The notes under the pieces were generated by a model. It did no database searches. It was not told the DNA's origin and saw nothing but the letters and a program-made list of their open reading frames with translations. Shown one piece after another: positions 1-64,000 of a stretch of DNA of 64,000 nucleotides. The stretch covers positions 1,717-65,716 of the forward strand of contig CAMKLG010000011.1 of assembly GCA_946413585.1 (NCBI GenBank), given 5' to 3'. The translations under genes were made by a program, and so were the position numbers. How positions within the stretch are numbered: the stretch's first letter is position 1; each line of letters starts with the position of its first letter. The stretch is from an uncultured Bacteroidales bacterium. Lineage in GTDB: Bacteria > Bacteroidota > Bacteroidia > Bacteroidales > WCHB1-69.

Positions 1-1
1 G

Positions 2-919
2 CTCTACCTGAAACCGTTCACCCTCGAGGAAACAGAAAGGTATTTGGTCTCGCGGGGCATCCATTGGAACCGTTACGACATCGTGGAGTGCTACATGACG
101 ATGGGCGGCATCCCTTATTATCTGAAACTCCTCGACAACGAGCTCTCTTACCTCGCCAATATCGATGCTGTGTTCTTCAAGCCCAAAGGCCCGCTGTGGG
201 ATGAGTTCGACCACCTTTACGCGACCTTGTTCGGTACTTCGAAAGGATACCTGAAAATCATTGAAGCGTTGGCCACGAAGAAATCGGGCCTCACCCGGAA
301 AGAGATCGTCAACGAAACACATTTAGAAGACAACGGACTTCTCACGGAAATGCTGAAAAACATGTCGGACTGCCAGTTCGCAAGGACATACAGCACCTTT
401 GGCTATAATGAGAAGAACGTGGTGTACCAGCTCTCAGACTATTTCACGCTGTTTTACCTTCGCTTTTTGAAAGGGAAGCAAAATCCCGACGAACACTTTT
501 GGAGCCACATTCTCGACAACCCGGCAAAAAGCAGCTGGGCGGGGCAGACCTTTGAGCAAGTATGCAAAGATCATATCAACCAAGTCAAAAAAGCCATCGG
601 AATCAGCGCATTGTTGACGGACATTTCCACTTGGCAGGGTTCTTCGGAAAGCGGGAAGGCGCAGATTGACCTCATCATCGACCGTCGCGACCGTACGATC
701 AACATTGGCGAAATCAAGTTCTCCGTGGATGAGTTTGCCATCGACAAGGATTATGAGGAGAGGCTCAGAAAGAAACTTCAGGTATTCCGCGAAGCCACTC
801 ATACGCGCAAAGCCTTGCAGTTGGTCATGATCACCACTTACGGAGTCCGGCAGAACGCCCATAGCGGCATCGTGCAAACGCAGGTGAAGATGGACGACTT
901 GTTTGTAAAAGAAGCCTGA
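2..919 (+). CDS. AAA/archaeal-type ATPase with C-terminal PD-(D/E)XK-like domain, 5' truncated by window edge
   Basis: Frame open from base 2 (LYLKPFTLEETERYL...). GGIPYYL, W.G..FE.VC..H and QIDLIIDR.D...GEIKF motifs are typical of Bacteroidales ATP-binding proteins. Confidence 0.8.
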   Translation, partial: LYLKPFTLEETERYLVSRGIHWNRYDIVECYMTMGGIPYYLKLLDNELSYLANIDAVFFKPKGPLWDEFDHLYATLFGTSKGYLKIIEALATKKSGLTRKEIVNETHLEDNGLLTEMLKNMSDCQFARTYSTFGYNEKNVVYQLSDYFTLFYLRFLKGKQNPDEHFWSHILDNPAKSSWAGQTFEQVCKDHINQVKKAIGISALLTDISTWQGSSESGKAQIDLIIDRRDRTINIGEIKFSVDEFAIDKDYEERLRKKLQVFREATHTRKALQLVMITTYGVRQNAHSGIVQTQVKMDDLFVKEA

Positions 920-930
920 TTTCGGATATC

Positions 931-1365
931 ATGTTGACCGTCCGCCATATCCGCCACTGGTACGAGCCGAAGCTGCCGCACGCGGTCTTCATCAACGGTT
1001 TTTTCGCCGGGATGATGAAGGACCACGACCTGCGCATTGAAGCGCCGCCTGGGAAATACAGTCTTAAAGTGCAGTTCGGAGGCCCGTTGCGTTTTGGGGA
1101 AAGCGGCAAGAGCATCGACCTGTCGCTGTCATCCACCACACAGGTGGAGATTCCGCAAAACGGCGAGGTTCTCTGCACGTTCCACGACCGCGAACGACTC
1201 TGGAACATCCTGTTCGACATCGACCTTGTCCTCTGGATTATTTCCTGGTTCGTCACGATGCCCCCGCTCTACAAAATCCTGTCCGATGTCTTCTTCGCGA
1301 TTTGGATAGTGCGAATAGTGGTGATAAGGAAGCGGTATTATAAGATATGTTGTAAAAATCCCTAA
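931..1365 (+). CDS. hypothetical membrane protein
   Basis: 144-aa ORF with two C-terminal hydrophobic segments and operon-like spacing. Confidence 0.6.
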   Translation: MLTVRHIRHWYEPKLPHAVFINGFFAGMMKDHDLRIEAPPGKYSLKVQFGGPLRFGESGKSIDLSLSSTTQVEIPQNGEVLCTFHDRERLWNILFDIDLVLWIISWFVTMPPLYKILSDVFFAIWIVRIVVIRKRYYKICCKNP

Positions 1366-1371
1366 TAAATT

Positions 1372-1827
1372 ATGAACGCTACAGAATTTATTCAGAAACT
1401 TGGCCTTGAGCCCCATCCCGAGGGAGGCTATTACCGCCAGCTGTTCGGCAACGACGAAACAGGCGACAAAGCGGTTTCCACCATCTATTACATGCTGACC
1501 GCCAACGACATGTCGGCGTTCCATCGACTGCACAACATGGTGGAAATCTGGTATTTCCACGCAGGCGAACCGCTCAACATCTATGTGATTGATCCGGACG
1601 GGACGCTGAACGTCCATCAGCTTTCCGAACAAAACGAGATGCAGGTGCTCATCTATCCGGAGCAGTGGTTCGCCGCCGAGATCCCCTCCAAACGCGGTTT
1701 CTGTCTTGCCGGGTGCGCCGTCGGTCCTGCCTTCCGATTCGAAAACTTCGAGCTGGCCAAGAAGAATGAGTTGCTGAAACAGTACCCTCAGCATAATGCG
1801 TTGATAGAACGAATGTGTAAAGAATAA
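1372..1827 (+). CDS. cupin, DUF985 family
   Basis: LGLEPHPEGGYY, STIYYML, SAFHRL, EIWYFHAG, GCAVGPAFRFENFEL. Confidence 0.9.
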   Translation: MNATEFIQKLGLEPHPEGGYYRQLFGNDETGDKAVSTIYYMLTANDMSAFHRLHNMVEIWYFHAGEPLNIYVIDPDGTLNVHQLSEQNEMQVLIYPEQWFAAEIPSKRGFCLAGCAVGPAFRFENFELAKKNELLKQYPQHNALIERMCKE

Positions 1828-1844
1828 CCATAAATAGACCCATT

Positions 1845-2537
1845 ATGACCTTACAAGAAGCCATCGTTGCCCGCCACAGCGTGCGGCAATACATTGAAAA
1901 GCCCATCGAGGCGGAGAAAGTACAGCAATTGCAAACCCTCATCGACGAGTGCAACCGCGAGGGTGGATTGCATATACAGTTAGTGACAGAGGAACCCAAC
2001 GCCTTTGCCGGCGGGATGGCCAAGTACGGCAAGTTCCGCGGCGTGCGCAACTACATCGCCATGATCTGCAAGAAAGGCGACGACGTGAAACTCGGCTACT
2101 ACGGCGAGAAGGTGATCCTGTTGGCGCAAACGCTCGGGCTGAACACCTGCTGGGTGGGGCTCTCCTTCCGCAAACAGCCCGACCAGTACAAGGTGGACGA
2201 CGGCGAGACGCTCGTCTGCGTGGTGTCGCTCGGTTACGGTGCCAACCAAGGGGTCCAGCACCCTCAGAAAAGGACTGTCGCCGATGTGACGGACGACCGC
2301 CGCACTGCCGACCACGGCAAGCCTTTCCCTGCGTGGTTCGGGCGTGGCGTGGAGGCCGCGTTGTTGGCACCCACGGCCGTGAACCAGCAGAAGTTCGTGT
2401 TTGTCCTGCACGATGACAACCGTGTGGAGGCCAAGGCGAAGTTCTCCCTCATAGGCTATGCCAAACTCGACCTCGGCATCGCCAAATGCCACTTCGAGAT
2501 CGGCGCGGGCGGGGAAGGGAGTTTTGAGTGGGCGTAA
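1845..2537 (+). CDS. nitroreductase family protein
   Basis: RHSVRQY, GYYGEKVILLAQTLGLNTCWVG, APTAVNQQ, DLGIAKCHFE. Confidence 0.9.
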   Translation: MTLQEAIVARHSVRQYIEKPIEAEKVQQLQTLIDECNREGGLHIQLVTEEPNAFAGGMAKYGKFRGVRNYIAMICKKGDDVKLGYYGEKVILLAQTLGLNTCWVGLSFRKQPDQYKVDDGETLVCVVSLGYGANQGVQHPQKRTVADVTDDRRTADHGKPFPAWFGRGVEAALLAPTAVNQQKFVFVLHDDNRVEAKAKFSLIGYAKLDLGIAKCHFEIGAGGEGSFEWA

Positions 2538-2642
2538 TTTTCACGATGCCTTTTTCTATCTGGAAATTATTCGGATGAATGACATAGCTAACACTAATGC
2601 GCTCATTGAATTTCTCTTTGAACCGATCCAGAGATGTGGTCG

Positions 2643-2816
2643 ATGATTTCGTCGAAAGATTACAATCCGCAATTCAGTTTCACCCTTTCAGACGAGATGC
2701 TGACAAAGCCATTAAGCAAACAAAGCTATGTGAAAAACTAGTTGATACTGGGAGACATTGAACGCGATGTGGTGAGAAGATTCATCATAGATTCGGAGAC
2801 GGTATTACATAATTGA
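2643..2816 (+). pseudogene. probable remnant of a PemK/MazF-like toxin gene (C-terminal half, internal TAG at 2739)
   Basis: Reads MISSKDYNPQFSFTLSDEMLTKPLSKQSYVKN*LILGDIERDVVRR, which resembles Bacteroidales PemK-like proteins as recalled. No N-terminal half is present. Confidence 0.4.
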
Positions 2817-2843
2817 AGTGTCTTGATTTCATCAGGAAAATTG

Positions 2844-2851
2844 TATTTTTG
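2844..2851 (+). promoter_or_regulatory. Bacteroidota -7 promoter element
   Basis: TATTTTTG matches TAnnTTTG, ending 23 nt before ATG 2874. Confidence 0.6.
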
Positions 2852-2873
2852 CACTTTTAATAATTCTGTTTTT

Positions 2874-4049
2874 ATGAGTAACCCCCTTTTCAACATCCAG
2901 TACGGCCTGTTCGTCATCACCACATGTGACGGCGGCCGCGACAATGGCTGCATTAGCAATACCATCGCGCAGGTGGCCATGCAGCCCGATCGCATTTCCG
3001 TGGCTCTCAACAAGGGCAACCTGACCACCGAACTCATCCAGCATTCGCGCCGGTTTACCGCCTCCATCATCAGTGAGGCCGCCGATTTCGAGTTGTTCAA
3101 GCACTTCGGCTTCCAGAGCGGTCGCGAAGTCGATAAGTTCGCCGACTTCAAGGACTGCCGCCGTGTCGCGAACGGCACATTAGCCGTCACCCGCGGCACC
3201 AACGCTTACATTTCCGTCGAGGTGGAGCAGGTCGTAGATCTCGGCTCTCACGTTCTCTTCATCGGGCCCGTCGCAGAAGCGGAAGTGCTCAACGAGGTGC
3301 CTTCCGCCACGTATAGCTACTACATGGAGCACATCAAGCCGAAGCCGCAACCTGTGGGGCAGACCGCCGAGGGCAAGACCATTTGGCGTTGCACCATCTG
3401 CGGTTACGAATATGTGGGCGAGGAGCTCCCTGAGGACTTCATCTGTCCCATCTGCAAGCATCCCGCCTCGGACTTCGAAAAAGTCGTTGCGGAAGCCCAT
3501 GCGCCCGCAAATCCTGGCAAGTACGCCGGCACGCGCACGGAGAAGAACTTGGAGGCCGCTTTCGCCGGCGAGAGCATGGCCCGCAACAAATACACCTACT
3601 ACGCCTCCGTGGCCCAGCGGAACGGCTACGAGCAGATTGCCGCCCTCTTCCTGAAAACCGCTGACAACGAGCGTGAGCACGCCAAGCTTTGGTTCAACCA
3701 TCTGGGTGGAGTGGGCACGACCGCCGAGAACCTGCTGCACGCCGCCGAAGGCGAGAACTACGAGTGGACGGACATGTACGACAAGTTCGCCCGCGAGGCC
3801 GACGAGGAGGGATTCCACGAGCTGGCCGAGCAATTCCGGGCCGTCGCGGCCATCGAGAAGCACCACGAAGAGCGCTACCGCGCCCTGTTGCACAACGTGG
3901 AGGCCGCAGAGGTCTTCCGCAAGAGCGGTGTCAGCATCTGGGAGTGCCGCAACTGCGGTCACATCGTCATTGGCACCGAAGCCCCCAAGGTATGCCCCGT
4001 CTGCTTCTACTCCCAGGGCTGGTTCGAGATCAACGCGGAGAACTACTGA
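2874..4049 (+). CDS. flavin reductase-like + rubredoxin + rubrerythrin fusion
   Basis: N-terminal flavin reductase (YGLFVIT...NGCISNT...GSHVLFIG), WRCTICGY...CPICK rubredoxin, rubrerythrin ([25 protein letters not shown]) and C-terminal CRNCG...CPVC. Confidence 0.9.
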
Positions 4050-4178
4050 TACTGACCGCAAGCTAATCCCTTCCCACGAACATGCTGCAGGATGGTTTTA
4101 TGACGCCATAAAATTTCTGCATCTGAGTTCATAACTGTTTCAAAGAAGTTGTGTTTTGCACTTTATATACGAAGAATT

Positions 4179-5387
4179 ATGAAAAAGCCATCCTTGACAG
4201 CTCAAATCGGCATCGCCCTTGTGCTGGCGGTGATTGTCGGTGTGTTGCTTCGACATCAGGTCGATTTTGTCAATACTTATATTAAGCCCTTCGGCATCAT
4301 CTTCTTGAATTTGTTGAAATTCATTGTGGTGCCGTTAGTGCTTTTCTCCATCATGGCGGGCATCTTGTCGATGAATGACATTTCGAAGGTGGGGAAGTTA
4401 GGAGTCCGCGCACTGCTTTATTTCGTGGTGACGACTCTCTTCGCGGTGACTTTGGGACTATTGGTGCCAAGTTTAGTGAAAAACATACTTCCGGTCATCC
4501 GAATCAACGCTGACGCATCGGCAGGGACCGTCGAGACGCCACATTTTTCCGTGATGGAACAGATCGTGAATATGTTCCCGAACAATATTCTTGAGCCCGT
4601 TAGTTCTATGGCGATGATGCAGGTTATAGTGATAGCTCTCTTTTTCGGTGTCGCGATGGTGCATATAGGCGAGAAGGGCGAGATGGCACGGAAGGTGACC
4701 CTCAGCTTCAACGATGTGGTGGGCAAGATTTTGGAGTACATCATGGCGTTGGCACCCATCGGCGTGTTTTGTATGCTTACTCCCGTGGTGGTGGAAAATG
4801 GTCCGGCGGTGCTCGGCTCCTACGCGGCCTTGTTGGTATTGGCCTATTTCTGTTTTGCTGTGCATGCAGGTGTGGTCTATGCTTCCGCAGTCGGTCTTTT
4901 AGGCAGAATCAACCCGCTGAGATTCTTCAAGGGAATGCAGCCGGCCATGCTGTTCGCCTTCTCCAGCGACTCGTCGGTGGCTACCTTGCCTTACACCATG
5001 CAATGCACTGAGAAATTGGGCGTGAACAAAGAAATTGGGCGTTTTGTGCTGTCATTGGGTGCAACGATCAACATGGATGGTGTCGCCATCTATTTGGGGG
5101 TGGCCTCCGTGTTCATGGCTGTCTGTTGTGGCATTGACCTTACCATGTCTCAGTACATGGCCATCGCATTTGCCTCCACGGTGGCTTCTGTCGGCACGCC
5201 GGGCATTCCAGGTGGCAGTTTGGCGTTGATGGCGATGGTGTTCGCCTCGGCCGGAATCCCCGTGGAGTGTGTGGCCGTGGCCGCGGGCATTGACCGCATC
5301 ATCGACATGGGGCGCACCGTCATGTCAATCACTGGCGATGCCTCTTGCGCCGTTGTCATGCAGCGACAGATAGGGAAAAATAGATAG
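4179..5387 (+). CDS. dicarboxylate/amino acid:cation symporter (DAACS)
   Basis: AFSSDSSVATLP, GATINMDG and GIDRIIDMGRT motifs; multiple TM helices. Confidence 0.92.
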   Translation: MKKPSLTAQIGIALVLAVIVGVLLRHQVDFVNTYIKPFGIIFLNLLKFIVVPLVLFSIMAGILSMNDISKVGKLGVRALLYFVVTTLFAVTLGLLVPSLVKNILPVIRINADASAGTVETPHFSVMEQIVNMFPNNILEPVSSMAMMQVIVIALFFGVAMVHIGEKGEMARKVTLSFNDVVGKILEYIMALAPIGVFCMLTPVVVENGPAVLGSYAALLVLAYFCFAVHAGVVYASAVGLLGRINPLRFFKGMQPAMLFAFSSDSSVATLPYTMQCTEKLGVNKEIGRFVLSLGATINMDGVAIYLGVASVFMAVCCGIDLTMSQYMAIAFASTVASVGTPGIPGGSLALMAMVFASAGIPVECVAVAAGIDRIIDMGRTVMSITGDASCAVVMQRQIGKNR

Positions 5388-5422
5388 GTCTTCAGAGTGC
5401 CTTTTGTGTAACCAATTCAAGA

Positions 5423-5614
5423 ATGCGTATGCTGACCGTGTCGTGTACTTGGTATTATCCGCAGTTCTGCGCCCGCTATGACAGGGATCCCAAGCAGGCT
5501 GTTGCCACGCGCACGCGCATCTTCAAGAGTCTGCGTGACAACGGACAATACCTTGCGGGAGCCCACTGTTACGAGCATTTCATCAACCTTCGCGACCGTA
5601 ACAAGGAACGTTGA
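5423..5614 (+). pseudogene. probable C-terminal fragment of an MBL-fold hydrolase
   Basis: YPQFCARYDRDPKQAVATRTRIF...LAGAH resembles the end of MBL-fold hydrolases. No HxHxDH region upstream. Confidence 0.4.
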
Positions 5615-5625
5615 GACAGGCTCGT

Positions 5626-7458
5626 TTACCACTCCTCCTCTTCATCCGTCTTCATCTCCAATTTTGTGGCAATCTGGAAATAGCGACGGAAAACTTCCAT
5701 GCCCTCGCGCAGTTGGTCTGAAATGCCGGGCTGTTGACAAATTTCATCGCAGAAAGTGAAAATCTTCTCATTGGCGATGACGATGCATTTCACGCGGGCG
5801 CGGGTGATGGCTACGTTCAAGCGGTTCGGACTGTAGAAAAATTCCAAACGGTCTTCCACTTCCGCTGGGTTTGAATTGGACATACTGTAAATGATGTAGT
5901 CCTTTTCCTGACCTTGCATCCGCTCTACTGTGTCTATAAATAATTGGTTTACAGATAATTGTGTTGATTTATTTTCTGATAAGGAGCGTTTGATTTCGCG
6001 GATTTGTGCGCGGTAGGGACTCATAATGCCGATTTGAGGGATTGACACGCTGTTGCGCAACAAATCCGACACGATGTCGGTGGTGAGGTTGGCCTCGTAG
6101 GGCGAACGCCCGAGCGAGTCGAACGCATGATGAATCACCAACAGTTCATTAGAGGGATGGTTGACGATTTGTGGTGCGGCAGGGCAAGTGAAACGGGTGT
6201 AGGGTTGCTCTATTTCGTGTGCGGCGGAGATACGGTCATCGTAGAATAGTTGGTTAGGAATGTGTATCAGGTTGTCATTCAGACGATAGGATTGATCCAG
6301 CAGGGTAATGTCCTTTGGATAGAGGTCAGCCAGACGCTTGAAAATGCTGCAGTCGAAGAAACGGTTGCCTGTGTTTTGCGGCACGATGGGGTCGAGTTGC
6401 TGGTGGTCGCCGACGAAGACAAGTTTTTTGCCGCGCATGATGGCGGGCAACGCAAGCGGGATGCTCATTTGGGCGGCTTCGTCCATGATGATGTAGTCGA
6501 ACAGCCAGCCTTCCAGTTTTTTACTGGCAGGAGAACACAGAGCAAACGGAGTCCCACCGATGACAAAGCCCTGTTGCGAGTAGGCGGGATTGTTCTCATA
6601 ATCGTGCTTTTTCAGCGAGGATTTCCGGGTGATGTGCGAATTGTGCAGAATTTCTTCCGCCTGATATCGCTCACCCACCTTCACCACTAGTGTGGCATCT
6701 TGCAACTCTTTGGCGATGGCGTTCAAGCAGTTGTTGATGGCCGTATGCGTGGGTGCGGTCACGAAAACTTTCTTGCCGCATTGCACCAAGAAGCGCACAA
6801 TCTTAGCGATGGTGAAGGTCTTTCCTGTGCCTGGAGGACCCTGAATCAAATGGAAATAGTTGCAGGTGAATGCTTTGCGGATGGCCTCGTTTTGGGAAGG
6901 ATTTCCGCATGTGGGCGAAGGCGATTCGCGATATTGGTTTGGAAATTGTCCCGTCAAGAAGCGTTCGAGGTGGTCGCAGTAGTCGGGATTACCGTACAGA
7001 ATATCCCAAGAAGTTTGTAAGAGTCGCTGAGTGATGTTGGTGTTAACGGCGTTGATTTCCCATCCGTTGCATGGGAAATGGCGGGCATCCATGAGGTTAC
7101 GTTGGATTTCATAGCTGCCCGAACGCAACACAAAATCGTTTACACCGTCTTCCTCGATTTCCATGAGGAAAGAGAGCGGGCCGTGACTGAGTCGCACCTG
7201 TGTGCCTTCGCGGAATTTGGAGATGTTGTTCGCGCAACGGATACGCACGCGGCTAATGTAGCGCATCGGTGCGGCGGGCATGGTTATCCATCGTGAGGGT
7301 GCACCGTCATAAAACTCGAACTCTGCGTGCAGATTGGTCATCGTGTAGCCGCGATTTACGCGCTCCTGTAACGGCCGACTCATAAGTTCGTTGTACTCTT
7401 CGTCTTGACGCTGTTGCTGGATGTTGATGGCATCGGAAAGTTGCTGGAGGAAGGACAT
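5626..7458 (-). CDS. SF1 helicase, UPF1/DNA2/NAM7-like (AAA_11/AAA_12)
   Basis: QGPPGTGKT, DEAAQ, GDHQQL, SYRL, PYRAQ, TVERMQGQEKD, NRLNVAITRAR. Confidence 0.9.
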   Translation of the reverse strand: MSFLQQLSDAINIQQQRQDEEYNELMSRPLQERVNRGYTMTNLHAEFEFYDGAPSRWITMPAAPMRYISRVRIRCANNISKFREGTQVRLSHGPLSFLMEIEEDGVNDFVLRSGSYEIQRNLMDARHFPCNGWEINAVNTNITQRLLQTSWDILYGNPDYCDHLERFLTGQFPNQYRESPSPTCGNPSQNEAIRKAFTCNYFHLIQGPPGTGKTFTIAKIVRFLVQCGKKVFVTAPTHTAINNCLNAIAKELQDATLVVKVGERYQAEEILHNSHITRKSSLKKHDYENNPAYSQQGFVIGGTPFALCSPASKKLEGWLFDYIIMDEAAQMSIPLALPAIMRGKKLVFVGDHQQLDPIVPQNTGNRFFDCSIFKRLADLYPKDITLLDQSYRLNDNLIHIPNQLFYDDRISAAHEIEQPYTRFTCPAAPQIVNHPSNELLVIHHAFDSLGRSPYEANLTTDIVSDLLRNSVSIPQIGIMSPYRAQIREIKRSLSENKSTQLSVNQLFIDTVERMQGQEKDYIIYSMSNSNPAEVEDRLEFFYSPNRLNVAITRARVKCIVIANEKIFTFCDEICQQPGISDQLREGMEVFRRYFQIATKLEMKTDEEEEW

Positions 7459-7461
7459 GTT

Positions 7462-7514
7462 GGTTTAGGGTTTATAGGTTTAAGGTTTATGGGTTTGTAG
7501 GTCAGGGGTTAGGG
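7462..7514. repeat. degenerate heptamer repeat (GGTTTAG-like) abutting the helicase start codon
   Basis: ggtttagggtttataggtttaaggtttatgggtttgtaggtcaggggttaggg. Confidence 0.7.
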
Positions 7515-7562
7515 TACGTTTCGTAATTGTAAGTATGAAAATTCGCCAAATGTTACAGGTCG

Positions 7563-7570
7563 CAAAAATA
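7563..7570 (-). promoter_or_regulatory. -7 promoter element for the helicase
   Basis: Reverse complement is TATTTTTG. Confidence 0.55.
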
Positions 7571-7643
7571 ATTTTTTTATGGAATTGTTTTGAGAACGGG
7601 ATGAGAAAAAATAGTAGAACTGTTGATGTGTTAAAAAAAATTG

Positions 7644-7651
7644 TAGTTTTG
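7644..7651 (+). promoter_or_regulatory. -7 promoter element for the SBP/phosphatase operon
   Basis: TAGTTTTG upstream of 7698. Confidence 0.6.
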
Positions 7652-7697
7652 CAGGGTTCAATTTTTTATTATTCTTTAATCAAGGCCCAATTAGTAA

Positions 7698-8672
7698 ATG
7701 GACAACAAAAACATATCGTTCTGTCATAAGATGTCACGTTTCATCAGCGTTTTTTTACTGTTTTTGGTCGGTGTTCACCATTTGCAAGCGCAGGAAAAGT
7801 TCATATTCACCCCTCAATGGACCGCACAGGCGCAGTTCGCCGGTTACTATGTGGCGCAGGAAAAAGGATTCTACAAGGAAGCTGGGCTCAACGTGGAGAT
7901 CGTCCATCCTTCGCTCACGCAACCGGCCATGAAGCGCATCCAGAACAAAGAGAGCCAAGCCACCACGCTGCAACTCAGCCAGGCACTGGAAATCGTGGAT
8001 AGCGGCATCGAATTGGTGAACATCCTGCAGACCTCCATGAACAACGCATTGACCATCGTGTCGCGCCGTGGGATGAACCCGTTGACACAAAAGGGTGCGC
8101 GTGTGGGAATCTGGGCCTCCGGCTCCAGCCAGCTGGCCCGTTGTGTGAACATCAAAGAACATCTTGACTACGAGTGGGTTCCCTTCGCCTCGAATGTAAA
8201 TCTCTTTGTGGCGGGTGCCATCGACGCGACGGTGGCCATGAGCTATAACGAATACTACCAGCTGTTGCAGACGGGCCTTCCGATGGACGAGAAATGCGTA
8301 TATCGGCTCAGCGAGCACGGCTACAATTTCCAGGAGGACGGGGTCTATGTGACACGGGATTACTACAACAAGCACCGAGACCAGACGAAAAAGTTCGCCC
8401 AAGCCAGCCGTAAAGGTTGGGAATGGGCAGCCGCACATCCGGATGAGACCCTCGACATCGTGATGAAATATGTGCAGGAGAACCACATCATCACCAACAG
8501 AACCCTGCAGAAGCTGATGCTGGAAGAGATTCTCCGCTTGCAAGTGGATCGCGATTCCGGGAAGCGGGAGTTCCGCCTCCGTCCCGACATGGTGAAAAAG
8601 CTCAGCCAGCTTCTAATGGAGTGTGAAATGCTGAAACGTGAGGTTACTTACGAACAACTAATCGCCCAATAG
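7698..8672 (+). CDS. NMT1/THI5-like substrate-binding protein (no permease nearby)
   Basis: Signal peptide; QWTAQAQFAGYYVAQEKGFYKEAGLNVEI; AMSYNEY; ASRKGWEWA. Confidence 0.85.
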   Translation: MDNKNISFCHKMSRFISVFLLFLVGVHHLQAQEKFIFTPQWTAQAQFAGYYVAQEKGFYKEAGLNVEIVHPSLTQPAMKRIQNKESQATTLQLSQALEIVDSGIELVNILQTSMNNALTIVSRRGMNPLTQKGARVGIWASGSSQLARCVNIKEHLDYEWVPFASNVNLFVAGAIDATVAMSYNEYYQLLQTGLPMDEKCVYRLSEHGYNFQEDGVYVTRDYYNKHRDQTKKFAQASRKGWEWAAAHPDETLDIVMKYVQENHIITNRTLQKLMLEEILRLQVDRDSGKREFRLRPDMVKKLSQLLMECEMLKREVTYEQLIAQ

Positions 8673-8674
8673 CC

Positions 8675-10600
8675 ATGAGATTCAGAATCCTGTCCTTCGT
8701 CAAACGGTCGTTGGCCACGCGCATGAGCCTTCTCACCGTCTTTTTTGCCGCCATCATCCTGATTGCCGCATTGGGTTACATGTTCAACGTGTCGCGACAG
8801 GCTATCCGTAAAGAGGCCGTTGAACGGGCCACGAACCAACTCGAGAACACGGTCTTGCGTGTGAACAACATCTTGGACCATGTGGAAGTGGCCACCAACA
8901 ACACCGCCTGGCTGATCAACCGCCATCTCGACTCGCCCGACCTCATGTTTGAGTATTCGCGCCGGATTTTGGAGAACAACCCCGACCTCAATGGTTGCTC
9001 CATCGCTTTCGAGCCATACTTCTTTCCGGAGCGCGGTCGATATTTCTCCGCGTATTCCTACAATGACGATGGTGTGATCGAGACCACCCAGGAAGGCAAT
9101 GAACATTACGAGTACTTTTACTTGGACTGGTACCAACTCTGCAAACTGCTGGATCGTCCGGTTTGGACGGAACCATTCGTCGACTATAATCCGGATGACA
9201 TCTACTCCAAGGATATGATTGCTTCTTATTGCAAGCCGCTGAAAGACAAGGACGACAAGTATATCGGCACCCTTTCCGTCGATTTGTCGCTGTCATGGCT
9301 CTCCAACACCATCTCGGCCGTGAAGCCATACCCGAACTCTTACAGTATCATGATTGGTCAGGGTGGCACCTATTTCGTGCACCCCGACTCGACAAAACTT
9401 GTATATCAGACCATTTTCACCGAATCGATGGAGCATCCCGACACGGCCATGGTGAACTTAGGGCATGCCATGCAGCGCGGCGAGGCGGGTATGCGGCAGC
9501 TGAAAGTCAACGGCGAGGACTGCTACGTCTTCTACAAACCGCTCAGCACCACAGGCTGGAGCGTGGCCATTGTCTGTCCTGAGAGCGACATCTTCGGTGG
9601 GTTCAACAAGTTGCGCAGGTCTGTGACGGGTACTGTGGTCGGGGGACTGTTGCTGCTGATGCTGGTGTGCGGTCGGTTCATCCGCAATGAAATCAAGCCC
9701 CTCACGAAACTCGCCCGCCAGGCGGAGACCATCGCGTCGGGCGACTTCAACGTGACGTTGCCCGAAGACGGGCGCACCGACGAAATCGGGCAACTGAGCG
9801 AATCGTTCACCCACATGCAGCATTCGTTGGTTACCTACATTGACGAACTGAAAACCACCACGGCGCAGAAGGCCTCCATCGAAAATGAATTGAAGGTGGC
9901 CAGCGACATCCAGATGAGTATGGTGCCCCGCATGTTCCCGGCATTCCCCAACCGCAACGATATCGACCTCTACGCCTCGATGACCCCGGCCAAGGAGGTG
10001 GGCGGCGACCTCTACGACTTTTTCATCCAGGAAGAAATCCTATACTTCTGCGTGGGCGATGTCTCCGGCAAGGGCATTCCCGCCAGCCTCTTCATGGCCG
10101 TCACGCGCAACCTCTTCCGCATCGTGGCGCAGCAGGGTCTTCCGCCCGCGGAAATCGCCAGCCATATCAACAACATCCTCGCCGTTGACAACGACCGAGG
10201 CATGTTCGTCACGATGTTCATCGGCAAAGCCGACCTGCGCACCGGCCACCTTGACTATTGCAACTGCGGTCACAACGCCCCTGTCCTTGACGGTGAATTC
10301 CTGAAAATGCAGTATGAAAACCAACCGTTCGGACTCTGGGAGGACGACCCCTTCTACGGAGAAAGCATCGACAACATCAAGGGCAGACAGTTCCTGCTCT
10401 ACACCGACGGTCTCAACGAAGCCGAAAACGCCGAAAAAGAGCTCCTCGGCAATGACCGGCTGATAGAGCTGATGCAGGGTGCGCAAGATATGAGCGCCCG
10501 TCAGGTGGTGGACATGCTCAAAGCAGCCGTGGAGGAACACCGCGCCGGCGCAGACCCCAACGACGACCTGACATTGTTATGCCTGACGATTAAAGGTTAA
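8675..10600 (+). CDS. Cache-HAMP-SpoIIE/PP2C sensor phosphatase (phosphatase 1)
   Basis: Two TMs around a Cache domain (DWYQ...WTEPFVD), HAMP (DEIGQLSESF) and PP2C motifs GGDLYD, GDVSGKG, YTDG, DDLT. Confidence 0.92.
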   Translation: MRFRILSFVKRSLATRMSLLTVFFAAIILIAALGYMFNVSRQAIRKEAVERATNQLENTVLRVNNILDHVEVATNNTAWLINRHLDSPDLMFEYSRRILENNPDLNGCSIAFEPYFFPERGRYFSAYSYNDDGVIETTQEGNEHYEYFYLDWYQLCKLLDRPVWTEPFVDYNPDDIYSKDMIASYCKPLKDKDDKYIGTLSVDLSLSWLSNTISAVKPYPNSYSIMIGQGGTYFVHPDSTKLVYQTIFTESMEHPDTAMVNLGHAMQRGEAGMRQLKVNGEDCYVFYKPLSTTGWSVAIVCPESDIFGGFNKLRRSVTGTVVGGLLLLMLVCGRFIRNEIKPLTKLARQAETIASGDFNVTLPEDGRTDEIGQLSESFTHMQHSLVTYIDELKTTTAQKASIENELKVASDIQMSMVPRMFPAFPNRNDIDLYASMTPAKEVGGDLYDFFIQEEILYFCVGDVSGKGIPASLFMAVTRNLFRIVAQQGLPPAEIASHINNILAVDNDRGMFVTMFIGKADLRTGHLDYCNCGHNAPVLDGEFLKMQYENQPFGLWEDDPFYGESIDNIKGRQFLLYTDGLNEAENAEKELLGNDRLIELMQGAQDMSARQVVDMLKAAVEEHRAGADPNDDLTLLCLTIKG

Positions 10601-10644
10601 CGGTTAAGATGACATTATTTGTAAAACCAATGAATTTAGTGATT

Positions 10645-10857
10645 ATGGAAAATTTAACAAAAGAACAAATCGAACAAAAGAAAGAGCAACTCAAAAAGCT
10701 GTTGCAGGAGGCTAATGCTTTGAAGAACGAACTTGTATCCATGGGAGAATGGCCGATTGACGATGACGACCTCGACGGTGCCGCAGGTGGTGTCGGGCCT
10801 TTAACGCCTGGTCATCATTACACTTATGATGATGGTGTCGTAGGCGGCAGACCTTAA
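10645..10857 (+). CDS. double-glycine leader precursor peptide P1 (core VGPLTPGHHYTYDDGVVGGRP)
   Basis: 49-aa leader MENLTKEQIEQKKEQL...WPIDDDDLDGAAGG, conserved in four other copies. Confidence 0.85.
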   Translation: MENLTKEQIEQKKEQLKKLLQEANALKNELVSMGEWPIDDDDLDGAAGGVGPLTPGHHYTYDDGVVGGRP

Positions 10858-10887
10858 GCATGACGATAGGTAAGACTTTGTTTATGT

Positions 10888-13029
10888 ATGAGTATTAAAC
10901 GTTGTTTTTGGATATTCGCCTTGGTCGCGTTAGTCTTCGCCTCCTGCCGGAACAATGAAAGCAATGAAATGCTATCTCCGGCGGAAAAAAGGCTTATGGA
11001 TGCAGATTCTGTGGCCCGTCGTGCCATTTTTTCGTTCGACCGAAATATCTTCTGGCAGGGCGACCCTAAACGGGCGGATTTCATTGTTGACAGTCTGAAG
11101 CTCATTGTCGATAGTCTGGAGAAACGTGGTGACTTGACAGAGTTGGCCGCTGACGAGTTACGAGGTGAACTCTACTTATTCACTCTCCGTTCCTCGAAGG
11201 CCGAAGAGAGCTTTAGCCATGTGTGGGAAAAAATACCTCCCACGGATATCCAACAGTGGCATTACAAAGCCGCCGGCAATTTTCTTGCCTATCAGCTGTA
11301 TATGAGGCACAACTACGAGGGATTCCTGCGTGTGGCGGTGCCTTTGATTGCTTGGATGGACTCTTTGGACACCGACAGCTGGACAAAGAAGATGAGTCAG
11401 TTGTCGCCTTATTATGAGGATGGTTCCCACAGCACTTGGGGACAGCGAATGAATCTTTACTCGCTGTTAGGGTGTAGCTATCTGAAGCTGGAGCAACGCG
11501 ACAAGGCAAAGGAGGTGTTGAATCAATTTGACACCTACAGCCGGAAGGTGCTCGCCGAGGATTCCTCCCGTATCAGTCCCCTGTTTGTCAACACCTACGC
11601 CAGGGTCAAGGACGCCTACGTAAGGGTGAAAGACTGGGAGGAGGTTAGCCGATGGCTCTGTATCCTTGACACGCTGGGGTACCTCTATGGGGTGAAAGAA
11701 CCGGAATCTGAGATTTTGAAGATCTACAACATTTACGGGCATTTGGATGATGCCCTGCAGTTGTGGATTCAAGGGGAAGCGGATTCCGCCGCCGTCGAAT
11801 ACGCTATGTTCATCAAAGACGCATCCAACGACTTGAATGCCATCATCCAAGCCAACGACCAATACCTGATGCCGGCAGAACGCTATGAAGAAGCCGCCGA
11901 ACACTACGACTACCTCGACTATTTCATCGACAAGCCTTGGTTAGAGGAGATCAGCGCCTACTATTTCCCCAAGCTCCGTGCCAACTACTATGCAGGGCGC
12001 AAAGACACAGCCCTCAAAGTGGCCATGCAGATTGCCGATTTGTTCGACTCGGCATACTTCTGGCAGAAGAAGAGCCAGATGGCCGAAATGGCCACCATCT
12101 ACGACACGCAGGGCAAGGAGATGGAGATAGCTCGCCAGCAGGCGAAACTATCGAAACAGCGGCTCATCGGGGTGCTTGTCGCCCTGTTGCTGCTCTCGGC
12201 ATTCTTCATCATCTACTCGTGGTACCGCCGCAGAGCACAGAAGAGACTCGCCACCGCGCATGAACAGCTGAAAGCCGCCTACGACCAACTGGAGGAGACC
12301 ACTGCCGCGAAGGAGCGCATCGAGAGCGAACTGCGCATCGCCCGCGACATCCAGATGTCGATGGTGCCCAGCCTCTTCCCCGAATACGAAGGGCTGGACA
12401 TGTTCGCCGCGATGACCCCCGCCAAAGAGGTGGGCGGCGACCTCTACGGTTATGTCCTGCAGGGCGACATTCTCTATTTCTGTGTCGGTGACGTGAGCGG
12501 CAAGGGTGTGCCCGCCAGCCTCTTCATGGCCCAAAGCGCAAGACTCTTCCGCACCCTTGCCTCTGAGAACATGATGCCCGCCGACATCGCCGTGCGCATG
12601 AACAACGCCCTGGCGGAAAACAATGAAACCGGCATGTTCGTCACCATGTTCATCGGGCAGCTCAACCTGAAGACCGGTCATCTCGACTACTGCAACTGCG
12701 GCCACAACGCCCCTGTCCTTGACGGAGAGTTCCTGAAGATGCAGTATGAAAACCAACCGCTCGGTCTGTGGGAGGACGACCCCTTTTACGGCGAGAGCAT
12801 CGACGACATCCGGAACAAGCAACTGCTCGTTTACTCCGATGGCTTGAACGAGGCCGAGAACCCGCAGCAGGAATTTCTGGGCAACGCCCGCCTTTTGGAA
12901 TTGATGGATAGTGCTAAGTCACTCTCTTCCCAACAAGTGATCGGAATGCTCATGAACGCCGTGGAAGAACACCGCGCAGGTGCAGACCCCAACGACGACC
13001 TGACGTTGTTGTGTCTGACGATAGTATAA
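10888..13029 (+). CDS. membrane sensor-SpoIIE/PP2C phosphatase with helical (TPR-like) periplasmic domain (phosphatase 2)
   Basis: Lipobox-like FASC, about 400-aa helical region, one TM, coiled coil and intact PP2C motifs. Confidence 0.88.
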   Translation: MSIKRCFWIFALVALVFASCRNNESNEMLSPAEKRLMDADSVARRAIFSFDRNIFWQGDPKRADFIVDSLKLIVDSLEKRGDLTELAADELRGELYLFTLRSSKAEESFSHVWEKIPPTDIQQWHYKAAGNFLAYQLYMRHNYEGFLRVAVPLIAWMDSLDTDSWTKKMSQLSPYYEDGSHSTWGQRMNLYSLLGCSYLKLEQRDKAKEVLNQFDTYSRKVLAEDSSRISPLFVNTYARVKDAYVRVKDWEEVSRWLCILDTLGYLYGVKEPESEILKIYNIYGHLDDALQLWIQGEADSAAVEYAMFIKDASNDLNAIIQANDQYLMPAERYEEAAEHYDYLDYFIDKPWLEEISAYYFPKLRANYYAGRKDTALKVAMQIADLFDSAYFWQKKSQMAEMATIYDTQGKEMEIARQQAKLSKQRLIGVLVALLLLSAFFIIYSWYRRRAQKRLATAHEQLKAAYDQLEETTAAKERIESELRIARDIQMSMVPSLFPEYEGLDMFAAMTPAKEVGGDLYGYVLQGDILYFCVGDVSGKGVPASLFMAQSARLFRTLASENMMPADIAVRMNNALAENNETGMFVTMFIGQLNLKTGHLDYCNCGHNAPVLDGEFLKMQYENQPLGLWEDDPFYGESIDDIRNKQLLVYSDGLNEAENPQQEFLGNARLLELMDSAKSLSSQQVIGMLMNAVEEHRAGADPNDDLTLLCLTIV
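12190..13013 (+). repeat. about 824-bp near-identical direct repeat, copy 1
   Basis: Matches 17753-18576 at offset 5563. Antisense ORFs 12474-12665 and 18037-18228 are identical. One mismatch noticed (12981). Confidence 0.92.
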
Positions 13030-13123
13030 TAAAATGACCAAGTTGTGGTACTTGTTGATGGGTTCTAACAGTACCGCGACTTTTAAAAAGAGTGAACAGA
13101 ACCCCTCAAAAAATCTTAGTAAG

Positions 13124-13621
13124 ATGAAAAAAATAGCTTTTTTGATCACGACCTTGTTCGTCATCGCCTTGGTGGGCGCAGGATGTCAACGAGATGAACC
13201 GACTCCGACGCCAACACCCACACCCACACCGACACCTGAAACAAACTCCGTGGTTTACAAAGTTGACAATCATTCGCTGACTGATGCTTCACCCATGTCG
13301 CCGGCTCTTAAGATGAGTGTGACTTACACGGATGCCGATGGACAACAAGTCACAGAGAACAACGTCACCTTGCCTTGGGTGAAGACTGTTGAAGTCGAGC
13401 GTCCTTTCCATGCCAAGCTGACGGGCCAGATCACATTCAATGAAGATGAACTTCCAGACCCTGTGGTGTTTGTCAGATCTTATGGGATAGGCCTTTACGT
13501 CAACGGTTCCGGAGATTTCGATATGACATCATCAACGAAAACCATGTCAAAGGAGATGTTCCTCAAACTCATTTCGGAACATCCCGAACGGCTACAATTC
13601 ACTAAAGAAGCGGACTTTTAA
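13124..13621 (+). CDS. lipoprotein with PT-repeat linker, unknown function
   Basis: MKKIAFLITTLFVIALVGAGC lipobox followed by a (PT)n linker. Confidence 0.75.
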   Translation: MKKIAFLITTLFVIALVGAGCQRDEPTPTPTPTPTPTPETNSVVYKVDNHSLTDASPMSPALKMSVTYTDADGQQVTENNVTLPWVKTVEVERPFHAKLTGQITFNEDELPDPVVFVRSYGIGLYVNGSGDFDMTSSTKTMSKEMFLKLISEHPERLQFTKEADF

Positions 13622-13877
13622 TTCTTCGACTGCATCAAGACCAGCATCTGGAAAACTTTTGATAGGCTTGAAAAACCTCTGGGTGCTGGTCTCTGAAAGC
13701 ATGTGACGGCAGGGAAGGTGTTCTTGAGGCGGATGGGGTGCATTTTGGGCGGATCTCTGCTTGTCTGAGAAAACTTCCGGAAGTTTCTCGGGCATCCTCA
13801 TGAGGAGATGCTTGTCAACGGTCGATTGAGATTTCCTGTCGGTGTTTTTTCAATAGACACTCGCAATAAATAAATTG

Positions 13878-13885
13878 TATTTTTG
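13878..13885 (+). promoter_or_regulatory. -7 promoter element for the S8 protease
   Basis: TATTTTTG upstream of 13953. Confidence 0.55.
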
Positions 13886-13952
13886 CGACGTCATACTGTC
13901 GGACTGTTTCGAAGGTTAACCATAATCAATTCCAGAACAAATTGAAATAATA

Positions 13953-16379
13953 ATGAAGAAATACTCAATAACCCTGTTTCTACTCTGCCTGATGTTTGCG
14001 GGTTATTCCCAAGTGAAATTGGACTATTCGGCAACGCCCAAAGTGAAGGCATCCGGTTTTACGGTCAAAGGACTTTCTGCGGCAAGCGCATACTTTTTGC
14101 ACGATCTACAGCAGATGGAGGCGACCAAGGATCCTGCCGCCCAAAAAAGGTTATATGCCAAATTGCAGGATCGATACGGCATTATGCAGGGGAGAGTGCC
14201 TGCGCTTATTGTGTTGGCCGATGGCAGGGCACTGTCAGATTTGGCAGCCTACGATGTGACCGTAGGAAGTGCCGCAGGCGGCATCTACACAGCGAGGATC
14301 CCCTTGCACCGTTTTGCCGACCTGGCAGCGTCCGGAATCTGCAAAACCATCGATGTGGGTGAGAAAAACGAGCCCCACCTTGACAAGTCCCGCGAGAATT
14401 TGGGCATCGACCAGATTCACGCGGGACTGCACCTGCCGCACGGCTATGACGGCACTGGTGTCGTAGTAGGCATCATTGACAGTGGCTTTGGGTACGGCCA
14501 TCCATCGTTCTATGGTACGGATGGCCATTTCCGGGTGAAACGTGTATGGGAACAAAAGAGCACGACTGGCACACCTCCTGCAGGGTACAGTTACGGAACG
14601 GAATATACGACGGAGGCCGAACTGTTGGCTGCGGGAGCAGACTACATGAACGAAAACCATGGCACCCATGTGGCTGGAATTGCCGCAGGCTCGGGTGCCC
14701 CTTCGGGCGACGGCACAGCCTACCAAGGTATAGCTCCCGGAGCAGATTTGGTGCTTGTCGCCACAAGTTTTCTCGGTTCAGATGTTTGTGATGCCATTTC
14801 CTACATTTACCATTATGCGCAGTCTGTGGGAAAGCCCTGCGTCATCAACATGAGTTTTGGATCAACCCTACAATGTCATGAGGGATTTGAACCAGACGAT
14901 TTGTTCATCACATCCTTTGTGAATCAGCACCACGACAGTTTGGTCTTGGTGGCAAGTACGGGCAATGACGGTCTTATTAACGTTCATATACAAAAGCAGT
15001 TTTCCCCTGAAGACACCCTCCTGACTACTCATTTGCAATTCACTGCTGACAGCAACTTTTGGGGAGGTGTCTATCTGTATGGGGAAAGTGTTTTCAGCAT
15101 TGCATTGACGTTGGTCAACACCACCACGCAGCAACAAGAGGATTTCACGGGATTCTTCACCGTAGATGTTGACACTTGCTTTTTTCAGACACTGTTTACG
15201 AGTGATGGCACACCTCTGTCCTGTGAATTTTGTTTCGAGCCGGACGACAGACTCTCACATCCGTTTGTTGGCACTTTTGGTATTCGCATCGACGGCCCCG
15301 CACCCAGCGGTAGGGAAGTGATACTCACCGTCAAATGCAATCAAGAGTCGGAGATACATGGATGGTGTCAGACACTGCTGTTCTCCGCAAGCGAATCAGT
15401 GGAAGAAGCGGTGGCCGGCGACAGCTGGTACACGGTAAGTGGTAAGGGAACCAACACTGACGCCGTCATTTCAGTCGGATCATACGCCACCCGTCTTCAC
15501 TACATCACGTATGAGGGAATCCATAAGTCGGGACGCAGCAATACGATAGGCGACATCTCCCTGTTTTCCTCCAAAGGGCCGACGATGGATGGACGCACAA
15601 AGCCTGATATTACTGCACCCGGTGAAGTTGTCGTTGCCTCCGTCAATCGCTTTGCTGTTAATGAGTCCTCTTCTCCAATTTATGACACCATCGAATGGTT
15701 CGGAAACATCGAATACTATAGCGGTTTTATGGGCACCTCTATGTCCTCTCCTATGGTGACGGGCATCGTGGCTTTGTGGTTGCAACAGAATCCGTCGTTA
15801 GGTGTGGATTCTGTGCGCGCCATCCTGCATGGTACCGCCCATAACGATCACTACACCGGCAATGCCGCAGTGGTGCCCTCCAATATCTGGGGACACGGCA
15901 AGGTCAACGCCTACGGCGGATTGCCCACCAATACAGAACTTTACCTGGTTACCGCATGTGCAGAAGTGGATAGTATGGGCAGCGTGGACGGCGGCGGAGT
16001 GGTGACAGCAGGTGTGCGTACCCTCACTGCCATCCCCGGAGCCGACCACACTTTTGTAGCTTGGGAAGACGGCAGTACAGATAACCCGCGTACTGTGTAT
16101 GTCATCTGCGACACCCTCTTCATAGCCACTTTCGAAGTGTCGTCAGATTCTGTTGCAGTACCCGCATACACGGAAGAGACTCATTACTGCCTCATTGCGC
16201 AAGGAGGGCGGCAAATCAGCATCTCCAACGCCGAAGGTCATTCTTTGCGTGTTTATGATATCACAGGTCGTCTGATTGTGAGTGGTCTGGACGCTAACGG
16301 CACCTACCGGATGCCTTCTGCGGGCGTGTATATTCTCCAGGTTGAAGGGTTCAGGCCACGGAAAGTGATGGTCAATTAA
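13953..16379 (+). CDS. S8 subtilisin-like protease with T9SS type-A-like CTD
   Basis: Catalytic triad GIIDSG, HGTHVAG, GTSMSSP; signal peptide; C-terminal VYDITGRL...GVYILQV...KVMVN. Confidence 0.92.
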   Translation: MKKYSITLFLLCLMFAGYSQVKLDYSATPKVKASGFTVKGLSAASAYFLHDLQQMEATKDPAAQKRLYAKLQDRYGIMQGRVPALIVLADGRALSDLAAYDVTVGSAAGGIYTARIPLHRFADLAASGICKTIDVGEKNEPHLDKSRENLGIDQIHAGLHLPHGYDGTGVVVGIIDSGFGYGHPSFYGTDGHFRVKRVWEQKSTTGTPPAGYSYGTEYTTEAELLAAGADYMNENHGTHVAGIAAGSGAPSGDGTAYQGIAPGADLVLVATSFLGSDVCDAISYIYHYAQSVGKPCVINMSFGSTLQCHEGFEPDDLFITSFVNQHHDSLVLVASTGNDGLINVHIQKQFSPEDTLLTTHLQFTADSNFWGGVYLYGESVFSIALTLVNTTTQQQEDFTGFFTVDVDTCFFQTLFTSDGTPLSCEFCFEPDDRLSHPFVGTFGIRIDGPAPSGREVILTVKCNQESEIHGWCQTLLFSASESVEEAVAGDSWYTVSGKGTNTDAVISVGSYATRLHYITYEGIHKSGRSNTIGDISLFSSKGPTMDGRTKPDITAPGEVVVASVNRFAVNESSSPIYDTIEWFGNIEYYSGFMGTSMSSPMVTGIVALWLQQNPSLGVDSVRAILHGTAHNDHYTGNAAVVPSNIWGHGKVNAYGGLPTNTELYLVTACAEVDSMGSVDGGGVVTAGVRTLTAIPGADHTFVAWEDGSTDNPRTVYVICDTLFIATFEVSSDSVAVPAYTEETHYCLIAQGGRQISISNAEGHSLRVYDITGRLIVSGLDANGTYRMPSAGVYILQVEGFRPRKVMVN

Positions 16380-16455
16380 GAATTCAGAATGATAGAAGTT
16401 CTTTTAATATCCATATTTGAATTTTTTATATTTTTACACTTGTTAAACTTCTATT

Positions 16456-16545
16456 ATGGATAATTTGACAAAAGAACAGATTGAACAAAAGAAAGAGAAG
16501 CTCAAGAAGCTGATGCAAGATTCATCATTTATTAATCACAAATGA
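16456..16545 (+). pseudogene. truncated leader-peptide copy P2 (MDNLTKEQIEQKKEKLKKLMQDSSFINHK)
   Basis: First 21 codons match the leader family, then diverge. Stop lies 1 nt before ATG 16547. Not in the ORF track. Confidence 0.8.
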
Positions 16546-16546
16546 A

Positions 16547-18595
16547 ATGAGACACTTGTCCAAAATAGATATTGTCGCCGTAATAGCGCTGACGGTGCTG
16601 TCAGTGGCTTTCTCAAGCTGCGGCCACAAAAAGCAGGCTGTTGAAATGACCGAAGCCAAGTATGACAGCTTGTTCGATGTAGTCTGGTACACCCGTGACA
16701 CCATCATATTGCTCACCATTGACAGCCTTGAAACGGCGGGAGAATTGACCGAGAACAGGGCAGATTTTCTCCGTGGTGTGGCGTACGACAGAAGTCGGGA
16801 GATACCACTCGGAGATCACTATTACAACAAGGTCTATCAGGCCGTGGATCCGGAAAAAGAGGGCTGGGATTTTTATTTACGGGTGGCGACCCGACTTTCA
16901 CAGTTGCGAATGACTACCAGCGATAATAAAGGGGCCATAAAGGTGGCGGCCGAAGCCCTTGAGAAGGCGAAAGCAGCAGGCAAACTGACCGATAATTATG
17001 AATTGGGATTATTGTGGAGTATAGCTGGTTGCCAATCCGCGCTTCAACTTCCCGAAGCCACTCAGACGAGTATGCGTGTTTATGAACTGCTGGAGAAGCA
17101 GGCGAAAGACAGAGGGGTGGAAATGACACCCAATCTGATGGTTTACAGGATGGTATTATGCGAAAGTTACATAGGGCAAGAGAATTACGATGAAGCGGAG
17201 GTTTGGAACCAGCGTTTCGGAAAGGCCTTGACACAGTTGGATTCCACAACTTACGACAATTTAATTCATGAAAATGCATGGCATTATCCCATGAATGAAA
17301 TCCTCATATTGAAAGGTCAGGGGAAAGACAGTCTGGCGGATGCGGTATTTAGACAATCGTATGATCAACTCATGGAATTGCCTGAGGGAATGCAGGAAGT
17401 CGCTCTGTATTTGTTGGAAAACGAGCGATATGCCGAGGCCGCTGACATATTCGCTCTCATTGATACGACCATTCCTGCAGATAACAAATATGGTCATCTG
17501 AATCTCGAAAATATCGAGTACAGCATCATTCCGAGACTCAAGGCCAACCTTGGCGCTGGCCGCACGGACACCGTAGTCTCCATCGCCCGCAAGATAGCGG
17601 ACAATTATGAGAATGCATTTGCGGAATATAAAGACAAAAATGCCGCCGAGCTGGCCACCATCTACCAGACGCAGGAGAAGGATGCTGAAATTGCCCAGCA
17701 GCAAATCAAGCTGAGTCGGCAACGGCTGATTGGCACGCTGGTCGCATTGGTACTGCTCTCGGCATTCTTCATCATCTACTCGTGGTACCGCCGCAGAGCA
17801 CAGAAGAGACTCGCCACCGCGCATGAACAGCTGAAAGCCGCCTACGACCAACTGGAGGAGACCACTGCCGCGAAGGAGCGCATCGAGAGCGAACTGCGCA
17901 TCGCCCGCGACATCCAGATGTCGATGGTGCCCAGCCTCTTCCCCGAATACGAAGGGCTGGACATGTTCGCCGCGATGACCCCCGCCAAAGAGGTGGGCGG
18001 CGACCTCTACGGTTATGTCCTGCAGGGCGACATTCTCTATTTCTGTGTCGGTGACGTGAGCGGCAAGGGTGTGCCCGCCAGCCTCTTCATGGCCCAAAGC
18101 GCAAGACTCTTCCGCACCCTTGCCTCTGAGAACATGATGCCCGCCGACATCGCCGTGCGCATGAACAACGCCCTGGCGGAAAACAATGAAACCGGCATGT
18201 TCGTCACCATGTTCATCGGGCAGCTCAACCTGAAGACCGGTCATCTCGACTACTGCAACTGCGGCCACAACGCCCCTGTCCTTGACGGAGAGTTCCTGAA
18301 GATGCAGTATGAAAACCAACCGCTCGGTCTGTGGGAGGACGACCCCTTTTACGGCGAGAGCATCGACGACATCCGGAACAAGCAACTGCTCGTTTACTCC
18401 GATGGCTTGAACGAGGCCGAGAACCCGCAGCAGGAATTTCTGGGCAACGCCCGCCTTTTGGAATTGATGGATAGTGCTAAGTCACTCTCTTCCCAACAAG
18501 TGATCGGAATGCTCATGAACGCCGTGGAAGAACACCGCGCAGGCGCAGACCCCAACGACGACCTGACGTTGTTGTGCTTAACGGTTAGAGGTTAA
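16547..18595 (+). CDS. membrane sensor-SpoIIE/PP2C phosphatase (phosphatase 3)
   Basis: Lipobox-like FSSC, divergent helical sensor, TM, and a cytoplasmic part essentially identical to phosphatase 2. Confidence 0.88.
   Translation: MRHLSKIDIVAVIALTVLSVAFSSCGHKKQAVEMTEAKYDSLFDVVWYTRDTIILLTIDSLETAGELTENRADFLRGVAYDRSREIPLGDHYYNKVYQAVDPEKEGWDFYLRVATRLSQLRMTTSDNKGAIKVAAEALEKAKAAGKLTDNYELGLLWSIAGCQSALQLPEATQTSMRVYELLEKQAKDRGVEMTPNLMVYRMVLCESYIGQENYDEAEVWNQRFGKALTQLDSTTYDNLIHENAWHYPMNEILILKGQGKDSLADAVFRQSYDQLMELPEGMQEVALYLLENERYAEAADIFALIDTTIPADNKYGHLNLENIEYSIIPRLKANLGAGRTDTVVSIARKIADNYENAFAEYKDKNAAELATIYQTQEKDAEIAQQQIKLSRQRLIGTLVALVLLSAFFIIYSWYRRRAQKRLATAHEQLKAAYDQLEETTAAKERIESELRIARDIQMSMVPSLFPEYEGLDMFAAMTPAKEVGGDLYGYVLQGDILYFCVGDVSGKGVPASLFMAQSARLFRTLASENMMPADIAVRMNNALAENNETGMFVTMFIGQLNLKTGHLDYCNCGHNAPVLDGEFLKMQYENQPLGLWEDDPFYGESIDDIRNKQLLVYSDGLNEAENPQQEFLGNARLLELMDSAKSLSSQQVIGMLMNAVEEHRAGADPNDDLTLLCLTVRG
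17753..18576 (+). repeat. about 824-bp near-identical direct repeat, copy 2
   Basis: Matches 12190-13013. Confidence 0.92.
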
Positions 18596-18632
18596 GACAA
18601 TATTATTTGTAAAAACAATAAAATTAAAGATT

Positions 18633-18797
18633 ATGGGAAATTTAACAACAGAACAGATTGAACAAAAGAAAGAGCAGCTTAAGAAGCTGATGCAAGAGGC
18701 TAATGCCTTGAAGGATGAACTCGTGGCCGCAGGCGCATGGCCGCTCGGCGATGACGACCTCGACGGTGTGGCAGGTGGATCGAGGAGACCTCGATAA
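18633..18797 (+). CDS. double-glycine leader precursor peptide P3 (core SRRPR)
   Basis: Hand translation: MGNLTTEQIEQKKEQLKKLMQEANALKDELVAAGAWPLGDDDLDGVAGG-SRRPR*. Below the ORF-track size cut-off. Confidence 0.8.
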   Translation: MGNLTTEQIEQKKEQLKKLMQEANALKDELVAAGAWPLGDDDLDGVAGGSRRPR

Positions 18798-18884
18798 CAC
18801 TAAATGGGCTTTCGTGGAGGGATACTGCGCCGTGCCAACTAAAACAACGAATTGAATTCAGGCGAATGATATTCATTAATTTTA

Positions 18885-18892
18885 TATATTTG
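18885..18892 (+). promoter_or_regulatory. internal -7 promoter element before P4 and the partner-switch/export genes
   Basis: TATATTTG ending 36 nt before ATG 18928. Confidence 0.55.
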
Positions 18893-18927
18893 CACTTCTG
18901 TTTTCTAACCCTTAAAATCAAACCATT

Positions 18928-19113
18928 ATGGAAAATTTGACAAAAGAACAGATCGAACAAAAGAAAGAGCAACTCAATAATCTGTTGCAAGAGGCAAAAG
19001 CCTTGAAGGATGAACTCGTAGCCGCAGGAGAATGGCCTATCGACGATGACGACCTCGACAATGTCGCCGGGATGGGCTTGCTCCCCATGGATATATTTGG
19101 CAAATTTCGTTAA
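18928..19113 (+). CDS. leader precursor peptide P4 (DLDNVAGM-GLLPMDIFGKFR; non-canonical GM at the GG position)
   Basis: Same leader family, 61 aa. Confidence 0.82.
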   Translation: MENLTKEQIEQKKEQLNNLLQEAKALKDELVAAGEWPIDDDDLDNVAGMGLLPMDIFGKFR

Positions 19114-19231
19114 CCGGGGTATCCATCTGGCCTAATGGAAGATTGTGCGACAGGCTTTGACCGCGACATCGGACACAGCTTTTCGTATCCTTGCTGCGGG
19201 TTTATTACCATCACTAATTGTCATTATTGTT

Positions 19232-19639
19232 ATGAAAAGAGAATTGATATTCAAAAATGAGGAACAGGAGTTGATGCGCGTTGCCGAATTCATGGAGAGC
19301 GTGTGCGACGAACTTCAACTCGACATGCACGTGGCTATGAAGCTTCAGGTGGCCATGGAGGAGATGGTGACCAATGTCATCTTCTATGCCTACCCCGAAG
19401 GCACCACCGCAGACATCTCCCTTACCGCGGAGAGTGACGACCATGAGGTGACTTTTGTGCTCTCTGACTCAGGGATGCCTTTCGATCCGACGGCGAAAGA
19501 GGATGCGGACACTGAAACGAATCCAATGGATCGCGAGCAGGGTGGAATGGGAATCCTCATCGTGAAGAACATCATGAATGAGGTCTCCTACCAACGGCTA
19601 GGCGACACGAATCAGTTGACCATGAAGAAAAAATTATAA
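19232..19639 (+). CDS. anti-sigma factor Ser kinase, RsbW/SpoIIAB-like
   Basis: EEMVTNVIFYAY, DSGMPFDP, GGMGILIVKNIM (HATPase_c_2). Confidence 0.9.
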   Translation: MKRELIFKNEEQELMRVAEFMESVCDELQLDMHVAMKLQVAMEEMVTNVIFYAYPEGTTADISLTAESDDHEVTFVLSDSGMPFDPTAKEDADTETNPMDREQGGMGILIVKNIMNEVSYQRLGDTNQLTMKKKL

Positions 19640-19673
19640 CATTCACGCAAAAAAAATAGAACATCAAAATATT

Positions 19674-19979
19674 ATGACTGAGATTATTAAGGAAGAAGGA
19701 AAGACTATCGTAAAAACAGGTTCGCGCATCGACACATTGAATGCCGCACAATTCGAACAAGAGATCCAGCCCGCTTTGGAGCAAGGAGTCAATTTGGAGA
19801 TTGACTGCACGGAGTTGGGATATATGGCCAGTTCCGGTCTGCGCATTCTGCAGGCCACGATGCGTACCGTCGTCCGCAGTCTTGGCGGCCAGATGAAGCT
19901 GACACATGTGAACGACGATATTTTCGACATTCTGAAGATGACCGGTTTTACCCGTCATATCACCGTTGAGAGGGCATAG
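19674..19979 (+). CDS. STAS anti-sigma factor antagonist, RsbV/SpoIIAA-like
   Basis: RIDTLNA, LGYMASSGLR phospho-Ser motif, DILKMTGF. Confidence 0.9.
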   Translation: MTEIIKEEGKTIVKTGSRIDTLNAAQFEQEIQPALEQGVNLEIDCTELGYMASSGLRILQATMRTVVRSLGGQMKLTHVNDDIFDILKMTGFTRHITVERA

Positions 19980-19982
19980 TGT

Positions 19983-20819
19983 ATGTCCAGCATATTTAAC
20001 CAAGAGGCCCTTGCTGCATTGGACGACCACAGCGAAGAGCGGGAGATGGCGCGTGTGACGTCACCGAAAATCCAGCTGGTGCTCGCCGCCATGGTCGCCA
20101 TGATTGTGGTGGTGCTTTTTTGGTGTGTTTTTGGAACCATCAATTATAAAGTGACCGCGCAGGGGGTGGTATTTCCTTTCGGGGAAGCCTCGCCGGTGAG
20201 TGTGCCCTATGAAGGGACCGTCAGTCGTTGTCTGGTGGGGCATGGCGAGGCCGTGTCTTACGGGACCCCGGTGGTGGAAATCCGCACACCCCTCTCCACC
20301 ACGGCGGTGGCTGCGCCGCGCGACGGGGTGGTCATCTCCACCCTCCAGCCTGGCACGCCGTTCAAGGCCGGGGAGCCGGTGGCCTGGCTCTTGCCCCAGG
20401 CGCAGAAGATGAGCAACCGCGAGATACTCTGCTATGTGACGTATGACGGGCTGCGCGACCTCAAAAAGGGCATGCAGGTGCAAGTCACCCCCGCCAACCG
20501 GCAACGTGAACGCTGGGGCTACGCTTACGGCACCCTGGTGGGCATCGAACAATACCCGACCAACCGTCAGGAAATCGTCAATCGTGTGAAACTCGACCCC
20601 TTGGCCGCCTTCATCGAGGACGGGCAAGCCGTTTACGAGGTTCGCGTGACCTTAGATGAGAAGGATGGGAATCTCGTGTGGAGTCGCGAGAAGAGCCAGA
20701 ATATCAAAATCGGCAACGGTTCCCTCTGCAACATCCAGATCATTACCAGAAAGAAACCAGTGTGGCGTGTGCTCTTCGGAGCCATAGACAACGCCACTGA
20801 AACAATAATGGGAAACTAA
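19983..20819 (+). CDS. NHLM-type bacteriocin secretion membrane fusion protein (HlyD-like)
   Basis: SIFNQEAL N-terminus, single TM, KKGMQVQVTP...RERWGY..G. Confidence 0.85.
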   Translation: MSSIFNQEALAALDDHSEEREMARVTSPKIQLVLAAMVAMIVVVLFWCVFGTINYKVTAQGVVFPFGEASPVSVPYEGTVSRCLVGHGEAVSYGTPVVEIRTPLSTTAVAAPRDGVVISTLQPGTPFKAGEPVAWLLPQAQKMSNREILCYVTYDGLRDLKKGMQVQVTPANRQRERWGYAYGTLVGIEQYPTNRQEIVNRVKLDPLAAFIEDGQAVYEVRVTLDEKDGNLVWSREKSQNIKIGNGSLCNIQIITRKKPVWRVLFGAIDNATETIMGN

Positions 20820-20828
20820 GCTGTCGTT

Positions 20829-22979
20829 ATGGCCAGGAACAAGGGGGCAAAAGTGGCAAAAGTGCCAATGGTGATGCAGATGGAAGCGGTGGAATGCGGA
20901 GCCGCTTCGTTGGCCATGATTCTGGCTTATTACGGGAAGTGGCTGCCCTTGGAGCAGGTGCGGGCAGATTGCGGGGTGAGTCGTGATGGGTCCACCGCGA
21001 AGAGCATTCTTCGGGCCGCACGCAACTATGGCCTCGATGCCAAAGGCTTCCGCATGCCCCCTGAAGCATTAGAGGGCAAACAGCCCGCCATCATCCATTG
21101 GAATTTCGATCACTTCGTGGTCTTCCGAGGCTTCGACCGCAAGGGCAACGCTTGTCTGAACGACCCAGGCTCCGGCCCCGTGAAGTATCCCCTCGAAGAG
21201 TTCCGCAAGCATTTCACCGGTGTCTGCCTCACCTTCTCCCCGACGGAAAAGTTCGAGAGAAGCGGCCAGCAGACGAGCATTTTGTCGTACATCCGCCGGA
21301 ACATGAAAGGTTCGCGCGAAGCGTTCTGGCTCACCTTCATCTTCGCCCTGATGGCCGCATTTGTGGCTCTCATCACCCCGGTTTTCACCCGTATCTTCTT
21401 GGATGAGATTCTTACAGGCAACAAGAATGATTGGGTTTCGTACTTTTTCGTCGCCATGGGCACGGTTGCTCTTTATCAATTCTTCGTGGTGCTTCTGAAA
21501 AGCCGCTACGCCAAACGGGTGGCGGGTTCCTTGGCATTGAAGGGGAACAAGGAGTATCTCCGGCATCTGTTCCGATTGCCCATGTCGTTTTTCGCCATGC
21601 GGCACGTCGGCGACTTGCAACAACGTATGCACTTGAACCAGACCATCACCCATTCGCTGGTGGAGGTCATCGCCCCGCAAGCCATCAACATCGTATTACT
21701 CACTCTTTACGTCATCCTGATGTTTTCCTACTCCATCGGGTTGACTATCATCGGCATTGTGGCCGCCGTCTTGAACCTGGCTTTGGTGAAATATTTCGCG
21801 GATCAACGCATCAACCTCACCCGATCCATGGAACAGAGTGTGGGAAAATACGTGTCAGCAACCGTCTCTTGCATTGACAATATGGAGAGCATCAAGGCGG
21901 CAGGCGCGGAAACGGGTTTCTTCAAATATTGGAGCGGACTCTGGGCGCACAAGTTCAATGTCAACAACAACGTCGCCAAAGAGCAGGTTTGGGTTTCCAT
22001 TCTGCCGGTTGTCGTCACCGGACTGGTGAATGTGCTGGTGTTGGTGTTAGGGGCCTTCCTGATCATACAAGGCGAGATGACTGTCGGTATGCTCATGGCT
22101 TTCCAAGGATTCATGGGGGCGTTTCTCGCGCCCGTGAACGAGATTGTGAACGCCACGCAGACTATCGTGGAGATGCGCAGTCAGATGGAACGGGTGGAGG
22201 ATGTGATGAAATACCCGGAAGACCACCGCGACATGGAAGGCGAAGTGGTTCAAGGCAAGTTGGGCGGCCTTTTGGAGCTGAAACACGTGACGTTCGGTTA
22301 TTCGCCGCTCCAGCCTCCTCTCATTGAGGATTTCAACCTGCGTGTCGAGCCCGGCCACAGTGTCGCCTTCGTCGGCACCTCCGGTTGTGGCAAATCGACC
22401 TTGGCCAAGCTCATCTCCGGACTCTACAAGCCCTGGAGCGGGGAAATCCTGTTCGACGGACGGCCCATCGAGAGCATCTCCAGCGAGGAGTTGACCAATT
22501 CAGTAGCCGTCATCGACCAGAATGTGGTGCTCTTCGACGACACGGTGGCGCAGAACATCCGTATGTGGGATCCCTCCATCGAGGATTTCACCATGATGAT
22601 CGCTTGCAACGATGCACAGATCCGCGCCGACATTGTGAGCCGTCCGGAAGGGTTCGGCACCAAGATCGTCAAGGGCGGTCAGAACTTCAGCGGCGGACAG
22701 CGGCAGCGCATGGAGATTGCCACGGCACTCGCCAAGGAACCCGCCATCCTCATCATGGACGAGGCCACCAGCGCCCTCGACCCCAAGACCGAGGACGAGG
22801 TGATGACCCGCATCCGCCGCATGGGTCCGACGCAGATTATCGTTGCCCACCGCCTCTCCACCATCCGCGACTGCGACGAGATCATCGTCATGGACCAAGG
22901 CAGGATCCTGCAACGCGGCCGGCATGAGGAATTGATCAATGAAGAAGGGTTTTACCGGAAGCTGATGAGGAGCGAGTGA
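20829..22979 (+). CDS. NHLP-type peptidase-containing ABC transporter (C39 + permease + ATPase)
   Basis: QMEAVECGAASL catalytic Cys, HWNFDHFVV His, GTSGCGKST, FSGGQRQR, DEATSALD. Confidence 0.95.
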   Translation: MARNKGAKVAKVPMVMQMEAVECGAASLAMILAYYGKWLPLEQVRADCGVSRDGSTAKSILRAARNYGLDAKGFRMPPEALEGKQPAIIHWNFDHFVVFRGFDRKGNACLNDPGSGPVKYPLEEFRKHFTGVCLTFSPTEKFERSGQQTSILSYIRRNMKGSREAFWLTFIFALMAAFVALITPVFTRIFLDEILTGNKNDWVSYFFVAMGTVALYQFFVVLLKSRYAKRVAGSLALKGNKEYLRHLFRLPMSFFAMRHVGDLQQRMHLNQTITHSLVEVIAPQAINIVLLTLYVILMFSYSIGLTIIGIVAAVLNLALVKYFADQRINLTRSMEQSVGKYVSATVSCIDNMESIKAAGAETGFFKYWSGLWAHKFNVNNNVAKEQVWVSILPVVVTGLVNVLVLVLGAFLIIQGEMTVGMLMAFQGFMGAFLAPVNEIVNATQTIVEMRSQMERVEDVMKYPEDHRDMEGEVVQGKLGGLLELKHVTFGYSPLQPPLIEDFNLRVEPGHSVAFVGTSGCGKSTLAKLISGLYKPWSGEILFDGRPIESISSEELTNSVAVIDQNVVLFDDTVAQNIRMWDPSIEDFTMMIACNDAQIRADIVSRPEGFGTKIVKGGQNFSGGQRQRMEIATALAKEPAILIMDEATSALDPKTEDEVMTRIRRMGPTQIIVAHRLSTIRDCDEIIVMDQGRILQRGRHEELINEEGFYRKLMRSE

Positions 22980-23041
22980 TTATGGTTTACGGTTTAGGAG
23001 TTATAGTCGGAAATACCCCAATATAATTGAATATAATTCCT

Positions 23042-23114
23042 TAAGCAGCCCCGTCAGGGGCAAGAGCTCGGTAGCCAGGGGCAGGCGTGAGGAACGAACG
23101 CTGCAACCCCTGGG
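23042..23114 (+). repeat. REP-like composite palindrome
   Basis: GCCCC-GTCA-GGGGC hairpin plus CCAGGGG...CCCCTGG; second partial copy at 26216. Confidence 0.7.
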
Positions 23115-23158
23115 AGAAAAAGAGGAAGAAATGAATTGTGAATTGATATTGAGTTAGA

Positions 23159-25327
23159 ATGGCAATATATTTGAACCAAATCAACAAACGTCGTGCGGCC
23201 GAACGGGCTGCCATGGCTGAAGTGAACGAGAAGACGAGCCAACGGCTTGGACTTTTCGGCAGTAAGCGTGTGGTGCCTCAGAACGACGAGAGTGCGTTGC
23301 GTCAGGTGCTCGAAGCCTTGGAAATCCAGGATTACGAGCTGGAGGACAACGACATGGTCACGCCGGAGGAACAGCTGACAGGCATCCTTCGTCCGCGCGG
23401 CATTATGATGCGCGACATCCAGCTTCGGGGCGATTGGTGGAAAGAGTGCATCGGGCCGCTCTTGGGCTATACCACGGACGGACGGTTGATAGCCCTCATG
23501 CCGACCAAAACCGGCTTAGGATACCAATACCGCGAGCAGGACGGCACCATTCGCAAGGTGGGGCATCGCGAGATGGAGAAAGAACTGAAACCCAAAGCCA
23601 TCACCTTCACCAAGGCCTTGCCGCTTACCCCGCTTCGGGTCAAGGACCTCCTCGGGTTCACCTGGAGTGTCATTTCCGGGCCCAATGCTCTGCTCTTGGT
23701 GATTTGCGCTCTTGTGGTGGTGCTGCTCGCCATGTTCACCCCCATGGCCAACAAACTCATCTTCGACACCGTGATCCCTACGGGTGACGCTTCCGGCTTG
23801 TTGCCCATCACCGGTCTCCTCATCGGAGCAACGCTCAGCACATTGCTGTTGACACTCACCCGCAATCTTTACATCATCCGAATCCGGAACATAGCGGAAA
23901 TGCATGTGCAGAATGCCATCATGGCTCGCACATTCCTGCTCTCCCCGACCTTCTTCTCGAGAAACCCCAGCGGTGAACTCTCCGAGAAGCTGAATAACGT
24001 CTCCACGCTCGCCACCCTCCTCAACGAAGCGATGGTGGGTGCCCTGTTAAACGCGGTGTTGAGCGTCATCTATCTCATTCAGGTCAACATTTATGGAGGC
24101 AAGCTGTTTTGGCCGGCAGTAGCCGTGATTGTATTGCAGTATGGTGCGCTCCTCCTGAATTACCGCAGGGCTGTTTATGTGCAGAACAACTACACGGAGC
24201 GGGTAGCCAAACTCAGCGGTCTGGAGTATAACCTTTTCGCGGGTATCCAGAAATTGAAACTGACGGGCAGCGAGACTCGCGCCTTTGCCCGTTGGCTCGA
24301 CCACTACAGTGAAACGGCCCGGTTCCTCTACAATCCCGCTCTCAAGAGTCGCCTTTATCCTGCCTTCACGGCCTTTTTAGGCATAGGCGGCACCATGTTC
24401 ATCTTCTGGAGCACCCTCTCCAACGGTGTCTCCACCTCCGACTATATCGCCTTCAGCTCTGCTTTCGGCATGATGACCGCTGCCATCACCCAATTGCAGC
24501 TGGTGATACCGAACCTGTCACAAATCAAGCCTCTGCTGGAGAGCGTGAAACCCATTTTGGAGGAAGTTCCGGAGATGGAAGACAAGGCCCCCCAGGTGGA
24601 GGATCTCTTTGGCGGTATCGAGATATCCGGTCTCTCTTTCCGTTATCAGGAAGATGGGCCGATGATTCTCGATGACCTCTCCCTCAAAATCGAGCCCGGC
24701 GAGTATGTTGGCATCGTGGGGAAGTCGGGCTGCGGAAAATCTACCCTGATAAGATTGCTGCTCGGCTTTGAGCAGCCGCTTTCCGGGGGTATTTATTATG
24801 ACAATTACGACTTGGCGAAGGTCGATAAGGCCTCGCTGCGCCGCAAGATCGGTTGCTGTTTGCAAAGCGGAAGCCTCTTCACGGGCGACCTCTTCCACAA
24901 CATCACCGTCACCGCGCCGTGGGCCACGCACGAGGACGCTTGGGAAGCGTTGAGGATGGCCAGTTTGGAGGACGATGTGCGCAAAATGCCGATGGGACTC
25001 TTCACGTTGGTCAGCGAGGGCGGCGGCGGGTTGAGCGGCGGACAGAAACAGCGCATTCTCATCGCACGGGCCCTGATTTCCAAACCCGACATTCTCTTCT
25101 TCGACGAGGCGACCTCGGCCCTCGACAACATTGCCCAGAAGACCGTCAGCGACAATCTCGACGAGCTGATGTGCACCCGCGTGGTCATCGCCCACCGCCT
25201 CTCCACCATCCGCCACTGTGACCGCATCATTGTACTCGACAAAGGCAAAATCGCCGAGGAGGGAACCTTCGAGGAATTGATGGAAAACAAAGGATTGTTC
25301 TACGAAATGAGCCTCAGACAAATATAG
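23159..25327 (+). CDS. NHLM-type second ABC transporter subunit (degenerate C39-like N-terminus)
   Basis: L.PRGIM.R.I.L.GDWW....GPLLG N-domain, TMD, GKSGCGKST, LSGGQKQR. Confidence 0.92.
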   Translation: MAIYLNQINKRRAAERAAMAEVNEKTSQRLGLFGSKRVVPQNDESALRQVLEALEIQDYELEDNDMVTPEEQLTGILRPRGIMMRDIQLRGDWWKECIGPLLGYTTDGRLIALMPTKTGLGYQYREQDGTIRKVGHREMEKELKPKAITFTKALPLTPLRVKDLLGFTWSVISGPNALLLVICALVVVLLAMFTPMANKLIFDTVIPTGDASGLLPITGLLIGATLSTLLLTLTRNLYIIRIRNIAEMHVQNAIMARTFLLSPTFFSRNPSGELSEKLNNVSTLATLLNEAMVGALLNAVLSVIYLIQVNIYGGKLFWPAVAVIVLQYGALLLNYRRAVYVQNNYTERVAKLSGLEYNLFAGIQKLKLTGSETRAFARWLDHYSETARFLYNPALKSRLYPAFTAFLGIGGTMFIFWSTLSNGVSTSDYIAFSSAFGMMTAAITQLQLVIPNLSQIKPLLESVKPILEEVPEMEDKAPQVEDLFGGIEISGLSFRYQEDGPMILDDLSLKIEPGEYVGIVGKSGCGKSTLIRLLLGFEQPLSGGIYYDNYDLAKVDKASLRRKIGCCLQSGSLFTGDLFHNITVTAPWATHEDAWEALRMASLEDDVRKMPMGLFTLVSEGGGGLSGGQKQRILIARALISKPDILFFDEATSALDNIAQKTVSDNLDELMCTRVVIAHRLSTIRHCDRIIVLDKGKIAEEGTFEELMENKGLFYEMSLRQI

Positions 25328-25333
25328 TATAAC

Positions 25334-26218
25334 ATGTTGAATATGAACACTATAAAAAACATAATTTTCATAACGGCAGTGATGGCTTTGCTGGCGGGCT
25401 GCGGTAAGAAAGAGATGCCTGTGGATGCCACGAAGGCAGCATCCTCGCCCACAGAAAAAGCCGCCGATGCTGAAGAGGATGTGCCGGATGCAAGGCTGAC
25501 CACGATAGGCAAAGTGGTGGCCACCCGATACGCCGACCTGGCCTTCGAGACGGCGTTGCCCATCGAACGTGTGCTGGTTCGCAACGGACAGCATGTCAAG
25601 CAGGGGCAAACCCTTGCCGTGCTGGAGGTCTTCAAGCTACGCAACGCCATCGAGCAGCAGGAGCAAGCCATCGAGAAGGCGCAGTTAGAGATGGAGCAGG
25701 CCGATTTGAAAATGCAGGATGTGATTATCACGCAGGGTTATGACCCCGACAAGGCCTCCTCGGTGCCCGAAAAGGTGAGGCACAACGCCGACGTGAAGTC
25801 CGGTTACGCCTTGTCGAAGAGTGAACTTGCGGCCGCGCACACACGACTTGCGGCCGCCCAGCATGAGCTGCGAAGCGGAACACTGACAGCCCCGTTCGAC
25901 GGCGTGGTGGCCAACCTCAGTGTCCAAGCCCACCAGCTGGCACAACCCAGTCAGGTGGTCTGCCGCGTGATTGATGACAAGGAAATGCAGGTCGAGTTCC
26001 ACGTGATGGAAACCGAGCTGCCGCTTTTCAAGACAGGCACGGAGGTCACAGTGATCCCCTTGGTTGATAAAACAGCCCGTCACAAGGCCGTGGTCAACGA
26101 AATCAACCCGATGGTCGATGCCCAGGGCACCGTCACCATACGCGCCCGCCTCACCACAGCCACAGACCTGTTCGACGGGATGAATGTGGAGGTGATTAGA
26201 ATACCCCAAATTCCCTAA
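25334..26218 (+). CDS. efflux periplasmic adaptor subunit (lipoprotein)
   Basis: LAGC lipobox, VRNGQHVKQGQTLA, LTAPFDGVV. Confidence 0.88.
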   Translation: MLNMNTIKNIIFITAVMALLAGCGKKEMPVDATKAASSPTEKAADAEEDVPDARLTTIGKVVATRYADLAFETALPIERVLVRNGQHVKQGQTLAVLEVFKLRNAIEQQEQAIEKAQLEMEQADLKMQDVIITQGYDPDKASSVPEKVRHNADVKSGYALSKSELAAAHTRLAAAQHELRSGTLTAPFDGVVANLSVQAHQLAQPSQVVCRVIDDKEMQVEFHVMETELPLFKTGTEVTVIPLVDKTARHKAVVNEINPMVDAQGTVTIRARLTTATDLFDGMNVEVIRIPQIP

Positions 26219-26274
26219 GCAGCCCCGTTAGGGGCAAGAGTTCGGTAGCCAGGGGTCAGGCGTGAGGGACGAAC
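26216..26274 (+). repeat. REP-like element, partial copy of 23042-23114
   Basis: taagcagccccgttaggggcaagagttcggtagccagggg. Confidence 0.7.
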
Positions 26275-26324
26275 TCAGTATTTGGGATGAGAAGGGAATC
26301 AATGATTATGAATGATGAATTAAT

Positions 26325-27797
26325 ATGAGATATCGGATTTTTTTTGGTTTATGGGTTTTGATGGTTTTCGGGGGTGGCACGGGCTTTGCGCAGCGGAAGG
26401 TGGTGCTTGACCTGGAACGCGCCGTGCGCCTGGCCACCGACAGTTCGCTCACGGCGCAGAAACACCAGAGCGTGTACGACATCTCGCGCTATCAATACCT
26501 GTCGTGGGTTGCCACCCGAAAGCCGCAGATCTCCTTGGAAGCCACCCCTTTCCTGCATGAGCGGTACATGACTCGGCGCTATCTTTCGTTCGAGGACATC
26601 GACGAATTCCGGATGCAGCAGGACATCTATTCCCAGGCGGGCATCACTATCACGCAAGCTATGGAGCCGTGGGGTGGCGAGTTCTATGGCTCTTCACAAC
26701 TCGGTTTCCTTCACACGTTCGGCGAGATCAGCCAAAACCAATTCATGACCATCCCGATTGCAGTGGGATACCGTCAGAATCTACTTTTCTACAACCCATG
26801 GAAATGGGCAAAGAAGATCGAACCGTTGAAGCTCAGTCGCGCCGAGCAGGAGCTTTCCTACGGCATCGAGACGGCGAGTGAGCAGGCGGTGGAGAAATTC
26901 TTCAACTTGGCCATGGCTCAAGACGGTTTGCGCATGGCGGAGAAGTTTCTCGCGTCGTGCGATACCATCTACGCCATTGCCGAACGCCGTTTCAACATTG
27001 CCAGCATTTCTAAAGCGGAACTTTCCATTCTCCAATTGGACAAGACCAACGCCCGCATCGCACTCGCCAATGCGCGTATCGCCCACACTCGTGCCATGCA
27101 GGAGTTGGCGACTTACCTCGGGATGGACCGTTCCACATACCTAGAACTGGAAGTTCCCGACCTTATGCAGGGGTTGCGCATCGACACTGAGGAGGCGGTA
27201 CGAAATGCCCGCGAGAACAATCCCCGCTACATGGAGAGCCGTCAGACCACCGAGGAAGCACGCCGCGATGCCGCAAAAGCCCGTGTGGAAAAGAATCTCA
27301 ACCTGAGTCTGGATGTCAGCATAGGCCTCAACCAGGTGGCATACCGCTTTGTGGACGCCTACATGCACCCGCTTTTGCAGGACATGGCGATGGTGACGCT
27401 CTCCGTGCCGATCGTTGATTGGGGAAAGCGCAAAAACGCGTACATGGCCGCCATGAGCAAGGTGGAGGCCGCCGAACGTGCTGAACAGGAGGTCGCCCGC
27501 GACACGGAACTCGACGTGATGCTGACGGTCAGCGAGTTCAACGAGCAGCAGACCATTGTGGAAGCCTCCCAAGAAGCACTGAACATTGCGGAAGAGGCGT
27601 ACAATCAGACCCTTCTCCGTTTTATCAAGGCACAGGCGAACACCACCGACCTCTCTTTGGCGCAGACGAACTGGCTGACCGCCCAGCAGAACAAAATCGC
27701 CAGCCTGCAGAATTATTGGATCACCTACTACCGCCTGCGCCGTCTGACCCTTTATGACTATCAGCAAAGACAAGTTATCCGGTATGTTCGCGAATAG
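26325..27797 (+). CDS. TolC family outer membrane efflux protein
   Basis: Signal peptide, two OEP-like halves, LSVPIVDWGKRK, YYRLRRLTLYDY. Confidence 0.9.
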   Translation: MRYRIFFGLWVLMVFGGGTGFAQRKVVLDLERAVRLATDSSLTAQKHQSVYDISRYQYLSWVATRKPQISLEATPFLHERYMTRRYLSFEDIDEFRMQQDIYSQAGITITQAMEPWGGEFYGSSQLGFLHTFGEISQNQFMTIPIAVGYRQNLLFYNPWKWAKKIEPLKLSRAEQELSYGIETASEQAVEKFFNLAMAQDGLRMAEKFLASCDTIYAIAERRFNIASISKAELSILQLDKTNARIALANARIAHTRAMQELATYLGMDRSTYLELEVPDLMQGLRIDTEEAVRNARENNPRYMESRQTTEEARRDAAKARVEKNLNLSLDVSIGLNQVAYRFVDAYMHPLLQDMAMVTLSVPIVDWGKRKNAYMAAMSKVEAAERAEQEVARDTELDVMLTVSEFNEQQTIVEASQEALNIAEEAYNQTLLRFIKAQANTTDLSLAQTNWLTAQQNKIASLQNYWITYYRLRRLTLYDYQQRQVIRYVRE

Positions 27798-27862
27798 AAG
27801 TATGGGAGAAGATGCATGTCAGGAAGCAGAAAGAAATTTACAGAATCAAAGAATAAACGATT

Positions 27863-28045
27863 ATGGAAAAACTGACAAAAGAACAAGTTGAGCAAAAGAA
27901 AGAACAGCTCGTGAAGTTATTAAAAGAAGCCCAAGTCCTGAAGGACGAGCTCATGGCCGTGGGGGAATGGCCTCTTGACGAGGACGATCTCGACAGCGTC
28001 ACCGGCGGAATATTCGTAGGCGGCCAACAAAATGATTGGATATAA
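27863..28045 (+). CDS. double-glycine leader precursor peptide P5 (core IFVGGQQNDWI)
   Basis: MEKLTKEQVEQKKEQL...WPLDEDDLDSVTGG. Confidence 0.85.
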   Translation: MEKLTKEQVEQKKEQLVKLLKEAQVLKDELMAVGEWPLDEDDLDSVTGGIFVGGQQNDWI

Positions 28046-28061
28046 TCCTTGTTGATTGCCG

Positions 28062-29390
28062 TTAGTTGCCCAATGCCACCTGCGCCGCCAACATCTCCTC
28101 AACTTCATCCTTGCGGTAGTCGGATAACTTGATCGTATAGTACCGGTCGTAGTCTGGATGGAGGACGCAGAGAATCATGGAAGAAATCTTCATATTGTAT
28201 TGGTTCTCAAGGATGTACTTGTAGAAGCTTTGCTGGAGTTCGTAATGGTAATAGCTGGAGTTGTCAAGGTGAGAGAGGATGGAGAGGCCGCGTCCGATGC
28301 CGTACTTTTTGGGATAGCCGTCGATGATGAGGTGTTTGCTGCGCTTCCAATCAACCATCACGAAGTTGCCGTCGGGTTTGCGGAAAAGCGCATCCACAGT
28401 GCCCGCAATGCCGTATTGGGGCAGCGTGACAATCTTTTCGGCATCGTAGAATGACAGGCCGCGCTTCTGTATCTGTTCCTCATGAAATTTCAGAAACATC
28501 TGGAATTCTTTGAAGTCTTCGCGGTGTGGTTTGCCCTTCAGAAAATACTCGATTTGCTGGTGCATCTCGGTACCGCGCTCTGATGGCTCCAGCATTTTGC
28601 GGATTACTTCTTCGCGTGTCTTCCCTGACTCTTTCATAAACTTCTCAATATAAGCCTCTTCGTCAAAATAGGGGAAGAACTTTTCGATGAGGGTGGTCAC
28701 GGAAATATAGTCGGCGGTTCCAGTGGTGTTGCGCTGGTCGGCATAGGTGTGCGTCGCTTCGTTAAAGATGATTTGCGGTGCCTCGGCAGCTGTAAAATGC
28801 TTCTTTGCGATGCTTTGATGTAACGAATTCAGGTAATCTGGGCATCCAAAGGACTGTATTCCCAAATATTTTTCCCTATACAAATTACGTTCCTGTTCCA
28901 CGGCTTCCTTGAAAGTCCAACGTTTCTCGGGAACGACCCCGCTCGAGAATTCTACGGAGCTGTCTTGTAAGCAGTTGATGAGGTTCTTCAGTAATTGTAC
29001 GCAGGCTTCGGGTTGTGTGCGCACTTGCCGTTCTGTGAAGCGCACCACTGTCCAGCCGCAGCGGTTGAAGTATTCGTCGCGCACGTCATCTTTCCCTTCC
29101 ACGTAATGCAGCGGCACGCGATACCACCCATCGTAAGGAACGTCAATCTCCACATCCACGAAGATGCCGTTGCGCTCGTCCACCAGCGCCATCGCGGGTT
29201 CGTAAGGGATCGCGCGACAGGGCACGGGCAGGCACACGTCATGGTGCAGCAACGGTTTGAGGTCGCTGCTTGTCAACATGTTGAAAAAATATTCGTCGGA
29301 AAAACTGCGGATGTCGGAACGGCTAAATTGTGGCGGAATGACATCCGCGTTCTCTGTGGACCATGAAATGATTGGGTAACCTGTTTTCAT
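28062..29390 (-). CDS. two-domain nuclease-fold protein: DUF559/Vsr-like N-domain + PD-(D/E)XK exonuclease-like C-domain
   Basis: RDEYF..CGWTVVRFTERQV; SVTT, RGTEMH, AE, IAGTVD, VDWKRSK, YELQQSFYKYILE. Confidence 0.75.
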   Translation of the reverse strand: MKTGYPIISWSTENADVIPPQFSRSDIRSFSDEYFFNMLTSSDLKPLLHHDVCLPVPCRAIPYEPAMALVDERNGIFVDVEIDVPYDGWYRVPLHYVEGKDDVRDEYFNRCGWTVVRFTERQVRTQPEACVQLLKNLINCLQDSSVEFSSGVVPEKRWTFKEAVEQERNLYREKYLGIQSFGCPDYLNSLHQSIAKKHFTAAEAPQIIFNEATHTYADQRNTTGTADYISVTTLIEKFFPYFDEEAYIEKFMKESGKTREEVIRKMLEPSERGTEMHQQIEYFLKGKPHREDFKEFQMFLKFHEEQIQKRGLSFYDAEKIVTLPQYGIAGTVDALFRKPDGNFVMVDWKRSKHLIIDGYPKKYGIGRGLSILSHLDNSSYYHYELQQSFYKYILENQYNMKISSMILCVLHPDYDRYYTIKLSDYRKDEVEEMLAAQVALGN

Positions 29391-29401
29391 CGTTGTGTTC
29401 T

Positions 29402-29492
29402 CGTCATTCGTTTCCGTTATTTGTTCCCGTTATTTGTTCCCGTTATTCGTTTCCGTTATTTGTTCCCGTTATTCGTTTCCGTTATTTGTTCC
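29402..29492. repeat. 13-bp tandem repeat x7 (CGTTATTYGTTYC)
   Basis: Units cgttatttgttcc and cgttattcgtttc are directly visible. Confidence 0.9.
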
Positions 29493-29543
29493 CAGGGCTC
29501 GCTTCGCTCACCCTGGGCTTGCATAGGTCGGACTTTCAGTCCT
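29491..29543 (-). repeat. REP-like composite palindrome
   Basis: CCCAGGG...CCCTGGG plus GGACT-TTC-AGTCC hairpins. Confidence 0.6.
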
Positions 29544-29596
29544 TTTTGGAATATGTTCAAATATTTTTTTTTGGTACGTTAATCGTTAATCATCGA

Positions 29597-30067
29597 TCAT
29601 TTCTTCTCGAATTTCTCCAGCACAATACCGAAACTTTCAATGCCCTGCACTACGTCGTCGCGCATTCCTTGGGTGACCGTGAAGGTATATTCGCCTCGGT
29701 AGGGGAAACGGACTTTGGGCTGGAATAGGAATTTGTTATCTTTCAGGCGACCGTTGCCTTTGCCGGTCCATTTGCCGAATTTATCGCATAGGATGAATCC
29801 CAATGTGTCTTGTTCGCTGTGACCGTCAGGGTATTCCGTCTTCATGAAGACGTAGAAGTTCTGCGTTTCGAAGTCGGTGGTGTTTCTCAACAAGATGTAC
29901 ATGTTGAAATATTGCATTGAATCTTCAATGTTGACTTTGAATTGGAGCGGGTTGTCAATCGACCACTTCTCGTTGGGGAGCATGGTCACTTCCCCGTAAT
30001 ACTCGTTGCGGTTGCAGCTGCAGAAGAACAGTGCAAATAAGGAGGTAATGAGTAGGAATTTTTTCAT
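29597..30067 (-). CDS. gldH: gliding motility lipoprotein GldH
   Basis: Lipobox, LRNTTDF...N.Y, DTL...L.D..GKW.GKG, Y.F...QGMR; located next to the PSP1 gene as usual. Confidence 0.88.
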   Translation of the reverse strand: MKKFLLITSLFALFFCSCNRNEYYGEVTMLPNEKWSIDNPLQFKVNIEDSMQYFNMYILLRNTTDFETQNFYVFMKTEYPDGHSEQDTLGFILCDKFGKWTGKGNGRLKDNKFLFQPKVRFPYRGEYTFTVTQGMRDDVVQGIESFGIVLEKFEKK

Positions 30068-30073
30068 AATGGG

Positions 30074-31666
30074 TTAGGAATCAGCAATATGTTTCAATTC
30101 TTCGGCACTGACGTTGTTGTTCTCCTCCATCTTCTTTTGGTTGACGACGGCGAATTCCTCCAGATTGTCGGGCATCTTGCCTTGCTCGTTCATTTTGATG
30201 ATGTGTTTTACTTTCTCCAAAGGGATGGAGAAGATAGTAGAGGGGTCGTTATCGTAAGAGTACCATACGATTTTTTTGAAAATGTCGATTTTATTGTAGA
30301 TGCCCTTGCCTTTTTGGGTTTTGAGTACCACATTTGAGGCGGGAAATTCCTTAAGCTCGCGCTGGTAGGTTTCTTGCTCGAAGTTGAGGCAGCATTTGAG
30401 TTTGCCGCACATTCCGGCGAGCTTCTGTGGGTTGAGGGAGAGCTGTTGTGTGCGAGCGGTGTTGGTGGATACGGATTGGAAGTTGGTGAGCCACTGGGAA
30501 CAGCAGAGTTCGCGGCCGCAGGAACCTATGCCGCCTAATCGCGCTGCCTCTTGACGGACACCAATCTGCCGCATCTCGATACGGATGTGGAATTGTTCGG
30601 CTAAAATTTTGATGAGTTCGCGGAAATCGACGCGCTCTTCGGCCGAATAGTAGAATATGGCTTTCGTGCCATCCCCTTGATACTCGACGTCATTGACCTT
30701 CATCTTCAGATTGAGGTCCCAGGCGGTGTAACGGGAGGAGAGCATCGTGGCATATTCCTTATCCACAGTGGCGATCCACTCTTCGATGTCGGCGTAACGG
30801 GCGTGGCGGTAGAGTTTCTTGACCACGTCTTCGGGTTTCACGCGCTTGGCTTGCATTTGGCGCTGCACTTGCAACCCCAGCATGGAGATGATGCCGATGT
30901 CGTGGCCTGGGCTGGCTTCCACAGCCACGATGTCGCCTACGCGGAAGGTGATGTTCGGCGGGAGTAGGTAGAAATCCTTATGGCTGTTTTTGAAACGCAC
31001 CTCGGCGATGGGAAACTCCAGATGTTCGAGGCTGATATCCAAGTTGTCCATCCAGTTGACGGAGGGCAGTTTGCAAGAGCTGTATTGATATTGCTGACAA
31101 TGAGCATGTTCTGGATTTGGTAAGCCTTTGAGGCCCCGGGTGTGGAAGATGTTGGCCGCAATGGAGTCTGCTTCGTAGGAAACGCCCGTGCGAATGTCCA
31201 TGTCAAGGTAAGGTTCCCAATCCTCACCGGCGGGAACGTTGCTTTCCAAGTCCTGTTTATCGACTGTGGCAGTCTTTTTGCGCATCATATTGGTCACCTC
31301 TTCCAGCTCTTCAGCTGTCATGGTGTCGAAATATTCGCGGTCTTCCTCTTCTTCGCCTTCAGCGTGCACCAAACCGGGGTCTTTCAACAGCCGTTCTCCA
31401 CTCGCTTTTCCTCTCTTCCGGTTGTTGTCCTTGTCTTTACGTTCGCCGTTTTTGTTCCCATTGCCATTCTTGTTAGGATTTGGGTTGTTTCCGGCGTTAT
31501 TGTTTTTACCTGGGGTCTCCTGTTTGGGATCAGCGTCTGTTTTTTGTTCTTTTTTAGAATCAACAGGCTTTTTTTCAGCTATATCCTTAGGTTGATTGTT
31601 CTCTGTTTGAGGTTCAGAACCTTCTCTATTCTTATGATTTCTCCGTCTATTATTATCGTTTCTCAT
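30074..31666 (-). CDS. ricT: PSP1 domain / RicT (YaaT) protein with long disordered N-terminus
   Basis: EVRFKN, EYQGDGTKAIFYY.AEERVDFRELIK, GGIGSCGRELCC, KLAGMCGKLKCCLNFE. Confidence 0.88.
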   Translation of the reverse strand: MRNDNNRRRNHKNREGSEPQTENNQPKDIAEKKPVDSKKEQKTDADPKQETPGKNNNAGNNPNPNKNGNGNKNGERKDKDNNRKRGKASGERLLKDPGLVHAEGEEEEDREYFDTMTAEELEEVTNMMRKKTATVDKQDLESNVPAGEDWEPYLDMDIRTGVSYEADSIAANIFHTRGLKGLPNPEHAHCQQYQYSSCKLPSVNWMDNLDISLEHLEFPIAEVRFKNSHKDFYLLPPNITFRVGDIVAVEASPGHDIGIISMLGLQVQRQMQAKRVKPEDVVKKLYRHARYADIEEWIATVDKEYATMLSSRYTAWDLNLKMKVNDVEYQGDGTKAIFYYSAEERVDFRELIKILAEQFHIRIEMRQIGVRQEAARLGGIGSCGRELCCSQWLTNFQSVSTNTARTQQLSLNPQKLAGMCGKLKCCLNFEQETYQRELKEFPASNVVLKTQKGKGIYNKIDIFKKIVWYSYDNDPSTIFSIPLEKVKHIIKMNEQGKMPDNLEEFAVVNQKKMEENNNVSAEELKHIADS

Positions 31667-31685
31667 TGTTTAGTTTATTGGGGTG

Positions 31686-31693
31686 CAAAGATA
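31686..31693 (-). promoter_or_regulatory. -7 promoter element for ricT-gldH
   Basis: Reverse complement is TATCTTTG. Confidence 0.6.
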
Positions 31694-31759
31694 GTATTTT
31701 TTTTGTTTGGTAGGGAATAGGGAATAGGGAAGAGTCTAAGTTTAAGTCTGCTAATAGCT

Positions 31760-31796
31760 AAAAAAAAAGGCCACCTGATCGGCAGCCTTTTTTTTT
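31760..31796 (-). terminator. intrinsic terminator after secDF
   Basis: A-run-GGC...GCC-T-run hairpin just downstream of the stop at 31820. Confidence 0.65.
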
Positions 31797-31819
31797 GCTA
31801 TTAGAATAACCAAAAGTGA

Positions 31820-34800
31820 TTATTTCTTGTTGTCGTTGTTAACGGCAATCGCTTTTTTATCTTTTTTCAGTTTCAGCAAGTCGTATGCCAACGGGTTGGA
31901 CACGAAGATACCAGAGTAAGTACCGAACGCGATACCGATGAACATAGCGAAGATGAAACCGCGGATGACCTCACCACCGAAGATGAAGATCACGAGCAAT
32001 ACCACGAGGGTGGTGGCTGCGGTGTTCACGTTACGACCCAACGTGCCATTGATAGCGGCATTGAAGTTGTCGTAGTTGCTGCGTTTCGGATAGAGTGCCA
32101 AGTTCTCACGCACACGGTCGAAGATGACCACCACGTTGTTGATGGAGTAACCGATGACTGTCAGGATTGCGGCGATGAAGTTCTGGTCGATCTCCATGGT
32201 GAACGGCATGATCTTGTAAAGCAGTGAGAACATACCGATGGTCAGGAAGGAGTCGTGGAACAGGGCGAAGACACCTGCCATACCGAATTGCCAGTTGCGG
32301 AAGCGGATGGCGATGTAGATGAAGATCAACACCAGGGAAGCCAGCACTGCCCAGAAGGCGTTGCGCAGCAACTCGCGTGCCACGGTAGGTTGAATCTTCG
32401 ATGAAGATTGGATACCACGGACATCGTTGGTCAAGTGCGTGAAGTCGTATTCGGTGAGGTCTTGTTTTTCATAGAAGCCCTTCAAAGCGACGAACAATTT
32501 GTGTTCGCATTCAGCGTCGTCCTTAATATCGTTGCTCTCAATCTTGTAGTTGGTCACGATACGGACTTGGTTGTTGCTACCGAAGGTTTTCACCTCAGGA
32601 GAACCGCCGAATTCTTTGATGACAGCTTCACGGACATCTTTCGTCACCACATCCTTGTCGAAACGCACCACATAGCTACGGCCGCCGGTGAAGTCAACGC
32701 CGGGTTGCAAACCGATGGTGATGAAGGAGATGATAGAGACGACGATCAAAGTGCCGGAAAGAATGTAGAACACTTTTCTGGTCTTGAGGAAGTCGAAGTG
32801 AGTGTTGGTGAAGGCATTGATGGTAGCTGCGGTGCCAACGGAGAAGTCTTTACCTTTCTTCAAGCGAGCTTCGATGATCATGCGGGACACGAGGATAGCG
32901 GTGAACAGGGAGGACAAGATACCGATGATCAACGTGGTGGCGAAACCTTGAATAGGACCGGAACCGAAGATGTAAAGTACGATAGCGGTGATCAAGGTGG
33001 TGACGTTACCGTCGATGATAGCGGAGTAGGAATTCTTGAAACCTTCGTCAACGGCCACGCGGATGCCTTTGCCGGCGCGAACTTCCTCGCGCACGCGTTC
33101 ATATATAATAACGTTGGCGTCAACGGCCATACCCAATGTCAGGACGATACCGGCGATACCAGGCAGGGTAAGCACAGCACCCATAGATGCGAGGATACCG
33201 ATGATGAAGAACACGTTCAACAGCAGGGCGAGGTCAGCGACGAGACCGGCGCGGCTGTAGTACAAGAACATGTAGATGATGACCAAAATGAAGGCGCCGA
33301 GGAAAGAGAGCAAACCGGAGCGGATGGATTCCTTACCTAGGGTAGGACCCACGATTTCGGATTGGACGATGTTGACGCCAGCTTCCAGGTTACCGGAGTT
33401 CAGGACAGTGGCAAGGTCCTTAGCCTCTTCGATGGTGAAGTTACCAGAAATTTCAGAGTTGCCGTTCGGGATTTCGCCGCGCACGGAAGGTGCGGAATAG
33501 ACGAATTGGTCAAGCACGATGGCGATGCAGGTGGGGTTGTCGTTTGTACCCTTGGCAGCGGCCTCGCGGGTGATTTTGCGCCATTCGTCGGCAGCTTGGT
33601 CTTCCATGGACATGGTCACGACCACGCGGTTGTTTTGGTCAACATCCTGGCGGGCGGTGCGCACCACACGGTTGCCGTTGATGGTTTCGGAGCTCAACAG
33701 CGGTCCGATACGGTCGTTTTTCTTTTTCAAAGGATAGAGCGGGTATGCAGTACCTGCGTTGTTCAGTTTCTCAGGAGAACCCCAGTAGAAGACTACGTTC
33801 GGGTCGCCTAAAATCTTCTGAAGTTCAGGCAGCATTTGGTCAATCTTCGGCATGTCAGCCTCACGGAAGTAGGCGATGACATTGAAGCCGCCGGTGACTG
33901 CATGGCTGAGGATGGCACCCTCGCCAATTTCAGCGTCTTCCTCGTCTTCGTCTTCATCCTCATTAGCCTCCGTGTTGGCGGTGGCGAGGGTGGAGTCGAT
34001 GGCGAGAGCTGCGTCCAAAGTGGAATCCGCCGTGGTGGCCGGGGTCTCTTCTTTTTGGTTCTTCAGTTGCTCAGCCAGTTTGGCATCCGCTTCCATGAAG
34101 CGCATTTGGATGGATTTGCCGCCCACGATATCACGATAGACTTCCCAGAACTCCAGTTTAGCGGTGCTCTTCAAGAGGTCGGTGACGCGTTCGGGTTCCT
34201 TCACGCCAGGCAACTCCACGAGGATGCGGCCGCCTTGCAGCATTTGCAGGTTGGGCTGAGCCACACCGAAACGGTCGATACGAGTGCGCAGAATCTTGAA
34301 GGTACGATCGACGATTTCAGAGCTCTCCTTGCGGATGTAGGTGATGATTTGGTCGTCGGAAGCATTCTTCAAACCGGAGCGCTCGCCGAAATAGGTGCGC
34401 AGGTTGGCGTTGTTGAGGTTCAGCGCTTTCTTTTCAGCGTTGAAATTCTTCACGAAAATATCAATAAAGTCGCCGTTTACCGTCTTGGCGTATTCGACTT
34501 GAGCTTTCTCAAAAGCGTTTTTGAACAATTGGTCGTCAGTGTTGGATGCCAGGCTCTTCACAGCATCGGGCATGGAGATCTCCAACGTCACGTTCATACC
34601 GCCCTTCAGGTCCAAACCGAGGTTCAACTCTTTGTACTTACATTGTTTGTAAGTGTTTCCGAGATAGACGGATGAGTCGTTCATGTTGGTCAGATACTGA
34701 CGCGTACGGGCATCCACTAAGGAGTCCACCAAATGTTTCTCAAGCATAACGTCACCGTTTGCCATTTTCTTTACTTCTGCGATGGCTGTCGGATCGTTGG

Positions 34801-34915
34801 CGAACTTTTCGGCCTTCTTCTCCACTCTCCAGGAGGCAAAAGAGAAGGACAAACAGTAGATGCAGACCAGCGCAATGAGCACAGTAAAGAATAAAATCAG
34901 TCCTTTGTTTTTCAT
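31820..34915 (-). CDS. secDF: protein translocase subunit SecDF
   Basis: LGLDLKGG, RIDRFGV, GMAVDANVIIYERVREE, GVDFTGG, GYSINN.VVIFDRVRE. Confidence 0.97.
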   Translation of the reverse strand: MKNKGLILFFTVLIALVCIYCLSFSFASWRVEKKAEKFANDPTAIAEVKKMANGDVMLEKHLVDSLVDARTRQYLTNMNDSSVYLGNTYKQCKYKELNLGLDLKGGMNVTLEISMPDAVKSLASNTDDQLFKNAFEKAQVEYAKTVNGDFIDIFVKNFNAEKKALNLNNANLRTYFGERSGLKNASDDQIITYIRKESSEIVDRTFKILRTRIDRFGVAQPNLQMLQGGRILVELPGVKEPERVTDLLKSTAKLEFWEVYRDIVGGKSIQMRFMEADAKLAEQLKNQKEETPATTADSTLDAALAIDSTLATANTEANEDEDEDEEDAEIGEGAILSHAVTGGFNVIAYFREADMPKIDQMLPELQKILGDPNVVFYWGSPEKLNNAGTAYPLYPLKKKNDRIGPLLSSETINGNRVVRTARQDVDQNNRVVVTMSMEDQAADEWRKITREAAAKGTNDNPTCIAIVLDQFVYSAPSVRGEIPNGNSEISGNFTIEEAKDLATVLNSGNLEAGVNIVQSEIVGPTLGKESIRSGLLSFLGAFILVIIYMFLYYSRAGLVADLALLLNVFFIIGILASMGAVLTLPGIAGIVLTLGMAVDANVIIYERVREEVRAGKGIRVAVDEGFKNSYSAIIDGNVTTLITAIVLYIFGSGPIQGFATTLIIGILSSLFTAILVSRMIIEARLKKGKDFSVGTAATINAFTNTHFDFLKTRKVFYILSGTLIVVSIISFITIGLQPGVDFTGGRSYVVRFDKDVVTKDVREAVIKEFGGSPEVKTFGSNNQVRIVTNYKIESNDIKDDAECEHKLFVALKGFYEKQDLTEYDFTHLTNDVRGIQSSSKIQPTVARELLRNAFWAVLASLVLIFIYIAIRFRNWQFGMAGVFALFHDSFLTIGMFSLLYKIMPFTMEIDQNFIAAILTVIGYSINNVVVIFDRVRENLALYPKRSNYDNFNAAINGTLGRNVNTAATTLVVLLVIFIFGGEVIRGFIFAMFIGIAFGTYSGIFVSNPLAYDLLKLKKDKKAIAVNNDNKK

Positions 34916-34982
34916 CTTACTTTTATTAATTATTTGATTTATAAATATTTATAACTTTCTCAACCTAATTTTTTTAAGGTTG

Positions 34983-34990
34983 CAAATATA
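34983..34990 (-). promoter_or_regulatory. -7 promoter element for secDF
   Basis: Reverse complement is TATATTTG. Confidence 0.6.
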
Positions 34991-35040
34991 CACTTTTTAT
35001 AGTATGAAAAACGTCGGTTGAAAATTTGTTGATATTGTTT

Positions 35041-35127
35041 GGGTTTGGGGTTTTGAGTTTATGGTTTAGGGTTTATGGTTTAGGGTTTAGGGTTTAGGGT
35101 TTATGGTTTAGGGTTTATGGTTTAGGG
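35041..35127. repeat. heptamer tandem repeat (TTTAGGG/TTTATGG)
   Basis: Six TTTAGGG and four TTTATGG units plus degenerate units. Confidence 0.9.
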
Positions 35128-35145
35128 CGAATAGAAAAAAAATCG

Positions 35146-35153
35146 TATTTTTG
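35146..35153 (+). promoter_or_regulatory. -7 promoter element for ettA
   Basis: TATTTTTG. Confidence 0.6.
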
Positions 35154-35208
35154 CACCCTTCAAAATCTAATCTAATCTTATCCTCATCCTCATCTTCTCA
35201 TCTGCTCT

Positions 35209-35264
35209 CTAACCCTTAACCCTTAAACCTTCAACCTTAACCCTTAACCCTTCAACCTTCAACC
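35209..35264. repeat. C-rich heptamer repeat (AACCCTT) in the ettA leader
   Basis: taacccttaacccttaaaccttcaaccttaacccttaacccttcaaccttcaacc then aaaATG. Confidence 0.85.
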
Positions 35265-35267
35265 AAA

Positions 35268-36947
35268 ATGGCAGACGACAAAAAAATCATCTTCTCCATG
35301 GTGAACGTCAGTAAGACGTATCCGCCTCAAAAACAAGTGCTTAAGAATATTTATCTCTCCTTCTTCTACGGAGCGAAGATTGGTGTGCTCGGTCTTAACG
35401 GTGCCGGCAAATCCTCGCTGTTGAAGATTATCGCCGGACTGGACAAATCCTACCAGGGCGAGGTGGTCTTTTCTCCGGGTTATTCCGTGGGCTACCTTCC
35501 GCAGGAACCGCAAATCGATGATAATCTGACGGTTAAGGAGGTGGTGATGCAGGGCGTTCAACCCATCGTCGATATACTAAAAGAATATGAGGAGGTGAAC
35601 ATGAAGTTTTCGGAGCCGATGAGCGATGACGAAATGAACAAACTCATTGAGCGTCAGGGTGAACTCACCGACTTGATTGAACAGTATGATGCATGGGAGC
35701 TCGACTCGAAGCTGGAACGTGCCATGGACGCGCTGCGTTGTCCTGACGGCGATACGCCTGCCAAGAACCTCTCCGGCGGTGAACGTCGTCGCGTGGCTCT
35801 TTGCCGTCTTTTGCTCACGGAACCCGACATCCTTCTCTTGGATGAGCCCACCAACCATTTGGACGCTGAGTCAGTGGAGTGGCTAGAGGCTCATTTGCAG
35901 CAATATAAGGGTACTGTTATCGCTGTTACCCACGATCGTTATTTCCTCGATCATGTGGCGGGTTGGATTCTGGAACTCGACCGCGGCGAGGGTATTCCCT
36001 GGCAGGGCAACTACAGCTCGTGGTTGGAACAGAAGGCCAACCGATTGGCCATGGAGCAGAAACAGGAGAGCAAGCGCATGAAGACGCTGGAACGCGAGCT
36101 CGAGTGGGTGCGCATGGCTCCGAAGGCGCGTCACGCGAAGTCGAAAGCGCGTTTGAATGCTTACGACAAGCTGCTCAACGAGGACGTGAAACAGAAAGAG
36201 GAGCAGTTGCAGATTTACATTCCCAACGGACCGCGTTTGGGCAACAACGTCATAGAGGCGCAACACGTGCGTAAAGCATTCGGCGACAAGCTGTTATTTG
36301 ATGACTTGAACTTCAACCTGCCGCCCAATGGCATAGTGGGCGTTATCGGTCCGAACGGCGCGGGCAAGACCACCCTTTTCCGCCTCATCATGGGACTGGA
36401 ACAGCCCGACAGTGGCGACTTCAGGGTGGGGGAGACTGTGAAAGTGGGCTATGTGGACCAGCAACATACGGTTATTGACCCCGAGAAAACCGTTTGGGAG
36501 GTGGTTTCTGAGGGTAACGAGCAGATGATGATGGGCGGACGACTCATCAATTCGCGCGCATATCTGTCACGGTTCAATTTCGGCGGCACTGACCAAAACA
36601 AGAAGGCTGGAGTGCTGTCGGGCGGTGAGAGAAATCGTCTGCACTTGGCCCTCACACTCAAGTCGGAAGCCAACGTGTTGTTGTTGGACGAGCCGACTAA
36701 CGACATTGATGTCAATACGTTGCGTGCATTGGAAGAGGGCTTGGAGAATTTTGCGGGATGCGCGGTGGTGATCTCCCACGACCGTTGGTTCCTCGACCGC
36801 ATCTGCACGCATATCCTCGCTTTCGAAGGCGACTCACAGGTCTATTTCTTCGAGGGCAGCTACACTGAGTATGAGGAGAACAAGAAGATGCGTCTCGGCA
36901 ATGTGACACCGAAGAGGATTCGGTATAAGAAGATTACGGTGATTTAG
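35268..36947 (+). CDS. ettA: ABC-F energy-dependent translational throttle protein EttA
   Basis: IYLSFFYGAKIGVLGLNGAGKS, two NBDs, GEGIPWQGNYSSWLEQK, DRWFLDRICTHILAFEG. Confidence 0.96.
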   Translation: MADDKKIIFSMVNVSKTYPPQKQVLKNIYLSFFYGAKIGVLGLNGAGKSSLLKIIAGLDKSYQGEVVFSPGYSVGYLPQEPQIDDNLTVKEVVMQGVQPIVDILKEYEEVNMKFSEPMSDDEMNKLIERQGELTDLIEQYDAWELDSKLERAMDALRCPDGDTPAKNLSGGERRRVALCRLLLTEPDILLLDEPTNHLDAESVEWLEAHLQQYKGTVIAVTHDRYFLDHVAGWILELDRGEGIPWQGNYSSWLEQKANRLAMEQKQESKRMKTLERELEWVRMAPKARHAKSKARLNAYDKLLNEDVKQKEEQLQIYIPNGPRLGNNVIEAQHVRKAFGDKLLFDDLNFNLPPNGIVGVIGPNGAGKTTLFRLIMGLEQPDSGDFRVGETVKVGYVDQQHTVIDPEKTVWEVVSEGNEQMMMGGRLINSRAYLSRFNFGGTDQNKKAGVLSGGERNRLHLALTLKSEANVLLLDEPTNDIDVNTLRALEEGLENFAGCAVVISHDRWFLDRICTHILAFEGDSQVYFFEGSYTEYEENKKMRLGNVTPKRIRYKKITVI

Positions 36948-36970
36948 TGAAGTAGGGTTGAGGGACGAGG

Positions 36971-37046
36971 GAATAGTGAATAGTGAATAGTGAATAGTGA
37001 ATAGTGAATAGTGAGTAGTGAATAGGGAGTAGGGAGTAGGGAATAG
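36971..37046. repeat. heptamer tandem repeat (GAATAGT/GAGTAGG)
   Basis: About 11 units directly visible. Confidence 0.9.
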
Positions 37047-37141
37047 AGTGTAGGGATTTCATATTATGGCGTGTCAATAGGGATGATGGGTTGTATTGGA
37101 ATTTTGTGTATTTTTGCCGTTTGAAATAAATTAAGAAAAAT

Positions 37142-37537
37142 ATGAAAAATCGAAGATTTTGGATTGCTCTGTTGGCGTGTGCATGTGTGTTGTTTTACGC
37201 TTGTCAAAACAACAATAAGAAAAACACCCCGGAAGCTGTTACGGAAGCTTTTGTGAAAGCCTTTTACACTGCTGATTTCACGAATATGTACCAATATTCC
37301 ACGAAACAGTCTCAGATTGTGGTGAAAACTTTGCAGAACAGCATGAAAGACCAGTCGGCCCGACTTGAAGAGATGAACAAACGGGACGTGGAGTTTGTGG
37401 AGACCAAAATCACCACGCAGACGGATTCCACCGCTTTGTGTGATTGCTCTTTCAAGGTGGATGGGCAGGCCAAGAAGTCCCAATGGGAGTTGCTAAAGGA
37501 AAACGAAGAGTGGAAGGTGACCATGGTGTTGCCTTAA
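37142..37537 (+). CDS. lipoprotein, DUF4878/NTF2-like
   Basis: FYAC lipobox, TPEAVTEAFVKAFY..DF, L.KENEEWKV; TATTTTTG promoter element at 37109. Confidence 0.7.
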   Translation: MKNRRFWIALLACACVLFYACQNNNKKNTPEAVTEAFVKAFYTADFTNMYQYSTKQSQIVVKTLQNSMKDQSARLEEMNKRDVEFVETKITTQTDSTALCDCSFKVDGQAKKSQWELLKENEEWKVTMVLP

Positions 37538-37579
37538 ATTTTTGTAGAATAGTAAATTGTTAATTGTTAATTGAATAAC

Positions 37580-38866
37580 ATGAATTTTGTAGAAGAATTG
37601 AGATGGCGTGGCATGTTGCATGACATCATGCCCGGAACAGAAGAGTTGTTTAACAAAGAAGTTTGTTCCGTTTATTTGGGCATTGACCCGACGGCGGATT
37701 CACTGCATATTGGTCATTTAGTGGGCATTATGATGTTGTCGCATCTGCAGCGTTGCGGTCATCGTCCCATTGCTTTGCTGGGTGGTGCCACAGGTATGAT
37801 TGGTGACCCTTCCGGTAAGAGCCAAGAACGTAACTTGCTGGATGAGGATACGTTACGCCATAACCAAGAGTGCATCAAGAAGCAACTGAGCAAGTTCCTC
37901 GACTTCGATAGCAAGGAACCCAATGCCGCCCTGCTGGTCAACAACTACGACTGGATGAGCAAGTTCTCCTTCCTGGAGTTTATCCGCGATGTGGGCAAAC
38001 ACCTGACCGTCAACTATATGATGGCGAAAGATTCAGTGAAGAAGCGTTTCAACGGCGAAGGCGACGGCATGTCGTTCACTGAATTCTCATACCAGCTGGT
38101 GCAAGGTTACGACTTCCTGCATCTCTATGAGACCGAGAACTGCAAGGTGCAGATGGGCGGCTCCGACCAATGGGGCAACATCACTACCGGTACGGAACTC
38201 ATCCGCCGTATGTTGAATGGCGAGGCTTACGCGCTCACTTGCCCGCTCATCACCAAAGCTGACGGCGGCAAGTTTGGCAAAACCGAAAAAGGCAATGTCT
38301 GGCTCGATCCCGCTCGTACCTCTCCCTACGCTTTCTACCAGTTCTGGCTCAACTGCTCCGACGACGACAGCAAACGCTACATCCGCATCTTCACCCACTT
38401 CACGAAAGAGGAAATTGAAGAAATGGAACGTCAGCACGATGCTGAACCACATTTGCGCATCCTGCAAAAGGCCTTGGCGAAAGATTTGACCGTGCGCGTA
38501 CATTCGCAAGAGGATTACGACGCAGCCGTCAATGCCTCCGAAATCCTCTTCGGCAAAGGTACTGCCGAGAATCTCGCATCCCTCTCAGAAGAGATGTTCC
38601 TCTCTGTTTTTGAGGGCGTTCCGCAGTTCGAGGTGCCCGCAAGTGTCCTTGATGAAACTTGCGGCGTGGTTGATTTCCTCGCTAAGCATACCCAAGTCTT
38701 CAACTCCAACGGCGAAGCCCGCCGTATGTTGAAAGACAACGGCGTCTCCATCAACAAAACCAAAGTGAAGGAGGACAAAACCGTCACGAAAGACGACCTC
38801 CTCAATGGAAAGTACGTCTTGGTGCAGAAGGGCAAGAAGAACTATTACATCGTGAAATTTGTTTAA
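37580..38866 (+). CDS. tyrS: tyrosine--tRNA ligase
   Basis: [30 protein letters not shown]-terminal S4 domain. Confidence 0.98.
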
Positions 38867-38882
38867 CTTTGAACCGCTCAAT

Positions 38883-38964
38883 AACCTTTAACCCCTAACC
38901 CTTAACCCTTAATCCCTAACCCTTAACCCTTAATCCCTAACCCTTAACCCTTAAACCTTAAACC
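38883..38964. repeat. C-rich heptamer repeat (AACCCTT/AATCCCT) abutting ATG 38968
   Basis: About 12 units followed by aaaATG. Confidence 0.9.
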
Positions 38965-38967
38965 AAA

Positions 38968-39438
38968 ATGGGCTATCTATCTTTAATCCTCCTAATCCTC
39001 CTCGGCATCGTGCTGATGATCCTGGATTTCCTCGTCATCCCCGGCGGGGTGGTGGCTATCCTCGGGGTGCTTTGCATGATCGGGGGCGTGGTCACGTCGT
39101 TTGTCCAGTTCGGCACTACCGTGGGTATCCTTACCCTGGTGTTGACGGCGGTGGTTACACTTGGCTCGTTTTGGCTGATGATGCGTACGAAGACGTGGCG
39201 GAAGCTGCAGCTTAAGACGCAGATTGACAGTAAAATGAATGAGGTTGATACAGGCAAGTTGAATGAAGGGATGGAAGGAGTGGCGGTTTCCCGTCTCGCC
39301 CCGACGGGTACGGGCTTGTTTGGAGACACTGAGGTCGAAGTGGTTTCCATGCAGGGTTTTATTGACGAAAATACACCTATTGTCATTCATAAAATCGAAG
39401 GTAGTAAAGTTATCGTAGAAACTTCTCATCAAAATTAA
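38968..39438 (+). CDS. NfeD-like membrane protein
   Basis: Three TMs, G.AVSRLAPTG OB-fold, upstream of floA. Confidence 0.85.
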   Translation: MGYLSLILLILLGIVLMILDFLVIPGGVVAILGVLCMIGGVVTSFVQFGTTVGILTLVLTAVVTLGSFWLMMRTKTWRKLQLKTQIDSKMNEVDTGKLNEGMEGVAVSRLAPTGTGLFGDTEVEVVSMQGFIDENTPIVIHKIEGSKVIVETSHQN

Positions 39439-39444
39439 TACATT

Positions 39445-40425
39445 ATGCCTCAAACAATTATCACTATCGTGATCGTATTAGCACTGGTCATCCTCTTTTT
39501 CTGGATGGTGCCTTTGCGCTTGTGGTTCATCGCTATTCTGAATGGTGTCCACGTTTCATTAGTTCAACTGATTCTGATGCGTTGGCGTCGTGTTCCGCCA
39601 GATATGATTGTCAATTCGATGATTACGGCTTCCAAGGCGGGCATTGACATCAGCCGTGACCAACTGGAGGCGCATTATTTGGCTGGTGGCCATGTGAAAC
39701 CGGTCGTGAATGCGTTGATTTCCGCTGATAAAGCTAACATCACCCTCGACTTCAAGGCGGCGACGGCCATTGACTTGGCAGGTCGTAACGTGTTGGAGGC
39801 CATCCAGACTTCCGTGAACCCGAAAGTCATCAACACGCCTCCTGTGGCGGCTGTCGCCAAGGACGGTATCCAGCTGATTGCCAAGGCGCGTGTCACCGTG
39901 CGTACGAACATCCGCCAGTTGGTGGGTGGTGCCGGCGAGGAGACCATCATCGCCCGTGTGGGTGAGGGTATTGTCTCTGCCATTGGTTCCGCCGACACAC
40001 ATAAGTTGGTGCTCGAGAATCCCGATTCCATTTCCAAATTGGTGTTAACCAAGGGTTTGGACTCTGGTACCGCCTTCGAGATCCTCTCCATCGACATCGC
40101 GGATGTGGATGTGGGTAAGAACATCGGTGCTATGTTGCAGATGGACCAGGCGAATGCCGACAAAAACATCGCTCAGGCGAAGGCCGAGGAGCGTCGTGCT
40201 ATGGCTGTGGCTCAAGAGCAGGAGATGAAGGCTAAGGCTCAAGAGGCTCGTGCTCAGGTGATTCTCGCCGAAGCCGAAGTCCCGAGAGCGCTTGCCGATG
40301 CTTTCCGCAGTGGCAATCTTGGCGTGATGGACTACTACAAATTGGAAAACATCAAGGCCGACACCTCCATGCGCGATGGTATCAGTAAAATGGGCCAAGG
40401 TGGTCAAAACCCGCAAAAAAAGTAA
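39445..40425 (+). CDS. floA: flotillin-like protein FloA (YqfA/UPF0365)
   Basis: [46 protein letters not shown]. Confidence 0.95.
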
Positions 40426-40429
40426 TTTA

Positions 40430-41197
40430 ATGAAATTAAAATCATTGTTTTCATGTATCATTTTGAGCATAACCGCCTTTGGTTATGCTCAAAATGTTTC
40501 TACCCCAAAGTATCATTACCAATATCAGATGATTTGTTTGGATTCTACGTATGATGCCAAAGTCGATCCAAAATTGGCGAAATATGTGGATAAAAAACGA
40601 CATCAGATGGAGAAACAGATGCAGGTGGTGGTGGGACATACGGAGATGGAGTTGGAATCTTTCGCGCCGGAAAGTCCACTCTCCAACTTCCTGACCGATT
40701 TGTTGTTAAACGAATCTTCCAAGTACATAAAGGATACGGCGTTTGACAATTTGGATATGTCCATGTTGAACTTCGGGGGCATTCGCACCTCCATGCCGGC
40801 AGGAAATGTGACGGTTGGGGACATTTACCGCATCTCCCCGTTTGATAATTACATGACCTTTGTCTTGGTGAAAGGTAGTGAATTGCGCAAAGCTTTGGAG
40901 AAATTCACCAACAAGCTCAATGCTCCCTATTCCGGTGCGACCATCACGTATAAGAATAACCGTCCGACACAGATCTTAATCCAGGGAAAGCCTATTGAGG
41001 ACAATCGCATGTATAAACTGGTTACGCTGGACTTTATTTCCGATGGTGGTGATCATCTATTGGAAGGTGTTCGTTATGAGCGAGTGGAATCCACTGTCGT
41101 CACTTTTCGGGATTTCCTTATTGCAGAGTTGAAGGCGATGAATGCAAGAGGAGAAAAGATCACAGGGAAGAAGGACGGAAGAGCGGTTGGTTTCTAG
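40430..41197 (+). CDS. 5'-nucleotidase C-terminal domain protein
   Basis: PESPLSNFLTD, NFGGIRT, PFDN, TLDFISDGGD. Confidence 0.88.
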   Translation: MKLKSLFSCIILSITAFGYAQNVSTPKYHYQYQMICLDSTYDAKVDPKLAKYVDKKRHQMEKQMQVVVGHTEMELESFAPESPLSNFLTDLLLNESSKYIKDTAFDNLDMSMLNFGGIRTSMPAGNVTVGDIYRISPFDNYMTFVLVKGSELRKALEKFTNKLNAPYSGATITYKNNRPTQILIQGKPIEDNRMYKLVTLDFISDGGDHLLEGVRYERVESTVVTFRDFLIAELKAMNARGEKITGKKDGRAVGF

Positions 41198-41287
41198 AGG
41201 TTAGCTATTGGCTGGCTATTTCATTTGTTACTGTGTATTCGTATTTTGTGTATATTTGCAGATTGTATTTTTAAGTTGGAAAGAACG

Positions 41288-42121
41288 ATGAAGCATTCGA
41301 TATTAAAGTGGAAAGCGGTTGCTGTGGGATTTCTAGCCATGGCGTTTTCCGGAATGGGTGGACTGTCGGCGCAGACGCAAGGCACTGGAAACCGCGTGTT
41401 CACAGTGAATCACATCGCCTTAAAGATGGTTTTTGTGCAAGGCGGAGAAATGCAAATGGGGTGTGACAACAGTAGGGAAGATAGTTGCAATGTTACGGAA
41501 ACCCCCGTGCATAAGGTAAAGTTGTCGGATTTCTATATTGGGGAAACCGAAATTACGCAAGCCCAGTGGATGGCGGTGATGGGTCACGACAATAATCCCA
41601 GTTATTGGAAAGGCAACACTCTTCCTGTGGAGCGCGTGAGTTGGACGGAATGTCAACGGTTTGTCAACCGTTTGAATAAGTTTTTAGCGAAAGAATTGCC
41701 CGAAGGTTATCGCTTCGCCTTGCCGAGTGAAGCTCAATGGGAATATGCGGCTCGCGGGGGCATGAAAAGTGCGGGCTTCCTCTATTCTGGAGGCAACGAC
41801 TTGAATAAGCTTTCTTGGTTTTACGATAATAGTGAGCAACGCACGCATGATGTGAGAGTGAAAGCTGCCAATGAATTGGGGATTTTCGACATGAGCGGTA
41901 ACGTTTGGGAATGGTGTCAGGATTTCTATAGCGAGAATTACTATTCGGAAAACAAAGATTGGAATAATCCTATAAATGATGAAGAAAGTTCTTATCATGT
42001 TTTGCGGGGTGGTAGTTGGAATTATGCGGCTCCGTATCAAAGATGCGGCAGACGCGATTACGGCAGTAAACACTCCCGATACGAGGACTGCGGCTTTCGG
42101 GTCGCATTGGTTCCGAGATAA
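41288..42121 (+). CDS. formylglycine-generating enzyme (SUMF1/FGE-sulfatase) domain protein
   Basis: LPSEAQWEYAARGG, NELGIFDMSGNVWEWC, RGGSW, GFRVA. Confidence 0.9.
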   Translation: MKHSILKWKAVAVGFLAMAFSGMGGLSAQTQGTGNRVFTVNHIALKMVFVQGGEMQMGCDNSREDSCNVTETPVHKVKLSDFYIGETEITQAQWMAVMGHDNNPSYWKGNTLPVERVSWTECQRFVNRLNKFLAKELPEGYRFALPSEAQWEYAARGGMKSAGFLYSGGNDLNKLSWFYDNSEQRTHDVRVKAANELGIFDMSGNVWEWCQDFYSENYYSENKDWNNPINDEESSYHVLRGGSWNYAAPYQRCGRRDYGSKHSRYEDCGFRVALVPR

Positions 42122-42153
42122 AAAAAAGCTCCGCGATTGCGGAGCTTTTTTTT
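42119..42153. terminator. bidirectional intrinsic terminator
   Basis: A-run AGCTCCGC-GATT-GCGGAGCT T-run between convergent genes. Confidence 0.9.
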
Positions 42154-45100
42154 AGAACGCGTATTTCAAATGTACAAGTATCTGCCACGTGGATGACAAA
42201 CTGTTGTAAACAGACCATGTAGATGGGATGAAGGAGTATTCTTGTCTTTCGCTATCGTAAGTCAATACCACTTCATTGTTCAACACTTGATAAGCTCCCC
42301 ATTTGTTGCAGAGGAGATTGCCGAGATTGTTGAAATCAACGCCCATGTTCAGGGTCTGTTTATGACCGCTGGTGTTGAAGTAGAACTCTTGTTCCACCTT
42401 GAAGTTGATGCGGTTTACCCATGGTGACTTTCCGCCGTTGCGCATGGAATACTGACCTCTGTTTTTGCTCAAGTAGGTGTCGCTGGAGATGAATTCATTA
42501 AACGCGTTGCGTTCCTCGTCAGAAGCGAACGGCATGTTGGCCAGCTCCTCTTCAGTGGGGATGTACATCAATTGCGAACTGGTCAGTCCACTGACATTCT
42601 GGATGAGATAAGAGCGGCGGGAACGGTAGTTGCCGTTATATACGCCCATATTCAGACCTTCATAGAAAAGTCCGAGTTTGGTGGCTGTGTGTTTGCCCTC
42701 CTTGATGGTGTATCCGATGGCCGCAATAACGCGGTGCGGCGCCACATAGCCGGAGAACCCTAACTCCGGACGGTTGCAGTCGTTGACATTGGCCGTGTTG
42801 GCGAAGCTGGAAACTTGGTCGCCAAAACCATCGGAAAGGGCAGTGGCATGGCTGAAGGTATAGGCTGCCATCACATCCAGTCCAAAGCGGAATTCTTTGG
42901 TGATTTGGGCGGTGAGGGAGAAGAATTGTCCGTGCAGTTTCTTTTCATTGTAAAGATAGTAGCCGCTCATACGAGAACCGGATTTGTTGGTGATGTCTTC
43001 GCTCGTATAATGGGTGCGTGCTTCGGGTTCGCCAGGCAACTGAACCGTACCATCTTCCTTATATCCTAATGTCTTGGCATACACCTCGTTGAAGTTGAAA
43101 GAGTAGATTCCTTCAATGGTGGCTTTAATATCACCGGGAATCACAACGTCCAAGGACAAGGAAGATTTCCAACTCGTGGGCATTCGCAGGCTTTTAGACA
43201 GAATGGTGGCGTTGGTGGGTGCGGGCAGGCCAGAACGGCTGTAGTTGTTACCTTCGTGGACACTGTTGATGATGTTTTCGAGTTCTGTGTCAAAAGGCAC
43301 TACGGGAGTGGTTTCATTATTCGCAATATACTGATATTGCAGACAGTTGGAGTTGCCGGCAGCACTCACTAACCAAACGTTGGGGATACGGCCGGAGAAT
43401 AAGCCTGTGCCGCCGCGGAGGAAGAGTTTGCGCTTGTGGGTGATGTCCCAGTTGAAGCCTATGCGGGGAGAAATGTGGAAATCGGTGCTGGGGACGTCGG
43501 CGGTGCTGAGTCCGGCAAAGGAACTGTTAGGGTGCGCTGCCGCTACGGCATCAAAATCAGCATTTCGGTTGTCGTAGATGAAACGTATGAAGGGCAGTTC
43601 CAAACGAAGACCCGCAGTGAGCTTGAAAAATTTGTTGAACTCCAGGTCGTCCTGCGCATATATGGAGACTTGCGATTGGAAGAACGAAGGATATACTTGT
43701 TCAGTGGGAGTGTCGGTGTTCGCGTGTGTGATCATGAAGAGCGAGGGACCTGCACCTTCAACCCCGTTGGCATCGTCCAAGAATGACTGCCAGGAGTCAT
43801 AGACATACCATCCGGTACCACCTTGCATGAAACCGTTTCGGATGTTGTTGAATTCCACTTGGGCACCCAACAGGATGTTGTTGATACCTGTTTTGTAGTT
43901 GAACTCATCCGTGAGGGTGTAGTTGCTCACTCGGCGCAGGTTGCCGTATGCGTAAGGATCCGGACCAAAGGTGGTGAACATGGCATATTGCGTTCTCCCA
44001 TCAGGGGCGGTGTATGGCTGAAGAATGTCCACCGTCGGGAACATGCCGCCTTTGAAAGTACGGGGTTCATTTTGCAGCGACCAAGTAAATCGGACCATGT
44101 TGTTGGCACGTCCGTTCAAGAGGTGGCTGTTGAGTTCAGCTGCCAGGGAGGAGAAATTCAGGTTCTCAAAGTAGCGGGCAGATTCGAACGGCATTGCGAA
44201 CGGAGAAATTCTGCCGGCATTGTAGCGGTTCACGGTGTAGGTGGTGCCGTCGGCAACGAAGCTGATGTTGGTGCCTCCCAACGGGCTGAAAGAGCTGGAC
44301 GGAGCACTGGAGGTGGAGACGTGGGTGTGTGAAAAGCGGATCTGGAGCAGGTTGTAATCGTTGATGCGCCAATCCAGACGGGCAAACGCCTTGAAGTCAG
44401 GCGTAGTCACGGTGTAGTTTTCGAAGTGCCCCGGGTCATAACCGAATTTATCAACAAGGAATTGGTGGATGGTTTCCATCTGGTATGTGGTGGGACGGTT
44501 GAAGCCGGTGCTGCCGCCATAGGGCTGGTCTTCGTCCTTACGCGACATGACCTCTGATCCGGCCTGGTGGTCGGTGGTGTATTCGCCATTGACAAAGAAG
44601 AAGAGCTTGTCTTTGATGATGGGGCCGCCAAGGGTGAACCCAATGTTGTTGGTGAGGGTGGGGGAGGTGGTCAGCCAGTCGTTGCCAATGCGATGCCCTT
44701 GCATGTCGCTGCTGGTGAAAAAGTCGTACACCGAGCCATGCCATTCGTTGGTGCCGTGTTTGGTTACCATATTGATGGATCCGCCTTGGAAATTGCTGTG
44801 GCGCACGTTGAAGGGGGTGAGGCTTACGCTGACCTGGTCAATGGCTTCAAGCGAAATCGGGGTGCCGCCGGCAGGCAGACTGGATCCGATGCCGAAAGAG
44901 TTGTTGAACGACGCGCCATCCACGGTGACGTAAGAGCCCCGGTAGTTGGCACCGCCGAACGATGCTCCCATCTCTGTGGTGACACCTTGGGGTGTGAACT
45001 TCAGAATGTCATACAGACTGCGGTTTACCGTGGGTGTCAACTGTATCATGTCACTGTTGAGATGGATGCCGATGCCCGCACGGTTGATGTTCATGGAGGA

Positions 45101-45520
45101 GTTCTCCCCATCGCCAAAAATAACCACCTCTTCAATCTTCTTTGCAGATTGTTCCAGTACGGCATCCACCACTACAGTCTCTCCCAGTGGAGCCTCCACG
45201 TCGTTAATGATAATCGTTTTATAGTTGAGACGCTCAATGCGGACAGTGTATGGACCGCCTGATAAGATATTGTTAATGATGTAGTTGCCTCTTTGATTGG
45301 TGAATGCGTAATAGTGCTGTCCGGTAGGCACGTGCAGAATAGTCACCACCGCTTCGGGGATAGGTCCTTTGCCGTCGCTCACGTTACCGGAAATGGAGGT
45401 AGTGGTTATCTGTGCTGTCAGCATCAGTGTCGGCACGAGACAGAATAGCACCACCAACAGAACGTTCATTCCTATTTTCTTTCCACCGTTGTTTTCAAAA
45501 AAACGTAAAAAATGATTCAT
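42152..45520 (-). CDS. TonB-dependent receptor, Oar-like
   Basis: Carboxypeptidase-regulatory-like N-domain, DGASFNNSFG, PISLEAI, GFTLGGPIIKDKLFFF, C-terminal Y.F. Confidence 0.9.
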   Translation of the reverse strand: MNHFLRFFENNGGKKIGMNVLLVVLFCLVPTLMLTAQITTTSISGNVSDGKGPIPEAVVTILHVPTGQHYYAFTNQRGNYIINNILSGGPYTVRIERLNYKTIIINDVEAPLGETVVVDAVLEQSAKKIEEVVIFGDGENSSMNINRAGIGIHLNSDMIQLTPTVNRSLYDILKFTPQGVTTEMGASFGGANYRGSYVTVDGASFNNSFGIGSSLPAGGTPISLEAIDQVSVSLTPFNVRHSNFQGGSINMVTKHGTNEWHGSVYDFFTSSDMQGHRIGNDWLTTSPTLTNNIGFTLGGPIIKDKLFFFVNGEYTTDHQAGSEVMSRKDEDQPYGGSTGFNRPTTYQMETIHQFLVDKFGYDPGHFENYTVTTPDFKAFARLDWRINDYNLLQIRFSHTHVSTSSAPSSSFSPLGGTNISFVADGTTYTVNRYNAGRISPFAMPFESARYFENLNFSSLAAELNSHLLNGRANNMVRFTWSLQNEPRTFKGGMFPTVDILQPYTAPDGRTQYAMFTTFGPDPYAYGNLRRVSNYTLTDEFNYKTGINNILLGAQVEFNNIRNGFMQGGTGWYVYDSWQSFLDDANGVEGAGPSLFMITHANTDTPTEQVYPSFFQSQVSIYAQDDLEFNKFFKLTAGLRLELPFIRFIYDNRNADFDAVAAAHPNSSFAGLSTADVPSTDFHISPRIGFNWDITHKRKLFLRGGTGLFSGRIPNVWLVSAAGNSNCLQYQYIANNETTPVVPFDTELENIINSVHEGNNYSRSGLPAPTNATILSKSLRMPTSWKSSLSLDVVIPGDIKATIEGIYSFNFNEVYAKTLGYKEDGTVQLPGEPEARTHYTSEDITNKSGSRMSGYYLYNEKKLHGQFFSLTAQITKEFRFGLDVMAAYTFSHATALSDGFGDQVSSFANTANVNDCNRPELGFSGYVAPHRVIAAIGYTIKEGKHTATKLGLFYEGLNMGVYNGNYRSRRSYLIQNVSGLTSSQLMYIPTEEELANMPFASDEERNAFNEFISSDTYLSKNRGQYSMRNGGKSPWVNRINFKVEQEFYFNTSGHKQTLNMGVDFNNLGNLLCNKWGAYQVLNNEVVLTYDSERQEYSFIPSTWSVYNSLSSTWQILVHLKYAF

Positions 45521-45662
45521 AATCAACAATATTTCAGAACGATAAAATACTACATAACTTACTAGGTGACAATAAAATAAAGAGGCGTATGTCTCGATAC
45601 CCCATTGTACAACTATCAAGTTGACAAAATTACAAAAAATAATCATCAAAAAATGCGAAAAA

Positions 45663-45690
45663 AATGAGACGTTGCGCGCAACGTCTCATT
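45663..45690. repeat. perfect 28-bp palindrome (REP-like) after the giant gene
   Basis: AATGAGACGTTGCGCGCAACGTCTCATT. Confidence 0.85.
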
Positions 45691-45691
45691 C

Positions 45692-48600
45692 CTACAGCAC
45701 CGTCACGCTCCCCTTCACAAACTCCGGTTTCCCCGCAGCGTTCGTGTAGCGGATGACGTAGTTATATACCGTCTGGTATTGGATGGTGCCGCGGTATTCG
45801 CCGTTCCAGCGGAAGTTCTTGTCGTTGGTGTAATAGACCAGCTCGCCCCAACGGTTGTAAATCCAGATCTCGAAGAGATTAATATTCAGAAGGTTGCGCT
45901 CGGGAATGCTGAAGTAGTCGTTCAGGCCGTCGTGGTTCGACGGGGTGATGGCGTTGGGCAACAGCAGCTGGTCGTCGCAGTTCTCAATCACGAAGCGCGC
46001 TGTGTTGCTGCACTCGCCCTGCGATGCCGTCACGTAATAGCTGCCCGAGTGCGTCACCGTGATGGTAGGTGCGGTCTCGCCCGTGCTCCACACGTAGTTC
46101 GGCATGTCGGTGACCACCATCAGCTCGGCGCTGAGGTCTTCGCAGAAGTCCGGGGTCAGCGAGACGATGCGCACCGCCGTGTCGATGACCCTCAGGCGCA
46201 AGGTTACCACGCTGTCGCAGCCCGCCGCGCTCTGCAGGGTCAACACCCGCGTCAGTTGCTGCTCGCCTACCGTCTCTATCGGCACGACACTGAAGCCGTT
46301 GTCGTCGTAGCCCTCGCCCTCGCACACCACGTCCTCGACTTCCGTCTCGAACAGCGGGTTGACGGTCAGGATCAGCACCACCGCGCTGTCGCAGTGACCC
46401 GTCGCATGGTGCTGCTCGAAGGTGTAGTCGCCGGGCACTGCCGTCTGGTCCGCCGTAACCTCGAAGCCGAAGCCTTCGAAGGCCTCGTTCTGGCACACCG
46501 CCGCCGTGACGGTGTCCATCGTGTTGGGCCACAAGGTGATATTGACCGTGTTGCTGTATTCCGTGCCGCAGCTCTGGCTCACCCACGCGCGGCGCAGGCT
46601 GAACGCCGTCGTCGGGATGTTGGGATAGGTGTAGCTCTGCGTATTGTTCGTGCCCGGGGCGGGAGTCCAGTCCGTGCCATTGGTGGAGACCTGCCACTGG
46701 TAAGCTCCGTTGTCGCCGCCCGAGGCCGCCGTGCCTGTGAACGGCAGCGGTTGCTCGCCCTCGCACACCACCTGGTTCTCGGCGATTGTACCGGGTTGCA
46801 GCGCGTCGTTCAGCGTGTTCAGCGTCACCGTGGCCGTCGCCACACAGCCGATGGCATCCGTCACCGAGAAGGTGTAGTTGCCAGCCGGTTGGTTGCTGAT
46901 GGAGGTCGTGGTGGAGACGCTCGCGCCCGCCGCGTCCGTCCACGCGTACGCGAAATTCGGCATACCGCCCGTCACCGTGGCCGTGGCCGCGCCGTTGCTG
47001 CCGCTGAAGCAGGTCACGTGCGTCACGTTCGGGATGGTCGCGGCAATCTCGTCCACGGACAATGTGTAGGTCACCACGCTGTCCGCGCCATGATCGGTCA
47101 GCAGCGAGTCCACGAACGTGCCTGCCGCCTCGAAGACGTGGCCGCCCCACGTGTAAGGCAGTGCGCTTGCGCAGGCCGTGGCATACACCTGCGCGGTGGT
47201 GTTGTTATAGACTGTCAGGTTGAGAGTCACGGTGCTGTCGCAGCCCGCCGCGTTGGTGAAGTGCTGGTAGTAGGTGCCGGTGGCGGTGTAGGAACTGTCG
47301 TTCAAGACATAAGGCAGGTTGTTTTGGACAATTTCGGCGTTGAGGGTTGTGCCGGTCACCGCATTCACCGTCAGGGTCATCGTCAGCACGCTGTCAGTAC
47401 CGTTCGCCGCCTGCAAAGTAGCCGTCTGAGTACCCGCCGCCGTGAACTCCACTCCGTTCCAGATGAGCGGCAGTTCACTGGAGCATATCGTGCTGTCCGC
47501 GCTCGCATACACCGTCGGAATCACCGCAAGAACGACCGTCAGTGTACTGTCACAGCCCGCCACGTTGGTTAAGGTCTGTGTGTATGTTCCAGCAGAGTCG
47601 TAAGTGTCGGCGTTCAGAGCATAGGGCAGCTCTCGCTCGTAAATCGTCAAGTACAAGGTACTATCAGACGGATAGTGGACCGTCAGGTGCATCACCACCG
47701 TGCTGTCCGCACCCGTGGAAGCTGTAAGGAGAGCGGTTTGAGTGCCAGCAGTGGCGAAGGAAACGCCGTTCCATTCGATGGGAAGTTGGCTTTCGCAAAT
47801 GGTGGAGTCTGCTTCGGAAGTTACGTTATGGTGAATGACTACGTTCACCACAAGGAGACTGTCGCAGTTTTGGGCGTTGGTGAGGGTTTGGGTGTAGGCA
47901 CCTTCTGAGGAATAGAGGCTGTCGTTGATGAGGAGCGGTAGGGCGTTCTCCACCACCGCCGTGTCGAGGGTGCCGTAGGTGGTGAGAAGTACCGTCAAGT
48001 GCATCACTACCGTGCTGTCAGCTCCCGTGAAGGCGGTGAGGACAGCGGTTTTCGTGCCAGCGGCGGCGAAGGAAACGCCGTTCCACTCGATGGGAAGTTG
48101 GCTTTCGCAAATGGCGGAGTCTGTTTCGGAAGTTACGTTATGGTGAACGACTACGTTCACCACAAGGAGACTGTCGCAGTTTTGGGCGTTGGTGAGGGTT
48201 TGGGTGTAGGCACCTTCTGAGGAATAGAGGCTGTCGTTGATGAGGAGCGGTAGGGCGTTCTCCACCACCGCCGTGTCGAGGGTGCCGTAGGTGGTGAGAA
48301 GTACCGTCAAGTGCATCACTACCGTGCTGTCAGCTCCCGTGAAGGCGGTGAGGACAGCGGTTTTCGTGCCAGCGGCGGCGAAGGAAACGCCGTTCCACTC
48401 GATGGGAAGTTGGCTTTCGCAAATGGCGGAGTCTGTTTCGGAAGTTACGTTATGGTGAACGACTACGTTCACCACAAGGAGACTGTCGCAGTTTTGGGCG
48501 TTGGTGAGGGTTTGGGTGTAGGCACCTTCTGAGGAATAGAGGCTGTCGTTGATGAGGAGCGGCAGGGCGTTCTCCACCACCGCCGTGTCGAGGATGCCGT

Positions 48601-51600
48601 AGGTGGTCGGGATTACCGTCAGATGCATCACTACCGTACTGTCCGCACCTGTATGCGCCGTCAGGACAGCACTTTGGATGCCAGCGGCGGCGAAGGAAAC
48701 GCCGTTCCATTCGATGGGGAGCTGGCTTTCGCAGATTGTGGAGTCGGCTTCTGTGGTTACGTTATGGTGAACGACTACGTTCACCACAAGGAGACTGTCG
48801 CAGTTTTGGGCGTTGGTGAGGGTTTGGGTGTAGGCACCTTCTGAGGAATAGAGGCTGTCGTTGATGAGGAGCGGCAGGGCGTTCTCCACCACCGCCGTGT
48901 CAAGGGTGCCGTAGGTGGTCGGGATTACCGTCACGGTCATCAGCAACACGCTGTCTGCGCCGTTCGATGAAGTAAGGATTGCCGGCAGAGTACCTGCCTC
49001 TTCAAAAATCACTCCGTTCCATTCAAATGGCAGCGAGTTTTCGCAAATGGTGGTGTCTGCACTTGCAGACACATTCTCAATCACATTCAGAACCACAGTC
49101 AACACGCTGTCGCAGCCTGCGGCGTTGGTGAGATGCTGGAGGTATGTTCCAGCAGAGTCGTAATAATAACCGTTGAACTCGTAGGGTAGGTCATTCTGCA
49201 AAATCGTCAACGTGGTTGCATCCTCCGTCAACTCATTCACATACAGTCTCATCACAACCAAGCTGTCACATCCGTGCGAGGTCTGCAACTGGGCTGACTG
49301 TTCACCCGCATCCGAGAACGACACATCGTTCCAAACGATCGGAAGTGCGTTGCGGCATACCGTGCTGTCCACCGAAACCGTGTCGGAATGATGCACCGTC
49401 AAATGCATGGTCACCAAGCTGTCACAGCCATAGCTATTCGCCAACATCACATCATAATCTCCTGAAATGGTGTAGGTTGAATCATACCAGTCTTTCGCAT
49501 TACAAACCGTGTCATAGATATGGGTATGATGTATCGGTTTACTTGACACCAAGAGGTTCACCAGGCTGTCGCAACCGAATTCCGAAGCGAGCATGATCCG
49601 GTAGAAGCCGGTGTCAGCCAAAAGCGTGTCGTGATAGAGGTAGGGGTATTCGTTTTCGCAAACATAAATGGTGTCCATCACCTCATACGTGGGCATGATA
49701 ACCAATCGGAGCACTGTGGTGCTGTCGCAGCCGCCGACCGCCGTGCTGTGGTTGACAAACAGGTCGTTGCTATCAGAAATATTCGTCAACGTGAACCCGT
49801 ACCCGGTATATTCCGTTTCATTCACGCATATAGTGTCCGTAAGTTGTACAAAATTGTAGGGCTGAGGATAGACCATCTTGCATCCGCTTACCACTCCGCA
49901 ACCACCTGTGGCAGAGATACATATAGCAAACGAATCAGCGTAGGTGTCAAACAGCATGGTGATTTCGTATGGATTTTGCTGCTGAAGTACGATAATGCTG
50001 TCTGCAACCGTCCATTGCACATGCTGCAGGCCCGCCAGAGAATCCACCCTGTAGGTGTAACTACCTCCTTGACAAGGGTATAGCTCGCCATCTATCTCAG
50101 GCGGTGTATCTGTGTTCGGGGTCACCATCAGTTGGAGAATCACCAAACTGTCACACCCGTCTGCTGCCGTTCCTGCATGGATGGTATCCGTGTATAAACC
50201 TGTTTCTATTGGCGTGAAATTAAAACCGTAATCCTGATAGGAATTGCCCAGGCATATCGTATCCTCCACCACCAGGTGGTTCTCGCGCACATCCAGCTCC
50301 AGTATAAAGGTGCTGTCGCAATATTGCCCAGGCACGCTCACCGCACGGGTATAGGTGAAATGCCCGCTTTCGGAAGTTTCCACATCAAAGCCATGAGAAG
50401 TGTAATGATCTCCCTGGCAAACTGTATCATGGAATGTCAACGTAGGTCCTTCCACCACCTTCACCCGCGCATAGAGGTTGGAGCAGAACACCGTGCCGTT
50501 GCTGGTGATGTAGAGCGTGGCCGAAACCGTGTAGTGGCCAGCAGCAGTGTAATCGTGTACCGCCACCGACGCATTCTGCAACGGACTGCCGTCGCCGAAG
50601 TTCCACACCACACTGTCGCACGGATAGTTGACATACGTGCTGAACTCGATCGGCTCGTAAGGACAGAACTTCGTGTCGGGCGGCAGCTCGGTATTGAGGA
50701 TGCCGTTGACGAACAACTGCTCTTTGAGCGGCACCGCCTTGGAACCGGCAGCATAACCGTAAGATTCGTGGTACCCCAGACCGTAGCAGTGCGCGATGAA
50801 ACCGCCGTCGCAATGCAGCGTGTGAGTGCCGTTGTTAATATGCTTACGTACGAAGGCAAAGTCCGAGCTCCCGTTCAACAGGGCGAACTGGCCGCCGATA
50901 TTTACGCCGTCGAGCGTCACATCGCTAACAGCATCGGAGGGAACCACGATGTTGACGTAATGGTCGGAGATGCCCGGCGAGTTGAAAGTTGCGAAGGTGA
51001 TATTCGTGAGCATCTGCTCGGTAGGTGGAATCCAGACCATTGACGGGTCACTGCGCTCCTGCGAGTTGCCCTGCACAGCGCCTGCGATGTAGAGATAGAC
51101 GCCGGCAGGCTCGGAAGTTTCCAAATAGCAGGAACCGTCACCGCCTGTGAGCTGGAACTCGTGGGTTTGGTAGGCCTGCAACGTGGCAATATGCGTGCCG
51201 TTCTTCCGGATTTCGGTGTTGTTGCGCATCGCGGTCACTCGCACCACATCGAAATTCTGACTCTCGGTGGTGGTGATGGAGAAGGAGCGGCCCCAGTAGT
51301 TGGTCCCCACCGCCTGCTCCACCAGATGGTCGGTGTAGGAGTTGTTGGTGGGCACCAATGCGCAGACGTTGCCGTTGAAGACCGCCACGGGCTTGTTGCC
51401 GTGTGCGTGAATCACTGTGCCCGAAAGGTCACCCAAGACGCCGCCATACTGCGACATTCCCAAGTAGGTCTGCCCCTGCTGGAGCATCACCGAGTAGGTT
51501 TGCTGCGCGGGATGGCCGCCCTGTAATGCCCGAGAAGGCGTAATATCGACCCAAGTGCTGTCCTGGGTGGCCACAATCACGAACTCCGCGTTCATCATCG

Positions 51601-54600
51601 GGGTGTAGGTCTGCAAAATGTACTCGTTGGAGAGCGCATCCACGGGAAACACGTCAGTGACATCAAAGCTGCTGGTGTTGTAGTTGGCGGCATAAACCGA
51701 CACGGTGTCGGAGGTTTCCACCAGAAGTCCGTAATTGCCCACCACGCCTGCCTGTTGGCTATAAGCCTGCGCCAACGGCACGCTGACCGTGGTCACCGAA
51801 TGGTCGGCGACGGAGAAACTCACGCTCCAGCCTGTGCGCGGGTTGCTCACGGTGCCAGTACAAGCCTCCTCCGCCGAGATGTTCAGCGTGAGGGTGGGAT
51901 TATGGAAGTGGTTGCGCAAGTATGACAGCCAGAAGGTCTTGCCCATAGAGGCCGGAGCGCCCAACGAATCGGCCATCATCGAGGACGGCACCACCATCAC
52001 CGTCGCGGTATCGATACACTCGCCGCCGTTGCTGACGATGACGGCATATTCTGTGGGAATCAGTGGCGACACCTGCACGGCGTTGGTGTCTTCGTTGCTA
52101 TGCGTCCAATGATAGTGCATTGCACCGGGCGTGGCCGTTAAGTCAAAATAGTAGCCCTGACAGTTGTCTGACGGAACTTCAATGGCCGACAACGTCAGCT
52201 CAAAGTCGCTGAAGGAGAACTCGTAAGCACCCTGATCGACAATGCTCTCACAGGCGATACGTGGGTCGTCCTTGAGGTCCACCGGCCAAGTTGCCCACTG
52301 GTTGTCGCCCGCATCAATGGCTGGTGAAAGTTGCCGCAACGCGTAGTTATTCTGCTCATTGACAAAGACATCGGGCGTGTCTTCCAGCATATTATGGTCG
52401 CCGGAGAAATGTCCGCCCGCACTCATCGTATGGCCGGGGTTGTTGATGATAATATTGTTGTAGAGATAGAGGGTGTGGGTGGTATCGGTCTGATGCACCG
52501 GATAGCAGATGAAGGTGTCGGGGATGTCTTCGTACAGCTCAAACGCGCCGATTTCAATAGTGTCGGACATAATGCGCGGATGCTTGAAGAGGTCCACCGG
52601 CACTTCGCAGCAAGCATTGTTGCCCTGATTCACCGCGATGGAATTCTCCCGGGGCATATAATTCTCCCGATTGTGTTCGAACAACGTGTCATTATCCTCC
52701 AGGATATTATGCGTGGAAAGGGCGGACACATTCGCATTCAACGCCCAATCGCAGTTGTTGATGACGATATTGTTGCACAGATAGATTTCCGCCGTGTCGG
52801 CCGTCTGCAACACCGCGTAAACCGTATCCACTGTGAAGGTCTCGGTGTAAAACTCGAAGGCACCCACATCAATGGTGTCGTGGATGACACGGTCTTTGTC
52901 ACGAAAATCCAACGAAAGCGTGTTGCAGCTGTTGTCGCCCGCATCCACGGCGGGTGAGTGCGACCAAAGATTGAAGTTGAGGACAGCGTCGGCGAAGACC
53001 TGCACGCTGTCGGAGAGGATGTTGCTCGCCGGCACCGATTCGGCATTCACCATTGCCTCGTGCTCAGGATTATTGACAATGATGTTGTTGCAGAGCGTCA
53101 GGTTATGGCTGCCGACAACATGCACCGCATACGCAGGACCGAATGCCGCCGCATCGGGATCGAACTGCTCAAAGGCACCAATATCTATCGTTTCCGCGAA
53201 AATTCTGGGGCTCTTCGCCAAATCCACCGCCACCTCGTTGCAGCTGTTGTTCCCTCGGTTGACCGCCTGGGACTCGGGTCGGGGCATGTAATCATCGCGG
53301 TTGTCGGTGAATAGGCTGTCCTGATCCGTCAGAATATTGGAAGAGTCCGCTGCCACATTCGTGTTCGGGGAGAAGACGCTGTTGTTGATGATGATGTTGT
53401 TGCAGAGCGTGAGCGTGTCGGGCGTGGTCTGCACCACCGACGTGATGGCGTACCCGCCGTACCAGGTGCCGCCGCCCCCACCGGAGCCGCCTCCGCCGCC
53501 TCCGCCTCCTCCGGCACCACCACCGCCTCCGCCAGCCCAGGTCGAATCCTGAGGCTCACGCTCGGGAATCTCAAACGCACCGATGTCTATCGTGCCGTTC
53601 GTAATACGGGTCACCGTATCGATGTCCGTGGCCCAGCTGCTGCAGCTGTTGTCGCCCGCATCCACGGCCGGGGAGTGCTCTGTCGGCTTGAAGTTGAGCA
53701 CCGCGTCGCAGAAGAGCGCGATGCTGTCCGACAGGATATTGCTTTCGGGAACCTCCCCGATGTTGGTTTCCGCCTCGTGCTCGGGATTGTTCACGATGAT
53801 GTTGTTGCAAAGCAGAAGTGTATGGTGCTGAACCTGATGCACCGCGTACGCCGGCCCGAACACGCCCTCTTCCTCCTCTGCCAACTCGAAAGCACCCATC
53901 TCAATGGTGCCGCCCGAGATGCGCTCGTGTCCGTCCAAGTCCTTCTCCACAGAGTTGCACGCATTATTACCTGCGTTCACCGCCTCCGATTCGGGACGAG
54001 GCGTGTAATCATCTGTGTTGTCCGTAAACAACGTATCCACGTCTGTGACAATGTTATACGCCACATCCGCTACGTTGGTATTCTCCGAATAGACGCAATT
54101 GTTGATGATGATGTTGTTGCAGAGGCTCACCACCGCGTTGTCCTGAAACACCGTGTAAGCCTGCACGGTGACCGTATCGGTGTTGACCGTGAACTCGAAC
54201 GCACCCACATCGATGGCATTGCCCTGCACACGGGTATGGACGTCAATGTCCACGGGCAACGAAAGGCATCCGTTCGAACCCGCATCCACCGCCGGGGAGT
54301 GCGACCAAAGCCCGAAATGGATAATCGCATCCTGAAACACCTGCAGGCTGTCGGAAAGGATATTGTTGCTCGGCACAGCCGTCAGGTTCGTCATGGCCGT
54401 ATGCTCGGGATTGTTGACGATGATGTTGTTGCAGAGCACCAATTGTCCCGTTCCGGTTTGGTGCACCGCGTATTGCGGGGTTCTGGCCTCCACCGGGTAC
54501 TCGTAGGCACCCAAATCGACAGTCCCGTTCACCACGCGGGGATGGCCGTCCAGATCCTCCTGCCCGACAGCGCAACCGTTGTCACCCGCATCAATCGCGG

Positions 54601-54838
54601 GCGAATGGGTGGGCAGCCGGAAGTCGCCCTGCGAATCCACGAAGAGACCGCCGACCGCCTGCGTGAGGTTGAAGGCCGACAACGAGATGTTGACCTCGCC
54701 GTCCGCGTTGTTGACCACGATATTGTTGCACACCGACACCGCCGCGCTGTCCTCAATCAGCAGCCCGAAGCCCGTCTGGGCATTCGCCGCGATCAGACCG
54801 CACAACAGAATCACTATGCTAAATATCCGTTTCATCAA
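45692..54838 (-). CDS. 3048-aa T9SS surface protein: 8x choice-of-anchor-Q-like, IgGFc-binding-like, PKD, many GCDS repeats, SprB-like repeat, type B CTD
   Basis: Signal peptide; 8x CNNIIxNN...SPAVDAGxN...DxGAFE; GKTFWLSY...FVIVATQD; WNFGDG; PNAITP...DGLND...IYNRWG...KGSVTVL. Confidence 0.9.
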   Translation of the reverse strand: MMKRIFSIVILLCGLIAANAQTGFGLLIEDSAAVSVCNNIVVNNADGEVNISLSAFNLTQAVGGLFVDSQGDFRLPTHSPAIDAGDNGCAVGQEDLDGHPRVVNGTVDLGAYEYPVEARTPQYAVHQTGTGQLVLCNNIIVNNPEHTAMTNLTAVPSNNILSDSLQVFQDAIIHFGLWSHSPAVDAGSNGCLSLPVDIDVHTRVQGNAIDVGAFEFTVNTDTVTVQAYTVFQDNAVVSLCNNIIINNCVYSENTNVADVAYNIVTDVDTLFTDNTDDYTPRPESEAVNAGNNACNSVEKDLDGHERISGGTIEMGAFELAEEEEGVFGPAYAVHQVQHHTLLLCNNIIVNNPEHEAETNIGEVPESNILSDSIALFCDAVLNFKPTEHSPAVDAGDNSCSSWATDIDTVTRITNGTIDIGAFEIPEREPQDSTWAGGGGGGAGGGGGGGGGSGGGGGTWYGGYAITSVVQTTPDTLTLCNNIIINNSVFSPNTNVAADSSNILTDQDSLFTDNRDDYMPRPESQAVNRGNNSCNEVAVDLAKSPRIFAETIDIGAFEQFDPDAAAFGPAYAVHVVGSHNLTLCNNIIVNNPEHEAMVNAESVPASNILSDSVQVFADAVLNFNLWSHSPAVDAGDNSCNTLSLDFRDKDRVIHDTIDVGAFEFYTETFTVDTVYAVLQTADTAEIYLCNNIVINNCDWALNANVSALSTHNILEDNDTLFEHNRENYMPRENSIAVNQGNNACCEVPVDLFKHPRIMSDTIEIGAFELYEDIPDTFICYPVHQTDTTHTLYLYNNIIINNPGHTMSAGGHFSGDHNMLEDTPDVFVNEQNNYALRQLSPAIDAGDNQWATWPVDLKDDPRIACESIVDQGAYEFSFSDFELTLSAIEVPSDNCQGYYFDLTATPGAMHYHWTHSNEDTNAVQVSPLIPTEYAVIVSNGGECIDTATVMVVPSSMMADSLGAPASMGKTFWLSYLRNHFHNPTLTLNISAEEACTGTVSNPRTGWSVSFSVADHSVTTVSVPLAQAYSQQAGVVGNYGLLVETSDTVSVYAANYNTSSFDVTDVFPVDALSNEYILQTYTPMMNAEFVIVATQDSTWVDITPSRALQGGHPAQQTYSVMLQQGQTYLGMSQYGGVLGDLSGTVIHAHGNKPVAVFNGNVCALVPTNNSYTDHLVEQAVGTNYWGRSFSITTTESQNFDVVRVTAMRNNTEIRKNGTHIATLQAYQTHEFQLTGGDGSCYLETSEPAGVYLYIAGAVQGNSQERSDPSMVWIPPTEQMLTNITFATFNSPGISDHYVNIVVPSDAVSDVTLDGVNIGGQFALLNGSSDFAFVRKHINNGTHTLHCDGGFIAHCYGLGYHESYGYAAGSKAVPLKEQLFVNGILNTELPPDTKFCPYEPIEFSTYVNYPCDSVVWNFGDGSPLQNASVAVHDYTAAGHYTVSATLYITSNGTVFCSNLYARVKVVEGPTLTFHDTVCQGDHYTSHGFDVETSESGHFTYTRAVSVPGQYCDSTFILELDVRENHLVVEDTICLGNSYQDYGFNFTPIETGLYTDTIHAGTAADGCDSLVILQLMVTPNTDTPPEIDGELYPCQGGSYTYRVDSLAGLQHVQWTVADSIIVLQQQNPYEITMLFDTYADSFAICISATGGCGVVSGCKMVYPQPYNFVQLTDTICVNETEYTGYGFTLTNISDSNDLFVNHSTAVGGCDSTTVLRLVIMPTYEVMDTIYVCENEYPYLYHDTLLADTGFYRIMLASEFGCDSLVNLLVSSKPIHHTHIYDTVCNAKDWYDSTYTISGDYDVMLANSYGCDSLVTMHLTVHHSDTVSVDSTVCRNALPIVWNDVSFSDAGEQSAQLQTSHGCDSLVVMRLYVNELTEDATTLTILQNDLPYEFNGYYYDSAGTYLQHLTNAAGCDSVLTVVLNVIENVSASADTTICENSLPFEWNGVIFEEAGTLPAILTSSNGADSVLLMTVTVIPTTYGTLDTAVVENALPLLINDSLYSSEGAYTQTLTNAQNCDSLLVVNVVVHHNVTTEADSTICESQLPIEWNGVSFAAAGIQSAVLTAHTGADSTVVMHLTVIPTTYGILDTAVVENALPLLINDSLYSSEGAYTQTLTNAQNCDSLLVVNVVVHHNVTSETDSAICESQLPIEWNGVSFAAAGTKTAVLTAFTGADSTVVMHLTVLLTTYGTLDTAVVENALPLLINDSLYSSEGAYTQTLTNAQNCDSLLVVNVVVHHNVTSETDSAICESQLPIEWNGVSFAAAGTKTAVLTAFTGADSTVVMHLTVLLTTYGTLDTAVVENALPLLINDSLYSSEGAYTQTLTNAQNCDSLLVVNVVIHHNVTSEADSTICESQLPIEWNGVSFATAGTQTALLTASTGADSTVVMHLTVHYPSDSTLYLTIYERELPYALNADTYDSAGTYTQTLTNVAGCDSTLTVVLAVIPTVYASADSTICSSELPLIWNGVEFTAAGTQTATLQAANGTDSVLTMTLTVNAVTGTTLNAEIVQNNLPYVLNDSSYTATGTYYQHFTNAAGCDSTVTLNLTVYNNTTAQVYATACASALPYTWGGHVFEAAGTFVDSLLTDHGADSVVTYTLSVDEIAATIPNVTHVTCFSGSNGAATATVTGGMPNFAYAWTDAAGASVSTTTSISNQPAGNYTFSVTDAIGCVATATVTLNTLNDALQPGTIAENQVVCEGEQPLPFTGTAASGGDNGAYQWQVSTNGTDWTPAPGTNNTQSYTYPNIPTTAFSLRRAWVSQSCGTEYSNTVNITLWPNTMDTVTAAVCQNEAFEGFGFEVTADQTAVPGDYTFEQHHATGHCDSAVVLILTVNPLFETEVEDVVCEGEGYDDNGFSVVPIETVGEQQLTRVLTLQSAAGCDSVVTLRLRVIDTAVRIVSLTPDFCEDLSAELMVVTDMPNYVWSTGETAPTITVTHSGSYYVTASQGECSNTARFVIENCDDQLLLPNAITPSNHDGLNDYFSIPERNLLNINLFEIWIYNRWGELVYYTNDKNFRWNGEYRGTIQYQTVYNYVIRYTNAAGKPEFVKGSVTVL
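47690..48930 (-). repeat. 312-bp (104-aa) intragenic tandem repeat, about 4 copies
   Basis: LDTAVVENALPLLINDSLYSSEGAYTQTLTNAQNCDS occurs four times. Antisense ORFs at 47999 and 48311 are identical. Confidence 0.92.
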
Positions 54839-54845
54839 CTTTGTC

Positions 54846-56327
54846 CTAATTTTTCACACACCTGACAGAAAACCCTTTGTCGGAAGTCGTATAATTGCTG
54901 GAAAAGGCTGCATTGTCGTACGAGAGCGTCCAATAGACGCAATCGCTGTTGGAAGAGCCGTTCCGGGAGGTGGTCCAGAAGAAGCCCTGCGTGTAGAGCC
55001 CGTTGAAGGAGCCGTTATAGGAACCGGCGGGGCGGGCATCAAACAGGGTGATATTGTTGGCAGACAGGTCGTTACCCACCGCGCAGTTCACGTCGGAAGT
55101 CTGCCAGTACTCGTTGGCGGCAAGGGCCTTGGCCAAGTTGCTCGCCGACTGTCCGCAATAGTAGGCGTTGTCGGCTGCCAGCCAAGAGGCCAACTGCGAA
55201 AATTCCGTGGTCGAGGGAAGATGCCAGCCGTTGGGGCAGACCCCCTGCATCCCGCTGGGGGCATTGTCGGTGTAGTTGCTCTGGGTGCCGTGCCGCGCTG
55301 CCGCCACGTTGTAGAGCAGCCCGAAGGTCTCAGTCTCGGCGGCGGAGGTACCCGCGTTGTAGTAGCGAGGTTCCGAGGTAGAGATGGTCAGAGCGTTGGA
55401 AATAGCCGTCCCGTCGGCGAAGTGCGTCACGCGCAGGTTCTCGCGCATCCAGCACTGCTCGCCAATGAGCACGGTGGCATACACGTTGTTGTCGTAGTCG
55501 GTCACGGTGCCGCAGTTGAAACCGTAATTGCGGGTGATGGTGTTGTTGGTCACACTGCCGGAAGCCGCCGCGGCCCCATAGCCGTTGTCGGCGCGGTTGA
55601 AACAGACCACGCTGTTGAGCAGGATACCGTTGTTCTGCACATAGACTCCTCCACCCTTGGCCGGTTGGTCGTCCGCGATGCCGTGGGCCATGCAGAGGGT
55701 GATGACGCAGTGCGTCACCGTGCCGCCATCGACCAAAACCCCGCCGCCATGGACGGAGGACTTGCCGTGCCGCACGACACAGCCCTCCAGCCTTCCGCCT
55801 GTCTGCACTGTAGCCACGCGATGGGTCATCCCACCGTCGAGCACTGTGCAGCGCGACAGATTCGTCCACTGGCTGTTTGCGCCGGGAAGCTGCCGTTGCG
55901 TGGTGTCCATGCCCGTGCTGGTGGTCGCATACCCGCCCGTGACGGTCACGCCCTCAGGGATCACCAGCTCCGCAGCCTCCTCATACAGCCCCGCCATGAC
56001 ATAGACATGTGTACCTGCATTGGCAATGGCCAATGCCCCTGACACCGTACGCTTCGCCGTTTCCCACGAGAGCCCGTTGCCGCTGTCGTCCGTTGCAGCC
56101 GCCGACACAAAGACCTGTGCGTGAGCATGTGCGCAGAGGCACAGGAGGAGGACTGCAAGGACACGCAGGCTCCTACCCCATACTGCGTTTCGCTTGTATG
56201 GGGTTATTTGCACTCCGTGCGCCCCACACTGCGCCCCACACTGCGGCTTCGCCTTGTGTGGGGTTAATTGCACTCCGTGCGTATTGCCTCTTCGAGGCTG
56301 CTCAAGGTATATTGTTAGATTTAACAT
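54846..56327 (-). CDS. secreted truncated beta-helix (DUF1565-like start) + FISUMP protein A
   Basis: VFVS....GNGLSWETAK, GGGV.V repeats ending NNTITRN, then DYDNNVYATVLIGEQCWMRENLR...CPNGWHLPS...GFSVRCVK. Confidence 0.85.
   Translation of the reverse strand: MLNLTIYLEQPRRGNTHGVQLTPHKAKPQCGAQCGAHGVQITPYKRNAVWGRSLRVLAVLLLCLCAHAHAQVFVSAAATDDSGNGLSWETAKRTVSGALAIANAGTHVYVMAGLYEEAAELVIPEGVTVTGGYATTSTGMDTTQRQLPGANSQWTNLSRCTVLDGGMTHRVATVQTGGRLEGCVVRHGKSSVHGGGVLVDGGTVTHCVITLCMAHGIADDQPAKGGGVYVQNNGILLNSVVCFNRADNGYGAAAASGSVTNNTITRNYGFNCGTVTDYDNNVYATVLIGEQCWMRENLRVTHFADGTAISNALTISTSEPRYYNAGTSAAETETFGLLYNVAAARHGTQSNYTDNAPSGMQGVCPNGWHLPSTTEFSQLASWLAADNAYYCGQSASNLAKALAANEYWQTSDVNCAVGNDLSANNITLFDARPAGSYNGSFNGLYTQGFFWTTSRNGSSNSDCVYWTLSYDNAAFSSNYTTSDKGFSVRCVKN
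56176..56302 (-). repeat. REP-like palindromic cluster inside the 5' end of ORF 54846-56327
   Basis: Two 60-bp-spaced units CCCCAYAC...GTRTGGGG-TTAWTTGCACTCCGTGCG plus a GCCTC-TTC-GAGGC hairpin. Confidence 0.75.
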
Positions 56328-56374
56328 TCTTTATTTTTCATTCTGCATTCATATTTAGTTTTGTTTCTCCTTGT

Positions 56375-56397
56375 GACGCAAAATTTTGCGTCTCTAC
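56375..56397. repeat. GTAG-type REP palindrome
   Basis: GACGCAAAATTTTGCGTCTCTAC; sister copy at 59055. Confidence 0.8.
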
Positions 56398-56405
56398 CCC
56401 TCCTC

Positions 56406-59015
56406 TCATTCGTCTCGGAGGCAGCGGACAGAATAACCCTCTGATGGATTTTGTGTGTCACGTATAACAGTTGGACTATCATAAGTTAATTTTCTACGCC
56501 AAGCAGTTGTTCCTGAAAGCGTAGAACTCCAATAATACGCGCCCTCTCCATATTTCCAATATTCACCGTTATAAGCACCTGCCGGAAGTATTCCAAAGTC
56601 GAGCAAATTATTGTCTGATGGAGCATTTCCGACGGCACATTCTACAGAAGAACTGTTCCAGCCTGAATTCGAAGCTATGGATTTTGCAATATTTTCAGTA
56701 TTGCCACCACATAAATTCACGTGATGATCAGAAAGATAATCAGTCAACTGAGTCCATTCGGCATCACTGGGTATATGCCAGCCTGCAGGACATAGCTTTT
56801 GGATTGACTGTATAGAACTTGAAACCGCTAACGAAAAACCAGAATTAGTAACACTACCATCTGAGGTAAATCTTAAAGTCAATGGTCCAGATTGAGAAGT
56901 GACATTTAAAGAACCTGATCCCTGATAACTTCCTATTTGCTGTGACGTACCTATTCCATCATAAACATAAATATGGTCGCAACAATTCTCTGTATTATAA
57001 TCACCTGCAATGGTAAGTCGAGCACCTTCAACTGCTGGAACCAATACTACCGTAGCATTACGACTATTTGCATAATTGCCATCTGGTCCACCATTATCAT
57101 AAATCATCATCAGAGAATTAACAGTAAGCGTTACTTCTCCTGACTCTGGCATACTATAGCTTGACATATTCGTTGAAGCAATCCATTTGTAAAGATAACC
57201 ATATTCCTGTACAATTGTCGAATCGTTATTGGGATAGTATCTTAGAGCCACCGTTGGAGAAATAGAATTACCCAACGCTATTCCCGCTCCGTCAGTATAA
57301 TGAGTAACACGCAAGTTCTCTTTCATCCAGCATTGCGAACCAATTTGCACCGTGTTATACTGGTTCCCGTCATAGTCAGTGAGGGTCGTCACCCCACAAC
57401 CTCCAGACATTATCGTCCGCTCCTCCCCATAGCTAACCCCTGCATGATTGACTGCGTATGCCCGTACATAATAGGTAACTTCTCCCGACAGTCCGGAAAT
57501 GATTGCCGAGAATTGAGCCACACCAACCCCTTGAATATGATTGTCCTCTATTGTAGGATTATGAGAGGTGCTCCAACAGAAACCGTAATTCGTTATCTCT
57601 GAACCTGCATCTTGACAGAATCCTTTTGCCATAGCTTGAGTCGATGTGTTCCGGGTAGCCTCCGTAGTATGAACTACAGAAAGTTCATCCAACTGTTTCA
57701 CGCAACGGACGGAATAGGCATTGGACTTAGTTCCTGTATTGCGAATCATTCTGTTGTCATCATAATTCATGTACCGATTCCACCCACTGGTTGAACTATT
57801 TTCTCTGGTACTCCAAAAACTAGCGTTTGTGCTGAAAGCATAGTAGTTGTCTGTACGGTAGCCAGCAGGATATGACGCATATCCCGTAACATTATTGTTC
57901 TCTTGGCTATTTCCGACATAACACCCCGTACTAGATGAACTCCATCCAGATCTCGAAGCCAAAGCCTTTGCTATCTGTCCGTCATAGCCACTGCAACGAT
58001 AACGGGAAATGCCATTCACAAAGCTTGTCAATTCCGTCCATTCGGCATCGCTCGGCACATGCCAACCCTGAGGGCATATACCTGTCACACCTGAGGGGTT
58101 GTCATTGGAAGAAGGGGCTCCGTGCATCACCGCCGGCCAATTGTACAAGTATCCATAATTCACAAGATTAGTGGCAGTGAGCGCATTGTAGTTGATATAA
58201 TAGTAAGGTGATGTGCTCGAGGTTGGCTGGTTGTTTCCCAACGGAATAGCCGTTCCGTCGTTGTAATGCGTGGTACGGAGGTTCTCGTGGGTCCAGCACT
58301 GCTGGCCGATCACCACCGTATTATAGACATTGCCGTCGTAGTCGGCCACCTTACCGCAGTGGGTGGGCCAGTTGCGGGTGATGGTGTTGTTCACGAGAGA
58401 ACCAGGGCCGCCTGCCACAGCTGGGCCATTGTCGCCACGGCACTCGGTAATCACACAGTTGGTGAGGACACCGTTGTTGCGAATGTAAGCGCCACCGCCT
58501 TCGGCCGTGCGGGCACTTTCTTGGATGGCATCGCACTCACGGATCACGCAGTAGCGCACCATGCCACCGTCAATCAACACACCGCCGCCCTGTCCCGTGG
58601 TAACCCCTCTACGCATCACGCAGCCCTCCAAAAGCCCGTTCACCACGGCGATACGGTTCGAACCGCCACCGGTAAGTATCGTGCAGACTGCTGCGTTCTC
58701 CCACCGGCTGTTGGTGCCAGGAAGTTCCCGACCTGCGGTGTCCGTGCCCGACAGTGTGAGACGATAGCCGCCCTTCACAGAAACGCCTGCAGGAATGTTC
58801 AGTTGCGACCCCACGCTATAGCTACCGGCCTTCACATACACCGTGCCGTTGTTACCCGCCGCCGCAATGCCCGCCGCTATGGTCTGCTTTGCCGTCCCCC
58901 ACGTCTGGCCATTGTTACTATCATTCCCTGAGGAAGAGACAAAGACCTGCGTCTGCGCGTACGCCATTGACACCGCACAGCACATTATTGCCATTATGAT
59001 TGTTCGTATATTCAT
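56406..59015 (-). CDS. secreted truncated beta-helix + FISUMP + FN3-like + FISUMP (with CUB insert) protein B
   Basis: Same N-domain; two DYDGN.Y.TV.IG.QCW..ENLR domains; GFCWSTSHNPT...TYYVRAYA; YDNGG..GNY...FTSDGSV...GF CUB. Confidence 0.87.
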   Translation of the reverse strand: MNIRTIIMAIMCCAVSMAYAQTQVFVSSSGNDSNNGQTWGTAKQTIAAGIAAAGNNGTVYVKAGSYSVGSQLNIPAGVSVKGGYRLTLSGTDTAGRELPGTNSRWENAAVCTILTGGGSNRIAVVNGLLEGCVMRRGVTTGQGGGVLIDGGMVRYCVIRECDAIQESARTAEGGGAYIRNNGVLTNCVITECRGDNGPAVAGGPGSLVNNTITRNWPTHCGKVADYDGNVYNTVVIGQQCWTHENLRTTHYNDGTAIPLGNNQPTSSTSPYYYINYNALTATNLVNYGYLYNWPAVMHGAPSSNDNPSGVTGICPQGWHVPSDAEWTELTSFVNGISRYRCSGYDGQIAKALASRSGWSSSSTGCYVGNSQENNNVTGYASYPAGYRTDNYYAFSTNASFWSTRENSSTSGWNRYMNYDDNRMIRNTGTKSNAYSVRCVKQLDELSVVHTTEATRNTSTQAMAKGFCQDAGSEITNYGFCWSTSHNPTIEDNHIQGVGVAQFSAIISGLSGEVTYYVRAYAVNHAGVSYGEERTIMSGGCGVTTLTDYDGNQYNTVQIGSQCWMKENLRVTHYTDGAGIALGNSISPTVALRYYPNNDSTIVQEYGYLYKWIASTNMSSYSMPESGEVTLTVNSLMMIYDNGGPDGNYANSRNATVVLVPAVEGARLTIAGDYNTENCCDHIYVYDGIGTSQQIGSYQGSGSLNVTSQSGPLTLRFTSDGSVTNSGFSLAVSSSIQSIQKLCPAGWHIPSDAEWTQLTDYLSDHHVNLCGGNTENIAKSIASNSGWNSSSVECAVGNAPSDNNLLDFGILPAGAYNGEYWKYGEGAYYWSSTLSGTTAWRRKLTYDSPTVIRDTQNPSEGYSVRCLRDE

Positions 59016-59054
59016 TGTTTTGTCGTATATTCGTTTATGTTATTATTTCGCGGT

Positions 59055-59082
59055 GTAGAGACGCAAAATATTGCGTCTCTAC
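59055..59082. repeat. GTAG-type REP palindrome
   Basis: GTAGAGACGCAAAATATTGCGTCTCTAC. Confidence 0.85.
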
Positions 59083-59102
59083 AGTTCTCTTTATTCGTCG
59101 TT

Positions 59103-60422
59103 TTATTCCGAATCTTTGAGACAGCGAAGGGAACGTCCTTCAGACGTTTCACCATAATAAATTCTTACATAACTCTGTCCGTAATCGAGAAAAAGGTAGT
59201 AAACGTAGCTACCTGTCACAGTAGTACTCCACAAATAGGCATATCCAGCGAAATGATAAGCATAAGAAGAAGAGCGAAAACCCGCAGGCATAACACCAAA
59301 ACGCGTGGCATTATTATTGGCAGGAGTATTACCTATAGCACAGTTGTTACTATATAAGTCCCATCCTGTTTTAGAAGCCAACGCTTTGGATATGTTGGCG
59401 GAATTTCCACCACACCACCAAGCACTTCGAGAGGAAACAAAATTTATTAATTGATTCCATTCAGCATAGCTCGGCACATGCCAACCCTCAGGGCAAACAC
59501 CCTGCACGCCGCTGGGGTTGGCATTGGAAGTAGCTGATCCATGCATCACAGCCGCCCAATTGTAAAGCAGACCGTATGCAACTACATTACTGGCACTATT
59601 ATTGGGGTAATACCAATATGCAACCGTTGAACTTGTAGAAGAATTGGTCGGTATCGCCGTGCCATCTGAATAGTGCGTTGTTCGCAAGTTCTCCTTCATC
59701 CAGCATTGGGAGCCAATCTGCACAGTGTGGTAAGTATTGCCGTCGTAGTCGGTAACGGTACCGCACTGGGAAGGCCAGTTGCGGGTGATGGTGTTGTTGA
59801 TGAGGCTGCCGTCCTCGCCGGAAACGCCCGCACCGTTGTCGCCCCGGCACTCGGTTACCACGCTGTTGAGCAACATGCCGTTGTTCTTCACGTAGGCGCC
59901 GCCGCCCTCGGCCGTGCCGTCGTCATCGTGGATGGCATCGTTCCAAATCAGCACACAGTAGCGCGCCGTGCCCCCGTCAATCAGCAAGCCGCCACCCATG
60001 GTGTTGGTAAAGCCATAACGGGCCACGCAGCCGTCCAAAGTGCCGTTCACCGTGGCAATGCGGTGGTTGCCCGCGCCGGAGATAATGGTGCACCACGAGG
60101 TGTTGCCCCAATTGCTGTTGATGCCGGGGAGTCGCCGCAGGGAGGTGTCGGTGCCGGCAGAAGACTGCTGGTAGCCGCCCATCACCGTCACGCCGGCGGG
60201 AATGGTGAGCTCGGCGGTGGTGGCGTAATTGCCGGCCTTCACAAACACCGTGCCGTTGCCGCCCGCCGCAGCGATGCCCGCCGCAATGGTCTTCTTAGCC
60301 GTCTCCCACGTGGTGCCGTCGCCGTTGTCGTTGGAGGCGGAAGCGGAAACAAAAACCGTGTTTTGCGCCTGTAAGCCTGCCAGAAGGAGGACACAAAAAG
60401 CAAATAAAAGATATCTTTTCAT
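59103..60422 (-). CDS. secreted truncated beta-helix + FISUMP protein C
   Basis: Signal peptide MKRYLLFAFCVLLLAGLQAQ, same N-domain ending NNTITRNWP, FISUMP ending GRSLRCLKD. Confidence 0.87.
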   Translation of the reverse strand: MKRYLLFAFCVLLLAGLQAQNTVFVSASASNDNGDGTTWETAKKTIAAGIAAAGGNGTVFVKAGNYATTAELTIPAGVTVMGGYQQSSAGTDTSLRRLPGINSNWGNTSWCTIISGAGNHRIATVNGTLDGCVARYGFTNTMGGGLLIDGGTARYCVLIWNDAIHDDDGTAEGGGAYVKNNGMLLNSVVTECRGDNGAGVSGEDGSLINNTITRNWPSQCGTVTDYDGNTYHTVQIGSQCWMKENLRTTHYSDGTAIPTNSSTSSTVAYWYYPNNSASNVVAYGLLYNWAAVMHGSATSNANPSGVQGVCPEGWHVPSYAEWNQLINFVSSRSAWWCGGNSANISKALASKTGWDLYSNNCAIGNTPANNNATRFGVMPAGFRSSSYAYHFAGYAYLWSTTVTGSYVYYLFLDYGQSYVRIYYGETSEGRSLRCLKDSE

Positions 60423-60585
60423 TGGAAACATTTTTTCAACTTTTACCATATACATTTCATCTTGCAAAGATGCAACTGTTTTTAATTAATACAATATAAT
60501 GTGGAGAAAAATTGTGTGGAGACAGACTTCAGGTTTCAGGTTCCAGGTTTCAAGTTTCAGAGAACACCTGACACCTGATATGGAG

Positions 60586-60607
60586 GCGACTGCGTCCCCG
60601 CAGTCGC
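60586..60607. repeat. GC-rich hairpin (9-bp stem, 4-nt loop) 13 nt after the stop of 60621-63239
   Basis: GCGACTGCG-TCCC-CGCAGTCGC. Confidence 0.8.
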
Positions 60608-60620
60608 AAGCAGAATCCGC

Positions 60621-63239
60621 CTACAGCGTGCGGATGAGCCGCACGGACTGCCCCCAGTAGCACTCTACGCCCTGATAGGGGAATACACGGCCCGAGGATC
60701 CGAAGAAAGCCATGCGATAGGCGTACCGTTGCTCCACATAACTGCCTGCCGCATAATAAGGATAGCCCCATGAGGACCAGTAGGCGCCAGCATTTCCAAC
60801 CTGCGTCACTGTGAAAGAGTTCAGACTAGTGCTTGTCCTGCAGCGAAAACCAGCTGCGGGAAGGAATACAGCCCCTGCATCCTCCAAGATTGCCCAAGAA
60901 GCCGTATCATAAACATTCACCGTATAATCATGGATATTCGGAATGTAATCAACGCTGTCGGGCATCTGCCAGTTGTCAGGCAGAAGAATCATGCCCGGCA
61001 CATCCACCACGGTGGCGAACGTGTGGAGTAAATCTGCGTTCGGACGACCGGTCATGAGATAATTCCATTCGGCAAACTCAGGGGTGCGCCATAGGCCGGC
61101 CACGCTGTCTCCATTTGAGATGGGATTACGTCCCCAGTCATAAAAGACATTGCCTCCCCCATTGTTATAATACGTGTTGTTATTTGGGACGTATGTCGGA
61201 TCGTTACCGGTTCCCCAAGAGAAGAGGTCTATCCAATCAGTGTAAGTATGGTCACCGCTGGTAAGGTTCAGGTTATCCATACCTATCATGTCATACTGTT
61301 GCTCAGCAAACCGCCACGTGTTCGTGGAAGGCTGGTATTGGAGATTTCCTTTCGAGAAGGTGGCGTATGTGTTGATTTTCACACGGAAACTGTCAATACG
61401 ATGAGTATAGGCAATAAGTTGAAGGGAATCGCCCAACAAGGTCGAGAAATCATCTTGCGGTGTAAGCCAAGCGACAGCGCGTTGAGGCAAAGAATCAGGT
61501 CCCAAACGCCATCTGGTTGTTCTCTCCACAGAAGGGTCAATAGTAGAATAGGTAGTAACGAGAAATAATGTATCTTCCAACTCACCGTCACCTTCCTTTA
61601 TTTTGATGTGCAGTGCCATAGGACGCTTGTGCGCCACCGGAATATGATCAAAGGCTGTCACCCGTAACTTGATGGGATTTTGCAACAAACTGTCAGGCTT
61701 CCCTACCTGTCCGTTTCCCGAAGGACATGTAACAACAGGGGTAGTGCAATAGTGCGCATCCTCCCCCACATTGTTAAACCATTCCATGCAAAACGAAATG
61801 TCATCTGGAGCATTAGCGTATGCTAAACAGCGGGTAACAGAGTTTAAAATTTCTTCGGCAGCCGTGACAATCTTATTCATCTTACCAATGGTCTTCAAAA
61901 CATTTTGCAACTTCATGTGTTTTATATCCATACAATGTGAAGCAGTGCTAAAAGGGTTGGCAGAATGTTCAGCACTATTAATCAGGGAACCGGTTCCCGC
62001 TTGCCTCACATTATCAAAAATCGTACCGACCATCTTTTTCCTTTGATCCGTATTAAGAGAAGAAAAACCACTCGTCAAAAGATTGTCTGTAATTCCATTT
62101 ACCACACTAGAAAAAGCGTCATAAACGGCATTATAAAGACAGGATCCCATATCAACCTGTAATCCTGCAAGAGAAAGCAACGGGAGCACAAACGTTTTCA
62201 AGCCGAATTCAGCTTTGGCTTGATTACTCCTACAAGTAAGATTAAAGAAAATCTGATCACGATGAAGTGAACTCATGTCAATGGTGGAATATTCTCCCAT
62301 ATTAAAATCAGACCAACTGGCATCTTGAGAAAACAATTGTGAGACAAAGAAACCAGCAGTACTCCACAAACCATAGTTTTCACGTGTTCGCACTGCAAAA
62401 AAAGGCTTCAGTACGTTTCCATCCTTATCTTTCACTGTACCGAAATATGACGGATTCAGATTCCGCATCCGCAAATTCACAATACTGCCGGAAGTCTCCA
62501 CGAGCATTGTATTGTTACCTTGTTCGTAAGAAAACATCATTGGTGTAGGAGGAGTAATCTGCTGATAAATCTGGGCGAAAACCATTCCAAGAGCTTCATA
62601 CATCGGGTCATTCAATGTATCGTCCAAAGACCTGTTGGCCGCAATGGACTGGGCAACCAGGCTGTAAAGTGTCGGGAAACTCTCACATTGCTCTGCAATG
62701 GCGCAAAATTGTCCGTAATCGCTGTCCAAAACGGAATCGAACGGCATTACCCACGACAACAGTGCCATCACCGTGCTCATGGTGTCAATCACGATTGTTT
62801 CGTCAGGGTTCAACACACCCCTGTAGAGCATGAACGGCAGCGTATCCAAATTCGTCACCACTATCAACTGCCGATAATCGCCCCGTAATGCGGTAACGGT
62901 GAAATTCGTGTCTGATACAGGGAGCACATCCGTCAAGGTCATCACCAACATGCTGTCGGGATTGCCGCCCCTGACCACACCGTTAAGCGTCACCTCCGGA
63001 CCGAAATAGAACATGCTGTCCACCTCGTCCACAGCAAAGGTGTAAAGGCTGTCGATCGTGACCACATGCTGCATCAACACCCCGTTGGCATCATGACTGT
63101 AATAGACACTGTCAACACTGTTCAGGGTGATGACGGTGTCGGGCAAGTGCAGCACAAGACTGTTTTGCGCAAAAAGACGATTCGCAGAGAATGACAGAAC
63201 CGTCGTTATCATTATAAAGAACAGGTATCTTTTCATCAT
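60621..63239 (-). CDS. secreted protein with C-terminal CLec/FISUMP-related domain (FSKGNLQY type)
   Basis: Signal peptide; FSKGNLQYQ...WRFAE.Q..DLFSWG...GAVFLPAAG...YWSS...GQSVRL. Confidence 0.8.
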   Translation of the reverse strand: MMKRYLFFIMITTVLSFSANRLFAQNSLVLHLPDTVITLNSVDSVYYSHDANGVLMQHVVTIDSLYTFAVDEVDSMFYFGPEVTLNGVVRGGNPDSMLVMTLTDVLPVSDTNFTVTALRGDYRQLIVVTNLDTLPFMLYRGVLNPDETIVIDTMSTVMALLSWVMPFDSVLDSDYGQFCAIAEQCESFPTLYSLVAQSIAANRSLDDTLNDPMYEALGMVFAQIYQQITPPTPMMFSYEQGNNTMLVETSGSIVNLRMRNLNPSYFGTVKDKDGNVLKPFFAVRTRENYGLWSTAGFFVSQLFSQDASWSDFNMGEYSTIDMSSLHRDQIFFNLTCRSNQAKAEFGLKTFVLPLLSLAGLQVDMGSCLYNAVYDAFSSVVNGITDNLLTSGFSSLNTDQRKKMVGTIFDNVRQAGTGSLINSAEHSANPFSTASHCMDIKHMKLQNVLKTIGKMNKIVTAAEEILNSVTRCLAYANAPDDISFCMEWFNNVGEDAHYCTTPVVTCPSGNGQVGKPDSLLQNPIKLRVTAFDHIPVAHKRPMALHIKIKEGDGELEDTLFLVTTYSTIDPSVERTTRWRLGPDSLPQRAVAWLTPQDDFSTLLGDSLQLIAYTHRIDSFRVKINTYATFSKGNLQYQPSTNTWRFAEQQYDMIGMDNLNLTSGDHTYTDWIDLFSWGTGNDPTYVPNNNTYYNNGGGNVFYDWGRNPISNGDSVAGLWRTPEFAEWNYLMTGRPNADLLHTFATVVDVPGMILLPDNWQMPDSVDYIPNIHDYTVNVYDTASWAILEDAGAVFLPAAGFRCRTSTSLNSFTVTQVGNAGAYWSSWGYPYYAAGSYVEQRYAYRMAFFGSSGRVFPYQGVECYWGQSVRLIRTL

Positions 63240-64000
63240 TGCTTCACTATTTTATACGATTTGCCATTAACTTGTAAAACATAAAAACCTGATGCATAGC
63301 CATAAAGGGAGATTGTGGCGGTAGCTCCGGAAAGGACACGCTCGCGTTTCAGCAATTGTCCGTTGACGGAATAGAGCGAGACCAGCGCATCAGCGTCGTC
63401 ACACACGATGGTGATCTGCTGCCCGTTAAAGCTGAAACGGAAATGTTCCTGCTGAAAATCGGTGACAGACACGTCATCGATGACGTAAAGATTGTAGTTC
63501 AACACGCTGTCGCAGCCTGCCGAGGAGGTGAAGGTAAACGTTGTAGTGGCAGGGCCATCAAAGGTCTCGCCATTAAAGTCGTGCGGCAATTGGCTCGCCA
63601 ACACCGTGTCATAATAAGACTCGTAAACGGTCGGAATCACCGCCAGCGTCATGACCACCGTGCTGTCCGCACCCGTAGAAGCAGTGAACGTCGCACTTTG
63701 CGTTCCAGCACCGGTAAATGTCACGCCGTTCCAGGTCAGCGGCAGAGCATTCTCGCAGACGATACTGTCAACGCTGACCGTGACGTTCTCGTAAACGGTC
63801 AAGTGAACGGTAAGGACGCTGTCGCAACCGGCGGCGTTCGTAAGGTTCTGGGTGTAGGTGTCGGCCGCACTATACGTGATGCCGTTAAGGACGAGCGGCA
63901 AGGCGTTCTCCACAATGGCCGTGTCGATGGTGCCGTAGGTGGCCGGCAGCACCGCCAGCGTCATGACCACCGTGCTGTCCGCACCCGTAGAAGCAGTGAA
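63236..64000 (-). CDS. C-terminal end of a GCDS-repeat surface protein with T9SS type A CTD (5' part outside window)
   Basis: GCDS/GADS repeats like those of the giant protein; LYSVNGQL...GFYVLQVNGKSYKIVK. Confidence 0.85.
   Translation of the reverse strand, partial: FTASTGADSTVVMTLAVLPATYGTIDTAIVENALPLVLNGITYSAADTYTQNLTNAAGCDSVLTVHLTVYENVTVSVDSIVCENALPLTWNGVTFTGAGTQSATFTASTGADSTVVMTLAVIPTVYESYYDTVLASQLPHDFNGETFDGPATTTFTFTSSAGCDSVLNYNLYVIDDVSVTDFQQEHFRFSFNGQQITIVCDDADALVSLYSVNGQLLKRERVLSGATATISLYGYASGFYVLQVNGKSYKIVKQ

What the first reader, a model, noticed from the sequence alone, without database searches (positions are those of the whole stretch)
45692..60422. Candidate split beta-helix scaffold: eight orphan caps on a T9SS stalk and three cap-less beta-helix-FISUMP cargo proteins
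Seen: the giant protein starts with eight consecutive ~100-aa units (xNNIIxNN...F.D...SPAVDAGxN...R.....DxGAFE; 52210-54775) with no beta-helix body between them. The three genes immediately upstream encode signal peptide + beta-helix N-cap and rungs that all stop at NNTITRN, then switch to FISUMP domains, and none has a T9SS CTD. Established: choice-of-anchor-Q-like segments normally close a right-handed beta-helix in the same chain, following an NxTIxxN rung with an NxIxxxN rung. Inference: each cargo completes its beta-helix in trans on one scaffold cap. This would be a cohesin/dockerin-like docking system displaying up to eight interchangeable FISUMP binding heads on a long stalk, and could let CTD-less cargo hitchhike through or assemble outside the T9SS.
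Basis: partly seen in the sequence, partly recalled or inferred. Interest (0 to 1): 0.88.

Follow-up and report, generated by a model that had tools for sequence, protein, structure and literature searches.

The report
Split beta-helix docking on T9SS stalk
A giant surface protein of a rumen-type Bacteroidales bacterium starts with eight "end-cap" pieces of a beta-helix that have no helix body, and the three genes just upstream encode helix bodies without caps fused to lectin-like heads, so the two probably snap together into a multi-headed adhesin by a docking principle not described before.

Summary

- **Scaffold:** the 3048-aa protein (45692-54838, minus strand) has a signal peptide and eight ~100-aa choice-of-anchor-Q units. 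A long stalk and a T9SS type-B CTD follow.
- **Cargo:** the three upstream genes encode a signal peptide, a ~205-aa beta-helix body ending in NNTITRN, then FISUMP domain(s). None has a CTD.
- **Fused form elsewhere:** in many giant proteins, body and cap alternate in one chain.
- **Co-occurrence:** within the bacterium's family, the same 11 of 152 genomes hold both parts. All 13 loci have the order cargo genes, then cap array, on one strand. Cargo and cap counts rise together (1:1 up to 5:15).
- **Complex model:** full-length cargo plus one cap scored ipSAE 0.80 against a best control of 0.00. The NNTITRN rung stacks on the cap's CNNIIVNN rung.
- **Caps alone:** they fold poorly (AF2 pLDDT 64; pLDDT 25 beside an unrelated protein).

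Best reading (about 0.6): each cap completes a cargo helix in trans, which would give a bottle-brush of lectin-like heads. Binding is modelled, not measured. Export of the cargo by hitchhiking through the T9SS is inference only.

The parts
45692..54838 (-). Scaffold gene, 3048 aa (probable ATG at 54835). Signal peptide, 8 orphan cap units, IgGFc_binding-like domain, PKD domains, many ~80-aa Cys-containing repeats, SprB repeat, T9SS type-B CTD.
54500..54778 (-). Cap unit 1 (aa 21-113). It starts right after the predicted signal-peptide cleavage site ANA|Q.
54194..54499 (-). Cap unit 2 (aa 114-215), class A
53885..54193 (-). Cap unit 3 (aa 216-318), class B
53570..53884 (-). Cap unit 4 (aa 319-423), class A. 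This is the unit used in the complex model.
53168..53569 (-). Cap unit 5 (aa 424-557), class B. It is preceded by a 22-residue Gly-rich linker (aa 436-457, nt 53468-53533).
52853..53167 (-). Cap unit 6 (aa 558-662), class A
52538..52852 (-). Cap unit 7 (aa 663-767), class B
52220..52537 (-). Cap unit 8 (aa 768-873), the 'last-unit' class shared by arrays of other genomes
50780..51652 (-). IgGFc_binding-like domain (aa 1063-1353). It lies in the region that is orthologous in 12 of 13 loci.
45701..45961 (-). T9SS type-B C-terminal sorting domain (aa 2960-3046)
54846..56327 (-). Cargo gene 3 (P0002): body at 55503-56147, NNTITRN at 55527-55547, FISUMP at 54849-55493. The start codon is uncertain because a dispersed repeat element lies in the 5' end.
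56406..59015 (-). Cargo gene 2 (P0003, 869 aa): body at 58350-58970, NNTITRN at 58371-58391, FISUMP 1 at 57693-58337, second FISUMP with a CUB-like insert at 56412-57371.
59103..60422 (-). Cargo gene 1 (P0004, probable start M16 at 60422): body at 59754-60377, NNTITRN at 59778-59798, FISUMP at 59112-59744.

Best explanation
This is a two-part surface assembly built on a split right-handed beta-helix.

The parts. The scaffold is exported by Sec and then by the T9SS through its type-B CTD. It carries eight half-domains at its far (N-terminal) end. Each half-domain holds the last two or so rungs plus the choice-of-anchor-Q closing element, and has no helix body. Each of the three co-located genes makes a Sec-exported protein whose N-terminal half is a helix body: an N-cap helix plus rungs that end in NNTITRN, with no closing element. 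Its C-terminal half is one or two FISUMP domains, which have a C-type-lectin-like fold.

The docking. A body docks on a cap by rung-on-rung stacking, NNTITRN on CNNIIVNN. This rebuilds the ~300-aa body-plus-cap module that related giants encode in one chain. The cap appears to fold only on binding.

The result. A long stalk tipped with a brush of up to eight lectin-like heads (1-15 in relatives), which would act as a multivalent adhesin of a ruminant-gut bacterium.

Shown: the domain anatomy, the fused form elsewhere, the strict co-occurrence and gene order, and the joint rise in copy number.
Modelled: the interface.
Inferred: where assembly happens (in the periplasm followed by co-export, or outside the cell), the stoichiometry, and the ligand.
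For: (a) Anatomy. There are 8 NF041518 stretches and no body in the scaffold. The three cargos have bodies, no cap and no CTD.

(b) Fused form elsewhere. A profile of the body found 5133 representatives at E<=0.001. I printed the domain maps of the first 45 of the 148 listed representatives that I scanned. Many giants among them alternate body and full-length cap, for example P0144, P0156, P0157, P0159 and P0166. NF041518 was confirmed in P0157 and P0166.

(c) Co-occurrence both ways. The same 11 of 152 family genomes hold both parts. In 13 of 13 loci the cargo genes lie directly upstream of the cap array on the same strand, and no ORF holds both parts. The 3 metagenome contigs that reach past the last cargo gene, out of 15 close ones, all run into a cap array. 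In a sample of 401 genomes of the order, full-length orphan units were found only in the window's genome.

(d) Counts rise together. Cargo:caps = 1:1, 1:2, 2:2, 1:4, 3:8 (x4), 3:10, 4:13, 4:14 (x2), 5:15. Spearman rho is 0.96 over 13 non-independent loci. On a tree of the scaffold's conserved region, two supported sister contrasts change both numbers the same way: 3:8 against 5:15, and 3:8 against 4:14. A deep clade with 1-2 cargos and 1-2 caps stands against one with 3-5 cargos and 8-15 caps.

(e) Complex model (ESMFold2). Mature full-length cargo plus cap unit 4 gave ipSAE 0.79, 0.86 and 0.80 (median 0.80). The best of 3 controls was 0.00. That mark was reached by 58 of 80 solved complexes and 2 of 110 mismatched pairs; the tool notes these counts hold only roughly because I supplied my own alignments. 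The runs share at least 93% of their contacts. Partner pLDDT was 75-80. The lowest-error contacts are cargo 207-215 (LINNTITRN) with cap 24-33 (LLCNNIIVNN).

(f) Caps alone. AF2 pLDDT 64.1 and pTM 0.30 for units 1-4. pLDDT 25 for a cap beside an unrelated protein. The cargo alone folds at pLDDT 92.4.

(g) FISUMP is not a general cap. Two cargos of one locus have about 600 aa of Fn3/Ig spacer between body and FISUMP.

(h) Arrays are old and conserved by position. The pattern first, (A B)x3, last is shared by four genomes, and units within an array are only 30-60% identical.

(i) Conservation. Modelled interface residues are more conserved than the rest on both sides: cargo 23 of 41 against 66 of 162 at >=90%; cap mean 0.55 against 0.37.

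(j) T9SS machinery. SprA and three PorP/SprF genes are present in the genome.
Against: - Nothing has been measured.
- The complex pass may only reproduce the fused body-cap fold that the model knows from single-chain relatives. The tool warns of this for halves of a split gene. It therefore shows that the two halves remain complementary, not that they bind in the cell.
- Only one cargo-cap pair was modelled.
- The weak AF2 model of the array could reflect a poor alignment. It had 68 rows from tandem repeats and 931 columns for a 403-aa query, with some rows out of register.
- The conservation of the interface is confounded, because the same residues are core rung residues.
- A4 and my cap HMM were built from the very loci that were then counted, so the positive side of the co-occurrence is partly circular. 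The absence elsewhere is not.
- The loci are related and have partly moved between genera, so there are few independent observations.
- Caps outnumber cargo genes about 3:1, and cap classes do not map one-to-one onto cargo paralogs.
- No PorP/SprF gene lies next to the scaffold.
- How a CTD-less periplasmic protein would reach the surface is unknown.
Confidence: 0.6

Rival explanations
1. Co-functioning but not docked. The cap array is a self-sufficient repeat region, a spacer or an adhesive segment made of mini beta-helix beads. The three FISUMP proteins are separate secreted or periplasmic lectins. They share an operon with the scaffold for regulatory or functional reasons and do not bind it.
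For: Neighbouring genes often do not bind each other. The complex pass can come from likeness to the fused forms (caveat printed). Individual units reach pLDDT 70-84 in places in the AF2 array model.
Against: This reading does not explain several findings:
- Bodies without caps and caps without bodies occur only together.
- Their numbers rise together.
- The cap is modelled as unfolded without the cargo (pLDDT 25).
- The same two pieces form one module in other proteins.
Confidence: 0.2
2. Carrier only. Docking is real but transient. The scaffold's caps hold CTD-less FISUMP proteins in the periplasm and carry them through the T9SS translocon. Afterwards the cargos are released to the medium or to vesicles instead of being displayed.
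For: The evidence for binding is the same as for the main reading. The cargos have signal peptides and no CTD. A review states that the T9SS moves folded proteins across the outer membrane (PMC9251779, passages read).
Against: Completing a fold with 130-156 confident contacts suggests a stable association, not a releasable one. No protease or release element is evident in the locus. My searches found no precedent for protein hitchhiking in the T9SS (listings only, plus passages of one review).
Confidence: 0.1
3. Cis-stacked rod. The eight units stack on one another into one continuous helix-like rod, so at most the free N-terminal face of unit 1 accepts a single cargo.
For: Each unit begins with rung-like strands that could stack on something. 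Unit 1 starts directly at the mature N-terminus.
Against: AF2 gives no confident packing between units: pTM 0.30, with the linkers below pLDDT 50. The modelled cap was internal unit 4, not unit 1, and it accepted the cargo. Cap numbers scale with cargo gene numbers, which a single-site model does not predict.
Confidence: 0.08

Closest known systems
Single-chain (beta-helix body + choice-of-anchor-Q cap)n giant surface proteins, e.g. cluster representatives P0144, P0157, P0166
   Same: They use the same two homologous pieces in the same order. The body ends in an Asn-rich rung and is followed by a full-length cap unit.
   Different: There, both pieces sit in one chain and each module is complete. 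Here the pieces lie in different genes: the bodies carry FISUMP heads, and the caps form a body-less tandem array.
Cellulosome scaffoldin with cohesin-dockerin pairs (recalled from general knowledge)
   Same: The logic matches: a tandem array of docking sites on an anchored scaffold, with several co-encoded proteins each carrying a matching docking module plus a functional domain.
   Different: There is no homology. Pfam finds no cohesin or dockerin here. The proposed docking is completion of a fold, not the binding of two folded domains. The heads are all of one domain family (FISUMP). Export would be by the T9SS in a Gram-negative cell.
SprB-type T9SS type-B CTD giant adhesins anchored through PorP/SprF-like proteins (PMC9143113, abstract seen in the listing; SprB size from PMC9251779)
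   Same: It is a giant repeat-rich protein with an SprB repeat and a CHU_C / type-B CTD. The genome has SprA and PorP/SprF genes.
   Different: No PorP/SprF gene is adjacent. No N-terminal orphan cap array, and no partner proteins docked in trans, turned up for such proteins in my searches.
Donor-strand complementation in pili and TasA/TapA fibres (TasA/TapA: PMC10151520, title and abstract start seen; the rest recalled)
   Same: One protein supplies the piece of a fold that is missing in another.
   Different: There, a single strand completes an Ig-like or jelly-roll fold and builds polymers. Here, a ~100-aa segment with rungs and a closing element would complete a beta-helix, on a multi-site scaffold.

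Membership tests
choice-of-anchor Q domain (NCBIfam NF041518) | Match to the curated HMM above its cut-off | tested here: met
   8 stretches, 222.4 bits against a cut-off of 25. In the six-frame search, 7 of the 8 single units are above the cut-off on their own and one scores 24.0.
choice-of-anchor Q domain (NCBIfam NF041518) | Usual context: it closes a right-handed beta-helix in the same chain | tested here: not met
   No body domain is found anywhere in the scaffold. The usual context is seen in fused relatives and in a 513-aa protein of the same genome.
T9SS type-B CTD cargo (TIGR04131 / Pfam CHU_C PF13585) | C-terminal sorting domain above the cut-off, plus an N-terminal signal peptide | tested here: met
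   TIGR04131 scores 38.2 against 35, and PF13585 scores 54.4 against 27, at aa 2960-3046. The signal peptide MKRIFSIVILLCGLIAANA|Q was read by eye, not by a predictor.
T9SS type-B CTD cargo | A PorP/SprF-like partner encoded next to it | tested here: not met
   The genome has three PF11751 matches, on contigs C5, C16 and C25. None is on C11.
FISUMP / Fib_succ_major (TIGR02145, PF09603) | HMM match above the cut-off in each cargo | tested here: met
   TIGR02145 scores 89.9, 193.3 (2 stretches) and 104.9 bits against a cut-off of 41.65. Pfam agrees.
Right-handed parallel beta-helix (DUF1565 PF07602 / Beta_helix PF13229) for the cargo N-domain | HMM match and a rung-type fold | tested here: inconclusive
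   PF07602 scores 23.5 against 20.3, in P0002 only. PF13229 scores below its cut-off in relatives. The AF2 model at pLDDT 92.4 shows short strands in rung rhythm. The best Foldseek matches are beta-helix proteins, but weak (E 2e-3, TM 0.26).
Cohesin-dockerin (cellulosome) | Cohesin and dockerin domains | tested here: not met
   No such Pfam family was reported at E<=0.01 for any of the six proteins scanned. The likeness is one of function only.

The most novel reading that the evidence does not exclude
This would be a natural docking system built on a split beta-helix. A tandem array of 'closing' half-domains on a T9SS stalk folds only when it captures 'open-ended' beta-helix bodies of separately encoded lectin-like proteins. 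CTD-less proteins would then cross the outer membrane by riding on a CTD-bearing scaffold and would be displayed as a brush of 1 to 15 heads. The whole cassette moves between genera of rumen Bacteroidales. It would be the first non-cohesin scaffold-and-dock system, the first case of protein hitchhiking through the T9SS, and a ready-made orthogonal pair of protein-joining modules.
Probability: 0.3. Interest if true: 0.9.

Novelty: new variant of a known kind. Interest (0 to 1): 0.82.

Why it matters
If the docking is real, it gives three things.

1. It is a new way for Bacteroidota to build multi-protein surface structures. It would also explain how signal-peptide-only FISUMP proteins, a large paralogous family of unknown function (34 matches in this genome alone), could be displayed.
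2. It opens a testable question about the T9SS: can the translocon carry a non-covalent passenger that has no CTD?
3. It offers a compact pair of natural modules, about 205 aa and about 100 aa, that may associate by completing a fold. That is of interest for protein engineering.

It also gives rumen microbiology a candidate multivalent adhesin in an uncultured Bacteroidales lineage.

No paper in the library that was searched holds the term 'choice-of-anchor Q' (0 papers). Searches that joined type IX secretion with hitchhiking or piggybacking listed nothing on protein co-export (listings only, plus passages of PMC9251779).

Tried and rejected
- **PDB sequence search with the whole array:** it hit only artificial Gly-Ser linkers, through the protein's own Gly-rich linker. 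This is meaningless.
- **PDB profile search with 107 cap units:** no hit at E<=1, so there is no solved relative by sequence.
- **Foldseek of the cargo model against the PDB:** only weak beta-helix likenesses (best 9cdu, E 2e-3), with no hit at E<=0.001. It told nothing about how the helix end is covered.
- **Scan of genome contigs with the body profile:** it returned 73 loci. Only 7 were close (>=60% identity), all titled as Bacteroidales MAGs from ruminant guts. The other 66 were distant beta-helix proteins of other phyla. I did not analyse the HMM results for those 66.
- **P0005 and P0006 as parts of the system:** neither flanking gene was found in the 12 fetched related loci, apart from a 21-residue P0005 match at the edge of L004. 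I therefore leave them out.
- **One cap class per cargo paralog:** there are 4 classes for 3 cargos here, and 8-11 classes for 4-5 cargos elsewhere. There is no simple mapping.
- **A diversity-generating retroelement acting on the FISUMP heads:** one 219-nt stretch of cargo 2 differs wholesale in two other runs, but the genome holds no template-like second copy. I did not search for a reverse transcriptase.
- **Expression:** one RNA-labelled library held 0.08 of the sampled words. Its short contigs (151-379 nt) lie on the cap region and on all three cargo genes. These are contigs, and DNA carry-over is not excluded, so this is at most a hint. Gaps in its cover mean nothing.
- **Mini-scaffold of locus L009 (729 aa, 4 caps):** no family matches its last ~280 aa, and no CTD was found. 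Whether it is complete is open.


Full report
**What is there**

All genes of interest lie on the minus strand. The ORF 45692-54838 encodes 3048 aa. NCBIfam finds eight stretches of the choice-of-anchor-Q domain (NF041518, 222.4 bits against a cut-off of 25) and a T9SS type-B sorting domain (TIGR04131, 38.2 against 35). Pfam adds IgGFc_binding (aa 1063-1353), PKD domains, an SprB repeat and CHU_C at aa 2960-3046.

The eight units run from aa 21 to 873, directly after a signal-peptide-like N-terminus. Each is about 100 aa. Each holds a CNNI[IV][IV]NN rung and ends in G[AQ][FY]E. They are only 30-60% identical to each other and follow the pattern first, (A B)x3, last.

The three genes upstream are 59103-60467 (probable start 60422), 56406-59015 and 54846-56327. 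Each encodes a signal-peptide-like start and a ~205-aa domain that is 49-62% identical among the three. In all three this domain ends in the invariant NNTITRN. One or two FISUMP domains follow at once, reaching the C-terminus. No CTD model matched.

**Are these really halves of one module?**

A profile of the cargo body was searched against 1.84 billion cluster representatives. It found 5133 proteins at E<=0.001, and the best 150 were listed. I scanned the 148 of these that were on file with my own HMMs of body and cap, and printed the domain maps of the first 45.

- Short proteins with a single body have no cap.
- Many giants show body, cap, body, cap in one chain. The body often reaches profile position ~207 and the cap often starts near its own first positions, for example in P0144, P0156, P0157, P0159 and P0166.
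- The curated NF041518 model confirms 4 and 6 caps in P0157 and P0166.
- In the window's own genome, the only other NF041518 matches are single caps in a 513-aa frame and in a 3702-aa frame. The 513-aa frame has a lipoprotein-type signal (read by eye) and Asn-rich rung motifs, and its single cap sits at the very C-terminus.

This locus has bodies without caps and caps without bodies. The body occurs three times in the 2.98-Mb genome, all here, while FISUMP matches 34 times across the genome.

**Co-occurrence**

Within the bacterium's family, 152 genomes were searched, the window's own included.

- Strong body matches (E<1e-60) occur in 11 genomes.
- Full-length orphan cap units (E<=1e-15) occur in the same 11 and in no other.
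- NF041518 matches in those genomes fall in tandem at ~300-nt spacing right beside the cargo genes.

I fetched the 12 other loci and scanned every frame. In 13 of 13 loci, 1-5 cargo genes are followed on the same strand by an ORF that opens with 1-15 caps. No ORF holds both parts.

The counts (cargo:caps) are 1:1, 1:2, 2:2, 1:4, 3:8 (four loci), 3:10, 4:13, 4:14 (two loci) and 5:15. Spearman rho is 0.96. The loci are related, so this overstates the case.

A tree of the scaffold's conserved region gives two well-supported sister contrasts in which both numbers change together: 3:8 against 5:15, and 3:8 against 4:14. It also gives a deep split between a clade with 1-2 cargos and 1-2 caps and a clade with 3-5 cargos and 8-15 caps. 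That tree mixes the genera, which suggests that the cassette moves between them.

The scaffold is orthologous after the caps in 12 of 13 loci. The exception (L009) is a 729-aa protein with four caps.

Wider searches gave the following.

- Of 15 close metagenome contigs, 3 reach past the last cargo gene, and all 3 run into a cap array.
- In a sample of 401 genomes of the order, only the window's genome has full-length orphan units. The other eight genomes with a match show partial matches, from profile position 24-39 onward, as fused caps do.
- The close named relatives are titled as Bacteroidales MAGs from reindeer, yak and sheep guts, plus one record whose title names no source (L013-L019).

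One caveat applies. The cap alignment A4 and my cap HMM were built from these same loci, so only the absence elsewhere is an unbiased result.

**Structure models**

The cargo alone (58-row alignment) folds with mean pLDDT 92.4 and pTM 0.82. Short strands in rung rhythm run up to residue ~213, and the FISUMP domain follows. Foldseek gives only weak beta-helix likenesses.

Cap units 1-4 alone (68 rows) give pLDDT 64.1 and pTM 0.30, and the linkers between units fall below 50. This shows no confident packing of caps on each other. The alignment of tandem repeats was partly out of register, so this is weak evidence.

The single complex job took the mature full-length cargo, FISUMP included, and internal cap unit 4 with a 107-row alignment.

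- ipSAE was 0.79, 0.86 and 0.80 (median 0.80). The best of three controls was 0.00.
- That mark was reached by 58 of 80 solved complexes and 2 of 110 mismatched pairs. The tool says these counts hold only roughly with my own alignments.
- The runs share at least 93% of their contacts. Partner pLDDT was 75-80.
- The lowest-error contacts are cargo 207-215 with cap 24-33, that is LINNTITRN on LLCNNIIVNN, and cargo 200 with cap 15-16.
- With the cargo replaced by an unrelated protein, the same cap drops to pLDDT 25.

The pass may still come from the model's knowledge of fused relatives. No relative of the cap has a solved structure by sequence. The result therefore shows that the two halves are still complementary, not that they bind in a cell.

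**Further points**

- Every cargo examined ends in FISUMP: 9 of 9 from other loci and 10 of 10 single-body cluster representatives. The heads are variants of one family, not different kinds of domain.
- In locus L010 about 600 aa of Fn3/Ig-like spacer separates body and FISUMP, so FISUMP cannot be the general cover of the helix end.
- FISUMP appears in papers on diversity-generating retroelements among their target domains, and one abstract describes such targets as C-type-lectin domains. I saw listings and abstract starts only. This fits a ligand-binding head.
- Modelled interface residues are more conserved than the rest on both sides, but they are also core rung residues.
- The genome has SprA (2398 bits) and three PorP/SprF genes, none next to the scaffold.
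- A review states that the T9SS exports folded proteins and very large ones (PMC9251779, passages read).

**Reading**

The best explanation, at about 0.6, is a split beta-helix docking system. Each cap completes the helix of a cargo in trans, which tips a T9SS-anchored stalk with a brush of lectin-like heads.

Where assembly happens and how the CTD-less cargo crosses the outer membrane are open. Co-export on the scaffold is attractive but only inferred.

The rivals are:
- an operon of proteins that work together without docking (0.2);
- a carrier-only role, with release of the cargo after export (0.1);
- a cis-stacked rod with one free end (0.08).

**Novelty**

No paper in the searched library holds 'choice-of-anchor Q'. 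Searches that joined T9SS with hitchhiking, piggybacking or beta-helix complementation listed nothing of this kind (listings only).

The logic resembles the cellulosome's scaffoldin and, in mechanism, donor-strand complementation. The fold, the fold-completing dock and the T9SS setting differ from both. I therefore file it as a new variant of a known kind.

Noticed in passing
window 59054-59083 and 56373-56400: The same G+C-rich palindrome (core GAGACGCAAAAT..TTGCGTC) sits in both gaps between the cargo genes, just after the stop codons of cargo 1 and cargo 2. A 61-nt query around the first copy gives 28 BLAST hits across contigs of the genome. It is a dispersed hairpin element, perhaps an intercistronic terminator or an RNA-stability signal. 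It shows very high summed contig depth in all four runs laid.
   Followed up: partly
window 56150-56320: Two tandem copies of a ~45-nt hairpin repeat lie inside the annotated 5' end of cargo gene 3 (P0002). A 171-nt query gives 94 BLAST hits genome-wide. Between the repeat and the signal-peptide core there is no ATG, GTG or TTG, so the real start is uncertain: either the upstream ATG with a ~60-aa leader, or a CTG. One other run replaces 140 nt here with 86 other letters. In the closest related locus (L004) the matching gene's frame ends after the body, at 279 aa, so this third cargo may be decaying.
   Followed up: partly
window 57721-57941 (first FISUMP domain of cargo 2): In contigs of two other runs, 219 nt are replaced by 222 different letters while the flanks match. 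This is a strain-variable patch in a lectin-like head. The genome holds no second, template-like copy. I did not search for a reverse transcriptase.
   Followed up: partly
window 53468-53533: A 22-residue Gly-rich linker (G6 A G9 S G5) interrupts the array before unit 5. Arrays of relatives also have a longer gap near the middle. Contigs of other runs show joints and inserted letters here, so its length probably varies.
   Followed up: no
window 60621-63239 (-) and 42152-45649 (-): The gene upstream of the cargos (872 aa, no family match) has a C-terminus that looks by eye like a distant FISUMP/DUF1566-type domain. The gene downstream of the scaffold is a plug-less outer-membrane beta-barrel with a CarboxypepD_reg domain (OMP_b-brl_4). 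Neither was found in the 12 fetched related loci, apart from a 21-residue match of the upstream gene at the edge of L004.
   Followed up: partly
L009 (G088:C14) 4019-6205 (-): A second, much smaller scaffold of 729 aa has four caps of a single class and one cargo gene upstream. Its last ~280 aa match no family, and no CTD was found. Two genomes (G049, G088) carry two such loci each.
   Followed up: partly
tree of the scaffold's conserved region, loci L001-L012: The scaffold tree interleaves three genera of the family. For example, a locus of genus g19 is sister to one of g15, and a g15 locus sits inside g1. The system is also patchy within the family (11 of 152 genomes). Together these suggest transfer of the whole cassette between rumen Bacteroidales.
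   Followed up: partly
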